Positions 1 through 64,000 of a DNA stretch of 64,000 bases are shown one piece after another. Under the pieces are notes generated by a model. It searched no databases. It saw only the letters and a list, made by a program, of their open reading frames with translations, and was not told the origin of the DNA. The first letter of the stretch is position 1; every line of letters starts with the position of its first letter. Source of the stretch: a virus; the IMG/VR virus record IMGVR_UViG_3300031715_000003, positions 1 to 64,000 of that record, one strand, 5' to 3'. The position numbers and the translations under genes were made by a program.

Positions 1-2
1 GG

Positions 3-185
3 TCCAACTCGAATGGACAGATAGCAACCGAGGATGCCGATACGCTGGCGGCGTTTCAAGCGGCGCTCAAGAGCACGCAGTACTTGGCGCTGACATTCGG
101 CGGCGGCTGTTACTACGGGCATGGTGTCAACGTGAGCGGAGGGACCGCGGAGTTCACGCTTCTGACTTACGGATTATTTAAATGA
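3..185 (+). CDS. 3' part of a hypothetical protein (runs off the window start)
   Basis: Frame 3 reads ...LALTFGGGCYYGHGVNVSGGTAEFTLLTYGLFK*. Its stop overlaps the next ATG (ATGA at 182-185). Confidence 0.6.
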   Translation, partial: SNSNGQIATEDADTLAAFQAALKSTQYLALTFGGGCYYGHGVNVSGGTAEFTLLTYGLFK

Positions 186-3100
186 TGAAACTAGCCACTC
201 TTCTGCTGATTCTCGTCGCGCCCTCGTGGGCGACGAACTACTACATCAACGGCAGCACCGGAAACGACGGTAATCCTGGAACGCTCTCGCTTCCGTGGCA
301 GACCATAACTAGGGTCAACTCTGGAACGTACTCGCCTGGTGATAGCATCAATTTCTCAGGTGGCCAGACCTTTTCAGGTAATGCAGTATTCACTACGGGA
401 AGTTGCGGAACTCAGTCTAACCCCATCACGATCACGTCCTACGGATCTGGTTACGCCACGATTAACGGCGGCACTGGTAGCGCAATTGAAATCTACGAGT
501 GCGGTGGATACACAGTCAATAACCTCATCACGGTCGGATCTGGAAACACTACAAACACCGGCGTGGGCGTATTCGCATATCTGGACTTGGCCAACACTAC
601 TCTATACGGTATCACTTTCGGGCCAAATCTTACATCCAGCGGATTCAATTACGGCTTTGGTATCGGCTCATTCAATGGAGCTAGTGGGTATACCAATGTT
701 CTCATCCAAGGTGTCAATGCCTTCGGAAATAATGAGGGCCTTGGGATATATGGAGACAACAGTCCGACAAACGCCTATTTCTGTCACACCAACCTAAACG
801 TTATAAACTCCACGTTCCACGACAATCCAGGGACATCCGGAGGCGGTAACGGAATGTTTATGTCCTCCGTAAATGGTGGCAGCATTAAATATAGCTTGGC
901 ATACAATAACGCCTCTAACGCCAACGGAGGAGTCGGTTTCGAAATCTACGAAGCTCAGAATATAGTACTAGAATATAACGAGTCACACCACAATCACACC
1001 AATGGTGTCAATGATGGCGACGGATTTGACTGCGATGGAGGGTCCGTCAACTGCACGATGCAGTATAACTATTCGCACGACAATGACGGGGCTGGATTCT
1101 TGGACTACGCTTATGGAGGGGGGCCGAACACGACCGGCACGACTATCCGTTACAACGTTTCCCAAAACGATGGTCGCAAGAATGGAAATTCGTGCGTCAG
1201 GGTTGGTAATGGCAGCACAGCGGGCACTGGCCTGAGTGGGTCAGAGATTTATAATAATACATGCTACATCTCTGGAATAGCAAGCCAGTCGGTGGATGGC
1301 ATGGATATTCCATCTGGCAATAGTACCACAAATGTGCACTTTCGTAACAATATCATTGCGGTATCCGCTGGAACCGGAGGAACAGTTAATTTAGTAAATG
1401 TTCCCGGGTCTCACACTGGCCTGTTGTTTCAGAACAATGACTATTGGGCATACTCTGGAGCCACCAATTACAACTGGGGTGGAACCAACTACACCACTTT
1501 CGCGGCGTGGCAGACGGCTTCGGGCCAGGAGAAGATCGGCGGTACCAATGTCGGTCTCACGGAAGACCCCGGATTGGTCTCGCCCGGCAACGGACAAACG
1601 CTGGGACTGCTCGGCAACTCACAGCTTACGGCTTATCGCCTCGCCTCGGATTCGACCATTACATTCGCAGGTCAGAATATGCAGTCGGCCTTTAGCGTGA
1701 ATCCTGGAAATCAAGATTTCTGGGGATATGGCATCCCTTATATGGGAGGCTACAGCGTAGGGGCCAGTCAAGTGCCGTTCACGACTCCCGCAGCGCGAGC
1801 ATTCACGGTTTGCCCGAGCGGCTGCAATTACGCTGATCCAAACAGCGCTGAGTCCGCGCTCACCTCCCTCGCTCCGAACTGGCCGATCCTAGACGCTCCC
1901 TACATCTTCGAATGGACGGCTGGCGATACGTTCACGCAGACGGTGAACCTGCTCAGTCCGAACAATGGCCAGGGATACTTTACCTGCACAGAGACGAGCG
2001 GGAGCGCCGCATTGTCATGCCCGGTTATCCTAGATCCCCAGACGGCCGTCAAGGTAGTGACGGGAATGACAGTGGCGGGTCTAGGCGTGCCGACAGGCGT
2101 AACGGTTTCGTCTATCACCGGAACCGGCCCCTACACCGTTACCCTCACGAGTGCGCCGACGCTCGCGACTGCATATTGCAGTTCGGGAGCGTCACCATGC
2201 CAGACCTGCACTTGGAACGGATCGTCAGTCGTTTGTACCCAAGTCGGCGTGTTTTACTTCGGATCTGCGCAATGGGTAGTGCATCGATCAAGCGCGGAGT
2301 GCGCGCCCCCAGGCCAGCGGGCTGGCTCACAGAACACGACTTACGGACCCAGCGCAACAATCACGCCGGTAGCGGGCATGGCCCTCCTCATCACGCCGTC
2401 CGGGAGGAGCCCAGCTATTCAGGCTAACCCGACGAACGCTCCTGGCGCTCCGGGAGTAAGTTATCACCGCTTTGAATGCCTCGAACTTGCGGAGAGTACG
2501 GTAACAAACCAAGAGGTCTTTCAGGTCGTCCAACTTGGCAATCAACCTCCCGGTGGACAAGCATTGGTCGCACAGCAGGCCTCGGCGATGGCGCACCACA
2601 ATGCATTCAACCACATCTATTCTCATGCATATGTTGACCCGGCGAACAGTAACTTTGCCCATGCGTTCATAACGGACTCAGCCTATCTGGAGATAACAAA
2701 TAGTACCCTGATGGCCTTCCACACATCAGAGGAGGCCCACGGATTTGCTACTGACAATTCGATCGGACCATTCTATCTCAGAAACAACGAATTTGAATCT
2801 ACCGGCATAGGTACCATCTTTGGCGGGAATGCCCCAAATATGGGTGGGGCTAAGGTTACGGGCGCTCAGTTTATTGGGAACTACTATTACCGGCCATGGC
2901 TGTGGCGAGTCACCAGCGGCACGGCGACGCCCGCAAATACTTTCTCCCCATCGACGTGCCTGTACGATTCAAACGGAGGAGAGTCCTATTACGACGCTAC
3001 CAGCAACCACACGTACCTTTGTGTAGCGGGAACTTGGACTGACCAAGGAGCCGGTACTCCCGCGCAGCCCTATTGCAATACGGGCACGTGCACGGCAGGG

Positions 3101-4528
3101 GGCGCACCCAATCTAGTATGCACCACCACAGCGATGAGCACCGCGGTGACCTGCAACGACACGACTGGGGTATCGCCTGGGATGCTGATGTATGGCCCAG
3201 GACCAGCAACTCTCGGCACGGGTGCGTCGGTCTCGACGGTCAATAGCGGTACGTCACTCACGCTAAACGTTAATGCGAACTACACGGCGACCGGTACCGC
3301 CCAGTTCATTCTATCGAGCGGGTTCGGAGGGTCTTTTCCATATTGTGTCGATGGATGCAGCTTTGATAAAAACCAGGAAGAGTTCAAAGAAGTTTTCGGA
3401 GCGTTGAGCGATGGAAACTGGTGGCAGAATGGATGGGCGCCGGGGCTAGCCAGTCAAAGCGGGGAGTGCCTGCTGCAAAACAAAGTGGACTCCAATCTGG
3501 ACGACGTGGTGTCGTATGTCACCTATACTAACAATCGGTGTGATTCCACCCCACAGGGATTGGCGATCGGGCAAGCCGGAATTAATCCATACGTCCATGA
3601 GAACTCCAATTCCGTGTTGATAAACAATCTGTTTACCAACATCGGCCTACCGCAGATAACGCTGCCAGTTTTGGGAATCGGATCTGCCACGATGACATAC
3701 GTGGGCAACTTTGACCGCACCGTGTACCAGAACAATACGATGCTGCTGAACAATTCCCAATTTGGAATGCTCGGCAATGGTGTATTAACGTGCATGGGCA
3801 ACACCTATGGCTTCTTGGCATGGTCCAGCAACGTCGCCAACATCGGCTATGGAAGCTGGTACGACCAGTGTGATTCACTGGGATTCGGTAACAGTTCACC
3901 AGGATTTAACGTGCTAGCGAACGACTACGCCACTTCGGATCTAGGGCTCGGCACCATCATTGTAACGACTCAGTCCGCCTGCGAACCGGGCGCCTATCCG
4001 CCACCGTCTGGGAACTGCGGCCAGATAGGATGGGCGAACGGTGGCTGCAACGGATGCACCTACCCGACATCGCTATCCACGACGTTCCAATCGTACCCGG
4101 CCAATCTTGCCGTTGCGTCTGCGTATCAGGGGACGGGTTATTTGGGCTACGATCCCGGAGCCGATATCAACGTGGTGACGTGGAGCACGAATGGCAATTC
4201 GGGCTGTCCCGGCAGTACTCCATGCGGCGCACCGAATGCGTATTTGGATTTCAGGATAAAAGATCCGCTGGTCATGCCCACATCGGTCACGTGGTATTCA
4301 TATCGCGCGCTGGACACTGGGGCCTGCACCGTAACGATCGCAACACAGCCGCCGGCACCGGGCAGCACTACGCTGACGAGTGGGATCGTTTACGGGCCTA
4401 CCAGTGACGGCGGCGGCAATCCAGAACGGAGCCTGACCGTCACCGGCCTAACGGCCAAAACAGAATATTGGTACACGTTCGTCTGCACTGGAAGTGTGTA
4501 CCGAAGAGGGAATTTCAGCACTCCATGA
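182..4528 (+). CDS. Large Cys/Gly/Thr-rich right-handed beta-helix (pectin-lyase-like) protein with a Sec signal peptide; candidate tailspike or surface protein
   Basis: 1448 aa ORF. N-terminus MMKLATLLLILVAPSWA, a GNDGNPGT..PWQT motif, parallel beta-helix repeats (YNYSHDNDGAG, IRYNVSQND) and many paired Cys. Confidence 0.7.
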   Translation: MMKLATLLLILVAPSWATNYYINGSTGNDGNPGTLSLPWQTITRVNSGTYSPGDSINFSGGQTFSGNAVFTTGSCGTQSNPITITSYGSGYATINGGTGSAIEIYECGGYTVNNLITVGSGNTTNTGVGVFAYLDLANTTLYGITFGPNLTSSGFNYGFGIGSFNGASGYTNVLIQGVNAFGNNEGLGIYGDNSPTNAYFCHTNLNVINSTFHDNPGTSGGGNGMFMSSVNGGSIKYSLAYNNASNANGGVGFEIYEAQNIVLEYNESHHNHTNGVNDGDGFDCDGGSVNCTMQYNYSHDNDGAGFLDYAYGGGPNTTGTTIRYNVSQNDGRKNGNSCVRVGNGSTAGTGLSGSEIYNNTCYISGIASQSVDGMDIPSGNSTTNVHFRNNIIAVSAGTGGTVNLVNVPGSHTGLLFQNNDYWAYSGATNYNWGGTNYTTFAAWQTASGQEKIGGTNVGLTEDPGLVSPGNGQTLGLLGNSQLTAYRLASDSTITFAGQNMQSAFSVNPGNQDFWGYGIPYMGGYSVGASQVPFTTPAARAFTVCPSGCNYADPNSAESALTSLAPNWPILDAPYIFEWTAGDTFTQTVNLLSPNNGQGYFTCTETSGSAALSCPVILDPQTAVKVVTGMTVAGLGVPTGVTVSSITGTGPYTVTLTSAPTLATAYCSSGASPCQTCTWNGSSVVCTQVGVFYFGSAQWVVHRSSAECAPPGQRAGSQNTTYGPSATITPVAGMALLITPSGRSPAIQANPTNAPGAPGVSYHRFECLELAESTVTNQEVFQVVQLGNQPPGGQALVAQQASAMAHHNAFNHIYSHAYVDPANSNFAHAFITDSAYLEITNSTLMAFHTSEEAHGFATDNSIGPFYLRNNEFESTGIGTIFGGNAPNMGGAKVTGAQFIGNYYYRPWLWRVTSGTATPANTFSPSTCLYDSNGGESYYDATSNHTYLCVAGTWTDQGAGTPAQPYCNTGTCTAGGAPNLVCTTTAMSTAVTCNDTTGVSPGMLMYGPGPATLGTGASVSTVNSGTSLTLNVNANYTATGTAQFILSSGFGGSFPYCVDGCSFDKNQEEFKEVFGALSDGNWWQNGWAPGLASQSGECLLQNKVDSNLDDVVSYVTYTNNRCDSTPQGLAIGQAGINPYVHENSNSVLINNLFTNIGLPQITLPVLGIGSATMTYVGNFDRTVYQNNTMLLNNSQFGMLGNGVLTCMGNTYGFLAWSSNVANIGYGSWYDQCDSLGFGNSSPGFNVLANDYATSDLGLGTIIVTTQSACEPGAYPPPSGNCGQIGWANGGCNGCTYPTSLSTTFQSYPANLAVASAYQGTGYLGYDPGADINVVTWSTNGNSGCPGSTPCGAPNAYLDFRIKDPLVMPTSVTWYSYRALDTGACTVTIATQPPAPGSTTLTSGIVYGPTSDGGGNPERSLTVTGLTAKTEYWYTFVCTGSVYRRGNFSTP

Positions 4529-4536
4529 GGGGCTAA

Positions 4537-4692
4537 ATGTGGAAAGAATTTGATCTTTGGATCGGCGGCCATAACGGCGTTCACCCGGTGTGGATGTGGC
4601 TGCCGACGATTGGGGAAGTGCTCTTTTTTGTGGCAGGCTGCGCCGTTGGAGTTGGCGCGCTGTGGCTCGCGAGGAAACTGTGGCACCGTTGA
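4537..4692 (+). CDS. Small membrane protein (51 aa, below the ORF track cutoff)
   Basis: MWKEFDLW...VLFFVAGCAVGVGALWLARKLWHR*. It fills the gap and its TGA overlaps the TTG of the next gene. Confidence 0.55.
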   Translation: MWKEFDLWIGGHNGVHPVWMWLPTIGEVLFFVAGCAVGVGALWLARKLWHR

Positions 4693-7664
4693 GGCTGTCG
4701 ATCGTCGCGGTCTGGACGCTGCTTGCGGCCTCGCTCTGCGCCCAGACGATGCAATCCGGGTCCGGAGCGCCCGGCGCTGGCGTAGGCGCTAATGGAGACC
4801 TCTATAACAGAACGGATACGCACTGGATCTATGGCCCCAAGGCCGGCGGGGCGTGGCCCTCAACCTACTCGGTCATCCTCGGGCGCGGCTGCACGACGGC
4901 GTTTCATATCGATTGGTACTGTACAGGGCGAGGAGTGGGTGGAGTTGATCCCAACATGATCCAGAGTCCTGTTGAGCCTAATCCGCTGTTCGGCGTTGAC
5001 GCCGGGCTGACTGGCAGCACACCGGATGGCACGGTTCACACGACGGCCCAAGTGTTGTCGAAGTACACAACGCCTGACGCCTTTTATGCAGCCGTAGGCT
5101 ATACCGGAATAACACATTACTGGGCCATCACCACCACAGGCAATGATGGCACATGCTCTCGTCAGACGACGGTTGCTCTGGCAGTTGCGAATGCGTGCGC
5201 GACATTTTCTGGAATAGGCGGCGCTCCGGCCGCGGGCGATGCCGTGATCATGCGGGCCGGAACTTATGCTACGAACTGGTCCCCTGGTACCAACGGAACG
5301 GCCGGCAATCCAATTTACGTTATCAATTACCCCGGAGAACACGCCATCATAGATACAGGTCCTCTGGGCGGCACAAACGGTATTTACGTGCCGTTTCTCT
5401 CGTATTACACGATCGACGGACTTGAGATGGTTAACTCCTCTGGCAGCTACGATGGGTCTGGCTGGGGCATCACCATCGGCTACGGTAGCGGAATGGTGAT
5501 TCGCAATTGCTGGATTCACGATTTTGGAGACGACATAATCTCCGGGGACGCCACTATCAACGTTCTGGTGGAAAGGAATGTAGGTAACAACGGAGGCACC
5601 GGGGACGGCCACGATTTCTACCTTGGATCTCGCTTCACGCCCTCGACTGGGGGGATAGTTCAAGACAACGTGATCTACAACGGCGACTCCGCCCCGATGC
5701 AATTCAATGGACGCTTCCCAGGTCTGCTCTTTACCAGGAACATAATCCACGACGGCCAGGGTCATGGGTTGGCTTTTTATAACGGCAGCACCGGCGCGAC
5801 AATCTCGAACAACATTATTTTCCAGGTCGAAAACGACGATATGTTGTGGCTGATATACGACGGCGGATGCAGCGCCATGCCGCCCACTGGTGTGTGTCCC
5901 TACGGATTTGCAAACGACATCATCGTGAACAACACGTTCGTGACGACCTCGGCCAGCGGAGGAGGTCCGGTAGGATACGTCAATGCGTGCAATACAGGTG
6001 GAATGTGTACGCCCACCACCGGCTTGGGGGGAGGGCCGCCATGGAGTTTCGGCAGCAACACATATTCGAACAATGTCATCGTAACCCTGACCGGAGCCTC
6101 AGCACCATTAAACTTTCAAGCAGGCACCATTACGGCAGATGTCAACAGCACCTACAGCAACGACATCTTTAACGGATTCGGAACGTTAGTCGTTGGAACT
6201 CTCAGCACCAACTATACCTGCGCCAGTCTGGCAGGCGTGGCCACGGTGTCCAACTGCGGTACCGCCGACCCGATGCTTATTTCCGCTAGCAATGGAGAGG
6301 CTACCAATAATTTCGACCTACATCTAAGTACAGGATCTCCTGGCATTGGGGCAGGCACCGCTACCAACGCTCCCGCCATTGATATCCAGTGGAACGCCAG
6401 GAACAATCCGCCATCAATCGGGGCCTACGAGTACGGTGGCACATCAGTCCTCACCATCGTATCGCCAACTTCTCTAAGTAATGCGCAGGTGGGGGTCGCC
6501 TATGGTCCGGTGCCTTTCATGGCGACTGGCGGAACAGCCATGGGCTATGTGTGGTCGGTGACATCCTCCTGTCTCCCGAGCGCTCTAAGTTTCTCCGCAG
6601 GGGGAATCCTCAGCGGAACTCCAGGTGGCGGCACGGCAGGGATGTATTCCTGCACCTACACCGTGACCGATTCTGGAAGCAACGTGGCGCACATCACGCT
6701 CAACCTCACGGTGGTTACGACTGCCCCGACGCTGACGAGCCTGTCCCCCAGCTCCACTACGGCCGGCGGTCCGACGTTCACCCTTACCGTGAACGGCAGT
6801 GGGTTCCTCAGCGGCGCTACGGCGTTCTGGAACAGTACGTCTCTAACGACGATGTTCGTGAATAGCGGACAGGTTACCGCGACCGTACCCTCAACTCTGA
6901 TCGCTTCGGCAGGCACCGCTGCCATCACGGCCACGAATCCAGGGAGCGCAGCATCAACCCCTCTCACGTTCACCATCAATCCCGCTCCTCCGCCCGGGTC
7001 TGGTGCCATGATGTTGGGGGGCGCCAAGATACTAAAGGGTACGCTCGAGGGCACCATCATCACGGCTGGAGCCATCACAAACCAACAGACGCCGACGACG
7101 TGCTTGGTTTCCGGGACAACCTGCACGTTTACTATATCGGCGACGACCGCGGGCAACACACTCGTCGTGCTGTTGGACTATCTGGGCGGGACCGTCACTC
7201 CGCCCGGTGGATGGACCCACATTCCCTCTGCTCTTTGCACGGGCACCCAGACCGTGGACGCCTACTACCAGCGAAACACCACCGGGGGGACCACGAGCAT
7301 AGTGTTTACTCAGAGTTCTAGCCTTTGGTACGCGGGAACCATCTACGAGCTACACTCTACAGCGGGCGCGAACTTCCCTCAATTGGACACCGCATCGTGC
7401 AACAACTCTTCGTCCAGCCTGACATCATTCACGGGACCTAATTTGACGCTTGCCGGCTCGGGTGAGGCGATCATCTCTGAAGGTCAGGCGAACAACGGCG
7501 GGGGGATGACTGGCGTAACCAATGCCGGATACAACGTAGTTCCGACGAGCGGAAATGGTGTGGCGACGGCGTATATCCTCAACACCGGGAACGGAACGGG
7601 TGTCACATGGAACTCGATGTCCGCCTCTACCAGGTGGGCCATCAATATGCTGGCGTTCAAATAA
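4689..7664 (+). CDS. Secreted-type beta-helix plus Ig/IPT domain protein; candidate tail fibre, spike or decoration
   Basis: Likely TTG start at 4689 (MRLSIVAVWTLLAASLCAQ). Contains a GANGDLYNRTDT..YGPKAGGAW phage fibre-like motif, beta-helix repeats, an Ig-like repeat and an IPT-like domain (PTLTSLSPSS...LTVNGSGF). Confidence 0.7.
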   Translation: MRLSIVAVWTLLAASLCAQTMQSGSGAPGAGVGANGDLYNRTDTHWIYGPKAGGAWPSTYSVILGRGCTTAFHIDWYCTGRGVGGVDPNMIQSPVEPNPLFGVDAGLTGSTPDGTVHTTAQVLSKYTTPDAFYAAVGYTGITHYWAITTTGNDGTCSRQTTVALAVANACATFSGIGGAPAAGDAVIMRAGTYATNWSPGTNGTAGNPIYVINYPGEHAIIDTGPLGGTNGIYVPFLSYYTIDGLEMVNSSGSYDGSGWGITIGYGSGMVIRNCWIHDFGDDIISGDATINVLVERNVGNNGGTGDGHDFYLGSRFTPSTGGIVQDNVIYNGDSAPMQFNGRFPGLLFTRNIIHDGQGHGLAFYNGSTGATISNNIIFQVENDDMLWLIYDGGCSAMPPTGVCPYGFANDIIVNNTFVTTSASGGGPVGYVNACNTGGMCTPTTGLGGGPPWSFGSNTYSNNVIVTLTGASAPLNFQAGTITADVNSTYSNDIFNGFGTLVVGTLSTNYTCASLAGVATVSNCGTADPMLISASNGEATNNFDLHLSTGSPGIGAGTATNAPAIDIQWNARNNPPSIGAYEYGGTSVLTIVSPTSLSNAQVGVAYGPVPFMATGGTAMGYVWSVTSSCLPSALSFSAGGILSGTPGGGTAGMYSCTYTVTDSGSNVAHITLNLTVVTTAPTLTSLSPSSTTAGGPTFTLTVNGSGFLSGATAFWNSTSLTTMFVNSGQVTATVPSTLIASAGTAAITATNPGSAASTPLTFTINPAPPPGSGAMMLGGAKILKGTLEGTIITAGAITNQQTPTTCLVSGTTCTFTISATTAGNTLVVLLDYLGGTVTPPGGWTHIPSALCTGTQTVDAYYQRNTTGGTTSIVFTQSSSLWYAGTIYELHSTAGANFPQLDTASCNNSSSSLTSFTGPNLTLAGSGEAIISEGQANNGGGMTGVTNAGYNVVPTSGNGVATAYILNTGNGTGVTWNSMSASTRWAINMLAFK

Positions 7665-7699
7665 AGGGAGCCTTTACTGAGGATTGAATAGTGTGACGA

Positions 7700-7981
7700 A
7701 TGCCAGGAACACCGTGGGAGCCAGACCCGCAGACTCAATTTCTAACGCAGCTTCAGGCTGATCTTAAGTACGTCATGCGGACGCTAGACGAGATGCGGAC
7801 CGAGATGAAGGAGGACCGCGACAAAGCGGAACGGAACTTCGTAACCCGCGAAGAATTCAAGGCACTGGAGGAGCGCACCGCCCTCCTATGGAAACTGGTC
7901 TACGGCGTCGTGTCGGTCATAGGGCTATCCTTCCTGGGAGCGCTGGTGAATTCTGTCATGAAGCAGCCAGCGGTGAAATAG
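7700..7981 (+). CDS. Coiled-coil protein with C-terminal TM helix (holin-like)
   Basis: Heptad-rich N-terminal part and hydrophobic C-terminus LVYGVVSVIGLSFLGALV, at the end of the late arm. Confidence 0.5.
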   Translation: MPGTPWEPDPQTQFLTQLQADLKYVMRTLDEMRTEMKEDRDKAERNFVTREEFKALEERTALLWKLVYGVVSVIGLSFLGALVNSVMKQPAVK

Positions 7982-7982
7982 C

Positions 7983-8432
7983 ATGAGGGAGGTCTTGAGG
8001 CAGTTGGTGTTCTGGTCCGCAGTCGTGATGTTGGGAATGTCGGGATTCTTTGCCGGGCTTTCAATTTTGTGGGGGCTGGCGCGGGCGTCCGACATCTTCA
8101 TATTCCGGGCCCCGATAGAGGTTTCGCTTAAGGCTGGTTACTTGTGGATCAAGATGGACTACTGCAAGCCAAAGTATACGCGGCCAGCCGACGTAAGGCT
8201 GGAATTTGACGATACGACGCGGGATTTTCAAGCCCTGATCCCTGAAACGTTTGTGTCGGAACTACCGGTGGGATGTCATGATTACACGGACTACATTCCA
8301 ATTCCACCCATTCTCCCCCCTGGCACGTACCGCGTTAGAATGATCCGCTCGTACCGGATTAACCCGTTCAAGACCATAACGGTCGAAAGTGTATCGAATG
8401 CGATCATGGTCTCGGAACCAAAAACGCAATAA
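7983..8432 (+). CDS. Membrane-anchored hypothetical protein
   Basis: N-terminal TM helix; starts 1 nt after the previous stop. Confidence 0.55.
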   Translation: MREVLRQLVFWSAVVMLGMSGFFAGLSILWGLARASDIFIFRAPIEVSLKAGYLWIKMDYCKPKYTRPADVRLEFDDTTRDFQALIPETFVSELPVGCHDYTDYIPIPPILPPGTYRVRMIRSYRINPFKTITVESVSNAIMVSEPKTQ

Positions 8433-8585
8433 AGGAGCCAATATGGAAGACGAACCGAAGCAGGAAGAAGATCACAAGCCGGAAGAACCTGAGGATCCGA
8501 AAGAGGAACCAGTTCTCGGTGGCCCCGGCGATGGTCCTCCCGGCGACCGCGGCAATTGATATAAATCAAAGAAAAAGCGTGCAGG

Positions 8586-8939
8586 ATGGACGATCAGAAA
8601 CGATGGGAACTCGGAGGTTCTCTCATAGTTGGGATAGGCGCTGCCCTAGCCCGGTTGTTTGGTGCCAGCGCTAAGCGTGGCGCTAGAGAGGATTTGTATG
8701 CTCGGCTTCAGAAAGATGTGGTATCGGTGAGGGCCGACCTGGATGACCTCCAGCGGCAGGGCGATATCGACCACGAAACGATCCGTGATCACGGGCGCCG
8801 GTTGGTGCGCGTTGAAATCAGTGTGGATCGGCTTGAGCAGCTCGAGCCAGAGTTGGAGGGCCTTCACGACTCTATCGGGAGGATTCTGGCGGGCCTGCGG
8901 GACAAGCGCCAGCGTGACCAATCGATCGGCTTAGAGTGA
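8586..8939 (+). CDS. TM plus coiled-coil hypothetical protein (possible lysis-cassette member)
   Basis: N-terminal hydrophobic segment followed by a coiled coil. Last + strand gene before the convergence point. Confidence 0.5.
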   Translation: MDDQKRWELGGSLIVGIGAALARLFGASAKRGAREDLYARLQKDVVSVRADLDDLQRQGDIDHETIRDHGRRLVRVEISVDRLEQLEPELEGLHDSIGRILAGLRDKRQRDQSIGLE

Positions 8940-9534
8940 ACCACCACCACGCAACGCATCCGATGTGCACCGCCATCCGTGCGGCGTCCGCTTCGTAAAA
9001 GTGCCGCTGAGTCCATGGCGGCTTGGTGGCGGCGTTCGAAGTGAACCATAAGAGGAGTGCGCCGGAGTGCGCCATGGCACCCGGAAGAATCGTGCGACCC
9101 CATCCCCATGCCAGCGCCGCCACCAGCACACCAATTGCGTACAACGTTGTCCCAAAGCGAACGTAATAGGCCATGGGATCGCTTCCAGGATAAGGATCGG
9201 GATGTCCGAAGTACAGTGCGCCCGTTGCGAATAGTCCAAAACTGGCGATCCACCCACGGCGCGCGGATCGTTCTCCCTCCCCGCGTGGCCACGTAATCAG
9301 GCACATCGCCTCAAGAGCAGCCGCAACCTCCACGGAAGAGATGATCCATACGCGCCATCCCTGCCACAGCCGGGGAATGCCCCACTGGTAATCCAGCGTG
9401 GTGGAAGCGATCGCCAGGATGAGGAGCGCACGGAAGCAATAGCGGGGAGGACCGGAATGGGTCAGCATAAGCGCCAGCACGCCTACGGAGCCAAGCTGCA
9501 GCGCGATCGGGAGGACGAAGGTGGCGGCGAGCAA
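8872..9534 (-). CDS. Multi-pass membrane protein
   Basis: Several hydrophobic segments; GGAGG SD upstream. Confidence 0.6.
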   Translation of the reverse strand: MLAATFVLPIALQLGSVGVLALMLTHSGPPRYCFRALLILAIASTTLDYQWGIPRLWQGWRVWIISSVEVAAALEAMCLITWPRGEGERSARRGWIASFGLFATGALYFGHPDPYPGSDPMAYYVRFGTTLYAIGVLVAALAWGWGRTILPGAMAHSGALLLWFTSNAATKPPWTQRHFYEADAARMAVHIGCVAWWWFTLSRSIGHAGACPAGPPESSR

Positions 9535-9552
9535 CAGCGTTATTCCTCCGGT

Positions 9553-10260
9553 TTAGCTTTTTGGCGCAGATGATGCGGCGACTTGAACGAAGGACCACTC
9601 CCCGCCGATACCCGCCATGCCTGCGGTGTAGACCGCCTGATACTTCGTGCCGCCGCTGGATTGATCCGCCACTATGGATCCATTCTGGTATGTCGTCTCC
9701 ATGTATGTGAAGCCGGTGGGTGTCTCATTGGTCACGCCTGGTCCTGGATAGCAAATCGTGGTTCCACCGACTTGGTAGCAGGCTTGCACCAGCACATTCG
9801 ACGGAGGAGGAGGTGGCGGTGGAGGGGGTGGGAACTTCGCGGCCACGGCCTCAAGGATAGTGCCAGGAGCTTGGTAGTCATACGTCTCAGGATTCCACTG
9901 CTCAGAAGGAACAAAGCCGGCCGCAGTCGCCAATTGGCCGGCGTATATCAACGCCGTCGCGGGATTGGCGTCTGGCACAGGAGCATTAGTTTGCGCCAGT
10001 ATAAAGTCTTGGCCCTCTCCGATGGCTTCCTGGTAGAGTGCGGCCGGCGAATTGTCGCCTTGGTTGTCGAGCGATAGGATGCTCTGGTTCTCGACGGTCG
10101 CCACCCACCCAGCCATGAAGGACGCCATAGTCGGCATCATTACGGGGAAGCCGTTCATCGACGTCAGCACCCATCCCTGTGGCACAACGGGGCCGACCGT
10201 AGCCATTGCCTTAACCGCCGCTTTAGCCCTGCGGGCCAATCTCTGATGTATCGTAGACAA
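9553..10260 (-). CDS. Hypothetical protein with a poly-Pro linker
   Basis: AAGGAG SD then TTG at 10260; a ten-residue Pro run separates two domains. Confidence 0.6.
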   Translation of the reverse strand: MSTIHQRLARRAKAAVKAMATVGPVVPQGWVLTSMNGFPVMMPTMASFMAGWVATVENQSILSLDNQGDNSPAALYQEAIGEGQDFILAQTNAPVPDANPATALIYAGQLATAAGFVPSEQWNPETYDYQAPGTILEAVAAKFPPPPPPPPPPSNVLVQACYQVGGTTICYPGPGVTNETPTGFTYMETTYQNGSIVADQSSGGTKYQAVYTAGMAGIGGEWSFVQVAASSAPKS

Positions 10261-10317
10261 TTTATTTCTCCTTTGATTTAGAGTGTTGAGGGGCCGCACG
10301 ACGGCGGCCCCACGCTT

Positions 10318-10512
10318 TCAGAACGGATAGCACCCGTAAGTGTCCGCAAAATCTTGCGGAGACCAATAGTATCCGTACACATCTGGCTGGAAGAACGTCA
10401 TGTAGACGGCCCATCCCATTGGTGAGCAGATAGGCCAATTCGGGCCGGATTGCGCCAGGGCGGTCAACGCCGCCACTGCGCTCAACACTACAACTGCGAT
10501 TAGCTTTTTCAT
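10318..10512 (-). CDS. Small secreted protein
   Basis: Signal peptide MKKLIAVVVLSAVAALTALA; AAGGAG SD. Confidence 0.65.
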   Translation of the reverse strand: MKKLIAVVVLSAVAALTALAQSGPNWPICSPMGWAVYMTFFQPDVYGYYWSPQDFADTYGCYPF

Positions 10513-10588
10513 AGGCTCCTTTTAGAGGGAACCTGCCCGGCTTCCCAGATGCTGGACGCAGACGGCGCAATGTCCAGCGAAAATTGAA

Positions 10589-11356
10589 CTACTCCTCTGC
10601 GTCTGATCCGCCGATAATTTGCACCAAGTCTTCTGATCCGCCGATTACCTTCGGCTTGGGCATCTTGTCCATGGCTTTTCTGGTTAGCCCTCGCATGATC
10701 TCCTTGGTGCCGGAGGACAGCCCTGTACTAAGCTGGGGGCGATTCGCAGGGACGCCGTAAATATTAGACCATTCGGGTCCGTTGCTGACCGTGTTGATCA
10801 CCACGTAACAGAGGGATCCGTCGACCTCAACATAGGCGCTTCCGCCCTGCCCGATGAAGGCGTAATCCCAGATACACGTCCCGTCAGATTGCCACCCGCA
10901 TACCCAAAATGTCACGTTCGGGCTGGCCAGCGTACTGGTCGAAACTCCGGCCCACGGCGGTTGGGGTTCGCTGCCTACTGTGTACCCCAATACAAAGCTG
11001 GCCCCTACTCTTCCGATGTCGGGCGAGCCCTTAAACGTAATGCGCTGGTTCACCTCGTCGCACGCGGATATGGTCAGCGTCCAATTTGGTATCACCACGG
11101 CCGGATATCCTGGAGGCGGCTGCGGGACCGCGAATTCAAAACCCAACAAAACCGTACCTCCGACGGCGACCTCGAAGTTCTCCAGCAGACCTCCGGCTGC
11201 CAGCGGAGAGATAACCGCAGCCGGATTGACGTTGCTGTCGATCCCCGGCTGAAACGTGATCGGGCCTATCACTGGCTGACCGACCAAATTACTGCACTGT
11301 TGCTGCGCGACGGCGCAACAGGCAGATGCCAAAACGAGCATTACGACGTGTTTCAT
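10589..11356 (-). CDS. Secreted hypothetical protein
   Basis: Signal peptide MKHVVMLVLASACCAVA; AAGGAG SD. Confidence 0.65.
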   Translation of the reverse strand: MKHVVMLVLASACCAVAQQQCSNLVGQPVIGPITFQPGIDSNVNPAAVISPLAAGGLLENFEVAVGGTVLLGFEFAVPQPPPGYPAVVIPNWTLTISACDEVNQRITFKGSPDIGRVGASFVLGYTVGSEPQPPWAGVSTSTLASPNVTFWVCGWQSDGTCIWDYAFIGQGGSAYVEVDGSLCYVVINTVSNGPEWSNIYGVPANRPQLSTGLSSGTKEIMRGLTRKAMDKMPKPKVIGGSEDLVQIIGGSDAEE

Positions 11357-11366
11357 AGTTTCTCCT

Positions 11367-11750
11367 TTACGTTTCTCTGGACTTCTTGCCCATCCGATTG
11401 TGGTACTTCACGGTCTTGCGCCGCTTGATTTCGCGTTTCCACTTCTTCTTCTGCTGCCGCTTGATCATTAGCTGGCCGTCAACGTCCCGCGATCCATCCT
11501 TGCGTGACTCTCTTAGAAAAGAGCACAAAGCACTAGAGGCCATCCATAGAGCGCATAGAACGGCTCCAGCAAGCATTGGCACACATACGTTAAAATCAAT
11601 CCACGTGAAGACATTCGTTCTGCTTTCGTCCTGTGTAATTCCAAAGATGGGATACCACCAGACGTGAGCAGTGGTATGAATTGCAAATAGCGTGAATATG
11701 ATAGCCAGTATCGCCATGAACACAGAGGCCGTGCACGCCGCCTTTCTCAC
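11367..11750 (-). CDS. Two-TM membrane protein with a basic tail
   Basis: GTG start overlaps the upstream stop; two hydrophobic helices. Confidence 0.5.
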   Translation of the reverse strand: MRKAACTASVFMAILAIIFTLFAIHTTAHVWWYPIFGITQDESRTNVFTWIDFNVCVPMLAGAVLCALWMASSALCSFLRESRKDGSRDVDGQLMIKRQQKKKWKREIKRRKTVKYHNRMGKKSRET

Positions 11751-12286
11751 CGTTGCGCTCCGATCACACCTTGCCAGCATGAACTGGCCTGCAGGGGATA
11801 GCTTGCGGCCGGGTCCACCAGCCCAGCCAGGATTGCGGTGGGGTCGGGAGCCCGCCCTTGGATCTGGCTTGCCAGCGCCACAAGGCTTCCGGTGAGGACC
11901 ACGCCAGCCGTCTCCCACTTCGATTTGTTACGCTCCGCGATATTGATTACGCCAGAAGTCGCGGCTCCGGTAGCGGCTCCCGACAGTATGGGAGTTCCCC
12001 ATCCGAACCACTTGCGCCAGTCATCTGCCGCAGCGTGCTGCATCGCGGCCTTTACCGCTGGCGGGATCAGCGTCACGTATCCCGCGGAGAATGCCTGCCG
12101 ATACAGATCTCCCCCCGATTGCGTTGCCGGCGTAGTCCCCGCACACACCGTCACCGACAGGAGTTGCAGATGCTTCATTGGACGCCCGGTCGCCGTCTTG
12201 AGAACGTCGGCAGACTGCGGGGAGAACGTTGCTGGCAGAAGCTGCGCCGACAGTGGGAGCGCGGCGAAAATAAGGAACCATTTCAC
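11747..12286 (-). CDS. Secreted hypothetical protein
   Basis: GTG start (MKWFLIFAALPLSAQ), coupled to the upstream stop. Confidence 0.55.
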   Translation of the reverse strand: MKWFLIFAALPLSAQLLPATFSPQSADVLKTATGRPMKHLQLLSVTVCAGTTPATQSGGDLYRQAFSAGYVTLIPPAVKAAMQHAAADDWRKWFGWGTPILSGAATGAATSGVINIAERNKSKWETAGVVLTGSLVALASQIQGRAPDPTAILAGLVDPAASYPLQASSCWQGVIGAQR

Positions 12287-12948
12287 TTGGAAGGCCCTGC
12301 TCCAATTCGATACGGTGGCGGGATCCCGTGATCCACTTTCGTATACGGAATGTCCCCGCATAGTTTCCACCCGATGGTAGTTTTGCACCATTTCTGAGAA
12401 TCTGAGTGAACAACGAAGTTATCGATGAAACGATCATCCACCCACTCAGGCTCCATGTGCGGCTCTCCAAGCTCCAGATGGTAATCCCAGTGGCCCTGAA
12501 TTTCCTCTCCCCACTTTCCGACTAGCCTCACGGTGGATTGCTGTTCCAGCAAGAAGTGCCGCTTGCAGTAGAAGGTTCGAGCGAAGCTCATGTAGCCGTC
12601 GAAATTGGCTTCCCCTCCCACTGATCTCCATTCCGAGTCCTTCTGCTCTGGTGCGACGGTTTCACAATCGCGATAAACCTGAGAGCTTTCTTGAGGCAGA
12701 CCAAAATTTACGATCTCTCCAAACCACATGTCCCCGTACTCCGCGACGTATTTGAAGCCGTGGATATCGATCTTGCGCTCGAATTGCCCGCGTAATTCGA
12801 TCACGCCTTCGCGGCAGTGGAACCATTTCTCGACAGAATTCTCAACTACCCGTCGAGCCACTATCGTACAGTCGTGGTACTCAGCAGAGTATGAACCAGA
12901 GGTTTGCCCGACCAGCGGAAGCGCGAGGAGTGCGATGAGGAGCTTCAC
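12283..12948 (-). CDS. Secreted hypothetical protein
   Basis: Signal peptide MKLLIALLALPLVG; GTGA overlap. Confidence 0.6.
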   Translation of the reverse strand: MKLLIALLALPLVGQTSGSYSAEYHDCTIVARRVVENSVEKWFHCREGVIELRGQFERKIDIHGFKYVAEYGDMWFGEIVNFGLPQESSQVYRDCETVAPEQKDSEWRSVGGEANFDGYMSFARTFYCKRHFLLEQQSTVRLVGKWGEEIQGHWDYHLELGEPHMEPEWVDDRFIDNFVVHSDSQKWCKTTIGWKLCGDIPYTKVDHGIPPPYRIGAGPSK

Positions 12949-13454
12949 TCTGCTGATTCCTGTGCAGTGGCACGCTTGGTCTTGCCGTTCTTGGGGGAGT
13001 CTGTTTCGGGAAGTTCCATCTGTTCCTCAGCGTTGAACGTGATCTTTAGTTGTGCCTTGGAATCGGATGGCCCCACGGATTTGATCCACTCCCATACGGC
13101 AGGCATCGCTCCATCGTCCACGGTCGTCACGATGAAGGTGAGTTCCCGACGTTTGGTTTTGCCATCCTCCACATGGGCCTTATGTTTGAAGGCGTGGACT
13201 TTGGAGATGGGGATGTCGAAACGGTAGGGCTTCAGATCCTTCCCGTTTGGCTCGCACATCATGCTGATGCCCGCGAGACTCCCATCGAGCGACCCAGATC
13301 CGTCTCCCTCGCGCTCGAACACCCATCCGAAGGCTTCGCAAACGGGTTGCGTCCACGCAGAGGAGAAACTGATTTCCGCAGTTCTTTGGCCTGCGCTGTT
13401 GCAATAGAAGAGGCACTGCTCAATTGCAGCACCCCGAATCAAAATGCTCGACAT
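12945..13454 (-). CDS. Hypothetical protein
   Basis: GGGAGG SD; 169 aa; coupled to the next gene. Confidence 0.6.
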   Translation of the reverse strand: MSSILIRGAAIEQCLFYCNSAGQRTAEISFSSAWTQPVCEAFGWVFEREGDGSGSLDGSLAGISMMCEPNGKDLKPYRFDIPISKVHAFKHKAHVEDGKTKRRELTFIVTTVDDGAMPAVWEWIKSVGPSDSKAQLKITFNAEEQMELPETDSPKNGKTKRATAQESAE

Positions 13455-13570
13455 GAAACCTCCCTACCTTTTAAGTTTGTCTATTTCTCGCAGAACGAAG
13501 ACTATCCCGGTAATAATCAATATCGCCAGCGCAACAAACATGAGTCCGATATCGTCCGTCGTAGCGCACG

Positions 13571-13750
13571 TCATCCCCCATGCTCCTCTCGATGGCACGC
13601 GCCAGCGAATCCTGTGCACAGAACCGCAAGATTGGCGATCCGGTCGTCTCGCCCTTTAGAGCGGTGCTGAATGTGGTGGCCCTCCCCGCATCCCTGGAGG
13701 TCGCGCCCGCACTTTGCGCAGCGTGGGGAATTATATACTACCGTATACAT
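13571..13750 (-). CDS. Minimal HNH endonuclease (59 aa, not in the ORF track)
   Basis: MYTVVYNSPRCAKCGRDLQGCGEGHHIQHRSKGRDDRIANLAVLCTGFAGACHREEHGG* has CxxC, HH, N and C..CH..H. It overlaps the tnpB 3' end. Confidence 0.65.
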   Translation of the reverse strand: MYTVVYNSPRCAKCGRDLQGCGEGHHIQHRSKGRDDRIANLAVLCTGFAGACHREEHGG

Positions 13751-14841
13751 TCTGAAGAACCTTTCAGTCCCGCAAGGCTCTTCCCGAGCCTAAGAACATT
13801 GATCGATGCATTATGATCGCGATCCAAGTTCGTCCCGCATTCGCAAATATGGCGCCGCTCCTTCAGCGTCTTCCGCACATCTGCACCGCAGTTTGAACAG
13901 CGGATCGATGTGCCCCTGGAGTTAACTGGTATGGCCCATCGCCCGGCACTTTCAGCCTTGTACGATATTTGCCAAATCAGTTCTCCCCATGCGGCATCGA
14001 GGATGGATTTGGCAAGTTTGCCGTGCACCATCCTAGCGATGTTCAGTTTTTCAAAAGCGATCAGGTCGTAGTTGGACACCAACCACTTGCTGACATGATG
14101 GATAAAATTGCGTCTGGCGTCGGCCGCACGCTGGTGCGCACGACGTAATGCCTCTTTGGCGCGGACACGGTTGTTTGACCGCTTTTTCTTTAGCGCTAGA
14201 CGCCGATTTGCCGCCGCGATCTTAGCCTCATGCTTGCGCGTCCAGCGCGGATTATCTATCGAGCGTCCATCGGAAAGAGTCACGAAATTGATTAATCCGA
14301 CATCAATACCGACGGCGCTTGACACCACGACCTTTTCTGGTGCGGCCCCGATATCGCAGCACAGGCTGATTTGCCACCGTTCACCGCGGCGCTTAACTGT
14401 GGCCGTGCGCGGTGTGCCGATAATCAACTGGCTCGACTTGAATTTGAACCAGCCCAGATCTGGAATCCTAATTTTGTTGTCAAGTATCCGCACCTTGCCG
14501 AACAGGAATGAATTGTAACGATGTCTCGAACGGAATCGTGGAAACCCCGGATTTTCACCGCGCTTGCAGCGACGGAAGAAATTCTTAAAGGCTCGCTCTA
14601 GCCGACGTAGGGGCTCCCGCTGAATGTCCACTGCAATCCTGGCGAACTGTGAATCTTTGCGTAGTTCCGTAAGTTCGGCCTGTTGGTCGTAAAGTCCGAT
14701 GTGCTTTCGCTCTAGCTTCCATGCTTCCTTGCGTTCCTGGAGTGCTGCATTGTAGGTCTCCGCGCTATCGCGAAGGATGTCCTCGAAAGCAGCAAGTTGA
14801 GCTTGGTTCGGTCGGAGGCGAAGTGTGTACGTCCGGAACAT
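13738..14841 (-). CDS. tnpB: RNA-guided endonuclease TnpB (IS200/IS605 OrfB family)
   Basis: N-terminus YTLRLRPN, PGFPRFR, RuvC-I GIDVG, RuvC-II IAFEKL, zinc ribbon CSNCG..CECG and RuvC-III DRDHNAS. ATG at 14841. Confidence 0.92.
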   Translation of the reverse strand: MFRTYTLRLRPNQAQLAAFEDILRDSAETYNAALQERKEAWKLERKHIGLYDQQAELTELRKDSQFARIAVDIQREPLRRLERAFKNFFRRCKRGENPGFPRFRSRHRYNSFLFGKVRILDNKIRIPDLGWFKFKSSQLIIGTPRTATVKRRGERWQISLCCDIGAAPEKVVVSSAVGIDVGLINFVTLSDGRSIDNPRWTRKHEAKIAAANRRLALKKKRSNNRVRAKEALRRAHQRAADARRNFIHHVSKWLVSNYDLIAFEKLNIARMVHGKLAKSILDAAWGELIWQISYKAESAGRWAIPVNSRGTSIRCSNCGADVRKTLKERRHICECGTNLDRDHNASINVLRLGKSLAGLKGSSECIR

Positions 14842-14845
14842 GAAA

Positions 14846-15208
14846 CTAATCTCTACGCTCCTGGGTCGATTGGTAGCGGGCATAATGCTCCTCCGCTAAT
14901 TGCTTCATGTTGACCACGTATCGTTTCTCAAATGCTTTTCGTCCGGCGTCGTATTCGCGATGGTAGGCGCGTTCCAGGGGAACGCACGAGGAATCTGGTC
15001 CTTTGCTTCCCATCCCGTTGTTTTGCGTATGAGCGGGATCAATTATCGCTCGCCTCCAAAGCCCACTCCCGGAAACTATCCAAGTATCCCCCTTTATCCC
15101 GGATACGACGCATGGTTGCTCGCAGCACCATTGTCGATAACCGACGTCTCTCATCGGCCCGCGACGAGGTTTCGCGCGCTTCTGCGGAATCCGGCTGCGG
15201 ACCTTCAT
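14846..15208 (-). CDS. DUF968-like putative His-Me finger nuclease
   Basis: YRQW..QPCVVSG, DPAH, GMGSKGPD..VPL...HRE motif pattern. Confidence 0.6.
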   Translation of the reverse strand: MKVRSRIPQKRAKPRRGPMRDVGYRQWCCEQPCVVSGIKGDTWIVSGSGLWRRAIIDPAHTQNNGMGSKGPDSSCVPLERAYHREYDAGRKAFEKRYVVNMKQLAEEHYARYQSTQERRD

Positions 15209-15894
15209 GCGAAAATTCCTTTATCTCTCTTCTGGCGCGCTCGGGATATCGCTTCATGCATGTCGCGTAGTGCTTGGGGGAGTCTGCTTTTGGTGATCGA
15301 CATCATCACGAACGCTTCGTCGGTTTCGCCGTCGTGCGTTATGAGCGCAAAGAGGCCGCCCGGATCAAGTCGAACCTCAATCTCGCAGCCGGTTACCTGG
15401 AAGATTCTGCGTACCAAGCGCTCTGGCGTCATTCTGCACTCCCATCTAGTGGCACGGCAAAGAAGTACGCCACGGTACCATGCATCTGAACGCACACAGC
15501 GTGAGAAAGTTTCCGCGCTGTACTGATCGCCGATGCTGTCTCGTGGTCTAAGTTGCAATGACCGATCTGGACTCCTGGAAACTCTTCGGCATAGGCAGAG
15601 CGTCGGCGACTCTCATCCGCTTCTAACTTGAGGAGGCGCTTCCTCATGGCCTGCTGCTCGCGCCGGCTCACTTGCGTTCTCCCCCCTGCTTCGGCTCCCA
15701 CACTGGGCAATTCTCGTAGTCCGGCCAGATGTACCTTCGACTGTACATTGAGGATTCCAGGCTGATAGCAACCACCGGAAGCTTTGGAATCGGCCAGGAG
15801 CACTCTCCATGCTGGCCCTTAATCGGACGCGGCTTGGAATGCTTGGTCATGCTGAACTTTGCCCATCGGCAGGTTGTGCATTTCCCGTGGCCCG

Positions 15895-16077
15895 TCACTT
15901 GCGTTCCCCTTCACGAAAGAGCCACTGCATGATGGCCGCGAGCGTTCTCCCATCCATCATTTCGCCATTCTCGATTCGGCACAGCGTAGAGGCGGCGATG
16001 CCCATATCCTTCGCCACGTCCCGCACCGTCAGTTCCGACCACCCGCGCCACTTCTTGAGAACCTCTCCGAGTTTCAC
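15895..16077 (-). CDS. XRE/Cro-family HTH regulator
   Basis: LTVRDVAKDMGIAASTLCRIENG. Confidence 0.85.
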   Translation of the reverse strand: MKLGEVLKKWRGWSELTVRDVAKDMGIAASTLCRIENGEMMDGRTLAAIMQWLFREGERK

Positions 16078-16086
16078 TAGGACCTC

Positions 16087-16116
16087 AGCGTATCATAGCT
16101 GATACAGCGATGTCAA
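16087..16116 (-). promoter_or_regulatory. Sigma70-like promoter with a palindromic operator upstream of the XRE gene
   Basis: TTGACA-18-TACGCT on the - strand, overlapped by the inverted repeat GTATCA-N4-TGATAC (16090-16105). Confidence 0.55.
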
Positions 16117-16397
16117 CCGCGATTTTCAGTCGCACGCTTCTATCTCGAATAGCCTGGGAGGATGGTTTCGAAACTCTGGCTTGCTTCGAAAACTCCGATG
16201 GCCTCCCATAGCCAGCATCCGGCGGTGCTGGCGCATGTAATCCTCCAAGGTGACTTGGCGCAGCACGCGCACTGGAATCCCGTCTATGTGCAGAACATCT
16301 CCTACTTGCGGTAGCCGGTTCCAGCACTCTAGGATGATCGTGCCGCCAAGAAGACGCGCGTCTTCAATCCATCCCTTGTCGTCGCAGGTTTCTGATC

Positions 16398-17765
16398 TCA
16401 TTCTCCAATGTCCTCCGCGCGATTCTCAAACCTTGTGAATTGTCCCAGGAAGCGCAAGGGGACAACGCCCGTGGGTCCGTTCCGCTGTTTCGCCACGATC
16501 AGGTCTGCCAGCCCCTTCAGATCCTCCCGGTCGCGTTTATACAGTTCCTCGCGGAAGATGAACAGCACGGTGTCGGCGTCGGCTTCTATTTTGCCAGAAT
16601 CTAGCAAATCGCTCAGCATTGGCCGTTTGTCGCCCGGACGCTTTTCGTTCGCCCGGCTCAACTGCGAGAGGAGGATGATGGGGATGCCCAACTCCATCGC
16701 GAGCCACTTTGTCTGGGTCGTTATGCGGCCAACTTCAATGTTACGATTTTCCGATTTCTCTTTAGACGCCAGTAGTTGAAGGTAATCGATCCCCACCAGC
16801 CCGATTTGCTTCCGCATCTTGCGGGCTACCCGTTGAATCTCCGGCACCCCGATGCCGCTCTTGTCGCATATCCACAGCGGAGCATTCGCGAGCCTATCGA
16901 GAGCTTCCTGTAGCCGCCTGCGGTCCTCTTGGTTCAGGTAGCCGCCGCGGAACTTGTGTTGATCAACGCGCGCCGCCGCGCACACCATCCTGGCCAACAG
17001 GCTGGCACCCGACATCTCAAGGGAGAACACCAGCGCTCCAGTGCCGGCCAGCACCACGTTGGCCACAATGTTCATCAAAAGACTAGACTTTCCTTGTGAT
17101 GGCCTGGCGGCCAAAATTATCAACTCTTCGGGCCGGAAGCCTCCTCCCATCATTTCGTCCAGCTTGCGGTACTTCGTCGCCAGCGTTTCCTGCCGCTGGC
17201 TTGGATCCAGGAACGAAGAGATGCCGCCCGGGTACTGCTCTACGATCTCCATGGGGCTGCGGGCGAGGATTTCGTGCGCCGGCCTGATCTCCTGTAGTTC
17301 TGTTTCGGCGGCTCTGGCGATCTCGGACGCTTCCGTGTTCCCTTCGAGGGCTGCGAGGAAGGCTTTCTTTGCCGAGAGCGCTATAGCCCGCAGATTCGCT
17401 TTCTCCAGCACAATGCGGACGTAGCCCGGCAGGTTGGTGATGTCGGGGAGTTCGGCCGTGATGTCGGCCAGGTAGAGCAAGCCCCCTATGGATTCGAGAT
17501 GGCCGCGCCGCACCAATTCTTCCACCACCATGATGCGGTCCGGGGATTCCCCTCGCTCATGCAGCGCCTGCATCGAGGCAAAGATGCGGCGATGCGGTTC
17601 ATTGCTGAAAGCGTGCTCCCCCAGGGACTCGATTTCGTCCCAACGTGAGCCGTTGAGGAGAACGGTCCCCAGGACTAGCCGTTCTGTTTCAGGACTGGCG
17701 GGGAGCCCGGTTTGGAGCGCGACGGCTCCAGGGTCGAATTGTGGAACAGCGCGGTTGCGTGGCAG
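16398..17765 (-). CDS. dnaB: Replicative DNA helicase DnaB
   Basis: ILAARPSQGKS (Walker A), FSLEM, IDYLQL, LSQLSR, KQRNGPTG. The conserved N-terminus LPASPETERLVLG lies upstream of the track's ATG, so a CTG start at 17765 is inferred. Confidence 0.92.
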   Translation of the reverse strand: MPRNRAVPQFDPGAVALQTGLPASPETERLVLGTVLLNGSRWDEIESLGEHAFSNEPHRRIFASMQALHERGESPDRIMVVEELVRRGHLESIGGLLYLADITAELPDITNLPGYVRIVLEKANLRAIALSAKKAFLAALEGNTEASEIARAAETELQEIRPAHEILARSPMEIVEQYPGGISSFLDPSQRQETLATKYRKLDEMMGGGFRPEELIILAARPSQGKSSLLMNIVANVVLAGTGALVFSLEMSGASLLARMVCAAARVDQHKFRGGYLNQEDRRRLQEALDRLANAPLWICDKSGIGVPEIQRVARKMRKQIGLVGIDYLQLLASKEKSENRNIEVGRITTQTKWLAMELGIPIILLSQLSRANEKRPGDKRPMLSDLLDSGKIEADADTVLFIFREELYKRDREDLKGLADLIVAKQRNGPTGVVPLRFLGQFTRFENRAEDIGE

Positions 17766-17772
17766 GTGCCTC

Positions 17773-19293
17773 CTATGCGGGGAACTCGCGGACGCGGAGA
17801 TTGCTCGGAAAATCTTCTATGTGGCCGCCCTTGCTGTCACTCATGATCCACGGATCTTCTCCGTCAAAACAGTTGGAGCCGCCCTGTTTCATGAAAAAGC
17901 TGGTACCTGCGGTGCGGCATTGATCGCGCACGGCCTCGGCCCATTCCCAATGGAAAGGGCGAGCGCCGGGCCCGCTCTCCCCTCCTACGATTACTTGCGA
18001 AATTCCGCGCAGGTCCAATTCGCCGATGTCCTCCAATAGCGGCTCAATCGAAAGGAATCGGATGGCGGCTGGGGTCTCCCGAAGTACATCAATGCGATCC
18101 TTGCGCGCTTGATCCTCCACGGAGCACCCCGCCCAGCAATTTACGAGCGGCCATTCTATCGGCGCGTCCATATTGCCTTGACGTCCCCGTGCGATATTCC
18201 TAACCTGCGTCGCAGAGACTCCAAAATGATGGGCCAGGGCTTCGCCAGTCTCTCCTCGGGAATGCCTGCGCCTGATCTCGGATACGTCACTCTCGGTTAG
18301 TTTCGAATAGCGGCGATGGTTTCCGTGGCGTTTACTGTCCTCCCAGTTATCGCCTTGAGTACCCCAGCGCAAATTGGCGATGTGGTTATTGGTAGCGTTG
18401 CCGTCCCTATGGCAACCCTGCTCCTCGGCGACGGCAGGCCGATCAAATGCAGTTAGAACCAATCGATGAACCAGTTCTCTATACTGAACGCCATCCTTGT
18501 AAAGCATAACCCTCTGATGGCCCTGATCGCCCTCGTCGGGCGACATTCGTACCAACTTACCAGCAAATCGTGGTTCGTGCCCGACGCGCCGGTGATAGCA
18601 AGCGTTTTGCTTACATTGCTTGCTGCAGTATGATTTAGTTGCGATTCCATCGACTGGCTTACCGCAATATAAACATTCGGAACTGCCATGAGAACTAAGC
18701 ACAAATCCAAGGTTCGAAATGAAATATCCAGGATAGGATTCGATTGGCCTAATCTCTTCCGTTACATGCGTCATTTCCTGAGCGACAGATACGACATCCA
18801 TCTGCTTGGCGATTCTAAAAGGCGTGCGGACCTCTGAGCAATATGTCAGCATCCTACCGGGCCGCTTTGTTAGCACTTGAAACGTGTGCTGAGGACATAG
18901 CGCCATAACCGCGAAAATCCGGTCTATCGCTTCATCTGGCAGCGCTTCGTGGAATAGATCCGACATCGAATTGACGAAGATGCGGCAGGGCTTGCACCAG
19001 TGAAGCGGTTCCATGAGCTTGGATTCGATCAGTTCTACTTTGCCTGTCCACTGAGGATGACCGTTGGCGATGCGGACAAAGCCGTTGAACTTTCCAGCCT
19101 TCTGGATCTTCCCAAATAAATCACCATCTCCTGGGGGTTCGTAATCTGGGGCTTGTGAAAAGCGCGCTGCGATGCGTTCTGCATAACAGTGAACGCAGCC
19201 GGGAGAAACTCGGCTACAACCACGGGTCGGGTTCCACGTTTTACCTTCCGACCCATCTTCCCCGCGCGTCCATTCGATGCTAGTCTTTCCCAT
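17773..19293 (-). CDS. Phage Gp37/Gp68 (DUF5131) protein carrying an in-frame HNH endonuclease
   Basis: IEWT..TWNPTRGCSRVSPGCVHCYA, FVNSMSDLFH, LTKRP, RFLSIEPLL, VIVGGESG.GARP, FFMKQ. Confidence 0.88.
   Translation of the reverse strand: MGKTSIEWTRGEDGSEGKTWNPTRGCSRVSPGCVHCYAERIAARFSQAPDYEPPGDGDLFGKIQKAGKFNGFVRIANGHPQWTGKVELIESKLMEPLHWCKPCRIFVNSMSDLFHEALPDEAIDRIFAVMALCPQHTFQVLTKRPGRMLTYCSEVRTPFRIAKQMDVVSVAQEMTHVTEEIRPIESYPGYFISNLGFVLSSHGSSECLYCGKPVDGIATKSYCSKQCKQNACYHRRVGHEPRFAGKLVRMSPDEGDQGHQRVMLYKDGVQYRELVHRLVLTAFDRPAVAEEQGCHRDGNATNNHIANLRWGTQGDNWEDSKRHGNHRRYSKLTESDVSEIRRRHSRGETGEALAHHFGVSATQVRNIARGRQGNMDAPIEWPLVNCWAGCSVEDQARKDRIDVLRETPAAIRFLSIEPLLEDIGELDLRGISQVIVGGESGPGARPFHWEWAEAVRDQCRTAGTSFFMKQGGSNCFDGEDPWIMSDSKGGHIEDFPSNLRVREFPA
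18170..18760 (-). mobile_element. NUMOD4-HNH-HTH homing endonuclease region inserted in frame (approximate bounds)
   Basis: EEIRPIESYPGYFISNLG (NUMOD4), VHRLVLTAF..CHRDGNATNNHIANLRWGT..DN (HNH) and KLTESDV..LAHHFGVS (HTH). Confidence 0.8.
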
Positions 19294-19344
19294 TCGTTCT
19301 CCCCTCGGTTTCGAGCCACGTCACCGCTACCGCCGCAGGCGAGT

Positions 19345-19623
19345 TCATAGCGTCCTCACAAGGGGAGAACGCTTTCGATCATCCCATCTGTGCACCAGTT
19401 TGCGGCAGTTTGGTGGCGCGATAAAGTTCTGCATGGTTTCCATTTCCGCACTCCCCGGCCATGCATTGGATTTCACTTGACACAGCACGAAATCTGTTGA
19501 TCCAACTCCGACGATGTCCCACGCGCCAAGGGATGCCGCAGATTTCGTGCAGGCATATCCAGCGGCTTCCAGTAGCCGCATACTACGATACTCGTTTCTA
19601 CTTCCCTTTTTTTTGGTGTTCAT
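19345..19623 (-). CDS. Hjc-like PD-(D/E)xK Holliday junction resolvase
   Basis: KGSRNE...LEAAGY..KSAASLGAWDIV...CQVK. Confidence 0.7.
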   Translation of the reverse strand: MNTKKKGSRNEYRSMRLLEAAGYACTKSAASLGAWDIVGVGSTDFVLCQVKSNAWPGSAEMETMQNFIAPPNCRKLVHRWDDRKRSPLVRTL

Positions 19624-20137
19624 CAGGGGCCTCACCTCTCAGAGGACATTGGCGACAACGCGTGTCGTCGGTGGGATAATCACGCGGAGGGCAATCGCTG
19701 CATAGTTCTTCCGATTGCGTACTCCCTGGATCTATGGCGATTACGGTCGGCATCGTTTCTGTGCTCCCTCGGTCGGCTTCCTGCGCCGTTGCTCGGTGGC
19801 CTGTGGACTTACACCGGCTTGGCCTTCGCCGTCGCAGAGCAGCGCGCCGTGCTGCGAGCACGTCCCCGTCTGTCCATGAGTGTTCAGAGCCTCTTGATTG
19901 AGGTTGGCCGATTCGGGGAGCACAGAATCTTTGCGCTTGTCCTCGCGCGTCAGTTTTCCAGTTTCGCAATAGACTTGCTTTTCGCGGCCGACATCCCCGT
20001 GGCGCGGACACTTGTCCTGCTTGAGATAGTACCAGCACCTTCCCACTAGCACTCCATCGGCTGTGGCTTCGATGATGGGGCAATTGTTCGAAAAAGCTGG
20101 GAGAACGGTTTTGGTTGTCATACGCAATCCTCGAACT

Positions 20138-20560
20138 TCACAGGGCATCGGAATCCTCCTTCGGCTCTACCAGCATTTTCATTTTCTTGATGATGTCGCC
20201 AGCGGGAAGCATCTTTTCCTCCCGCGCTGGCTCCTCCAGTTTCTTCTTCGCCTCCAGTTCGGCCAAGTATGCCGCTTCGGAATCATCAGCCGTGAATCCA
20301 GGGGTCTCCAGGCAACTGGCCTCAATTCCATCCGCCGGCGGCCAGCGCCAGCAGAACAGTCCCCGGAACTCTACTGTCCCGCGCCACTCCCCTACTCGGT
20401 CGATCATGGTGCCGATGAGCCAATCGAGTTGCTCTTTGGTCGCCACCATCCGCTGAACCAGCCGCATTACCTCCGCTCGTCCTCCCTCGTCTCCGGGGAA
20501 GTACCGGAGCGCAGCTAAGCGCTCAACTGCTTTTTGGATTTCCATGGGCGTCGGTTTCAT
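20138..20560 (-). CDS. Hypothetical protein downstream of the initiator (possible helicase loader)
   Basis: ATGA-coupled to the initiator; the function is inferred from position only. Confidence 0.45.
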   Translation of the reverse strand: MKPTPMEIQKAVERLAALRYFPGDEGGRAEVMRLVQRMVATKEQLDWLIGTMIDRVGEWRGTVEFRGLFCWRWPPADGIEASCLETPGFTADDSEAAYLAELEAKKKLEEPAREEKMLPAGDIIKKMKMLVEPKEDSDAL

Positions 20561-21684
20561 TGCGGCTGATCCCTCATGAACAATTCGAAGGCTTTGGCGT
20601 TCGTGGTCTCGCTGTGGCTCGCCGATTTATCACGCCCATTCACAATGGCTTTGCGCTCCCATTGTCGCTCCCGCAAGTAGTTCCAAGGGCGTGGGACGAA
20701 CTTCACGGCGCGCTGGGACCACTCTGCAGATTGGAACCGCACGTTTCCCAAGCACGCTATACGCGCACCCATGTCCAGCGCAACCCACTCGGCGGCGCAT
20801 TTTTTCATGTCGTTCTCGGATAACGCAACACCGAGGCTCAGAAATACCCCTATCACGGTTTCAAAATGGCCGTCGTTCTGCGCGAGCATTGCTTCTTGAG
20901 CGGCAGGAGGATCAGCGGTTCTTGCGATAGAGTCCAACCATGCAACGGGGTTTGAGAGAAAAAGATCAATCGGGGAGTGAATTTTTGGAGGTTTTTGGAT
21001 CCTCTGATACAGACGTTCGAGTCCCGCCTGGAGGGTCGGGATGTCGGCTGGAAACGGCCTGAATCGCTCATGGAGCTTTGTGCGATCGCTCCCTCGCAAC
21101 CGTGGCAATCCGCTGGTGCGCCATTCGCGCTCCACGTCGAAGGCGTCGATAGTTTGCTCTGGCGCTACGCTGGCGGGAGCGTTCTCCCCCGATGTGTCTG
21201 GTTTTTCTTCTCGCGCGCGCGTAGAGGTTTTTTCTGTAGTTCTACTCTGAGAAGAACCAGATATAGAATCAGAATCAGAATCAAACGCGCGTGTTCGAAC
21301 ATTGTTCGAACATTGCTCAGAGGAGAACACGCCTGTTTTCTCTTGGTTAGCTCTCCTCGTCTGTCCAGATCGTTTTCCGGACCGCACACGCCGCGCATGT
21401 TTTTCCTCGATGGATGCGCGTTCGCGCTCTTGTCGCGGATTACGTCTTTTGCCGTCCTCCCCCAGGGGGAAACACGGCTCCACTCGGGCCCACTTTTTGG
21501 CGAAAGCCGTCGGCTCATCGCGGAAGCAACGTCTGATCTCCTCTGGGTCGGCCGGCAGGCCGTCGTTCATCCAAGCGTGGTTGAGGCAGCGGACGTAAAG
21601 GCCGAGTTCGCAGTCCTCCATAACGCGAACGCGCACATCTCCATCGAAATCGGCCGGGTACATCGGGTAGTATGGCAGGCTCAT
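20557..21684 (-). CDS. Replication initiator, YdaU/DUF1376-like N-terminus
   Basis: LPYYPMYPADF..D...GLYVRCL..W..GLP.D...RRNPRQ, followed by a low-complexity SDSDS linker that contains DNA repeats. Confidence 0.75.
   Translation of the reverse strand: MSLPYYPMYPADFDGDVRVRVMEDCELGLYVRCLNHAWMNDGLPADPEEIRRCFRDEPTAFAKKWARVEPCFPLGEDGKRRNPRQERERASIEEKHARRVRSGKRSGQTRRANQEKTGVFSSEQCSNNVRTRAFDSDSDSISGSSQSRTTEKTSTRAREEKPDTSGENAPASVAPEQTIDAFDVEREWRTSGLPRLRGSDRTKLHERFRPFPADIPTLQAGLERLYQRIQKPPKIHSPIDLFLSNPVAWLDSIARTADPPAAQEAMLAQNDGHFETVIGVFLSLGVALSENDMKKCAAEWVALDMGARIACLGNVRFQSAEWSQRAVKFVPRPWNYLRERQWERKAIVNGRDKSASHSETTNAKAFELFMRDQPQ
21262..21318. repeat. Iteron-like repeats inside the initiator gene (candidate origin)
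   Basis: AGAATC x3, then the palindrome TGTTCGAACA x2 in an 11-bp tandem with a degenerate third copy. Confidence 0.55.
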
Positions 21685-22121
21685 ACGGCTGCGCCTTCCT
21701 TTTCGAGCGAGAGTGCTTCCAGTTCGGCGTTTCGATTGAACTTTTTACCAGATCGGATCATCTCCGCAATAACCTCCGTGTGCAAGAGATACAGGTTTTT
21801 CATACCGATTCCAGGTCTTTGAACGGAGAGTATCCCCAAACGTTCCAGGATTTCTATATTGGCCATGACCTTTTCGGCGGTGGAAATCCCCAACAGCCTG
21901 TAGCAGATCAGGTTTACAGGAGCCTCTACCCACGGCTGGGATGTATCTACAGAGGCTTTCAGGGCGCGCATTTTCCGATTTGTAGCGCATTCGAAAACGT
22001 ACAAAATGGCCGCTAATCCGACGTCTCCGTAGAACAGGTCCATATAATCCTTCAGGATCACTGCGTACCTGTTTGTGCCTCGTTCGATGCAGGATTTTCT
22101 TACGCTTCTTCTCGAACTCAC
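21681..22121 (-). CDS. Putative winged-helix protein of the replication module
   Basis: AAILYVFE...LLGISTAEKV...LERLGIL pattern; AAGGAG SD. Confidence 0.5.
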   Translation of the reverse strand: MSSRRSVRKSCIERGTNRYAVILKDYMDLFYGDVGLAAILYVFECATNRKMRALKASVDTSQPWVEAPVNLICYRLLGISTAEKVMANIEILERLGILSVQRPGIGMKNLYLLHTEVIAEMIRSGKKFNRNAELEALSLEKEGAAV

Positions 22122-22317
22122 GGACGCTCCTTTTTCATGGCATCCAGTCCGATTGTTGAACTCCCTCGAAGTTTGGGATTGCGGAAGGGATCGGGGAACC
22201 TTTATAATTATAAAAGGTTCCGTCGGTCGGTCGGCTTCCGTTACAAGCCCAACGACTTCGAAGGGCGATCAGGTTTGGCCCTGGTTGCCCTTCCCGTTTT
22301 TAGCGGGAACATCCAAC

Positions 22318-22346
22318 AGTTTAAGCCCTTGTCATTACTCTGTCAA
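22318..22346 (-). promoter_or_regulatory. Strong sigma70-like promoter of the replication operon
   Basis: TTGACA-17-TAAACT on the - strand. Confidence 0.7.
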
Positions 22347-22724
22347 GATCCATCTTGGGGGAGTTCACTTTTGCTTCCATTCCCGAAGCAGCACGCCGGC
22401 GAAGGGAACGCGCTCGAGTAGTTCAGCATCGGCTTCATCCCACGCGATGAGGCACACCTGTCGCATCCGGTAGGTCGATTCACCAGCGTGTCCTCACCAT
22501 TGGCTCACTGGCGTAGCGTGTTATGCCGCCATCTGGGTTAACCAGAGCCACCATACCCTGACGCATAGAAGCCTCGATCTTGTCAAAGCGGGCGTCGGCG
22601 CTGGCGAAGCCTTCCTGTGGCCAAGATGCGACTACCCGCACGGGCGCGGAGGGACGACCACGGCGAACTACGCGCCACCTGCCGAACAGCCTCATGGCTA
22701 GGATTTCGCGAACGTCTATTTCCC

Positions 22725-22901
22725 TCATGATCGAGCCGTCTCCAGGTACTTCCGGCATATCTCCAAGCACTCATCGCAGATTCCGATTTTGTTGTCCAGC
22801 GGCGAGAAAAACAGGTAGTCGACGTCGTGCTGCAGCGCCCGGCAAAAGCTGCACATGGGTTCTTCGCCGTCTTCACGAGGGGAGAGCGTTGTTGGAGTCA
22901 T
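22725..22901 (-). CDS. Stand-alone ClpX-type C4 zinc finger protein
   Basis: CSFCRALQHDVDYLF...IGICDECLEIC matches the ClpX N-domain pattern CSFCG...V..L...ICDEC..C. Confidence 0.75.
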   Translation of the reverse strand: MTPTTLSPREDGEEPMCSFCRALQHDVDYLFFSPLDNKIGICDECLEICRKYLETARS

Positions 22902-23130
22902 CAGAACTCCAAGCAGTTGTCGTATGCTTGCACGAATTTGTAACGGTCCGCTTCTTTCGCTGGCTTTGGGGTGAATCGCCTCTCGCGGTATGTGTTCCCC
23001 CTGCCGCAGACCGGGCATTCGTGAATCTCGGTCATGTACCAATCCCGGCGGGGCGCGTCGGAGTCTGGGATCGACCCATCCGAATCGCGCCCCTTTTCAC
23101 CGTTGCCTATTGTGGCGTGGTGGTCTCGCG

Positions 23131-23370
23131 TCACGGCAGCACTCCTTGGGGGAGTTCCAGCAGAGCGTCACGCTCCGCAACTGCCTCTTCTAACTCGTGC
23201 TCATCTTCGAACGGCTCGCCGTTTTCTTTCACGACTCCGCAGCCTCCACAGGAAGGGCACTCCGAGCGGCCATAGTAGTACGCCACGCATTCCGTGTAGC
23301 CGTACCCGTGGCAGTCGGGGCACTTCTTCACGGTCGAACTCCCCAGCGGCCCATCAGCACGCCAAGCCAC
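23131..23370 (-). CDS. Small protein with CxxCxGxG zinc fingers
   Basis: CPDCHGYG...CPSCGGCG; start uncertain. Confidence 0.55.
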   Translation of the reverse strand: MAWRADGPLGSSTVKKCPDCHGYGYTECVAYYYGRSECPSCGGCGVVKENGEPFEDEHELEEAVAERDALLELPQGVLP

Positions 23371-23407
23371 AACAGGCAGGCGTCCACCATACTGCGCATC
23401 GTGTGTT

Positions 23408-23707
23408 TCATGGTCGTTGATGTCCGATCATGCCGTCCAGAGCCGCGTTGACGCGCTCCTCCGACAGAACTCCCGTTCCTTTGCATGGGCTGCACCGAAT
23501 GCGAAAGTCTCCTCCAGGGATCTCCCCTGAGCCTTGGCAGTCCGGACACGCCGAGTACGGATGCATGCTGCCCTGAACCCATGGTCTCGCTTTTTTGGCA
23601 GTCGCTAGGTTGGAGAAGCGGTTCAGGCTCCCGTCGGGGTGCCGCACGATGATGGGGTGACGCTGTTCGAATGTCATGGGGGAGTTCGCTCCTGAGTTTA
23701 TCATCAT
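23408..23707 (-). CDS. Small protein with CxxCxGxG zinc fingers
   Basis: CPDCQGSG...CSPCKGTG. Confidence 0.6.
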   Translation of the reverse strand: MMINSGANSPMTFEQRHPIIVRHPDGSLNRFSNLATAKKARPWVQGSMHPYSACPDCQGSGEIPGGDFRIRCSPCKGTGVLSEERVNAALDGMIGHQRP

Positions 23708-23975
23708 AATGACAGCGCGGCCATGCGCTCCAACTCGCGCTTGTCCTGCGCCTCCTCCGCAAGCATGATCCCGAGGACGATTCCTTGAGATACCGCAGTA
23801 GCTATGACGGAAACCTGGAGTGCGTTATCGATCCCAATGAAGTCCGTGAAGCATTTCTGGACAAATCCTATGGCCACCCGGCGCACGTCATCAGGGTTAT
23901 GGAATTTCGGAGGCGGAGGTACTCCACGGTCGAGCCATCCCTGGGCGACAGCGGCCATTTCCTCTTTGGTGGTTC

Positions 23976-24242
23976 TCATCGTGTAGTGAACTCCTTTTTG
24001 GGTTTTACGATCATGGCGTGGAACGCTCTCCCCACTGAATTAGCATCCCGTATTGCCTCATGTTCCTGGGGGAGAACGTCTTGGTACACGTATGTGGTTT
24101 TGCCGTGTCCCCTGAAACTGCATTTCTCGCAGGCCGCCCCTTTACACTCGGGACAGGCGAAGCGAGCCTCAAGCGTTCTCCCCTCGGGATCGTAGGCGAG
24201 GGAGAACACATTCGAACTTTTAACGCGCTCGTGCTGGATCAT
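23976..24242 (-). CDS. KTSC-domain protein with a zinc-finger insertion
   Basis: VKSSNVFSLAYDP...LEARF [CPECKG..CEKC] ..YVYQDV...A.SVGRAFH. Confidence 0.75.
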   Translation of the reverse strand: MIQHERVKSSNVFSLAYDPEGRTLEARFACPECKGAACEKCSFRGHGKTTYVYQDVLPQEHEAIRDANSVGRAFHAMIVKPKKEFTTR

Positions 24243-24727
24243 TTGGAAAACGATTCCTCCATTTCTCGTGTGGTGATGATGTGCTCGGCCATCTCAATGC
24301 CAGAGATAAGCCCGCTAGCGTAAGCCGCCGCCAGTACTGAGAGTCCATTTGTAAACATATCGGCTATCAGCCGTGGAAACATCTCCTTCATTAGACCGCT
24401 TTCCGCTATCGCCATGTGCCACTGGCGGCCCACATCCTCAGAATGCCCCCATGAACCCTCTGGAGCAGTTTCGGAAAATGCCAAGCACTTCTTGAACTCC
24501 TCAATGCTGATTGGCTTTACCATTCATCCTCCCCCTAGACCTGGGATACTCTACGATAACGCGCACCTTTACAACCTCCGAAGCCCCGTCTTCCAGAGCG
24601 CCTCGTTCTGCCTGTGCCCTTGTGTTGTACAGATCGGGCTTGCCGTTTTTACCAGTCACGTAAGCCCGTCCCTGCTTGTCTATTAGGCCCCACATATAAG
24701 CCTTTGCCGTCAACACCTTGTTGCTCA

Positions 24728-25615
24728 TTACCATTCGTCCTCCGGTATGGCTTGCGTCTTCGCTGATATCCGCGTTCCAAAATCCCGTTTGCCCACGGCA
24801 CCCTTGATTCCCAAGTCCACCGATTGCCGCTGCTTGGCCCAAGCAGTGAGAAGCGACTGCGCGGCCTCGCGCATCCTCCCCAGACCTTCATCTGGAAACA
24901 GTTCGGGATGATCCGCGATCGAGCGTAAAGCATCTCGAAGATCCGTAATCTCGGCTACCCAGGGCCGCGACGTGGAGAAGCCGGCGAGCCGTGGCGTAGT
25001 GGCGGGCAGGTTTTGGGGGAGTTCAAATTCAGCTTCCTGGATGATGGCTTCGGCTTTGATAGCGGCCTCCTGAACCATGAGGCGAGCTTCCCGGACTTCA
25101 CCTTGCCTCTTTTTCTTCGCGGCTTCCTCTGCGGCTTCGCGCTGGATTCGGGCCGCTTCCTCGCGGGCCTGGCGATCGCGCTCAGCTTGCTCGCGGAGGA
25201 TGCGCCGTTCCTCCTCATGCTGCTCGCGCTCCAGACGTTCCTGGTAGCGCTGGATTTTGAGGTCGAGTCCGGTACATGCGGGCCCGTGCTTCGCTCCTCC
25301 CTTGCAACCAGGAGCATCGGAACACCGCACCCGCATCGCCGCTTTGCAGTCGTCCATCAGCCCCAGGATCATCTTCCACGTCTTGTGGGCCGATTCCCGC
25401 ACTTCTCCGAGGCGCGAGTTGTCCACGATGGCTTCCCAGGCGGCTTGCCGCTGGCACATCTGAACGGCAATTTCGTAAGAGGTTTGGTCCTTCACTTCCA
25501 GCCGATGAGCAGTGTCGATAAAGTCCGGTGCATCCAGGGGGAGTTCGGGCGCTACGGTTAGGTCCAGAACCACCTTTGCGGGAGCGGTGTAACTAGGCAC
25601 GAGCATACTCCCCAA
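24728..25615 (-). CDS. Coiled-coil phage protein of the recombination module
   Basis: Long E/R/A-rich coiled coil, VKDQTSYEIA N-terminal motif and IKGAV C-terminal motif; lies near the nuclease. Confidence 0.55.
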   Translation of the reverse strand: MGSMLVPSYTAPAKVVLDLTVAPELPLDAPDFIDTAHRLEVKDQTSYEIAVQMCQRQAAWEAIVDNSRLGEVRESAHKTWKMILGLMDDCKAAMRVRCSDAPGCKGGAKHGPACTGLDLKIQRYQERLEREQHEEERRILREQAERDRQAREEAARIQREAAEEAAKKKRQGEVREARLMVQEAAIKAEAIIQEAEFELPQNLPATTPRLAGFSTSRPWVAEITDLRDALRSIADHPELFPDEGLGRMREAAQSLLTAWAKQRQSVDLGIKGAVGKRDFGTRISAKTQAIPEDEW

Positions 25616-26476
25616 CGGCCTCTACCGTGGCCTGACGTGCGCGTCCACGTCGGCGCATCTCTGCCAGCACCATCGGGATGATGCGATAGAGGCGCGCGCG
25701 GCCTTGCGTTTCCTCTCTGAGATCGTGCTGGCAGAGCCCCAACCTATTGAAGGCCCGCTCTGCGTCCACCGCTCCAGGTAAGAGCCTAGCCTCAGTATAG
25801 TGGTTGGACGTACCGCAACCATCAAACCCTGCCCTAAGGGAATGGTCAGCCGTGACGATTCCTATGAAGCAGCAGCAGGAATTGAAATGTAGCCGTCCGC
25901 TGCGTGCGTGTGCCAGTAGCCACGTAAGCCGCTCATCAGTGTAAATGTACTCCCCGTCAGCATGGCGCTGCTGCATAAAGGCGCGAAGTATCTGCTTCTG
26001 CTCTCGTAGCCATTCTCGTCGAGTTGTCATCATCATTCGGTCGGTCATATTATGCTTTTCTGTGTACTTGTCGTGGATCTAGACGCTTTGTGTTGCTTAG
26101 TGCAAATCGGGCAGACTTCGCGTCTTGGGCTGACGCATGCTCGGCAACGTGGGCATATCCATCCGACTTCTTGGCCTGCTATCGTCTCCAGTTTTGCTCC
26201 GCATCTTGTGCAAAACTTGGGAACGTACGGTAGCCGTAGGGAACTAGATTTACCGCAGCGCTGACACGGGTATTCTACGAAGTCTCGTTCATTACTCATA
26301 ATTTAGGTTCTCCTATTGTGCCGTTTCCTGTGTCATCCGCAATGCCTCCACGACTTGGGAAGCGTCTAATACGAGAGCATCGCCAGTCATCGCGATAAGT
26401 CTTTCGGTGCTGATGTCTGGCTCGGCGGCCTCTATCTCGTCCCACTTGGCCCGCACGCGTTCGGCAGTCTTCAATT

Positions 26477-27196
26477 TCATTCCCGTTCTCCCCCTGATAG
26501 TTGTGCGTATCCCGGGCCCGTCAATCCGTACTCCATGCGGGCGTTGTAGCAATTCAATGCGCTCCTGAACAGCGTAGTCCAGTAGGTATCATCATACGGC
26601 CTCCCCTTGGGCGTCTCATAAAACGGCTTGTATCGCCCGTCCTTCGACAGTCGCAGCGCCATTTTCTTTAGCACCACGCCAGGGCTCACAAGCGGATGCA
26701 GGGAGTAGCCCTTGCACGGTTTACCTCGCCTAATGAGGAGTTCGTAACCGGCCAATTGTGCGCCCACCAGTACGGGCACCTCGCCAGACTTTATATCCAC
26801 TAGCCGCATGATTGGATCGTCCCCGCAGAAACCAAGACAGTCCAACATCCCGGCAAATCCCCATATAGGATCGATCAGGGCTACTTCCCAGCAGATTCCG
26901 CGAAACTTTTCTTTGCGGCAGAAATCAGAGAACGCTGGCCAGTAGCCTGTCTCAATGTCGTGCGCGGCCTCTAGGATTTCCTCGGCGGGGTTGGGGGGGA
27001 GTTCCAAAGTGGGCTCCCCCCCCCCGTCTATCACGGCGCATCCATCGTGCACGGCTTTGCCGCGGTAGCGATGGACAGGCTCCGCGAAACTGTAGTCGCT
27101 GTAGAGCCCCATGTGGCGCAGGATTTCGGTGTTGGACGGAAGCGCTCTTCCATCCGCAAGGTAGTCGTGCCGCACGGGATCAAATACGAGGGTCAT
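26477..27196 (-). CDS. PD-(D/E)xK exonuclease-like protein
   Basis: FDPVRHDY..G..LPSNTEIL, RGKAVH, FAGMLD, LVDIKSG, QLAGY. Confidence 0.8.
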   Translation of the reverse strand: MTLVFDPVRHDYLADGRALPSNTEILRHMGLYSDYSFAEPVHRYRGKAVHDGCAVIDGGGEPTLELPPNPAEEILEAAHDIETGYWPAFSDFCRKEKFRGICWEVALIDPIWGFAGMLDCLGFCGDDPIMRLVDIKSGEVPVLVGAQLAGYELLIRRGKPCKGYSLHPLVSPGVVLKKMALRLSKDGRYKPFYETPKGRPYDDTYWTTLFRSALNCYNARMEYGLTGPGYAQLSGGERE

Positions 27197-27807
27197 ATGC
27201 GCGTGTGGAACTTCGGATATATCAACTTCTCCCAGATGGGACCCGCTGAGCACTTCTGATGCCCGTTTCCCTTCCGCCAAACGTGCGTCATCCCCTGAAA
27301 TACAGGCATCCATTCCGGCTTGTCCCCGGCAGCACAATACGAGCACATGACCGCCGCAGCGTCCCGCAGAATGCGTTCTTGTTCCGAAATCGTAACGTTG
27401 GGGACTTGGTTGCTCATCGCTCCCTCCTCGCCCTATCCAAATGCTCAGGCCAGCGATTCAGCCGCAAGCGTGCTCCCCCGCAGCAGTCCACCACCTGGAA
27501 CACGGCAGCACGCCGGTAGTCCACTCCACGGCTCAACAACCGCAGGGTAGAACGCTTCCAACTCTTATGCGCGATCGCTACCAGGCCGGTGAGCCCGAGG
27601 AGCGCCAGCAATGGCCTGGCTCCGGACCAAAGGATTTCGAGAAACGTTCGGTCGCTCATTTCGTGGTAGCCTTCTTGCGCCTTCTCCGCTCACGCTGGTA
27701 GTCGCGCATTGCTTGACGGCACGGTTCACAGGCGCATCCGCTGGTGTATCCGGTGATGGTCCCGTGGTGCCTAGCGTTGAAACGCTTGAACGATCTGTAG
27801 GGAGTTT

Positions 27808-28764
27808 TCATTTTGCCGTGACCGTCTTCCCCTTGGGAATCAACTTAAGCGCTTCTTCGGCGGAAGTGTTCTCCCAGTCAATAGCGACCTCCCTCATGGA
27901 TACGCCACAGTCGCGGAGTGCGGCAGCGCAATCTTTGGACAGTCGACAAGCCTTGAGAAATGCCAGCATATCGGGCGCATCGCATTCTGGCAGAAACTCA
28001 ATCAAATCCACGGCGCAATCGCTGTATTGCTGTTCGGCGGCTGCTATTGCGGCTTCCTTAAGTTCGTTGCGTCCTTCCGGCCATGTGGCCAATTTCTTCA
28101 TCAGTTTGGCCCAGCCCTGTCGCACTTCTTTGCCGAACTTCCTCTGCTCCTCAAGGATTCTCCCACTATGCAATTCGATTAATGGGGGGAGAAGCCTCAG
28201 CACCTTGTCGTAGCGCGTATCTGGCGGTTTGACAAACTCGTCCCCGCCCATAAGCCCCGTTAAAAACTCCTGGAAGCGCTGGCGTATTTCAGCCCGATCC
28301 ATCTTGCGATTCTGGCCCATAAAGGTGACGTACTCCGATAGGGCTGCTGCTTGAGTCGAGGGGGAGTCCGCTTTTACCACGAAAGGATTGCCCGGTTTTT
28401 CGCCCTCCACCGGGCCGGAGGTAGGAGGTGCACCGTTCGCCGAATGGGCTTCAGCGGACGGGCCCCGCGAACTCGCTACATTGCGTTGCGCCTGTTGCCG
28501 GAACGCGGCATCGGATCGGTCTCCGCGCTCCTCGGCCCGCACATTGGCACCAGAGCGGTAGTCCTCGATGTCGCGCTCCACGTCGCGCAGGCACATGGCG
28601 TAGAGTTCCAGACCGATCTCCTCTTCCTCGGCTTTGGAGCATTGCGTCTTGCGCGAAGAGAATACGTCGGCGGTCTGGTAGTTGCCCAGGTTGAGCTTGC
28701 GCGAGAATGAGCGCGTCACTTCGATGTAGGCATCTTGGGGGATCATCGCCAATCTTCTCTCCAA
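27808..28764 (-). CDS. Hypothetical protein of the recombination module
   Basis: 318 aa ORF; SRKLNLGNYQT N-terminal motif. Confidence 0.55.
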   Translation of the reverse strand: MERRLAMIPQDAYIEVTRSFSRKLNLGNYQTADVFSSRKTQCSKAEEEEIGLELYAMCLRDVERDIEDYRSGANVRAEERGDRSDAAFRQQAQRNVASSRGPSAEAHSANGAPPTSGPVEGEKPGNPFVVKADSPSTQAAALSEYVTFMGQNRKMDRAEIRQRFQEFLTGLMGGDEFVKPPDTRYDKVLRLLPPLIELHSGRILEEQRKFGKEVRQGWAKLMKKLATWPEGRNELKEAAIAAAEQQYSDCAVDLIEFLPECDAPDMLAFLKACRLSKDCAAALRDCGVSMREVAIDWENTSAEEALKLIPKGKTVTAK

Positions 28765-29132
28765 TCTGGTTCCTGCGCGGTTCCTTTCGATTGCGTTCTC
28801 CCCTCATATTTGGCCCAGCCACGATTGGGGAGTAAGTTTCCATCCTCGGTCTTGCGCTTCGCGAACAAGCCGCCTCCGTGTCGCAATTGCCCGAAGCTCA
28901 GCCGTGCTCCACACTCGCCACATCCGAGTTCGTAGTAATCGCAGTCCTCTCCCTTTTTGTCTTTAGCAACGCGGTGGCGGTACTGGAGATTGGTTTTGTT
29001 GCACATTCCACAGGCGGAATCAGCCCCGAAAGTGGCTTCCAGTTCCGCGATCTGTTTCCACAGGGCTTTGTGAGTTTCGCCCGTTACCTGGAAGACGATT
29101 CTCCCATTGGAGGTTTTGTAAGTGGCGGTCAT
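28743..29132 (-). CDS. Zinc-binding phage protein
   Basis: CGMC...YYELGCGECGARLSFGQ; ATG at 29132. Confidence 0.6.
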   Translation of the reverse strand: MTATYKTSNGRIVFQVTGETHKALWKQIAELEATFGADSACGMCNKTNLQYRHRVAKDKKGEDCDYYELGCGECGARLSFGQLRHGGGLFAKRKTEDGNLLPNRGWAKYEGRTQSKGTAQEPDWREDWR

Positions 29133-30130
29133 CGGGGGAGTTCCTTTTCTAGTAGCTTGACCACACCTCTCATAACATCGCTGATGTGGCACATCGTGAG
29201 GATAAATAATACCATCATCATGAACGCAAGCAAAGTGAACGCTAAGGACGTGTCTGATGGTGTCGTGCAAGTATCCGCATTGGAGAGGAGTATTAAAAGG
29301 GACATGCATCTTCCTCCAGTGGTTGCGGCACCCGCACCGCGACGTTGATAGTGTCCATTCTCGTGCTCCCATCTTCGTTCACGCAAAATGAACACGCGGG
29401 ATCGGAATCCTCGACGTAGCAGCGGTTAGGCGTCTCGTCACCTTCCCAGTGACCGCCTCGAAGCTGCGCTGGTTCTCCCCCGGTGCGCCCGCAGTTGGGA
29501 CACGGCTTGGGCACTCCGCAAAAGTTGCACAGACCTCCGGTACTGACTTCGGCACCGCAGCGATAACAGACTACATTTACCGGAACTTGGGGCTGGTGTA
29601 CGCCAGCCCCTTCCGCCACGACAAGTTCGGCCGGCGTTCGCGCGTACAGTGTTTCCGGCACCCCTGCCGCAGAACTTTGTGCCGAGCCCGCACTTATGGA
29701 GGAAGAAGTTGCGGGCCCGGCCGTACAGGGGAGAGCGCACTCCCCTGAAGTCGCTTCCCGCAGAGCATCCGCCACCTTTTCGGCTAGGTGGCCGTACGGG
29801 AGAAATAGTTGCACAGAATCGCCGTGTTTCCCCGTGATATAGACAGCGGAGAACGGATGGTTGCAATCCGGGAAGTGGGTTACGGTGATGTCCGCAGCGT
29901 CCACGTTGAGGTACACATTGGTCGAAGTCATGCGCAGCACCTCGCAAATACTATTTGCTCCGTCATGAGGGCAGCCTTAGCCATTGCGCTGGCCGCATCC
30001 GTTGGGATTCCTTCGGCAATGGCCTGAAGTACTTCTATGTGAAGATCGTCCGCGAGAGAATGCGCGATTTCGTCGTCGTGTTTCTTTTTCCGGATCTCCT
30101 CTACGGCTTTTTCTATTTCTTCTAGCGTAA

Positions 30131-30319
30131 TCATGGTTTTGTCTCCTGGACGGCAGGAGCGCACTCCCCTCGGTGATGTCGCGGCTTATTCTTCTCAGCG
30201 AACTCCTTAGTGTACTTGCCGCAGGGACAGCGCTCCGTCCGTCTTTTTCGTCCTGGTCTCTTCCGTAGGGAGGCCAGATACCGAGCGGCCTCGCTACGTT
30301 TTTGCTTTTTCGTCATCAC
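30131..30319 (-). CDS. Small basic protein directly behind a promoter (candidate regulator)
   Basis: K/R-rich 62 aa with CPCG and a nearly leaderless start. Confidence 0.5.
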   Translation of the reverse strand: MMTKKQKRSEAARYLASLRKRPGRKRRTERCPCGKYTKEFAEKNKPRHHRGECAPAVQETKP

Positions 30320-30326
30320 GTTCCTT

Positions 30327-30362
30327 AGATAACATATCGCTTTTTTATCCGCTAGTCAAGAT
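30327..30362 (-). promoter_or_regulatory. Early promoter copy 2
   Basis: TTGACT-17-TATGTT with spacer GCGGATAAAAAAGCG shared with the promoter at 36.33 kb. Confidence 0.75.
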
Positions 30363-31297
30363 GGGATACGCTTTTATTTTTTGTCCCCGACTGGCGTTTC
30401 TGGTTGCCACCATTGGATGCTCTGGATGGAGTCGATCTGAAGTAGTCTCCGGGGATTGGTTCCGTTAAGAGCTTCTGAGATCAGCGTGCCCGCTGCTTCG
30501 AGTTCGCTAATGTACGAAATCGCCTTTGCGTCCGATAGCGCATCGAAAGCCAAATAGATTCCGCGCATTTGGTCAACGCAAGTGGTGAAGATTTTCATTC
30601 CGTGCTCTTCTCGGGGAGAACCCTTTCGGATCTCTTGTTCGTGCGGATCTTCTCCAGTGCGGCCATGGCGTATTCGGCACCCGCATGGAAGGCGTCGTTG
30701 AGGATATCGGCTTCGTGCTCTGCGTCGTCCAGGGACTCGTAGGACGTGCTCCCGCAGATTCCATCGGGACGGCGCACCATCCATGACTTACCCGCGCCAC
30801 AATGCTTGCATCCGGGTTTATCCACAACAACGGTATAGGGCTGTCTCATTTCATCGGACTCCTCTCCATCTGAATCTCGTTTCGTGCGGCGCAGAGCCGC
30901 GTGTACACGGGGAGTTCCGCGCCGTCTCCGGGTTGGTACTCCCCGCAAATCTCCGTGAACAGCGCATCGCTTCCACTCAACCACTCGAGATGCTGGCGAA
31001 TCTCTTGAAACCGTTCTCCCCAGCTCGAAACAGCGTATTGCAGAACCCCGGTTGTGGGCTTGCGCTGGCGGGGAGAACGGGCCTGACGGACAACGGGCTC
31101 CCTCCAGCGCTTGCGCTTGGCATCCCATACGGGCTCGGGGCGGATACTGGGGTCCAGGATGCTGGCCAGCCGCCAATCCGCAGTCCACCACTCGCGCGCC
31201 TTCTTGTCCCAACGGAAGCCAGCGGATTTGACTTGTGCGTTTTGAGACATCGATGCGCACGCCACGTAGCGTTCTCCCCGGTGGATTACGGGAATCA

Positions 31298-31939
31298 TCA
31301 CCCGATTGTCAGGAGTGCGGGATTCAGTACGCCGCCGCTTTCGTTGGCCTTCTCTCCCTCTGTTCCGATCTGGGTCTTTAAGTTGTGCCAACGACGAAGG
31401 GCTTCCCCATGAATCCAACATTTTGCCAGCATTGCGACAGCGGCCCCGAACATAAATCCGGTGATACCCTCGTCGTCCGCAATGTGCGATGCGTCGTTCG
31501 CACAATTCTCCAAAGTGTCGCCGTTGGAGATTCTCGCTTCCATTAAGCGCGCCCATTTATCGGCGTAGCGAACCACTCCAGATCCGTAAGGATCGGTGTT
31601 TTTGGCGACCCAGGAAGCCCATAATTCGGGATCGCGCAACGTCAACGTGCCCGGTGCTGTCAATAGCGCTCCTTTTAAAGCGGCATCCTTGCGGCGCTGG
31701 TCCTCCTCATACTGGCGCTGTTGCTCTGCGTATTCCGGCGAAGCCAACCATTTCTGGTGGCGTGTGTCGGACTCAGAGTCGTAAAAATTGACGATCTTGT
31801 CCACGGTATCACCGGGCCAAGCTGTCAGTTCTATATCATTGAATTTAGTGGTGACGGCGCTTTTGGACTCATCCGCAAGCGCGATTATGGCTTCGGCGCA
31901 TTCGCGTATATGCTGGCCTGCCTTTGATTCGTAAGTCAT
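31298..31939 (-). CDS. Hypothetical phage protein
   Basis: AAGGAG SD; 213 aa; DDEGITGFMFGAAV..L..CW.HGE.LRRWHN. Confidence 0.65.
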   Translation of the reverse strand: MTYESKAGQHIRECAEAIIALADESKSAVTTKFNDIELTAWPGDTVDKIVNFYDSESDTRHQKWLASPEYAEQQRQYEEDQRRKDAALKGALLTAPGTLTLRDPELWASWVAKNTDPYGSGVVRYADKWARLMEARISNGDTLENCANDASHIADDEGITGFMFGAAVAMLAKCWIHGEALRRWHNLKTQIGTEGEKANESGGVLNPALLTIG

Positions 31940-32153
31940 TCAATTCTCCTTTTTTTCTGAGCAAATTCGCTCGCTAGTGGCGTCCCACAGGAGAGCCGTC
32001 TCCCCCGAGATTGGTCTCCCCCAAAGGAACGCCCTAAGCGCGAGAATCAGCCCTACTGTCCTCGCAAGCCTGTTGGCGGGTAGCACACGGCCATGAGCCG
32101 GCGCTCCACGCGGCGCCGGATGCGCCACACGCGGATCTTACGCAATATCCACT

Positions 32154-32567
32154 TCATAGTTTCCCTCCTTTCCGCAGGTTTAGTGCGAATCGAGCGCGCT
32201 TGCCGATTGCGCCGGGGAGTTTGGCCGCGGCGCGAAGTTTTCGTGCGGGGAGTTCGCTTCCGGCCGGAACTCCCAAATCGCGATGAAGCTGGCCCGGCGT
32301 CAACTTCGACGAAGCAACCTTGCGGAGCCACTCGCGCGCTACTTCGGACTCCTCGGAGCCGTCATCGTAACCGACTCGCCTGAAGACGTTCGCGCTTGCG
32401 AACCCACCGTACATGCGCGCATTCCACGCGGTGACTGCGGCCTTGGGTGTGGCCGCCACAATCATGGCGGGGCATCCCGAGCACCTGACTCCACCACAGG
32501 TCGCGACGCTGCGGATACGTTTGGCCTCACTGCCGCAAAACGGACACGGCAGAAGTTTGGTCTTCAT
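32154..32567 (-). CDS. Lar-like (restriction alleviation) zinc domain fused to a basic domain homologous to ORF 48926-49108
   Basis: LLPCPFCGS...VRCSGC...AAVTAWNAR, then GQLHRDLGVP.G..LPARKL.AAAK..G.IGKRAR.A. Confidence 0.65.
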   Translation of the reverse strand: MKTKLLPCPFCGSEAKRIRSVATCGGVRCSGCPAMIVAATPKAAVTAWNARMYGGFASANVFRRVGYDDGSEESEVAREWLRKVASSKLTPGQLHRDLGVPAGSELPARKLRAAAKLPGAIGKRARFALNLRKGGKL

Positions 32568-32787
32568 CGTTCTACCCTCCTTGCCGTGCGTTCCCGCCGG
32601 CGCGCAGCGGCGGCGTTCTCCGCGCCCAGCTTCCACAGTTGGTCATACGTTGCGGTGTAGGAATGCCTGGTTCCTTTGAGCCTGATGGTGATGTAGGTGG
32701 CGGCCAGCTCGATTACGATGGGTCGTATCTTGCCGCGCTCCCGCACCGATTGCAGCGTTTCGCGTTTGATGGGCTTGAGTGTGGTGG

Positions 32788-33132
32788 TCATCGCGCGCGC
32801 TCCCGTGGCTTCCAGTGCACGTCATAGAACCAGAGCGACATCAGATAGGCGCAAGCAGCTTCCTTATGCTCATGTTGCGGCTGAAACGATCGCGCAATGG
32901 CTTGAACGTGGTTGAACGCCTTCACTGTGTCGATCCCTACTTTAGGCGTGAACCTGACATCCTCTACTCCAAAGAAAAACATATCACTAAAGAAGCCATT
33001 CCAGAGCGTACGGCCGTGCTTGAACTCCTCTGGGATGGCTTCGAAGGCAGGCATGAGCGAAAACACATCCGCTGGCCCGAAGGCCATATCCAGCCCGGTT
33101 ACTTCGGTGGGAGCAGTGAAATCTGTCGTCAC
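32788..33132 (-). CDS. Hypothetical phage protein
   Basis: GGAGG SD; SFQPQHEHKEAACAYLMSLWF motif. Confidence 0.6.
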   Translation of the reverse strand: MTTDFTAPTEVTGLDMAFGPADVFSLMPAFEAIPEEFKHGRTLWNGFFSDMFFFGVEDVRFTPKVGIDTVKAFNHVQAIARSFQPQHEHKEAACAYLMSLWFYDVHWKPRERAR

Positions 33133-33647
33133 TTCGCAACCTCCTGCGGGAGTTCGCTTTCAGCCGATTCCGTTCTCCCCGTCAGCCAGAATTTATTGCC
33201 GTCTACAATTGCTTGGCAGATGATGCGGAGTCGGTCGCGAGCGGATGCCGGGCGTTCTTCCTCGAATGGCCACGGATATCTCATAGGGCTCCATCCTTCG
33301 AAGATCGCCTCGACGCGCGTTCGGCTTGCTTTGTCTAGTGGTAGACGCGGAAGATAGATGTTGTCCTCAATGTAGAGGTATCCATTGGTGCGGAAATTGA
33401 GGTCAATTGCGTCCTCCCGAATGGCTTGGGCAACGAGAAATGCCCCGAGCGCGCAGACGTGGCACTCCACGCCCGACAATGCGAGCTGCTGAAGGTCGAT
33501 AGGGCCATCGCCCTCCCATTGCTCAACCCGCACGTAACTTATTTCCGTGAGTTCGAGTTTTACCGGCCCCTTGTAGTCGTGGTCCAGGTATCGCAGCACG
33601 TCGGCTGCAAGCATTTCGATGGTCAGTGGTTGTTGTTCTTCGGACAT
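33129..33647 (-). CDS. Hypothetical early protein
   Basis: ATG follows the repeated AGGAGG element; contains CHVCALGA. Confidence 0.6.
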   Translation of the reverse strand: MSEEQQPLTIEMLAADVLRYLDHDYKGPVKLELTEISYVRVEQWEGDGPIDLQQLALSGVECHVCALGAFLVAQAIREDAIDLNFRTNGYLYIEDNIYLPRLPLDKASRTRVEAIFEGWSPMRYPWPFEEERPASARDRLRIICQAIVDGNKFWLTGRTESAESELPQEVAK

Positions 33648-33656
33648 CAGTTGTTT

Positions 33657-33726
33657 GAGCCTCCTATTGCTCACCCGAGGGGAGCACGGTCGCGGGTGTG
33701 CTCCCCTTCGGCGCGCATCAGGAAAC
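33657..33726 (-). repeat. SD-sequestering intergenic element, copy 4
   Basis: GTTTCCTGATGCGC-hairpin-GAGCAATAGGAGGCTC. Confidence 0.8.
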
Positions 33727-34068
33727 GTCTTTCACAACACGCAAAGCGACATCGTAAAGGCCAGGATTAGCGAAGTCTCCAAGATTGGCCTCGGATGAAT
33801 GCTTGTTCGTCAGATGCATTCTGGCTTCCGAGACGTGCGCGTAAACTGCGCCGGAGCCTGGCCCTTCCCGCTCAATAGTCTTATCGCGCTGGTTGACCAG
33901 CATGTGAATCCAATACGATCCGTCGGTGCAGCGCTCAATATCGATCTCCCCGCCAGGGAACTTGACTCGGAAGCTGTCGTGTTCCGGCTTGCGCGGATTG
34001 CCCTCCAATTCGACACCAACGACGCTATCCCCAAAGGATTTGATTCTCAGGTGTTCGCCTGTTTTCAT
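33718..34068 (-). CDS. Hypothetical early protein
   Basis: ATG at 34068 follows the element; its stop lies inside the next element. Confidence 0.6.
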   Translation of the reverse strand: MKTGEHLRIKSFGDSVVGVELEGNPRKPEHDSFRVKFPGGEIDIERCTDGSYWIHMLVNQRDKTIEREGPGSGAVYAHVSEARMHLTNKHSSEANLGDFANPGLYDVALRVVKDVS

Positions 34069-34075
34069 AGTTTGT

Positions 34076-34169
34076 GAGCCTCCTATTGCTCGATGGCCGC
34101 CGTCTCCGCGCGGAAAAGATAGGAGACTTGGGAATCTTGCCCCACGGCGGCCGTCGCGCACCAGGAAGC
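34076..34169 (-). repeat. SD-sequestering intergenic element, copy 3
   Basis: GCTTCCTGGTGCGC-long hairpin-GAGCAATAGGAGGCTC. Confidence 0.8.
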
Positions 34170-34694
34170 TGGCGCGCGCCCGCATTAGCCGGGTTTCATG
34201 CGATTATCCCGGCGAGTTTGTCGCGCAAGATGTCCAGGTGCAACTCGAACATCCGAACCGCTTCCTTGCGGGTCTTGAGGAGCCCAGGGCCGAACTTGCT
34301 GCGGTAGCTCCAAGTCCAGTGATAGCGGCCAACCTTGCGGATGGGATAGCCGTCGCTTCCAAAGTGGTCAACGTGCGTCAGGATGAAAGCCTCGTCCTCA
34401 TCGAGCCGTCCGGCGCTGCGGGTGACTAGTCCGCCGTAATCAGTAAAGGATTGGGGGGAGTTCATTGTCGGATCTCCTCTGTGCGGACGAAAGGGCCATT
34501 ACCGAACTCCCTGATGTTGCGGTGGGCCTCGCACCTATTGGCGCGCGATAGTCCATCGGGTGATGGGATCACGCCCAGGCCGAGCAAGGCTTGGCGGGTA
34601 CTTTCCGTTCTGGTGGTTATCAGGACGTTGGTAGCGGGGTCTCCGCATTCGTGCCCATAGGTTCCGGGAGCGGCGAACTGGCATTTGGGGGAGT

Positions 34695-34943
34695 TCATTT
34701 CTGGCCCTCTTTCTGCGCCCAAGCGTTCTTTGCTCCCTTGGTGCTTTTGCTCTTGTAGCAGATGGCGCACGGCTTCAGCTCGTGCTGTTCAGCGTCTTTG
34801 CGATCGGCGTGGAGCACGTTCTTGGTTTTGCTCAGGTGCTCGCACTGAGAAGATGCGTGGTACGTCTTCCCATTGGGCGAGAAGTACACGGTTTCGGCCA
34901 GCAGCATCCCCGAAGCCAGAACGAAAGCGATGAGCTTATTCAT
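34695..34943 (-). CDS. Small secreted metal-binding protein
   Basis: Signal peptide plus VY.SPNGKTYH...C..L...PCAIC. Confidence 0.6.
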   Translation of the reverse strand: MNKLIAFVLASGMLLAETVYFSPNGKTYHASSQCEHLSKTKNVLHADRKDAEQHELKPCAICYKSKSTKGAKNAWAQKEGQK

Positions 34944-35121
34944 TAGCGTGCTCCCCCAATGACCGTCCCCTTAACCAGTGAGGCAATGTCATGGACAACG
35001 GACGTGCGCCAAATCCAGGCCAAGCCGATATTGTCGGTCCATTCATCTCCGTCCTCCCCGCAGCGGTAGTAATGGCCGTCCTCATTGACCACAAGGAAAA
35101 GATTGTGTTTCATGCTATTTT

Positions 35122-35183
35122 GAGCCTCCTATTGCTCATTGGGGGAGCACGTTAGCGGACTCCCCCAAGGCGCACCAGGAAAC
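35122..35183 (-). repeat. SD-sequestering intergenic element, copy 2
   Basis: GTTTCCTGGTGCGC-hairpin-GAGCAATAGGAGGCTC, ahead of a 56 aa ORF (34943-35113). Confidence 0.8.
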
Positions 35184-35567
35184 AGGCTCCGAATCCCCAC
35201 CGCTCGGAGCAACACGGTTCGCACGTTCGCCTGCAGCCCGGAGACATCAGGTGCGAGCGATGTTGGGGTAATCAGGCGCATTGAGCGTAATCCACGCCGC
35301 CGAGAGGCGTCATTTTGGCGCTCGCGCGCATCACGATCTCGCCGTCCTGGTATTCCTCTGCGGTTAGATGGACGACGATGGAGCGCTCACCGGAGTCCGC
35401 ATAATCATATGAGTCAGCGAAATCCTCGAGCGCCTCAATGAGCGTGTCGCCCTCGGCCAGATCGTAGTAGTAGCCCATGACTTCATCGGCGATGCGGATC
35501 TCGCGCCCGGTGCCGGCTAGTTCGCTTTTATAGTTGTGCTGGTAAGTTCCGTTTGCCATATTTCGCC

Positions 35568-35828
35568 TCAAAGCTGAACCAGAACGCGGTTAACGTCGTT
35601 CTCGAACGTGTAGACTTGGTCGCCGTTCTCCAGACCACCTTTCATGAGCGGTCCAGCCCATCCGAACTTCCGGCAGAGCGCGATGGCGGCTCCATCGTGG
35701 GCTTTGTCGGCGCTGTCGAACTGGCTGACCTTGACGGTGACGCGGTTCTTGGGATGGCCGGTTGTGGCGGAAACCGTTGATGGTTTGGTCACGTCGGCGC
35801 CGTGGTATCGGGTAATGATTGCTTTCAT
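35568..35828 (-). CDS. Hypothetical early protein
   Basis: MKAIITRYHGA...; ATG follows the element. Confidence 0.65.
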   Translation of the reverse strand: MKAIITRYHGADVTKPSTVSATTGHPKNRVTVKVSQFDSADKAHDGAAIALCRKFGWAGPLMKGGLENGDQVYTFENDVNRVLVQL

Positions 35829-35835
35829 TTTGTGC

Positions 35836-35901
35836 GAGCCTCCTATTGCTCAGCCAGGGGAGAAGACCGAAAGCGTTCTCCCCTGAAGCGCACTAGGAAA
35901 C
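35836..35901 (-). repeat. SD-sequestering intergenic element, copy 1
   Basis: GTTTCCTAGTGCGC-hairpin-GAGCAATAGGAGGCTC. Confidence 0.8.
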
Positions 35902-36297
35902 CACAGGGTCGGAGTTGAAGGACCAGCGCAGCTCGGTCACTTTGCCACGGACAAAACAACGGCCGTCCTGATGGCCTGAACGAGTGGAGCCGCAATTCAG
36001 GCATTTTTCCAGTTGCCGATCTCCCGACATGGCTTCTTGAGCTTCCATAGTCAGAACCAAATGCGTCACTCCAGGCAGTGCGATATCGGCCATTGGGCAG
36101 AACACCGAATAGCTGGCGGCGAGTTTCGTCCACCCGTCCGTTACGCTAGCGGCATCGGTGTATTCCACAAATGCATCCAGCCCATCTAACCGGATTCGCA
36201 GTTTCACCTTAAATCCGTTCTGGTCCGGAAGAATACCGTGGCCTAGCAGCCGTGCGCGACGGCTTGTGCCTTGCTCCACAAATTCCCTCAAGTTCAT
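35893..36297 (-). CDS. First gene of the leftward (early) arm, hypothetical
   Basis: Follows the promoter and an SD-in-loop hairpin CAGGG-AAATAGGAG-CCCTG. Confidence 0.6.
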   Translation of the reverse strand: MNLREFVEQGTSRRARLLGHGILPDQNGFKVKLRIRLDGLDAFVEYTDAASVTDGWTKLAASYSVFCPMADIALPGVTHLVLTMEAQEAMSGDRQLEKCLNCGSTRSGHQDGRCFVRGKVTELRWSFNSDPVVS

Positions 36298-36325
36298 TGT
36301 TTCCAGGGCTCCTATTTCCCTGTGG

Positions 36326-36362
36326 AGATAAGATACCGCTTTTTTATCCGCAGTGTCAAGAT
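36326..36362 (-). promoter_or_regulatory. Early promoter copy 1
   Basis: TTGACA-18-TATCTT with spacer GCGGATAAAAAAGCG and an A/T-rich UP tract. Confidence 0.8.
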
Positions 36363-36429
36363 TTATTTTTGTTCTCCCCGCAAGTTTCAGAAAATGCTAC
36401 CATAAAACCGAAAGCGTTCTCCCCTTAGT

Positions 36430-37044
36430 ATGTTGGTAGCACCAGAAAACGGGCGCATTCGAGGCAAGCGAGACATCCTCAGCAACCCAGAGCGGAAATT
36501 CGCGGATGCCATTGCTCAGGGCAAATCGAAAGAGGACGCCCTCGCAGCCGCTGGCTACAGTTCCAAGTGCGGTAAATCCCAAGCCTGGAAACTCCTTTCG
36601 CGCAAGCGCGTGATCGACCGCATTGCGGAAACCAACATCGAAATTGCCCGCCAAGTGGCCGTCTACAGCGCGCGCTCCCTTAGCGAGATCCCAAACTTGG
36701 CTGAAGTCACCCTGAATAGAACCCGTATCGTGTCTTTCCTTGTGGTGGTGGCTCAGGAAGCAAGAAAAGCCGGGCAGTATGCATCAGCGATAACTGGAAT
36801 GGTTCAAGCGGCTAAAGTTTCTGGCGCTTATGTTGAGCGAACAGAGCAAGCTGTTGAGTTTCAACTGCTTGAGAAGGCAGCGGCGGGCAACATGAGCGAG
36901 TTGACGGATGATCAGGTGGAGCGGATGACGCGGGCGCTGGAAGTGATGGCGTGGGGCTCGGATAGAGCACGCATCGAAGCCGAAAGACGGAAACAAGGCA
37001 TCATAGAAGCCAGCGCGGAAGCCGTTGAAACGAAAGATAGTTAG
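36430..37044 (+). CDS. terS: Terminase small subunit
   Basis: LSNPERKFA...G.S..DA..AAGYS....QAWKLL...V..RI N-terminal HTH, and ELTDDQV in the C-terminus. Confidence 0.7.
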   Translation: MLVAPENGRIRGKRDILSNPERKFADAIAQGKSKEDALAAAGYSSKCGKSQAWKLLSRKRVIDRIAETNIEIARQVAVYSARSLSEIPNLAEVTLNRTRIVSFLVVVAQEARKAGQYASAITGMVQAAKVSGAYVERTEQAVEFQLLEKAAAGNMSELTDDQVERMTRALEVMAWGSDRARIEAERRKQGIIEASAEAVETKDS

Positions 37045-37455
37045 ATTTCCTACGAACAATTACCTTATTTCCTTGTATAATAGGCTGCATGAGAAGCCAT
37101 TTGTTACAAGAAACTCTGCCAGAGATCAAGAAGCGCGGACGCCCACAGCGTATTGTTCGATGCGACTGTGGCGACCGAATGCCCTCGTTCGAGTTCCAGC
37201 ACCACTATTCAGGCTGCGATGCGTTCTGGAAAAAGCACGGCGCCGTGGAGACGGATCAGGATATTTCGGTTCGTTGTTACGTGAAGCACGGAGTCAGCCT
37301 GATGAAGTGGTGCGAGGAGAACGTTGAAGGCTGGTCCAGCGCCTCATGGCAGGAGAAAGAGGAGGTTCTGGAAGCTGAGCACGCGCGGATCGATGAGATT
37401 CAGTTCTCGTTGTGAGCCGGCTTGGATCGCGCGGCGGGCCTGGCTTCCGGCTTCG

Positions 37456-37523
37456 GCCCCTCCCTTCCTTCCCGACCACCCCACCCCACAGTACCCTCGC
37501 CCCCCCCACCCCCCACCCCCCCC
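37456..37523. other. C-rich tract (G-quadruplex-capable on the - strand)
   Basis: Successive C runs of 3-8 nt in non-coding DNA after terS. Confidence 0.6.
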
Positions 37524-37604
37524 TTCGATTTAATTCACCGATCAGCACGAAGTTGATTCTGGAAAGAAGGCCACCGGCCTAAGAATCAACGATATAAAAT
37601 ATAG

Positions 37605-37634
37605 TTGACACCGTGCTCAGTGCCGATGTAAACT
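37605..37634 (+). promoter_or_regulatory. Rightward sigma70-like promoter
   Basis: TTGACA-18-TAAACT, with ATG 7 nt downstream (leaderless). Confidence 0.7.
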
Positions 37635-37641
37635 TAACGCA

Positions 37642-38205
37642 ATGGAACGGAAGAGATATTGGGCGCATGTGGATGGAGCGGGGCAAGCGGGTACGGAGTT
37701 GATCACTTCAGGGTGGGGCGAATGGATGCCGGAGGCTGGCGACATCTTCACGATCGATGGAGTCTATGGAGTGAATCCTGATGGCGAAAGCTGGACAGGA
37801 CGGCTCCAGTATTTTGCGATGCAGGAAAGTCCGAAGAAACTAGCCACTAATGGTAATGCGGTTTTGACCATCGCGCCCGCGATCATCCCAAGTGGGAAGT
37901 TCAGGACGGTAACGAACTCGCCGGCGAACGGGGCACGGATTCAACCGGTTGATCCTATACTCTTTGGAAGCGACCTCCCTAAGGGGAGAACGGTTTTGAA
38001 GACTAAGGAATTGAAGGAGTTAAGGAAAGCGCTGTCACAACAGCACGGGGCGATGGCCAAGATTGCTAGGTCGCTTGGGATCTCGAGGACGGCTGTATCG
38101 TTGGTGCTGAATGGGGTGAGCAAGAGCGAGAGGGTGTTGAAGGCTTGTAAGGCAGCGGTGAGGGGAGAACGCTTTGGAAACCAAGGTCCGCGGGTGGATA
38201 ATTAA
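37642..38205 (+). CDS. Coat-protein I-domain-like module fused to a Cro/XRE-like HTH
   Basis: The N-terminal half aligns with the coat segment AGQ.G...GD....GVY.VNP...TG.LQ.F...I.P.II..G...TVTNSPANGA. The C-terminal half reads MAKIARSLGISRTAVSLVLNG. Confidence 0.8.
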   Translation: MERKRYWAHVDGAGQAGTELITSGWGEWMPEAGDIFTIDGVYGVNPDGESWTGRLQYFAMQESPKKLATNGNAVLTIAPAIIPSGKFRTVTNSPANGARIQPVDPILFGSDLPKGRTVLKTKELKELRKALSQQHGAMAKIARSLGISRTAVSLVLNGVSKSERVLKACKAAVRGERFGNQGPRVDN

Positions 38206-38725
38206 GAACCGGTCGGATGGAACTGGATCGGCGAAGTTCAGTGAGTGCGAGCGCTATCGCTACACTCTGACCAGGAGTTTTGCGCCTGGGATAGTGATGC
38301 CGCGGCACGTGAACTTCATTATGCTGAACCCGTCGACCGCCGACCATAACCAGAACGATCCGACGGTGGAGCGGTGCGAGCGCCGGGCACGCGCTTGGAG
38401 ATTTGACGGGCTGACGGTGACGAATCTATTCGCGTGGAGGGCGACCGATCCGTCTGAACTACTCAAAGTGGCGGATCCCGTCGGGCCAGACAACGATTGG
38501 AATTTAGTGCACGAGGCCAAAATGGGAGCTGATTTAGTCGTATGCGGATGGGGCGGAAATAGCCGGTTCACACGCAACAGAGCCATCCATGTCGTTAGTC
38601 TCCTGTTGAATGCGGCCGTGCCGCTGACGTATTTGCGACTGTCGCAGAGGACTGGACAGCCTTGTCATCCTCTTTACTTGCCGTACTCCGAGTTGCCTAA
38701 AGTCTGGTGGGACGAGCGCGTCTAG
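38174..38725 (+). CDS. DUF1643 family protein
   Basis: AKFSECERYRYTLTR, FIMLNPSTAD..NDPTV.RC, NLFAWRATDP, CGWG, HPLY. Confidence 0.85.
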   Translation: METKVRGWIIKNRSDGTGSAKFSECERYRYTLTRSFAPGIVMPRHVNFIMLNPSTADHNQNDPTVERCERRARAWRFDGLTVTNLFAWRATDPSELLKVADPVGPDNDWNLVHEAKMGADLVVCGWGGNSRFTRNRAIHVVSLLLNAAVPLTYLRLSQRTGQPCHPLYLPYSELPKVWWDERV

Positions 38726-39245
38726 GGAGAACGGATTTGGCGAACAACCGGCTTCATTTCACTTTGCGGCTCATTGGCGCTATTATGGCGGGCGGCATCA
38801 CGGGAGTGGTGTTGGGCTGGCTGACCTATCGAAACTGAGGGGAGAACGATAGCGAAATGATCAAAAAAATGGAACAAGCGGACGGGCAGAGTTGCTGGAA
38901 TAAGGCTCATGAGGAAGAAATGGTTTTCGTGCTGCTCGAGCGCGATCTAGCCGCCCCCTATGCGATACGGGAGTGGGCCAAGAAGCGGATAGAACTTGGC
39001 AAGAACACCACGGACGATCATCAGATCAAAGAGGCGTTGGGCGCCGCGCTCTTCATGGAGAGACGAGATAAATCCGCAGAACTTTTGCCGAACGAGGCAA
39101 AACGACATACTTGGGAGTATGTCCATATGTCCGACGGACGGCGCGTCAAAAGATGCAGCCTCTGCTGGTGCGCCTACGAGTTTGGATACGACTTGCCCTG
39201 TACAGCAAAGCCGAAAGAGCTGCTTAGGGAGAATGAACCAGGCTG

Positions 39246-39275
39246 TTGACGTACTCCCCCAAAGAGGCGCATAAT
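39246..39275 (+). promoter_or_regulatory. Possible promoter overlapped by the dispersed motif
   Basis: TTGACG-18-CATAAT, with GTACTCCCC at 39251. Confidence 0.5.
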
Positions 39276-40209
39276 CCAATCATCACGGGCCATGACGGAA
39301 GAAGAAAAGCGCGCGCTTATTGCTGAGTTTCTTAAAGCGCTCTCCCCTGATGAGCGTGCACGTGTAGTGTGCGGGGCCAGCGGGGAGAACGCTTCTGAAC
39401 CCGTTAAAGAAATCCAGAAAATTCCGGATCCGCGCTACCAATATAGACCACAGATCCCGGCTGACTACACGGTGCCGCCCAAGCCGGCAGGCTGGCTGAA
39501 ATGAAATGCTGCGACTGCGGTGCCATCAACGTTCCGGGCAACCATCTCGGCACAGTACAGCGTTGCCGCCGCTGTCTCGACCGGCTACTGATCCGGACGC
39601 TTCGGCCCCACGTTCTTAAATCTCCGCTGCTGCGAAAATGGAACCAGGAGATTGAGGCAGTTCTGCCAAAACGGCTCTCCCGTGAAGAAAAGGAGGGGAG
39701 AGCGATATTGATCATGAAGGCTAGCAATGGAACCTGAACAAAGACTCCCTGCGATAAACGGGACCAATGCTGGAGAATGGAACCACTCTGAGGTAGAGTA
39801 CAATGCCTGCCAGAGCACCAATGGACCGATGAAGGATTGCCCGTCGTGCGGTGGGACTGGTAAGATTTCAGAAAGCGCACTACCATGAAAAGGCTCTTCT
39901 CCATCACCGGATGGGAGTACAAGTGGATCTTTGAAATTCGGCGTGGACCCTTCCGATCGTTTCACCTCATGATCAGACGTGAACTAAAGAGGTGGCTATG
40001 ACGGTACTCCTCTCACGTCCTTATCGTCCCGCCATGGCTTGTGAAGCGTGTTGCTTCGGGGGGAGTACGCACGCGGTCTGGTGCAGCAAAGCCCAAAGTT
40101 TCATGGAGGCGTGGGATGCTGTTACGTGGCTCCCTGGATCGCCACGTGCCGCCAGAGAAGCCGCTATGCACCCGGCGTCTCACTCTCCACCGAAAGTGAA
40201 CTCCCCCCA

Positions 40210-40788
40210 ATGAATACTGAACAGCAAACTCCAGAAGCCACATGCGATGAAATCGTAGCGGCCGTGTGCGATCTCCCCGAAATACCCAAGATAGGATGGA
40301 CCGTCGCAATACGGCGGCGACTTCCATTCGATGCTCTCGGGAAGTGTCCCATGACCCAGCAAATTCCAGTCGTCCTCGAACCAGAACTCTGGGCCAAGGT
40401 CATCGCCTGCATCATGATGAATCCGAAAATCAAAGCTACGGCCAGATGGCTGAATCCTACGTCCGCCTCTAAACATTCGGGCCGAACTCCTCCCGTAACA
40501 TTGGCCGACGCCATAAATCTAGCGCGGATGCTCGAGAAGTCTTTCCACGGGTGGCTGGCCGGAGTCTACGGCTCGGTTCTCAATGGGGAGGGCCGCGACG
40601 GAGATATCCTATTGACTCCGTGGCGAGAGGTTGCGATACCGCTGGTAGAGTTCGTGGAGAGCGCCACCAGCATGAAGATGTTGAAATCTGAGGCAGGGTT
40701 GATGGCGCACTCATATCTTATGATGGATCGGGACGGCAGGATCTTCGACCTTCGCTGGACGTATCCGTACTCTCCGAGGTACCAATGA
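40210..40788 (+). CDS. Hypothetical protein with a nucleotidyltransferase-like GS..DxD motif
   Basis: VYGSVLNGEGRDGDILL. Confidence 0.4.
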   Translation: MNTEQQTPEATCDEIVAAVCDLPEIPKIGWTVAIRRRLPFDALGKCPMTQQIPVVLEPELWAKVIACIMMNPKIKATARWLNPTSASKHSGRTPPVTLADAINLARMLEKSFHGWLAGVYGSVLNGEGRDGDILLTPWREVAIPLVEFVESATSMKMLKSEAGLMAHSYLMMDRDGRIFDLRWTYPYSPRYQ

Positions 40789-41129
40789 GTCCCAAAGAAT
40801 CAACTCCCCTGATGGAGGCGTGGGCCAAAGAACTGGCGCGCCAGATGCTGGAGCCACGCGATGGCGACTCTTCCGAATCCGTTCTCCTACGAGTCGCGAT
40901 CGCGCTCGTACAGGCTCGAGCAAAAGAAGCGCGGCATCTGGCCGGCGCATTCACCATCAAGAGCACCGACCCACATAATCCCCTCTGGGAATTTCACCGC
41001 TCCCTCGCGCGGCACCTAACGGACCGCGAGCATCTACTGGAGCAGTTCGCCCTGGACATGGCTGGCTTTAAAGAGGAGACGGCGATCGAACTCCCCGGAA
41101 TGCTTCAATAACAGACATAATTTTCTGCC

Positions 41130-41280
41130 TTGACTTTGTAGGGTATTCCGCCGTAAGATGGCCTTGCATCTCTCGTCGGGTCTGCTCCTGGCATGTCATC
41201 ACGCAGCGCTACACGGCAACGCGACGCAACGCAAGGAAATCGCACTGGGGGATAACAAACCAGAAATCGAACTCCCCCAG
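41130..41280 (+). ncRNA. Candidate ncRNA: promoter, 5-nt periodic tract and hairpin (copy A)
   Basis: TTGACT-18-TAAGAT; C at every 5th base from 41162 to 41232; CGCAACGCAAGGAAA; CTGGGGG..CCCCCAG stem. Confidence 0.5.
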
Positions 41281-41328
41281 GGCTAAATGGTTCAGTGATT
41301 CCGATAAAATGCAAGCAGGGAGAACACC

Positions 41329-41496
41329 ATGGCGATCCTATCCTTTATACTTCTGGTTTTCGCATTTGTGCTTTTCGTTCTGGCGGGCTTGGGCCTCCCC
41401 AGTCCTCCAGTGCCGCGCGGCAACCTGATCGGCTGGGGGCTGGCGTGTTGGGTTCTAGCGGAGATCCTAATGCACACCCCGCCATTGATTCACTGA
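41329..41496 (+). CDS. Small two-TM protein (55 aa)
   Basis: GGGAG SD; MAILSFILLVFAFVLFVLAGLG...LIGWGLACWVLAEIL. Confidence 0.6.
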   Translation: MAILSFILLVFAFVLFVLAGLGLPSPPVPRGNLIGWGLACWVLAEILMHTPPLIH

Positions 41497-41606
41497 ACGA
41501 ACGGACGCGATACAATAGCGGACATCGGGTCGGGCTCCGAAAGGAACCCGAAAATCAAACCCAACAATTTACCCTGTAAAAGGGGAGATCAACAACTGAA
41601 GCGGTA

Positions 41607-41633
41607 GAGAGCCGGGGGCGACCTCGGCTCTTT
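41607..41633 (+). terminator. Intrinsic terminator-like hairpin
   Basis: AGAGCCGGGG-GCGA-CCTCGGCTCT followed by TT. Confidence 0.6.
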
Positions 41634-41709
41634 CCGTTATCCCCACCGAAACGTTACAATCTTGTGCATTGCAATCCATAAGATCTTGCGCTACACTTGT
41701 CCTTAAAGA

Positions 41710-41931
41710 ATGCCAGAAGATCTGCCGGTTTTCGACGAACGCGTGGAGTTTCAGGGCACAACATACCTGCGGGAGTTAACATCCGATGCTCTCCGAACTC
41801 TCGGCAGGATGGGCAAAGTAGTGATCCTTAGAGATGGGACGGAGCGATTGTCTGCCCTCATTCCTTACGATCAATACGTCAAGCTTAATGAGATGGCCTT
41901 CGGTAAATCGAAGGAAGTTAAGAGCCAATGA
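41710..41931 (+). CDS. Phd/YefM-like antitoxin-fold protein
   Basis: LRE...L......VVILRDG....ALIPYDQY..L, with its own promoter TTGCAA-17-TACACT (41669-41697). Confidence 0.55.
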   Translation: MPEDLPVFDERVEFQGTTYLRELTSDALRTLGRMGKVVILRDGTERLSALIPYDQYVKLNEMAFGKSKEVKSQ

Positions 41932-41962
41932 CCGGTAGAGTCGGGGGAGAAAGAACACAACA

Positions 41963-42742
41963 ATGGAAGTTAAGATAACAGGAAAGCGGCTCGGGAAGCG
42001 TGCTCCTCGCTTGGATCCACGCACCCCACAGCTTAAGAACTATATCCGAGTTACGCCTCCCATTCCGCCTCCCGAGGTCAGTTGGATCACCAAGGCAACC
42101 GCTGCGGAACCATGGCCCATGCTAGCCAACGACACGCTTGGGGATTGTGTTGAGGCCGCCCAACTCCATATGATCGAGCAGTGGATCTACTACGGATCTG
42201 GGACGGTCCAACAGGCCCACAACAACGATGCCATCAAGCTATACGAAGCCGAGGGCGGATACGTGCCGGGGGATCCCAATACGGACAACGGAACCGACAT
42301 GCTGACGGCCCTTAACTATTGGAAAAACACCGGTGCCAAAATAGGGACCGTAGTTCATAAGATCGCGGGATACGTGAAGGTGGATCCCACCAACGACACC
42401 GAAGTCCAGATGGCCATCTGGGTATTCGGAAATCTCTTCACCGGGATACAACTGCCTTTGTCGGCCCAAGTCCAGACGTCTTGGACTGTACCGGCCGGCG
42501 GACCGTACGGGGATGGGTCACCGGGGTCGTGGGGGGGGCATTGCGTCCCGATAATGGCCCGCTCTCCCGAAAGCTGCACCTGCATTACGTGGGGTTCGGT
42601 ACTGAAGATGAGCCACAATTTCTTCAGCGATTACGTCGACGAGTGCTACGCAGTTCTGGCCCCCGATTGGCTCAATGCCGCTTCCGTATCACCCGGTGGT
42701 CTTGATCTGGCGCAACTACAGGCAGACCTCGCGGCACTTTAG
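41963..42742 (+). CDS. Papain-like cysteine peptidase-like protein
   Basis: MLANDTLGDCVEAA (catalytic Cys), WGGHCV (His) and ITWG. Confidence 0.65.
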   Translation: MEVKITGKRLGKRAPRLDPRTPQLKNYIRVTPPIPPPEVSWITKATAAEPWPMLANDTLGDCVEAAQLHMIEQWIYYGSGTVQQAHNNDAIKLYEAEGGYVPGDPNTDNGTDMLTALNYWKNTGAKIGTVVHKIAGYVKVDPTNDTEVQMAIWVFGNLFTGIQLPLSAQVQTSWTVPAGGPYGDGSPGSWGGHCVPIMARSPESCTCITWGSVLKMSHNFFSDYVDECYAVLAPDWLNAASVSPGGLDLAQLQADLAAL

Positions 42743-42988
42743 GAGAAGCCCAAATGTGGATGACGGATTACATCAGAGAAGTAAAAAAGCAGTTTCGGGA
42801 TCTGTACGGGTTCAAACCCACAGATGACTGCTCGCCGGATGATCCAGTCTACGAAGAGGGGAAGGTCCCGGACGGAGTCTACCCGATGATCATCGAAGGG
42901 AAGATGGACTTTTTGGAAATTAAGTGCGGCAAAATTAACTGCTGCAACGAGAAACCAAAAGGACCGTTGCAGTACGTAGGATAGGCAA

Positions 42989-44092
42989 GTGACTCCTGTC
43001 GCCCATCCCAACGTTCATCGCCCATGGTCTCAATGGAGCGAAGAGCAGAAACTTCACGTCGCGACCTGCTATTCCAACCCCTTTCGATGGAGGACGCGGC
43101 GGGAACTGGCGGACGATTTTCGCCGGCACATGGAGCAGTCTCCCAACGTCATGCTTCACTTCGGGGAACTCGCTTATGGAGAACGCCCGTTTGAGGTCAC
43201 GGGAGAAGATCCGCGGGACGTGCAACTGCGAACCCACCACGAATTATTCCACAAAGAAAACATCCTCAATGCCGTAATCCGGCGCTTTCCTCCAGACTGG
43301 CAATACGGAGCCTGGATCGATGCGGACTTCCATTTCACACGCCACGATTGGGCCCTTGAGGCAATCCACCAACTCCAGCACTACGATTTCGTTCAGTTGT
43401 TCTCAAGCTACTCCGATGTGACCGGAAGAACTTACGGGCAAGGGCATCTGCCGACGCGCGTCAACACTGGCTTTGCATTCAACTATGTCCAGCGCGGCTG
43501 CGCCATGCCGGAGGGATTCCGGGATGGTGGCTGGACCATTGCAAAAGAGAAAGGAGAAGGCTACGACGACGTAACCAAGAAATCCTCCATGCTCTCTCCC
43601 GGTGGCTGGGGACGGGTTCGGGATGGCGTTGGGGCCACGGGCGGAGCTTGGGCGTTTAGGCGGTCCGCGTTCGATACCGTCGGGGGGCTCCTCGACAAAT
43701 GCATCCTGGGACACGGCGACTGGTTCATGACGTTCGGGCTGGTGGGACAGACAGCTCCCGATATGCACCATGAGCAGTACACCGATGATTACAGGAATGT
43801 GATCGTTAGCTGGCAGCAAAACGCCGCCCGGCTACACAAGAACATCGGGTACGTGGATTGCTTTGCGGTCCATCATTTCCATGGGTCTAAGATCAAACGC
43901 GCCTATTCCCATCGTGATCTGATTCTTGCACAACACAGGTTCCGCCCATCAACTGATTTGGTTCAGGACTGGCAGGGCATCTATCAACTTTCTCCACACC
44001 GGCCAGAATTGCGGGATGCCATTAGGGCTTACTTCATCAGCCGCAACGAAGACGATCCTAATTTGTACGGCGGGGAAAAGACGCTGGTATGA
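42989..44092 (+). CDS. Putative GT-A fold glycosyltransferase
   Basis: LFHKENILN, AWIDAD (DxD), GGAWAFRR..FD.VGGL, LGHGD, HHFHG. Confidence 0.6.
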   Translation: MTPVAHPNVHRPWSQWSEEQKLHVATCYSNPFRWRTRRELADDFRRHMEQSPNVMLHFGELAYGERPFEVTGEDPRDVQLRTHHELFHKENILNAVIRRFPPDWQYGAWIDADFHFTRHDWALEAIHQLQHYDFVQLFSSYSDVTGRTYGQGHLPTRVNTGFAFNYVQRGCAMPEGFRDGGWTIAKEKGEGYDDVTKKSSMLSPGGWGRVRDGVGATGGAWAFRRSAFDTVGGLLDKCILGHGDWFMTFGLVGQTAPDMHHEQYTDDYRNVIVSWQQNAARLHKNIGYVDCFAVHHFHGSKIKRAYSHRDLILAQHRFRPSTDLVQDWQGIYQLSPHRPELRDAIRAYFISRNEDDPNLYGGEKTLV

Positions 44093-44362
44093 TCTGGCAA
44101 AACTGGGTTGGTCTTGGAATTGAGGCGGTGTGCGTAATGCTATTCCTCTGGAAAGAGGAAGATGGCGGGAAGCGAATTTTTTCCCTACTGCTGAACATCA
44201 TTATTGCCGCTATGCTTTTGTGGAGATGAAGCCAATGGACATACCGGAACGTTGTAAGTTATGCGGCTGCAAACTAACTTTGGTGCAGGAGCATGCGGTA
44301 GATTTCGAATGCGGATCCAGATTCTACCGGGAAACGGGAAACTGGTACCGTGGTACTTCCTC

Positions 44363-44908
44363 ATGAGCCTAAAGTACCGGGAGTCCATCGTCGACCTCCA
44401 CCAGGAACTCAAGTTCCCCATCGAGCAACTCAAACTGCAGAAGGATCGCGTCATTATCCGCGACCTCCAGGAAGAAGAAAAAGTCGGCTCGATCTGGATT
44501 CCCGAAGTCAGCCGTGACCAGTCGCGATTGCGCTGGGGCATCGTGGTGGCGGTTGGGCCGGGCGAAACATACATTGAGCGCGTCATTAGCCGCTACACCA
44601 CGACTCCTGATGGATATCCAGAGACCCATAGAATCCCCATCATGTGCAGCAAATGCAGGGGAGGACGCTTTGTGCGGATTCCGCCACGTCAAAGTCAGCA
44701 GGGCCTGGAACCGGGAGCCAGCCTCCCCTGCGAAAAGTGCCGGGGTACCGGTCGTGGGCGTCTTCCCCTGGACGTAAAGGTGGGGGACAAGGTACTGTAC
44801 GACCGGCGCAGGGAAGCCGAGTTCTTCTGGCAAGGACAGCGCTACAACATCGTGTACGAGGAACAAGCGATAATAGGAATCTATACGGGGAGTTCGGATG
44901 GCGGTTAA
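44363..44908 (+). CDS. groES: GroES/cpn10 co-chaperonin with a zinc-finger insertion
   Basis: DRVII....EEKVGSIWIP, GIVVAVGPG, PLDVKVGDKVLY, GQRY.IV.E..IIGI. Confidence 0.85.
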   Translation: MSLKYRESIVDLHQELKFPIEQLKLQKDRVIIRDLQEEEKVGSIWIPEVSRDQSRLRWGIVVAVGPGETYIERVISRYTTTPDGYPETHRIPIMCSKCRGGRFVRIPPRQSQQGLEPGASLPCEKCRGTGRGRLPLDVKVGDKVLYDRRREAEFFWQGQRYNIVYEEQAIIGIYTGSSDGG

Positions 44909-45578
44909 AGTTTCCGATGTAGAGAGCATGAAAGACATGGCTGGAATACCGGTTCATCCGGGAGACCGCGTTCTATGTTTCAATGCCGTCCCTTCAGGCT
45001 GGACCATGGATCAAGTCCGCGCTAAGATCAGAGGGGAATTGGAGCACCCGGGAGTACCTGGCGTGCTATTTGAGAAAAACGGCTTGCTGTACATTCGCCA
45101 CTCCGATGGAGGAACCACTGGGTGCGATCCAAGTGATCCAGACTTCGGCGTCCGAGTTTTGACGCCATCAATGGGGAGTACGCATGCCGATTGATTGGAC
45201 AGCGCCGCTCGAATTCGCCACCAGAGAAGATCGGGCCATTTGGCCCAACGTGAAACTGCTCCACACGCTCTCCGGGGATTATCTACCAAGAGTTGTCGTA
45301 GCGGCCGATAGCAAAGGTAGGGATGCTGTCCTGTTTTTTTCTGAAGACGGAACGGGTGACCGCGGGACTCTGCGCAATGTTCCGGGCAACGCTCTGGGTA
45401 GGGCTGCGTTTTTCGGCTACCATAAACAGCGGCAGCGCGCGTTCGATGATTATAAGATAGCGGTCGATTGGGCTGAAGCCAACCAGAATCTTTGGATCGC
45501 CGCAGCCTGGGCCGCCATCAAAGAATACGAAAGTTCTGAGGGGAGTTCAGAAGCAGACTCCCCCGCAAAGGAGAAAAC

Positions 45579-46322
45579 ATGAAACACAGACTGTTGGCAT
45601 CCGCACTCCTCACGGCGTGCATGGCCTTTGGACAAACCAGCACATGGGTGGGCAGCACTTTGGTAGCTGGTTCAAATTGCTTAATTATGAACGGCGTACC
45701 TGCGGGGACATTCGTTTGCGACCCAGCAGGCAGCATTCCGGCGAAGCCACAAAAGCCACGGCTTCCCAACTTCACCAAGGCGCAACTCCTCGCCTCAGTC
45801 CATATAATCCCGGCCGCCAGCATCGCCGGTCCAGAGTATATGAAGGTGGCGAAAGCGATCTCCCTGAAGTCTGCCGCTACCGACGAATCGCAGATGGGAG
45901 AACTGCTCAATCGGCATGGCTTCAAGATCTTCGACTTCGACAAAGTCGATACCTACCTGTACAACAAGGCGCTACAGCAAAAGGCGGGAACCAGATGGGT
46001 TTGGAAGCCGCTCCGCACCCGCGACCATGACTGGCTCCAGAATACCGGCCTAACGTATCGGCAATTTGATGGATTTGGATACGTCGATAACGTCAAGTAC
46101 GTGCATGCGATTCCCGAAAAGACTCTTGATAAAATAGCCTGCCTGATTGACGAGATGCCCGAAGCCCTTTTTCTGGTGAGCGATTACGAAGTCATCAAGC
46201 CCGATCCATTCCTCGCCGTGACGACTGCCGATATGCTAGAAGCCCATCGGCTATTCATCATCGACATGTGGGATGAGCCGGGCTTCGGGGAGAACGCTCC
46301 CAGTATCGTGGCTAGCAGGTGA
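45579..46322 (+). CDS. Secreted-type hypothetical protein
   Basis: Signal peptide MKHRLLASALLTACMAFG; AAGGAG SD. Confidence 0.6.
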   Translation: MKHRLLASALLTACMAFGQTSTWVGSTLVAGSNCLIMNGVPAGTFVCDPAGSIPAKPQKPRLPNFTKAQLLASVHIIPAASIAGPEYMKVAKAISLKSAATDESQMGELLNRHGFKIFDFDKVDTYLYNKALQQKAGTRWVWKPLRTRDHDWLQNTGLTYRQFDGFGYVDNVKYVHAIPEKTLDKIACLIDEMPEALFLVSDYEVIKPDPFLAVTTADMLEAHRLFIIDMWDEPGFGENAPSIVASR

Positions 46323-46833
46323 CGCAATGGAGCCAACTAACTATTCCGGAGTAGGGTTGCAGCCGCAATATGTTGGGCCGGGAGCTTCGCTTGGTCAGCA
46401 AGTCAACAACGCTACCGCTCAGCCGGTCGAGCCGAACCTAGCCAAAAAGTTGGAAGAGGCCCAGGGATACCTTATGCAACTCCACGACATTCTTGGAAGC
46501 ATCGAGGAATCGCTACAGGGGCCGCAACCCAACAAGAATGGCACGGCTGGTTCCACTGTTGATCGCGTTCTTTCAATCAACGAGCGCGCGGCCATCATCT
46601 CGAAACTTGCGGCCAACGCCGTCGGCTGGGCCGGCACCATCAAAGCGAAGCTATCATAAGCGTTCTCCCCCGATGATGCCCCACCTCCTCATTGCTGTCG
46701 GCGCGTTTTACTGCGGATTCCTCTGTGCGGTCGCGGAGGTATATCGCCGTGAGCGCACAAAGCACGGGTGGGAGGAACTGGAGCGCTGGCGCCGCAAATA
46801 CATCCTCGGTCCAGGAGGGGTCGGAGAACGTCC

Positions 46834-47133
46834 ATGATCGCGCGCTTCGTACTTATATTTCTGCTGGCGTGGGGCGCAATGGCGTGGCAGGATCGTCCTA
46901 TCCCGGACTATCCAGGGGACGACAATCCCCAACACAATGGCCAACCGATGTGGTGCCAAGCGCGTGACGAGAACGGTCACAAGAAGAACTGCGGCGTGTG
47001 CGACATGCACTGCAGCCAGGATGGAACGCCTATCGAGTCTAACAAATGCCGGGTATATTGTCGGCATGGGGCCTGCCGCTGTCATCGTCCGTGCATCACC
47101 AGCACTCCCAAGGGGGAGCACGGTCGCAGTTAA
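46834..47133 (+). CDS. Small secreted Cys-rich protein
   Basis: Signal peptide MIARFVLIFLLAWGAMA followed by about 9 Cys. Confidence 0.55.
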   Translation: MIARFVLIFLLAWGAMAWQDRPIPDYPGDDNPQHNGQPMWCQARDENGHKKNCGVCDMHCSQDGTPIESNKCRVYCRHGACRCHRPCITSTPKGEHGRS

Positions 47134-47134
47134 T

Positions 47135-47338
47135 ATGCAAACCATGACGCGTGCAGAATGGGACATTTTAGCTGTAGCGACGGACGCCTTTGACGACAAG
47201 TTGAAAGCCAAACGTTGGCTAGATCAGCCGAGCATTGAACTCGGTAATAAGCGCCCCATAGACATGGTCAACACCGTGGCGGGATACCGCGCGGTGGCGC
47301 ATGTGCTCAACAACATCAAGTGGGGTATCCCTGCCTGA
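47135..47338 (+). CDS. Xre/MbcA/ParS antitoxin C-terminal domain (DUF2384-like), orphan
   Basis: A..AF.D..KA.RWL.QP...LGNKRPIDMV.T.AG...V..VL..I.WG..A. Confidence 0.8.
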   Translation: MQTMTRAEWDILAVATDAFDDKLKAKRWLDQPSIELGNKRPIDMVNTVAGYRAVAHVLNNIKWGIPA

Positions 47339-47901
47339 TGCGGGCGCACGACGTCTTCCACCAAAACGATGGAGAGGTCACCAAGCAGTACTACGCCGAC
47401 CTCTGCAAGTTAGGACCATTGGGGGAGATCGCCGTAGCGTTGTTCCGCGCGCAGAAGCGCTCCAGCCGGGCGAAGGATTACCGGCGCGGCCGTTTCAGGA
47501 GAGCGGCCTACGATGTGAAGTCCTGGAGCATGCAACAACTCTGCGGTCTGCTGGCCCTGCACGGCGGGGAGTTCAGATGGGGCTGGAAAGAAGATCCCGA
47601 TGTACTGTTCGGACAAGACGCTTCGTTCGTGCTATACGTCGATCTCCCCCAAGGATTCGGCCAAGTCTCATTTCACTCTCCCAGCCGCATGGATGGTCCA
47701 GAGTACGTGGGCGAGTGGGACGGCCATAAAGGGATGAGCGAGGAGCGCATCATTGCGTTCTGCGATTGGGTAGAAAATGGCGTGTGGGCTACCCCCGTAA
47801 AGTTGAGCGTGCCGGAGATACAGGAGCAGTATAATCAGCACCTGTCGGTGATGATCGAAACCCAGATGTCACTTCTGGAATTGAGGACCTCCGATGAATG
47901 A
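47338..47901 (+). CDS. Hypothetical phage protein
   Basis: TGATG coupling; VLYVDLP..GQVSFH...Y.GEWDG motif. Confidence 0.6.
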   Translation: MRAHDVFHQNDGEVTKQYYADLCKLGPLGEIAVALFRAQKRSSRAKDYRRGRFRRAAYDVKSWSMQQLCGLLALHGGEFRWGWKEDPDVLFGQDASFVLYVDLPQGFGQVSFHSPSRMDGPEYVGEWDGHKGMSEERIIAFCDWVENGVWATPVKLSVPEIQEQYNQHLSVMIETQMSLLELRTSDE

Positions 47902-48295
47902 TCCCCGCACCCGTGCTCAACGATGCTCCGATGCCGTAGCCCGGTTCTGCGGTTCGTGGTCCTTCATCATCGTCTTCACCGTGATCGTTCTCCTCTGGAT
48001 CGGCGTCAACACCCTATGGCTGATATTTCGTGCGGTCTTCGACCCATATCCATTCATCGCCCTGAACCTGTTCCTCACTATCATTAGCACCTTCCAGGGA
48101 CCGCTCATCATGATGAGCCAGAACCGGCAGGCAGAGCGCGAGCACGAGGCCACGCTGAAAATTTTAGAGGAGATTCATAACGCTCTGTACAGCCTTCCGC
48201 CGAGCGTTGAACGTGCGGACGTTCTCTACGGAGGACACCTTCAGGATCATCCGTCATTGCGAGCGTCCTCCCCCTCTGATAACCTGAAGCCATAA
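47894..48295 (+). CDS. DUF1003 membrane protein
   Basis: D.VARFCGSWSFI, FDPYPFIALNL.L, QGPLIMMSQNRQ. Confidence 0.85.
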   Translation: MNDPRTRAQRCSDAVARFCGSWSFIIVFTVIVLLWIGVNTLWLIFRAVFDPYPFIALNLFLTIISTFQGPLIMMSQNRQAEREHEATLKILEEIHNALYSLPPSVERADVLYGGHLQDHPSLRASSPSDNLKP

Positions 48296-48326
48296 ACGCC
48301 ACCACGAAAGTTGGAGGAATTGTTTT

Positions 48327-48410
48327 ATGGCCGAAAAATGGATAGCGGGTGCGATTAAACACGGCAGCAGTGGTTTCGGGTGCGTGAAATTTCCACGCCA
48401 GAAGCGATGA
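48327..48410 (+). pseudogene. Truncated duplicate 5' end of the small basic protein gene
   Basis: GGAGG SD plus MAEKWIAGAIKH, then it runs into the antisense LAGLIDADG ORF. Confidence 0.6.
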
Positions 48411-48882
48411 GTAGCGTGCGGAATCGGCCATGAAATCCTGGTTTGTATCCGAGTTGCTTACCGATGCAGCGCAGGCTGTGGCCCGCGCGGTAAAGTTCCT
48501 GGATACGCGGGAGCAGTTTCTCCCCGACAGTAGGACGATTAATCCATTCCATTATCTGCTTCAACCTAGCTGCCTTTTCTGGAGCCATGAACCCAACCTT
48601 TTCTGCGTAGATCCTAATGCTGTCTGCCCTGCAGATGTGCAGTGTCCGGCAGGGCTTACGGTTTCTTCTCCGTCTGATGGACCATTCGGAAAATTCGATG
48701 CCGAGCATCGCCAGGTATTCCTGGCATGTATCCATGAGGAGCGCATCAGTGTTGGTCACCGTAAGGTAGTAGGCCGTGTGCTTGCGTCCACTGGATTCCT
48801 TTCGAAAAGAAACCGAACCTTCGCCGTCAAAGAACCCGCGAAGCCAACCGGCCATGAAGTCTTTGGATACTTTTCGCAACAT
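48355..48882 (-). CDS. Free-standing LAGLIDADG homing endonuclease with a C-terminal HTH
   Basis: WLRGFFDGEGSV, VTNTD..L, VGF..PEK..RL; antisense to its neighbours. Confidence 0.85.
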   Translation of the reverse strand: MLRKVSKDFMAGWLRGFFDGEGSVSFRKESSGRKHTAYYLTVTNTDALLMDTCQEYLAMLGIEFSEWSIRRRRNRKPCRTLHICRADSIRIYAEKVGFMAPEKAARLKQIMEWINRPTVGEKLLPRIQELYRAGHSLRCIGKQLGYKPGFHGRFRTLLIASGVEISRTRNHCCRV

Positions 48883-48925
48883 GCCTTATATAGTAGCACT
48901 TGTAATCCAACTAAAGGAGTAGAAA

Positions 48926-49108
48926 ATGGCTGAAAAATGGATTCAGAAGGCCAACATCAAAAAGGGCGCCCTTCACCGGCAACTTGGAGTCCCGCAGGGA
49001 GAAAAGATCCCAGCCAAGAAACTAGCTGCCGCCGCAAAGAAGGGCGGCACACTTGGGCACCGGGCGAGGCTGGCCCAGACGCTCAAGGGTATGGCGAACC
49101 AAAAGTAG
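48926..49108 (+). CDS. Small basic (K/A-rich) phage protein
   Basis: AAGGAG SD; MAEKWIQKANIKKGALHRQLGVPQGEKIPAKKL. Confidence 0.75.
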   Translation: MAEKWIQKANIKKGALHRQLGVPQGEKIPAKKLAAAAKKGGTLGHRARLAQTLKGMANQK

Positions 49109-49337
49109 TGGCGAGCGAACTCCCCATCTGCAAGACCTGCGGAGCATCGCTTGATGGATGCCCTGTGGTCATTACTGAGGGGAACACGTTCCACAGATTC
49201 TGGACGGACTGCCGCAGAACCAATGAACGTCTGAGGACCAGCGCAGCCGATCTCCTCGAAGAGAACCAGCAGTTGCGCGGACTCCTAAAGGCAGCGATAA
49301 AAACCGCAGAAGACAATGACCGCCGCAGGAAGCGATA

Positions 49338-50906
49338 GTGGCAGCCCTCAACCAAGAATCCGTAGAGAAGAGCGCGAGCGCATTCCAAGCGGAACTAGCG
49401 CGGCGCCGGGAATCTCGCCCTGAGAACCTCACCCGCTTCAAGGAAGACCCACTGGGCTTTATCCGGTGGGATTTCCCATGGGGGAGACCTGGGCCGCTCG
49501 AACGGTTCGAAGGCCCCGACGTATGGCAGGTGGACTTCCTCACGGAACTGGGGGAACTCATTCGGAAGCGCGAGTTCGACGGAGTCAACTCTGTTGCGCC
49601 CATCAGGATGACGCGCACTGCTGGCAAGGGCGTGGGGAAGTCGGTAATGGCCGCCTTCCTCACCAGTTTCCTTTTGAAGTGTTGGAAACTCTCCAAGGGG
49701 ACCGTCACGGCCAACACCTACGTCCAACTTGAAACCAAGACGTGGGCGACCATCAGCCAGTGGCTCAGAATGTCGCGATCGTCCTCCCCCTTTGAAATTC
49801 GCGACTCCGGCGTCTACCACAGAGTGGAGCGCAAGGCGTGGTCTTGCACTCCCCAGACATCGGACGAAAAGAACAAGGAAGCGTTCGCCGGCCAGCACGC
49901 CGCCACCTCAGTACAGTACTACATTTTTGATGAGTCCTCGGCCATAGCCGATACCATCTTCAAGGAAGCCGAGCGCGGACTTGTGGATGGTATGCCCATG
50001 ATATTCGTGTTTGGGAACCCGACCAAATCCACCGGTACGTTCTTCCGTATCAATTTCGGAGACGAGAAGGAACGATGGAACCACGGCATCATCGATTCCC
50101 GAACCTGTAAGATTCCCAACAAACAGGAACTCGAAGACACCATCAGGCTGGCCCCGGGCGGGGAGGACGATGACGACGTCCGCGTCTATATCCGCGGACT
50201 TCCGCCATTGTCGAACCCATCGATGCAGGTCATCGATCCTCAGCGAGTCTACGACGCGCAGAAACGGACTCCCGAAGTCCTGGATGACGAACCGCTAGTG
50301 GCGGGCGTCGACCTGTCGCGCGGCGGCGGCGACCCGGCCGTCGTCCGCTTCCGCCGTGGCAATGACGCGCGTAGCATTGCGCCTCGAAAGCTTTCTCCCC
50401 AGGAGACGCGCGATTCCATGCAGGTGGTAGGGTACTTGTCTGATTTGGCGAAGCATTCCTTTGGGGGGAGGAAGGTGGCGGCGTTCTTTATTGACGGGGG
50501 CTCCATGGGCGGCCCCATCATTGATCGTCTGCACCAGCTCGGGCTGAATCAATTCATCGAAGTGCAGTTCGGAGGCGGAGCCCCGCAGCCGGATCGCTAC
50601 GCAAACATGCGGGCCTGGATGTGGTTTCAATTGGCTGAGGCGCTGGGGAGTCGGCTCGCGATTGACAAGGACCCCGTTCTGGAATTGGACTTGACGTCAG
50701 TGGCACCAGGCAGGCGCGACAAAAAGAACCGATTTGTTTTGGAATCGAAGGAATCTATGAAAGCGCGGGGATTGGCCTCCCCCAATGACGGTGATGCGCT
50801 GGCCCTCACTTACGCGCGGACGGTAGGACCGCAGCGCCCAGAGCGCATTCCACCGAAAAGGAACTACAACATCAAGCCCGAGGCTGGTTCCTGGATGGGG
50901 CTATAA
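49338..50906 (+). CDS. terL: Terminase large subunit
   Basis: AGKGVGKS (Walker A), YYIFDES (Walker B), FGNPT, and nuclease motifs AGVDLSRGG, FIDGG and SPNDGDALALT. Confidence 0.92.
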   Translation: MAALNQESVEKSASAFQAELARRRESRPENLTRFKEDPLGFIRWDFPWGRPGPLERFEGPDVWQVDFLTELGELIRKREFDGVNSVAPIRMTRTAGKGVGKSVMAAFLTSFLLKCWKLSKGTVTANTYVQLETKTWATISQWLRMSRSSSPFEIRDSGVYHRVERKAWSCTPQTSDEKNKEAFAGQHAATSVQYYIFDESSAIADTIFKEAERGLVDGMPMIFVFGNPTKSTGTFFRINFGDEKERWNHGIIDSRTCKIPNKQELEDTIRLAPGGEDDDDVRVYIRGLPPLSNPSMQVIDPQRVYDAQKRTPEVLDDEPLVAGVDLSRGGGDPAVVRFRRGNDARSIAPRKLSPQETRDSMQVVGYLSDLAKHSFGGRKVAAFFIDGGSMGGPIIDRLHQLGLNQFIEVQFGGGAPQPDRYANMRAWMWFQLAEALGSRLAIDKDPVLELDLTSVAPGRRDKKNRFVLESKESMKARGLASPNDGDALALTYARTVGPQRPERIPPKRNYNIKPEAGSWMGL

Positions 50907-50948
50907 TGATGGACGGGTTAAGCATTAGAGCTTCCTATCAATCGACTT

Positions 50949-51106
50949 GGGGGGAGTACGGCGACAGACGTTCTCCCCCCGTTTTTCCTTGCGTTGCGAT
51001 GCTATGCGCCGACGAGATTTGCGGAGACGAGATACGCCAGGCTCCGACGAGCGCCGACATGCCGTGACTTCCTTACGACTATACCAAGATTATGGTATCT
51101 TCTGAA
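50949..51106 (-). ncRNA. Candidate ncRNA: promoter, 5-nt periodic tract and hairpin (copy B)
   Basis: TTCAGA-17-TATAGT on the - strand; G at every 5th + strand base from 50991 to 51066; same 15-bp end as copy A; GGGGGGAG..CTCCCCCC stem. Confidence 0.5.
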
Positions 51107-51392
51107 GCAGGAGATTCCTGATGACGAGTGCCAGCGGCAAGAGGCCCACACGGCCTGAAAAACGCAAAGTGCTTCACTTCCATGGAGAGCCAGCGCAAAA
51201 CGGTTTTCTCATTCATCACAGATTGGAGCCCCGGAAAATTCCACGCGCTGGCGGAGGGAGTATGCCGGCAATGGATGACGTGGATCCGAAACCCTATATG
51301 GCCACCGACAAGCAGTCCGCGCTCGATCACATCAGCGGATTGATGGATCAAATGGGGCCGTCCGATCAGAGTCCGGACCAAGCCGTCGCAGG

Positions 51393-51620
51393 GTGAAATT
51401 CCCGCTGACCATGACCCGCATCGATCCAGTATTGCTCCTGCTCTTCCTCGGGATGCTGGTCTTCACCGGGTTGTTGCTCCTCATCTCTAAGTGGAGTCCC
51501 AACGATGGCCAGACCTTCCAGGTAATTTCCGGCTTGCTCACCGCCTTCTCTGGCGCATTCTTTCTCCGCATCAAGCCCAAAACCGAAGATAAGACACCAC
51601 CGGAACCGCCGGGGCAGTAG
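51393..51620 (+). CDS. Two-TM small membrane protein (holin-like topology)
   Basis: Two hydrophobic helices and a charged C-terminal tail. Confidence 0.5.
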   Translation: MKFPLTMTRIDPVLLLLFLGMLVFTGLLLLISKWSPNDGQTFQVISGLLTAFSGAFFLRIKPKTEDKTPPEPPGQ

Positions 51621-51632
51621 AATAGAGGGAGC

Positions 51633-52070
51633 ATGAACGGTCTCCTCTGTCCTCGATGCGAAAAGCCGCTCTCGAAGCATCATGAGGGGGAGTGCCCTCG
51701 CCACCACGTCAGTCGGCGCTTCTTTTTGGGATTTTTGGGAACCGCATTTGGAGCCGCAGCGGCCGCAAGCGTTCTCCCCAATGTAGAACTAGATGCGCCC
51801 CAAGGCGACGGGATACTCGTAACGGCAACGCCCAAGATTCACTCTGGTGCCACCATCACGGCTGAGCATTGGGGAAATTGGTACTGGATGGGGACGTCCT
51901 CAGATCCGCGCGCTAGGGCGATGTGCGAGGACGCCAAGCAGATTGCCGCCCGTCGCCACCGCTCCGTAATCGTGAGGAACAATGGTCAGGTGGTATGCCA
52001 TGTGGACTTCGACAAAAATGGGAAGATGGTGGTGACGGAATATCCCACCGAAGGAGATCGGCTTTTGTGA
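51633..52070 (+). CDS. Hypothetical protein with an internal twin-arginine motif
   Basis: CPRC..H...C, then SRRFFLGFLGTAFGAAAAA. Confidence 0.55.
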   Translation: MNGLLCPRCEKPLSKHHEGECPRHHVSRRFFLGFLGTAFGAAAAASVLPNVELDAPQGDGILVTATPKIHSGATITAEHWGNWYWMGTSSDPRARAMCEDAKQIAARRHRSVIVRNNGQVVCHVDFDKNGKMVVTEYPTEGDRLL

Positions 52071-52323
52071 AAGCGACGTTCGTTATCGAAGTGGACAACA
52101 TCTCGGTTGGCGCGATCCCACAACTTCAGCGCTACCTAGAGCGTCAGGTGGAACTGATCAGTTGGCCGGGAGGTCCATCCGGAAGTGTGCGGCGCTGCGA
52201 ACGTGCTGCCTACAAGTTGGCGGAAATGTGCTCTGGCGCAGATATGGCGAACCAGACTCAGGGGGCATGCTTGGCACCTGGCCAGAGTCTTGAGGAGTTC
52301 TGCGACCTCTACGGGAGGTTTGC

Positions 52324-52620
52324 ATGATAACGCGAAGAGGACTGATTGCGGCAATCGCGGCGGTGTTTCTGCCGAGCCGCAAGCGTACTCCCCCAAATAC
52401 GCTGTACTGGCGAAAGCCTATCCTGGTCCCCGTTACCCACGGCGACTGGCCATGGCTACAGCCGGTTTCAGAGCCAGAACTGGAGACTGAATCTGTCTGC
52501 CTTCTCACAAACCGCGCCATCGTCGGAGAAATGCTCGATGTCCTTCATCGGGACATAGTGATAGCCAAAAAGGTAAATCGCAGGTACGAACAGAGATTAG
52601 GAGCATCATGGCCAAGTTAA
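52324..52620 (+). CDS. Tat-like leader fused to a coat N-arm-like segment
   Basis: MITRRGLIAAIAA...LLTNRAIVGEMLDVLHRDIVIAKKVNRRYE compared with coat FLTIGMVTYEMLMVLHNLVVAAKKANRNYE. Confidence 0.7.
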   Translation: MITRRGLIAAIAAVFLPSRKRTPPNTLYWRKPILVPVTHGDWPWLQPVSEPELETESVCLLTNRAIVGEMLDVLHRDIVIAKKVNRRYEQRLGASWPS

Positions 52621-53484
52621 GCAGCAAGCCATCCGAGGGTACGATTGAATCTCCCCCCACAGCGCAGCGCCGGGCCGCGTTCAACACGGAGATGGGAATC
52701 CAGAACCGGCGAGTCACGGGGGTGACACGGAATCTCTTGCGCGCCTACCAGCAGTCGCCCGGGAGGTTCCTACCCAAGACCAAGGCCCTGGACGTGCTGG
52801 CCAATATGCGGAAGCCCGGCGAGAAGGGGGCGGTATGAGGCTTGTCGGCCTGTACGTGCGCGCGCATCGTACTGACAGAATCATGCTTAATCCGACAGGG
52901 CGAGGTCTCTACCGTCAGTTCCGCATCGGGTCGAACCAGAACATCGATTGGTTTGAACGTCGCCATCCCAAGGCATTCGTTTTCCCTGACAGGTGGCACT
53001 GGAGGGGAGCACGCTCTTGAAGCACAAGGAGTTGTACTTGCATTCACACCGATGGGTGAAGCATTCTGGGAGTAGAACGCACTCCTATTGGGTATCGCCG
53101 CACAACGGCAAGATTTACATCAGGGCGTTCGCGGTCCAGATCCAACGTGGTTACGACAAGAGGGCCATTTGTGAATCGCTCAAAAAAGAAGCAATGAAAC
53201 AAAAATCGGCGCCACCGTGTGCGGCGCAAACAGAACCGCCAAAAGATGTGTCTGCCCCAGCGGCCGAAGGGGCGACTCTAGCGTGACGTGCCGCAAAACG
53301 GCGATATCGTTCTCATTAGGCAATCGATAGGGGGCAAGACCCACTACTTCATGATCGATAACGTGAGCCCCGAGCGATATGATCGCACCGCCATCCAGGA
53401 GGAGGACGGAATCGCTAGGCTTGCCGTGCAGCACGCTTCTACAATTTCCGCCGACGTGATGGAGGAAGAAAGCAGGCTCCCCTA

Positions 53485-53748
53485 GTGGAACAACAACTCC
53501 CGCGATACCGCTGCCACAAAGAAGTGCGGTCCTTCAAGATCGACCAGATCAATCCTGGGAGACTGGACGGCCAAGGCCCTGGTGCCACACTCGTCTCGTT
53601 GACGATTCCATTGTCCATTTCCGTTGGAGAAGAGTATCTCCACAAGCATGACCCTGAGCCGGGTGGATATTACGTCCGGTACGCTGACGGATACGAATCG
53701 TTCTCCCCATGCGCTGCATTTGAGGAAGGCTATACGCTGATATCCTGA
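53485..53748 (+). CDS. Conserved-type small phage protein
   Basis: LPRYRCHKEV...PEPGGYYVRYADGYESFSP..AFEEGY. Confidence 0.65.
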   Translation: MEQQLPRYRCHKEVRSFKIDQINPGRLDGQGPGATLVSLTIPLSISVGEEYLHKHDPEPGGYYVRYADGYESFSPCAAFEEGYTLIS

Positions 53749-53945
53749 TGCCAGAATTCCTCGAGCAAAAACTTCGCTCCGAATACGCCGCCAAAGGGAA
53801 GAAGGGGAGAGCGCTCGACGCGGTGGTATACGGCACTCTGAACACCATCGGGGCGATGAGGGGCAATAAAATTACAAAAAAAGGGCGAGCCATGGAGCGC
53901 AAGCACGAGCGTGATACCATTTCCTCTATGGCCAATCGAAAATGA
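53748..53945 (+). CDS. Small basic phage protein
   Basis: TGATG coupling; VYGTLNTIGAMRGNK.T.KG. Confidence 0.6.
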   Translation: MPEFLEQKLRSEYAAKGKKGRALDAVVYGTLNTIGAMRGNKITKKGRAMERKHERDTISSMANRK

Positions 53946-54976
53946 CACCAGCGAACCAACTGCAAGGAATCCCGGAAGGCGTGGAGGTCATCGACTACTT
54001 GCCAGCCAGCTCCGATGATTTCGAACTCCTCCGCTTCTTCGATGACCCCATCATCATCAAGGGAGGGCGCCCGCACGCTTCGATCTCGATCCGGGTTAAG
54101 CCAGCGCAAGGCTATTGCTTCATCGAGGGGAAACTCCTCCAGCAGGCCGATATCAGGGCGCTCGGCACGACGACGCTGCAAACATATTCGGCCACGAAGG
54201 TTCTCCCTCCGACCGTCATTATGGCAACCATCAAGTTTTCGGTGGAGAACGCTATCGATCAGGCAGCGGTGGAGCAGGCGCTGGAAGGGTTGCGCCAAGT
54301 GCGGGGATTCAATTCGTTGGAGAAGGCATGAATATGGCAGAACTAAATCCGATTACTGACGTAGAACGTTATATCGACGCCAAACTTCAAGAAGGATTGA
54401 CGGCGCTGGAAATCAAGATCAAGATTGCGATCGCCGTGGAGGATGCGCGCATCGCGCTAGCCCGTGCCCTTCAACTCGATGATGATCCGAAGAACAAAGC
54501 CAACTACAGCGCGGCACTGACGGCTCTGGGGGAATAGTGGACTTCGAGCGATATCTCCTTAAAGCCCTCGGTGGTGCCGATGATGGATTGCTCTCCCTGA
54601 GGGTGGAACCGCTGGAAGACGGATCTGGCCACTACGTTTACGTGGACCCACTGGGCGATAAGGAAGTCTTTATGCTGAAAGGCAACGAGCTGGTCCCATT
54701 CGGATTTTTCGATCCCGCCGAAAGACCAAAAGCGTTCTCCCCCGATGAGTCACCGCTTCAAACGTCCTAAGCAGTTCCTCAATCAGGGAACTCCCCTGGC
54801 GAGACTGCGGAAGCACGTAGAGCAGATCCAGACTCAGGAGCAGTTCGACGCCTTCCTGGAAAAGCTCAGACCTGATATTCGTGCCGCCGGACTCCCCATG
54901 ATCGAATCCTGGCTAAAGTTTGCTCCTCGAAACCTTGCTACCAAGGCCAACGCATCACGCGCTGCCGAGTTAGCCG

Positions 54977-55213
54977 TTAGCGAGGGGGAGTACGCTGTAG
55001 AAATTGAGACCGGGCCTTTATTCTCCTAAGGCGGCCCACCACGGCAAACAATCGCCCTAGATTGGTATGCTTGTGTCCGATGTGCCAGCCTCCGCACTCC
55101 TCGCATTCGTAAGGAGTCATCCCGCCGTACCCCTTTTTGGTCATAGCGCGGCAAGCGTTCGATGCGGTTTCCCGATGCCGGTACCGAACCTTTCCCGTGG
55201 CTTCGCACGTCAT
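54977..55213 (-). CDS. Small zinc-finger protein, antisense to the late arm
   Basis: C..TGKVRY...A......PYECEECGGWHIG. Confidence 0.55.
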   Translation of the reverse strand: MTCEATGKVRYRHRETASNACRAMTKKGYGGMTPYECEECGGWHIGHKHTNLGRLFAVVGRLRRIKARSQFLQRTPPR

Positions 55214-55273
55214 CTCTCCCCTGCTGGGCCCTCCCGGCGCACTTTCCATTTTAGACCAGTTCTCCCCCAACAT

Positions 55274-55303
55274 TTGCATTTCAAAACATTTCTGCTGTAT
55301 AGT
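55274..55303 (+). promoter_or_regulatory. Promoter of the portal-scaffold-coat operon
   Basis: TTGCAT-18-TATAGT, followed by a leader of about 100 nt with three hairpins. Confidence 0.6.
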
Positions 55304-55407
55304 GTGAATCAGCGGGGACTTCCCCGCCAATAAGAGAAGAACACCGCACCTGACCCGTCGTGATGACGGTGATGGTCGACCCCGGAAGTTTCGGGGGGAG
55401 TTCATAG

Positions 55408-57642
55408 ATGGATCCAAACTCCGTCACGGCGATGTCGCCGGCGCAGGTCCATTCGTGGCCTGTGCCGATGAATCCCCAATCCTATTCGGGCCAAATTTTT
55501 ACCGACGCCGACGCCGAAGACGCGTTCCTCAAAGAAGCGCTGGAGCGTTTCAAAACCGCCGAAGACGCCGAACGCAAGCTCCGCGAAGAGATGGAGGAAG
55601 ACCATCGCTTTGCCTGCGGAACCCAGTGGCCCCAAACCATCCAAGCACAGCGCCATGCCCAGGATCGACCCACCCTCTCGATCAACCGCGTCCCTGAATT
55701 CGTCTCCCACGCCGTAAATAACCTTCGTCAGAACCGGCCGATGATCAAGATCGTCCCAGTGGGGGACGGTGCCACCACCGACATCGCCAACCTTCGGCAG
55801 GGGCTGGTCCGCCACATCCAGCAGAAATCCAAGGCGGAGACAGTTTTTGACGAAACGGCCCACATGATGTTCGAAATGGGGTTGTCGTGGATCCGCGTGG
55901 TGGCCGATTGGGCCAATCCTGAATCTTTCGATCAGGAACTCTTTATCCGCTGGATCCGCAATCCCTTTACGGTCTACTGGGACCCGTTCTGCACGCAGCC
56001 GGACTGGTCCGACATGAAGTGGCTCTTCATCATCGAGGACCTTACCAAAGCGGAATTCCAGACACGCTTTGGGGAAGACGCACTAGCGATGAGTTGGCCC
56101 ACCACGGAAAGCGGAAACTCCACTCCCTCGTGGTTCCCGGAGGGCAAGATTCGGATTGCCGAGTACTTCCGGGTCAAGATCGTGGAGGACAAGCTCTGCC
56201 AGCTTGAGGACAAGACCACGCGGCTATTCTCGGAACTCCCCAAAGGCATGTATTTCGTGGCCGAGGTAGAGAACGGCAAACCCGGCGAACTCGGACTTTT
56301 TGAAGAAGAGACGAAAGCGTATGTCGGCAAAGCTCGCGAGACCAATGTACCAGAGGTCTGGCACTACCTGATGAGCGCCCGCAAGGTGCTGTCGAAGACG
56401 AGGTGGTTAGGGTCGCGCATTCCCGTTCTCCCCTGCATTGGACACCAGACGGAATTTGAAGGCGAACTCAGCGTGGAGGGCATGGTGCGGTGGGCACGGG
56501 AACCGCAGCGCATGTACAACTACATGTACTCCTCCTTTGTGGAAGCGGTGGCGCTTACGCCCAAGGCGCCGTTCATCGCGGAGGTGGATCAGATCCCGGA
56601 TGGCAATGCAGAAGAGTGGGAGAAGGCGAACCAAAAGCCGGTTGCCGTCCTGCGATACAAGGCCAGGTCAGAAGGCGGCCAACTTCTTCCTCCCCCCATG
56701 CGGCAACCCGCCACTCCCGATATCGCGGCGTTTAGCGCCGGGCTGCAGATGTCGGATGCCAACCTCAAAGCCGTCTTCCGAATCTACGATGCTTCGCTTG
56801 GACAGCGGGGCCCCCAGGAGTCTGGGCTTGCGATCAATGCCCGCAAGGTGGAGTCCGATACCGGGATTTTCAACTGGGGCGATAACTTCCTGAGGTGCCT
56901 CCACAACGTCGGCTGGGTCCTGAATGAACTCCTACCGTTCTACTACAACAGCCCGGGGAAGGTGATCCGCATCCTCCAGGATGATGACTCCCGCAAGGAA
57001 GTCGTAATGAACCAAGCATTCCTCGAACAGGGACAGAAAAGGATTTACGATCTCGAACAACAGGGGGAGTACGGAGTAGATATTTCGACCGGGCCATCCG
57101 TCCAGACGCTGCGGCAGGAGAAGGTCAAGGGCATGATCGAGTTTTTCCAACTGTACCCTGCAGGTCTCCAAGCCTGCGCCCATGTCCTGGTAAAAGAATT
57201 CGATTTCCCTGGAGCGGAGAAGATTTCGGCGCAACTCGAGAAGCTTCTCCCACCGGCCCTGCAGACGCCCGATCCGGACTCCCCGCCTGATCCCAATCAA
57301 CTTCAATCGCAGATCGGGATACTGACGCAGCAGAACCAGCAACTATTGGCGGCCCTCAAGGAAGCGAGCGACAAATTCAACCTCGAAGCCATGAAGCAGT
57401 TGCACGCCGATTGGCGCAACCAGCAGACCCAGGAAGTGCAATTGGCACTGGGGCTGAGCCGCACGGGCTCCGAGGAAATCAAGTTTTTATTCGACCGGAT
57501 GTTCAGCGAGATGGAGCAACTGCGCCAGCAAGTGGCGGCAGGCTCTCCGGGAACTCCGGCGACGCCGGGAGTGAACTCCCCTCCGGCGACTCCGACTTTA
57601 CCTCCAACGGCGGGAGGGCAGACGCCGTCCGTGGGTCCCTGA
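55408..57642 (+). CDS. Portal protein, P22 gp1-like
   Basis: FACGTQW, RPTLSINR, VYWDP, GMVR.AREPQRMYNY, ESGLAINARK and V.ISTGPS..T.RQE; followed by scaffold and coat. Confidence 0.92.
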   Translation: MDPNSVTAMSPAQVHSWPVPMNPQSYSGQIFTDADAEDAFLKEALERFKTAEDAERKLREEMEEDHRFACGTQWPQTIQAQRHAQDRPTLSINRVPEFVSHAVNNLRQNRPMIKIVPVGDGATTDIANLRQGLVRHIQQKSKAETVFDETAHMMFEMGLSWIRVVADWANPESFDQELFIRWIRNPFTVYWDPFCTQPDWSDMKWLFIIEDLTKAEFQTRFGEDALAMSWPTTESGNSTPSWFPEGKIRIAEYFRVKIVEDKLCQLEDKTTRLFSELPKGMYFVAEVENGKPGELGLFEEETKAYVGKARETNVPEVWHYLMSARKVLSKTRWLGSRIPVLPCIGHQTEFEGELSVEGMVRWAREPQRMYNYMYSSFVEAVALTPKAPFIAEVDQIPDGNAEEWEKANQKPVAVLRYKARSEGGQLLPPPMRQPATPDIAAFSAGLQMSDANLKAVFRIYDASLGQRGPQESGLAINARKVESDTGIFNWGDNFLRCLHNVGWVLNELLPFYYNSPGKVIRILQDDDSRKEVVMNQAFLEQGQKRIYDLEQQGEYGVDISTGPSVQTLRQEKVKGMIEFFQLYPAGLQACAHVLVKEFDFPGAEKISAQLEKLLPPALQTPDPDSPPDPNQLQSQIGILTQQNQQLLAALKEASDKFNLEAMKQLHADWRNQQTQEVQLALGLSRTGSEEIKFLFDRMFSEMEQLRQQVAAGSPGTPATPGVNSPPATPTLPPTAGGQTPSVGP

Positions 57643-57664
57643 GGGATCCGCAGAAAAGAGAACT

Positions 57665-58930
57665 ATGGCAATCAGAATGGACTCGAACACTCAAGAGGAT
57701 TTTCAGCAGGTCATCAAGCACTACGGGTTGGAAAACCTACCCGAAGCGCAGGCGGCTTCCGAAGAGACTCCAGTGTCGGAACCACCCTCCGAATCCAAGG
57801 AAGAGCCTGGCGGGGAACCCGCTGGGGAGCCCAAGGATAAAAGCGCGGCCCCTCCGGAGGAGGTCAAAACAGAAACAACGCAGGAGGCTCCTCCTGTAGG
57901 GGAAACCGAAGACGAAAAGAAGAGAAAGAGTGGATGGGCCCGCAAGGTCGAGAAACTAACGGCCCAAGTAGATGCGATTCGTGAGCAACTAGAGAGCGAA
58001 CGCGGCAACTCCCGTGGCCTCCAGGAACGCCTGGAGGAAGCGGAGCGACGACTTGCGGATGCGACGGGATCAGAACCGGAGCCTGAGGTAGAACAGGGCC
58101 CGGTTCGTCCCAAGCGTCCCAAGACGCCGACCCTGGCAGAGCACGACGGCGATTACGAGAAGTGGAGTGCGGCTATGGTGCAGCACGATGTCCTCCTCGA
58201 CAAATACGAGGAGGAGATGGAGCAGTACCGCACGCAAGTCACGGAACGGGCGATCGCTGAAAATAGTGCCAGGGCCGAACAACAACTCCGGGAAAACGAA
58301 ATTGTCCGCAGTTTCGTGGATCGCCGGGATGCCGGAAAGAAGATTCTGGCCGAATCCTTGGATTCCGAGGAAGTCTCATGGGCCGAACTATTCGGGGATG
58401 GCAACGGCAATCCCGGGATTGTCCGCGACAGCTTCATGGACGCTCCTGCCGACAATCCGCAAGGTGGTGCGGCGGCGGCCAGGGACTGGATCAATCGCAA
58501 ATCCAAGAATCCGGCTCTTTTGCTCTATCACTTCGGTCTTGATTCCATACACAGCGGCGCGGAGAACCAGCGCTTCCGCGATATGGATGCCTTCGATCAA
58601 ATCGTCGAACTCAAGGCGCTAGATGAGCGTTTGGGAGCGGAAATTGCGGCCAAGAAAAACGGCCGCACTGAAGCAGCCCCACCGCCAAGACAAGAGCGTA
58701 CTCCCCAGCAGGAACCTCCCGCAAGAACACAACCACGTCCCGCCCACAGGGTACCGGAACCTCCGATCCCAACCGTCGGTGGCCACTCCATACGAGCGAC
58801 CGCCGATTCAACGGCTCAACTGGCCAGACTCTACGAGGAAGGCCGTAAGACCGGGGATATGAGTGCCTACCGGCAAGCGCGGGAACAGCAGAGAGCTGCT
58901 GAAGTCGCGGCGGGGAGGATACGCCCTTAA
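57665..58930 (+). CDS. Scaffolding protein
   Basis: Acidic disordered N-terminus, coiled coil and PEPPIPTVGG near the C-terminus; lies between portal and coat. Confidence 0.75.
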   Translation: MAIRMDSNTQEDFQQVIKHYGLENLPEAQAASEETPVSEPPSESKEEPGGEPAGEPKDKSAAPPEEVKTETTQEAPPVGETEDEKKRKSGWARKVEKLTAQVDAIREQLESERGNSRGLQERLEEAERRLADATGSEPEPEVEQGPVRPKRPKTPTLAEHDGDYEKWSAAMVQHDVLLDKYEEEMEQYRTQVTERAIAENSARAEQQLRENEIVRSFVDRRDAGKKILAESLDSEEVSWAELFGDGNGNPGIVRDSFMDAPADNPQGGAAAARDWINRKSKNPALLLYHFGLDSIHSGAENQRFRDMDAFDQIVELKALDERLGAEIAAKKNGRTEAAPPPRQERTPQQEPPARTQPRPAHRVPEPPIPTVGGHSIRATADSTAQLARLYEEGRKTGDMSAYRQAREQQRAAEVAAGRIRP

Positions 58931-58956
58931 GATCCCGGCCGGGAGAACAAAACCGA

Positions 58957-60207
58957 GTGGCTAATTCATTTCTCACCATCGGCATGGTCACATACGAAAT
59001 GCTGATGGTGCTTCACAACCTTGTGGTGGCGGCCAAGAAAGCGAACCGCAACTACGAGAAACAATTCGCGCGAGTGGGCGCCAAGATCGGACAACAGGTC
59101 CAGATCCGCAAGCCCCCGCTCTACACCGTCACGGATGGTCCTACGTTTGTCGCGCAGGATTACGCCGAAACCAGCGTCCCCTTGACGCTCAACAAGCACA
59201 AACAGGTGGGCGTTGAGTTCCTCAATGATGACCTCGTGCTCAGCATGGACGATTTCCGTGGTAGATTCCTCGAGCCCGCCATCGTTCCCCTTGCGAACAT
59301 TGTCGACACCGACATCATGTCGCTCTACACCATGGCTTGGGAATTCACCGGCACCCCCGGCGTCACCCCGGCCCAAGACCTGCCGTTCCTAGACGCCAAA
59401 ACCCTGATAACGGCCAATGCCGCCGGCGGAAGAATGTGGCCCATGATCGTCAGTTTGACCACTGACGCTCGCCTGTCCAGCGGCCTGGCTGGACGCTTCA
59501 ACCCCCAAAAGGACATCTCGGGTCTGTACCTTGAAGGTTCGATGGGGCCCGCTCTGGGATGGGACTTCTACAAGACTCAGAACGTCCAGATCTTCACCAC
59601 CGGAGCATGGTCGGCCAGCGTCCCTGCGACCGGCATCACGGTGAATCTCGCCGGACAAACCGGTTCCACCATCAACGTGACTGGGGCGACCGCTGGTGTC
59701 AACAACATCGGTCTCCTCGGCGATATCGTCCAGTTCGCTGGTGTCTACAAGGTCAACCCCGTAACGTACCTCAACACCGGGTTGCTCCAAAACTTCGTCC
59801 TCACGGCCAACGTAAATTCGGACGGCGGTGGCAACATCGCGCTCCCCATCAGCCCCCCGATCATCATCGTGGGCAAGGGCCAGACCGTAACGAACTCCCC
59901 GGCCAATGGCGCGCAGGTGCTGGTGTGGGGGAATCAGAACGTCGCGCAGGTGGCCAGCGTCACCTCCGCTCAGTGCATGGGATGGGCCTCGGAAGCCGTC
60001 ACCATGGCGATGGCCGATCTCAAGGTCTTCGGTGAAGGCGAGGGCGTAAAGTGCACCCGCATGGCCGACGACGATCTCGGGATGAGCGTGCTGTATACAC
60101 GCGGAGTGGACATTCGCGAATTCTCCGAGATTTCGCGCATGGACATCCTCTACGGCATGACCATGCCTCGTCCGGAACACGCCGTCAGGGTGGCGGCGAT
60201 GTCGTAA
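58957..60207 (+). CDS. Major capsid protein, P22 gp5-like
   Basis: MANSFLT, KIGQQVQIRKP, DLVLSMDDF..RFLEPA..LAN.VD, I-domain GVYKVNP and RMDILYG....RPE.A.R. Confidence 0.93.
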   Translation: MANSFLTIGMVTYEMLMVLHNLVVAAKKANRNYEKQFARVGAKIGQQVQIRKPPLYTVTDGPTFVAQDYAETSVPLTLNKHKQVGVEFLNDDLVLSMDDFRGRFLEPAIVPLANIVDTDIMSLYTMAWEFTGTPGVTPAQDLPFLDAKTLITANAAGGRMWPMIVSLTTDARLSSGLAGRFNPQKDISGLYLEGSMGPALGWDFYKTQNVQIFTTGAWSASVPATGITVNLAGQTGSTINVTGATAGVNNIGLLGDIVQFAGVYKVNPVTYLNTGLLQNFVLTANVNSDGGGNIALPISPPIIIVGKGQTVTNSPANGAQVLVWGNQNVAQVASVTSAQCMGWASEAVTMAMADLKVFGEGEGVKCTRMADDDLGMSVLYTRGVDIREFSEISRMDILYGMTMPRPEHAVRVAAMS

Positions 60208-60240
60208 GGGGGAGCGTACTCCCAAAGGAGAACCATAACC

Positions 60241-61110
60241 ATGAAAACCTTTAGACTGATCGCTCTCTTGTCTCTGGCCAGCGCCATTGGCTCTGCCCAA
60301 TTGAACGTGACATCGACCACGCTCGCGGCTGCCGTTACGTCGGCCAGTTGTCCGGCGGCTGGCTGCACCGTGACGCTTACCAGCGCCACTGGTGTCGTGG
60401 CCCAAGGTCCCAACAACCAAATCAATACCGTGCTCTACGTGGATCGCGAACTGATGTGGGTCACCAACTTCATCAGCGGCACCACTTACGGAGTGCAACG
60501 CGGCAAAAACCAAACGCGCCCGTGGACTCACTCCAGTGGCGCGACCGTCTACCTCGGACCTCCCACCAACAACTTCCTCGCTAACAATGGGACTTCGGCG
60601 GAGACTTGGGGGAGTTGCGTGGCGACCAACGAATACAGTCTCCCCAAGATCTATGTCACAACCGGAGACATCTTCCAGTGCTACAACGGTGCGAATGGAG
60701 GGAATTGGTTCTTGGTCGGGAGTGGCACCGGGGTGACGGTAGGGAAGTCTCTTTCGGCCTTCTGCACCGGAACGGTCGGTAGCGCCGAGACTGAATTCCT
60801 CAACGACGCGGCCTGCTCTGGAGCCACCGCAAACCTCGCGAAAAACGTAGTCGTAACCGGTGGAACGCTGGCAAACCTTAGGGTTTACAGCACTGCGGTC
60901 GCCGTCGGAGGAACCAACAAGGACGTGATGACCGTTTTCAAGAACGGCAGCGCCACCACCATCACCTGTACGATTGCGGCTTCGGCCGCGACGTGCTCTG
61001 ACTCGGGTCATTCCGTCATGACGGTACCGGGTGACGTCATATCGTTCCAATTCGTGACCGCCACTTCCGATACCGCCGCCAATATGGTGGCCTCAGTCGG
61101 TCTGTACTGA
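60241..61110 (+). CDS. Putative virion decoration protein with a signal peptide
   Basis: MKTFRLIALLSLASAIGSA; TTLAAAVT..LYVDRELM..VQRG..T....H.SGATV; directly after the coat gene. Confidence 0.6.
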   Translation: MKTFRLIALLSLASAIGSAQLNVTSTTLAAAVTSASCPAAGCTVTLTSATGVVAQGPNNQINTVLYVDRELMWVTNFISGTTYGVQRGKNQTRPWTHSSGATVYLGPPTNNFLANNGTSAETWGSCVATNEYSLPKIYVTTGDIFQCYNGANGGNWFLVGSGTGVTVGKSLSAFCTGTVGSAETEFLNDAACSGATANLAKNVVVTGGTLANLRVYSTAVAVGGTNKDVMTVFKNGSATTITCTIAASAATCSDSGHSVMTVPGDVISFQFVTATSDTAANMVASVGLY

Positions 61111-61169
61111 CACACAAGGGGACAGGGGGAAGACGCTTTCGAGCGTTCTCCCCCTGAAGGGCCAAATAA

Positions 61170-61604
61170 ATGAAAATGCTGATGCGAATCTGGTGCGGTG
61201 CGTTGCTGGCCTTCATGTTATTTGTAGTGGGGGTATCGGCCGAGCCGCAGCAGGGCAGGATCATCACCATCACGGCGGGAACGGCCATCAGGCTGATTCT
61301 TAACCCCACCACCGTCAAGCCGGTGCTGGCCAACTCCATGCTGATCCAGGTGCAGCATGCAGGAAGTGGCCTCGTTTATGTCCTCAACGCCAACCCGCAG
61401 CAAACATGCGCCCTGGGGAATGCTACGACGACGGAGGTGGCGGAACTGGCCCCAGCTACATCGACAGAGCCCGGGGGATCATTCACGTTCCCTAGCAATG
61501 GGTCGGCAACCACCGGTTCCAGCGGGTTCGATGTCCGGTACTGGTGCGTCGATGGATCCAACAGCGGCGACACCGTGATTGTGTCGTGGGATGTAAGGAA
61601 TTGA
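61170..61604 (+). CDS. Beta-rich protein with a signal peptide in the head module
   Basis: MKMLMRIWCGALLAFMLFVVGVSA. Confidence 0.6.
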   Translation: MKMLMRIWCGALLAFMLFVVGVSAEPQQGRIITITAGTAIRLILNPTTVKPVLANSMLIQVQHAGSGLVYVLNANPQQTCALGNATTTEVAELAPATSTEPGGSFTFPSNGSATTGSSGFDVRYWCVDGSNSGDTVIVSWDVRN

Positions 61605-61617
61605 GAGGAGAACGTTC

Positions 61618-61893
61618 ATGAAAACAGGCAAGACGGCCCAGGATTATCGGGAGACGGGCTGGAAGAAGCAGCCCAAGCCGCCCGAAAAGAGGCTGCCAGA
61701 TCCCGGGAGCGAATTCCCCAAGCATGTCGTGTGCTTCGACGGAGCGAAGCGGACGGTTAACTCCGCGGAGGAGGAAGCACAGTGTACCAGAGCTGCGGAG
61801 GTTGAACCACTGCCAGCGGAAGAGAAGAAAGAGGAGTCGGCGGCCGCGCCGGAGCCACCCAAGGAGGAAACTCCGACGGAGCATGCGGCCTAG
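61618..61893 (+). CDS. Small head-module protein (E[FY]PK paralogue 1)
   Basis: EFPKHV...TVNSAEEE. Confidence 0.6.
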   Translation: MKTGKTAQDYRETGWKKQPKPPEKRLPDPGSEFPKHVVCFDGAKRTVNSAEEEAQCTRAAEVEPLPAEEKKEESAAAPEPPKEETPTEHAA

Positions 61894-61905
61894 CTGTTTC
61901 TGGGT

Positions 61906-62274
61906 ATGGCCGAGGAACTTCGTCCGCTGACATACGCGGAGCGCAAGCGCGAAGAGCGACGAGAGAAATGGGAGTTTGCTTTCGGCAAGGAACGGACAAT
62001 GCCATTAAGGGAAAATGCCACGCCACAGGAAGTCCATGAATACCCCAAGTGGGTTACGGACCGCCAGACTGGACTCCGCATCATCGTCCACAGCCGCGAG
62101 GAGGAGGAGAGGCGCGCGGAGGCTCCTTCTCCTTTTCCTCCCTCAAATGAGGCGCCAAAACAGGAAGCGGCCAAAACCGAACTCCCCCAGAAGAAGCGCC
62201 GGGGAGCACCGTTCCCGTTCCGCACCAATGCTGGATATGAAGAAATGAAACGAGCGCAGGACGCGGCCCAGTGA
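61906..62274 (+). CDS. Small head-module protein (E[FY]PK paralogue 2)
   Basis: EYPKWV...IVHSREEE. Confidence 0.55.
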   Translation: MAEELRPLTYAERKREERREKWEFAFGKERTMPLRENATPQEVHEYPKWVTDRQTGLRIIVHSREEEERRAEAPSPFPPSNEAPKQEAAKTELPQKKRRGAPFPFRTNAGYEEMKRAQDAAQ

Positions 62275-63029
62275 GCATCACGTTCATACAGCTAGCGTCC
62301 GATGCCTTGAGCGATATCAAGCAACTCGGTATCGGCCAAAGCCCCAGTCCGGAGCAAATTACGCAGGCGTTAAATTACGCCAACCGGATGCTCGGTAAGT
62401 GGAGCACGCAGCGGCTGTTCCTCTACACCGTTGCCAAGTTACCGTTCGCCGCGACAGCCAACGTCCAGGACTACACCATCGGGCCGTCCGGTGCTACCTT
62501 TACCGCTGTGCGACCGACATTCGTGGAAGCCGCCCAGGTGACGCCACCGGGGAGTTCCCTCTACCTTCCGCTGAGCATCCTGGACATAACCAAATGGGGA
62601 GCCATCAGGGATAAGGGCGCTACGTGTAGCGCGTCAGGCGTTCCACAGGACGTCTGGATTGAGTACGCCTATCCAAACCTCGGATTCCATCTGTGGACCA
62701 TTCCGTCCAACGCCTGCACCATCTACCTGTCGGCATGGCAACCCCTGCCACAATTCGTAACGGCCTTTGACGTTTTGAGCTTTCCGCTTGGGTATGAGGA
62801 AGCCATACAGAAAAATCTTGCCGTAGAATTAAGTCCGGCGTATGACATGCCCGTGGACCCTACTCTTGCGGCCCTAGCGATGGACGGAATGGCGAAAATA
62901 CAAGCCGTCAACCAGCAGAGCCTCGGTGGTGCGCTAGGCGATAGTCAACTCCTCACGGCCCCGAATCTTGCGAATCCAAATCCCACGGCGACAGCGGCCC
63001 CGCCGCCGGGCTCCCCCCAGAGGCAATAG
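62271..63029 (+). CDS. Head-tail adaptor (P22 gp4-like), paralogue 1
   Basis: AL...GQSPSPE...AL...NRML..W, YTIGPSG, FPLGYEEAI..NLAVELSPAY. Confidence 0.7.
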   Translation: MSITFIQLASDALSDIKQLGIGQSPSPEQITQALNYANRMLGKWSTQRLFLYTVAKLPFAATANVQDYTIGPSGATFTAVRPTFVEAAQVTPPGSSLYLPLSILDITKWGAIRDKGATCSASGVPQDVWIEYAYPNLGFHLWTIPSNACTIYLSAWQPLPQFVTAFDVLSFPLGYEEAIQKNLAVELSPAYDMPVDPTLAALAMDGMAKIQAVNQQSLGGALGDSQLLTAPNLANPNPTATAAPPPGSPQRQ

Positions 63030-63032
63030 CAC

Positions 63033-63848
63033 ATGGGGAACTACATCAGCCCTAGCGTCATCAGTCCCTCAAGCTACACTGTCACGGCTTGGACGCTACA
63101 GGACATGATCACGCAGGCCATGCGGATGGCCCACGCGCTGAAGATGCCAGGGCAAGGCGCCAGCCCCAGCGAACTTCAGGAGGGGCTGGACGTTTGCAAC
63201 CATATGGTAGACGGCTGGAAGCTGGAAAACCTCCTGATCCCGTTCTTCATCCGGACAGTTGTTTTGCTACAGACCAACCAGAAGACCTACGGCGTCGGGC
63301 CCGGTCAGGACTGGGACATCGAACGACCAGAGAAGATCCACTACGCCAGCTTCCTGATCAATCCGAGCACCAGCACGGAATGCGAAATCCCCATGGAAGT
63401 GGTGCTGACGTATCAGGAGTTCGCCGCCATCGTGGCGAAGAACGTTACGGCATCCATCCCGCTGGCTATCTATTACCAGAACACTCTCCCCTATGGGACG
63501 GCGCAACTGTGGCCGGTCCCGAGCGCCACCACGACCCAAGTAGCGCTATACACGCAGTGGGCTCTCCAGGAATTCAATACGGTGGACGACAATCTCGTGA
63601 CGCCCAAGGGATTCCGCGAGATGATCATGTACAACCTGGCGGTTCGGGTACGGCAACGCGCCAGCGAGACCAGAGTATTGGCGGTCCCGATGGACCCCAC
63701 GGTTTACCAGATGGCGCTTGAGACGAAACAGCGGGTGAAAAATCAGTTCATCAAGCCCATATACGTCGGGTCCGATCCGGCAGCGATCGGACGCCGGCAG
63801 GGCAGGTGGTACGGGGGCATGGCGCAAGCTTGGACGCCGTACAGTTAA
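63033..63848 (+). CDS. Head-tail adaptor (P22 gp4-like), paralogue 2
   Basis: GQGASPSE..EGL...NHMVDGW, YGVGPG, LWPVPS, PKGFREMIMYNLAVR. Confidence 0.7.
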   Translation: MGNYISPSVISPSSYTVTAWTLQDMITQAMRMAHALKMPGQGASPSELQEGLDVCNHMVDGWKLENLLIPFFIRTVVLLQTNQKTYGVGPGQDWDIERPEKIHYASFLINPSTSTECEIPMEVVLTYQEFAAIVAKNVTASIPLAIYYQNTLPYGTAQLWPVPSATTTQVALYTQWALQEFNTVDDNLVTPKGFREMIMYNLAVRVRQRASETRVLAVPMDPTVYQMALETKQRVKNQFIKPIYVGSDPAAIGRRQGRWYGGMAQAWTPYS

Positions 63849-64000
63849 GAAAGGAACCTATGGCTTGGATAGCGGTAGAGGCGGGTCGGCTCATCAACAC
63901 GGAATTCCTCTCGAACGTGGAGTTCAACCATCGTCTGAAGCACGGGCACTGCATGTCGGCTGGCGTGGTCATTGCGAGCGATAGCCGGATGGCCTACGAC

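Follow-up and report, generated by a model that had tools for sequence, protein, structure and literature searches.

A small gene in the interval between terminase and portal

The window (the whole stretch of DNA analysed, 64,000 nucleotides) covers the initial 64 kb of an IMG/VR virus record that has 94,224 bases and a completeness rating of 98%. It carries a P22-like head module in which terminase, portal, a scaffold-position protein and coat follow one another in that order. The large terminase (49338-50906) is a 522-aa frame and the portal (55408-57642) matches PF16510 at E 2e-138. The major coat gene (58957-60207, + strand, 416 aa) is of the P22 type, with matches to PF11651 (E 6.5e-22, 78 bits) and phrog_283 (E 7e-62). 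Between portal and coat lies a probable scaffolding gene of 421 aa (57665-58930, + strand), assigned from this position, from its acidic helical composition and from a basic C-terminal helix pair. No Pfam family matches this protein, and homologues occupy the equivalent position in the loci L004, L005 and L007. Neither a tyrosine nor a serine integrase or recombinase was found in the whole 94,224-base record; the phage is therefore probably virulent.

Relatives of the coat are numerous (50-69% identity, on contigs of 50-98 kb), the closest ones, at about 68-69% identity, including P0004, P0005 and P0006, and also P0012, P0016 and P0019. The interval 51000-55400 gave no blastn match to phage records, and IMG/VR queried with the coat alone and with the portal alone returned nothing. 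An alignment-based search of IMG/VR did recover relatives, the one useful among them being L004, which is the closest relative available (65% identity for the coat, 59% for the terminase). No Rfam family was found within window positions 50800-55500.

The terminase-portal interval holds about ten small, closely packed genes. One of them is an ORF of 98 aa on the + strand (52324-52620, ATG start, TAA stop), which is the subject of this work. Its ATG overlaps the TGA of the preceding ORF in an ATGA arrangement, and the start of the following ORF lies inside its last codons, so that it is tightly coupled for translation on both sides. The upstream partner (52067-52327, + strand, 86 aa, GTG start) itself overlaps by its GTG the stop of ORF 51633-52070, and the codon model favours its frame (52070-52327). 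The downstream partner (52608-52838, + strand, 76 aa) is conserved in L004 (5011-5166; 46% identity, E 9e-12). A Shine-Dalgarno sequence GGGAGG (52313-52318, + strand) stands 5 nt before the ATG. It is stronger than the sites of the terminase, portal, scaffold and coat genes and the best in the neighbourhood. Between 36 and 64 kb, only 4 of the 53 GGAGG sites on the + strand fall 4-9 nt before the start codon of an ORF of at least 50 codons, and that of ORF 52324 is one of these four. The codon model is weakly positive on this ORF and scores it only slightly better than the overlapping alternative frames. On balance ORF 52324-52620 looks like a translated gene, and its place in the gene block of the coat suggests a late gene co-expressed with the latter.

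The protein belongs to no family of Pfam, PHROGs or NCBIfam. As a whole it retrieved only itself, both in a word-indexed search of 5.8 billion proteins and in a full HMMER scan of 1.84 billion representatives, and a structure search of the protein atlas with it gave no match.

Three parts can be told apart in the product. The leader (aa 1-18, 52324-52377) comprises two Arg, 11 hydrophobic Ala-rich residues, Pro-Ser and a basic cluster; AF2 predicts a helix over residues 4-15 with a pLDDT of about 70. It is followed by a Pro/Trp-rich linker (aa 19-51, 52378-52476), predicted to be disordered (pLDDT below 50 over residues 19-47), and then by a long C-terminal helix (aa 52-93, 52477-52602) predicted with a pLDDT of 76-87.

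The first-pass annotation of this DNA had described the N-terminus as Tat-like and had pictured the product as tethered to the membrane or exported, where it might anchor procapsid assembly, interfere with rival phages or titrate a defence sensor. Part of the former description holds: residues 3-8 read Thr-Arg-Arg-Gly-Leu-Ile, i.e. the two Arg followed by a hydrophobic run as in Tat signals. The Tat models PF10518 and TIGR01409 do not match the ORF even at E <= 10, and on reading the sequence no small-x-small cleavage site was seen after the hydrophobic run, where Pro-Ser and the basic cluster stand instead. The best 19-residue hydropathy window reaches 1.06, which is too low for a membrane span. 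Given the lack of model match and cleavage site and this low hydropathy, "Tat-like" fits the first eight residues only and does not place the protein in a supported class. As to tethering, the same hydropathy value, at which no membrane-spanning anchor is predicted, and a hydrophobic run of only 11-12 residues speak against it.

Some neighbouring genes also have distinctive N-termini. The 145-aa ORF at 51633-52070 has a zinc-ribbon-like Cys-x-x-Cys start and then an internal Arg-Arg hydrophobic segment, which scores 14.3 bits on TIGR01409 (cut-off 16.7); it matches weakly a minor tail protein family (phrog_21056, E 1.2e-4). We considered whether it too carries a piece of one of the phage's own proteins and rejected this, since nothing else in its own genome matches it. 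The 75-aa ORF at 51393-51620, with two hydrophobic stretches and a charged tail, has a holin-like look, the terminase-portal interval being an odd place for a lysis gene. Classic Sec-type signal peptides are present at the start of the two proteins encoded directly after the coat (60241-61110 and 61170-61604) and of a 1,448-aa protein (182-4528). In L004 the post-coat proteins have them too (about 11280-12060 and about 12120-12560). In locus L038, the protein homologous to the first of the two is without a signal leader. The signal peptides of the post-coat proteins and of the 1,448-aa protein give some context that favours some link of the small ORF with the envelope.

A diverged copy of the coat N-arm

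The C-terminal helix of the small protein resembles the N-terminus of the coat. The tblastn search of the window with the ORF gave the coat N-terminus as the top non-self match (51% identity over 37 aa with one gap of 3 residues, E 5.7e-5). The homologous segment (52504-52605, + strand) aligns ORF residues 61-94 with coat residues 6-42, and its counterpart in the coat gene, located by tblastn and Smith-Waterman alignment, is 58972-59082 (+ strand). The Smith-Waterman score of the ORF against the coat is 73. In the comparison with shuffled sequence that had been proposed along with the original claim, the shuffled ORFs scored 28.7 +/- 4.3 with a maximum of 60, none of the 20,000 reaching 73 (Gumbel p about 1e-6). 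With a profile made of the first 60 columns of 32 close coats, the ORF is found at E 6e-7 among 25,639 six-frame segments, and with a broader profile of 79 coat N-termini at E 2.3e-5. Its matches further include the N-termini of the coats from 11 other phage loci. The resemblance claimed at the outset is thus significant, and the two strings quoted for the ORF are both in it, with a correction to the limits of the resemblance: the 30 coat-like residues then called C-terminal are aa 60-89, and nine residues follow them.

Most of the residues which the coat family keeps are retained. Of the five invariant positions in the copied helix L6, M15, L19 and H20 are conserved and N21 is lost; G41 and A42, past the gap, are kept too, as is the acidic residue aligned with coat E14. 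AF2 predicts an alpha-helix over residues 52-93 of the ORF and over residues 8-27 of the coat (mean pLDDT of the coat model 78). Since this coat helix falls inside the copied segment, the copy spans the entire N-arm helix. The alignment of this coat with solved P22-type coats begins only near residue 100, and P22 residues D14, E15 and E18 are not mappable onto the coat studied here.

At the DNA level copy and coat are 56% identical over 30 ungapped codons. Synonymous sites are saturated (pS 0.76) and pN is 0.35, a ratio that gives moderate support only, because it rests on 30 codons and is biased, amino-acid similarity having been the means by which the fragment was detected. The persistence of amino-acid similarity in spite of saturated synonymous sites nevertheless points to constraint, since without it such similarity should have disappeared from so old a fragment. 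At the level of sequence comparison, the C-terminal helix of the ORF is confirmed as a true, old and diverged homologue of the coat N-arm.

The homology is restricted to this arm. By tblastn within the window it does not extend past the N-arm into scaffold or intergenic sequence. The body of the HK97 fold (P domain, A domain, E-loop and insertion domain) is absent, the ORF stopping 4 residues beyond the homology, and the Pfam search gave no PF11651 match.

When the coat was compared with the whole 94,224-base record, three places only matched: the coat gene itself, 37675-37941 (E 4e-11) and 52504-52605. This agrees with the earlier statement that the phage keeps two different coat fragments in separate genes. 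The other fragment belongs to ORF 37642-38205 (+ strand), in which a piece of the insertion domain (aa 10-100, homologous to residues 229-321 of its own coat, E 6e-12) is joined to a helix-turn-helix part (HTH families at aa 118-175). The coat region 229-321 matches solved insertion-domain structures, e.g. 6mpo. The P22-like element L027, of roughly 34 kb, has a coat that is closer to this ORF than the phage's own coat is (49%, E 5e-21 and 41%, E 6e-12 respectively).

Among 86 coats, the own coat of the window phage ranks first for the small ORF, by a margin of 2 score units. We examined whether best match to the coat of the same phage could be a rule for such small proteins. The window ORF and that of L087 rank their own coat first, but those of L038, L055 and L004 rank it 6, 26 and 85, and the rule was abandoned.

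Look-alike genes in other phages

In L004, the block between terminase and portal contains a 91-aa ORF (L004 5166-5441) which starts by a GTGA overlap behind a purine-rich site and whose end overlaps the next conserved gene. Its leader, composed of Arg-Arg, about 11 hydrophobic residues, Leu-Pro and then basic residues, resembles that of the window ORF. Its C-terminal half matches the broad profile of coat N-termini at E 6e-4, the match extending to the first strand motif. BLASTP detects no pairwise similarity between the two small proteins (E 2.5). The coat-like part of the L004 protein is far closer to other coat clades than to the coat of L004, which ranks 85 of 86, so that mimicry of the own coat is not a rule; the best score is with the L027 coat. 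That the two ORFs are counterparts is probable but unproven. In neither of the two large protein libraries did ORF 52324 as a whole have a homologue, so that its conservation rests on this single, very diverged positional look-alike.

Insertions occur in the head genes of these phages. The large terminase frame of L004 (2023-4551) has 842 aa against 522 in the window, and the extra part is intein-like, starting with Cys and ending with His-Asn then Cys; a 224-aa HNH-type ORF (3738-4412) lies inside it in another frame. In L065 (5676-6760) the coat gene is in two pieces: the N-arm, of about 32 residues, is encoded some 0.9 kb upstream of the remainder, with a 239-aa ORF bearing HNH-type motifs in between. 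No Rfam family, including no intron family, was found in the L065 insert.

A search for N-arm-like segments outside coat genes yielded small ORFs in L038 (13912-14220, - strand) and L055 (3741-4067, - strand), both opening with the canonical Ser-Arg-Arg-Gly-Phe-Leu and continuing with a helix that is N-arm-like. A metagenome search seeded with these two ORFs returned 35 loci (L086-L120), hereafter family A8; a search of genome contigs found no relative of this leader family. The ORFs of family A8 have in common a near-invariant N-module of 38 residues with seven invariant positions, made of an Arg-Arg leader and then a Pro-Phe-x-Arg-Val-Trp-x-Phe-Pro core, and continue with highly variable tails. 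The entropies at the three codon positions are 0.58, 0.39 and 1.52 (31 distinct copies), and the opposite-strand frames mostly contain stops. On this coding evidence the family A8 ORFs are true genes under selection. Of 32 members 21 touch PF10518 at E <= 1, every score quoted being under the cut-off.

Several tails are pieces of head proteins. That of L086 is a copy of the cognate coat N-arm (72% identity over 25 aa, E 1.5e-7), that of L087 copies the cognate coat from the N-arm through the first strand (E 4e-8), and that of L117 copies an insertion-domain strand of the cognate coat (E 5e-4). For these three pairs pS is 0.64-0.90 (saturated) and pN 0.15-0.34. One tail matches the N-terminal part of a different major-head family, phrog_1357 (E 2.6e-4). 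Wherever the flanking sequence sufficed, the phage had a P22-type coat and the A8 gene ran antisense within the late operon, downstream of the coat, with about 15-18 nt separating its start codon from that end of an oppositely oriented late gene where the latter starts. This antisense placement suggests that the two would be expressed in a mutually exclusive manner.

The window ORF shares with family A8 the association of a leader with a capsid piece, in phages with P22-type coats, and several A8 tails copy the N-arm as it does. It differs by its location, on the sense strand of the terminase-portal interval, whereas the A8 genes are antisense in the late operon and downstream of the coat. The A8 N-module profile, which finds L038 at E 1e-18 and L055 at E 1e-14, does not match the window ORF at E <= 10, and hhalign of the window leader against the family gives a P of 0.016 only, with Trp and Pro in register. 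The window ORF would thus be either a very diverged member of A8 or an independent build of the same design. The search for homologues combining an Arg-Arg leader with a coat fragment, proposed in the first-pass annotation, was fruitless for the whole ORF among the 5.8 and 1.84 billion proteins; the design itself is seen in the L004 look-alike and in those of the 35 loci whose tails copy a coat piece.

Possible roles of the product and known systems

In P22, the coat N-arm (residues 2-30) forms a helix in the procapsid (PMC9965877). It docks on the C-terminal helix-turn-helix of the scaffold, D14, E15 and E18 contacting R293 and K296 (PMC9965877, PMC12005531), and the interaction between N-arm and scaffold mentioned in the first-pass annotation is thus documented. 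Our preferred reading is that ORF 52324 is a real accessory gene of the head block of a probably virulent 94-kb phage, and that the most likely role of its product is competitive mimicry at the N-arm interface. We hold it tentatively, with a probability of about 0.42. The protein would consist of a short, signal-like hydrophobic helix, a disordered Pro/Trp linker of about 30 residues and a helix of about 40 residues that copies the N-arm. The foremost candidate for binding by this last helix would be the C-terminal hook of the scaffold, the alternative being some other N-arm-recognising protein, and the leader would bring the product to or into the envelope or to another partner. The phage could benefit by tuning its own assembly (availability or release of scaffold), by disturbing a co-infecting relative or by occupying a host sensor. 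We infer competitive mimicry as the most economical role because the element copied is the scaffold-docking handle of the coat, because it is carried on a flexible linker and because the gene stands among head genes. The design itself has support from selection through its recurrence in L086, L087, L117 and family A8.

A wider proposal is that phages with P22-type heads repeatedly build genes joining a leader to a capsid piece, which are kept under selection, and that ORF 52324 and ORF 37642 are two arms of a capsid-mimic toolkit. Acting at capsid interfaces, these would poison or steer the assembly of co-infecting relatives or blind a capsid-sensing immunity. We regard this proposal as doubtful. 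If true, it would define a class of virus-encoded self-mimics, undescribed in the literature searched. That the design recurs in soil phages unrelated to one another, where purifying selection on it is clear, suggests a widespread, as yet unnamed function. The copied element being short and recognisable, such genes are open to discovery by sequence search, and the in vitro reconstitution of P22 assembly makes them directly testable.

The main rival of the preferred reading is that ORF 52324 is a decaying leftover. A 5' piece of the coat gene would have been copied to an ectopic place, for instance along with a mobile endonuclease element, and have landed in frame behind unrelated sequence; the ORF would be open by chance and do nothing. 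Its plausible origin is suggested by L065, where the insert with its HNH-type ORF interrupts the coat just past the N-arm, so that the junction between N-arm and body appears as an entry site for mobile DNA. Traffic of homing endonucleases is visible in this phage group, e.g. in the L004 terminase, and, the G+C being 56%, every frame has many ORFs of 100 codons. We consider a leftover unlikely, and keep it as the main rival because of the orphan status of the ORF in both large libraries and of its weak codon signal. Unconstrained drift does not account for an amino-acid similarity that persists while synonymous sites are saturated. A copying accident also fits poorly with a strong ribosome-binding site at the right spacing together with overlaps with both neighbouring genes, and with a homology that is confined to the N-arm and enters neither scaffold nor intergenic DNA. 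Moreover the same design is held by selection in other phages, and L004 has an intact and coupled look-alike.

Another possibility is a genuine Tat (or Sec) signal in the Arg-Arg leader, the protein being an exported or envelope-anchored capsid piece whose N-arm copy acts outside the cytoplasm. The order of Thr-Arg-Arg, hydrophobic run and basic cluster is consistent with this, a basic cluster after the hydrophobic run being found in the Sec-avoidance regions of Tat signals. So are the classic signal peptides of the proteins encoded right after the coat in the window phage and in L004, the Arg-Arg segment of the neighbouring ORF 51633, although under the TIGR01409 cut-off, and the contacts of the A8 members with PF10518. 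A protein language-model search of ORF 52324 returned look-alikes that include Tat-signal proteins at 0.79-0.86, rated as leads only. Export remains quite improbable in our opinion: no Tat model matches the ORF, its leader has no evident cleavage site and a hydrophobic run too short for an anchor, and the known partners of the N-arm are cytoplasmic.

Lower still in likelihood we place an anti-defence decoy, in which the helix would occupy a host immune sensor of the coat N-terminus and not trigger it. Capsid proteins are known triggers of several defence systems, and the gene, lying in the same block as the coat, is judged to be co-expressed with it. On the other side we know of no defence sensor that reads a P22-type N-arm, nothing in the sequence favours a decoy over scaffold binding, and the leader has no role in such a scheme. 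Finally, a chance similarity between two amphipathic helices, conceivable for a helical segment of just 37 aa, can practically be dismissed in view of the shuffling test, the profile E-value of 6e-7, the 11 independent coat N-termini matched and the family-invariant positions kept.

Returning to the competitive mimic, its parts and its presumed action can be set beside known systems. With the N-arm of P22-type coats (PF11651; gp5 residues 2-30) the ORF has in common the sequence homology to coat residues 6-42, the predicted helix and most of the invariant residues. It differs in having the arm alone, as the C-terminal part of a 98-aa protein that begins with a leader and a disordered linker. 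Its leader is like Tat signal peptides (PF10518, TIGR01409) by the Arg-Arg near the N-terminus, the moderately hydrophobic Ala-rich run and the basic residues that follow, and differs from them by the lack of model match and of a recognisable cleavage site and by the shortness of the hydrophobic run. No paper on genes designed as a leader plus a capsid piece was found in the literature searched.

Proteins that act on virion assembly are nevertheless known from prophages and satellites, namely the assembly blockers Tab (PMC10884400), Tai (PMC11364771) and TerI (10.1101/2025.02.27.640495). Like the product of ORF 52324, they are small accessory proteins from in or near virion gene blocks. They differ in their targets, which are tail assembly or the terminase, in their expression from prophages and in being accompanied by counter-proteins, and none of them is described as copying a capsid piece. 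In contrast, the record of the window phage is without integrase and the gene is on the sense strand of the head block.

The nearest parallel in action is CpmB of SaPI1, which competes with the scaffold of phage 80alpha for the capsid protein (PMC5644958). It too is a small accessory protein, and its contact with the capsid runs along the capsid-scaffold interface, including the N-arm helix (PMC5644958). CpmB comes from a satellite, in our reading replaces the scaffold side, and its binding is demonstrated; ORF 52324 is encoded by a phage, copies the coat side and is known from its sequence. If its helix does compete at the coat-scaffold interface, it would be a phage-encoded copy of the assembly handle of the phage's own capsid. 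Capsid assembly could then be regulated or sabotaged from the coat side, the mirror image of the SaPI1-type hijack, which operates from the scaffold side.
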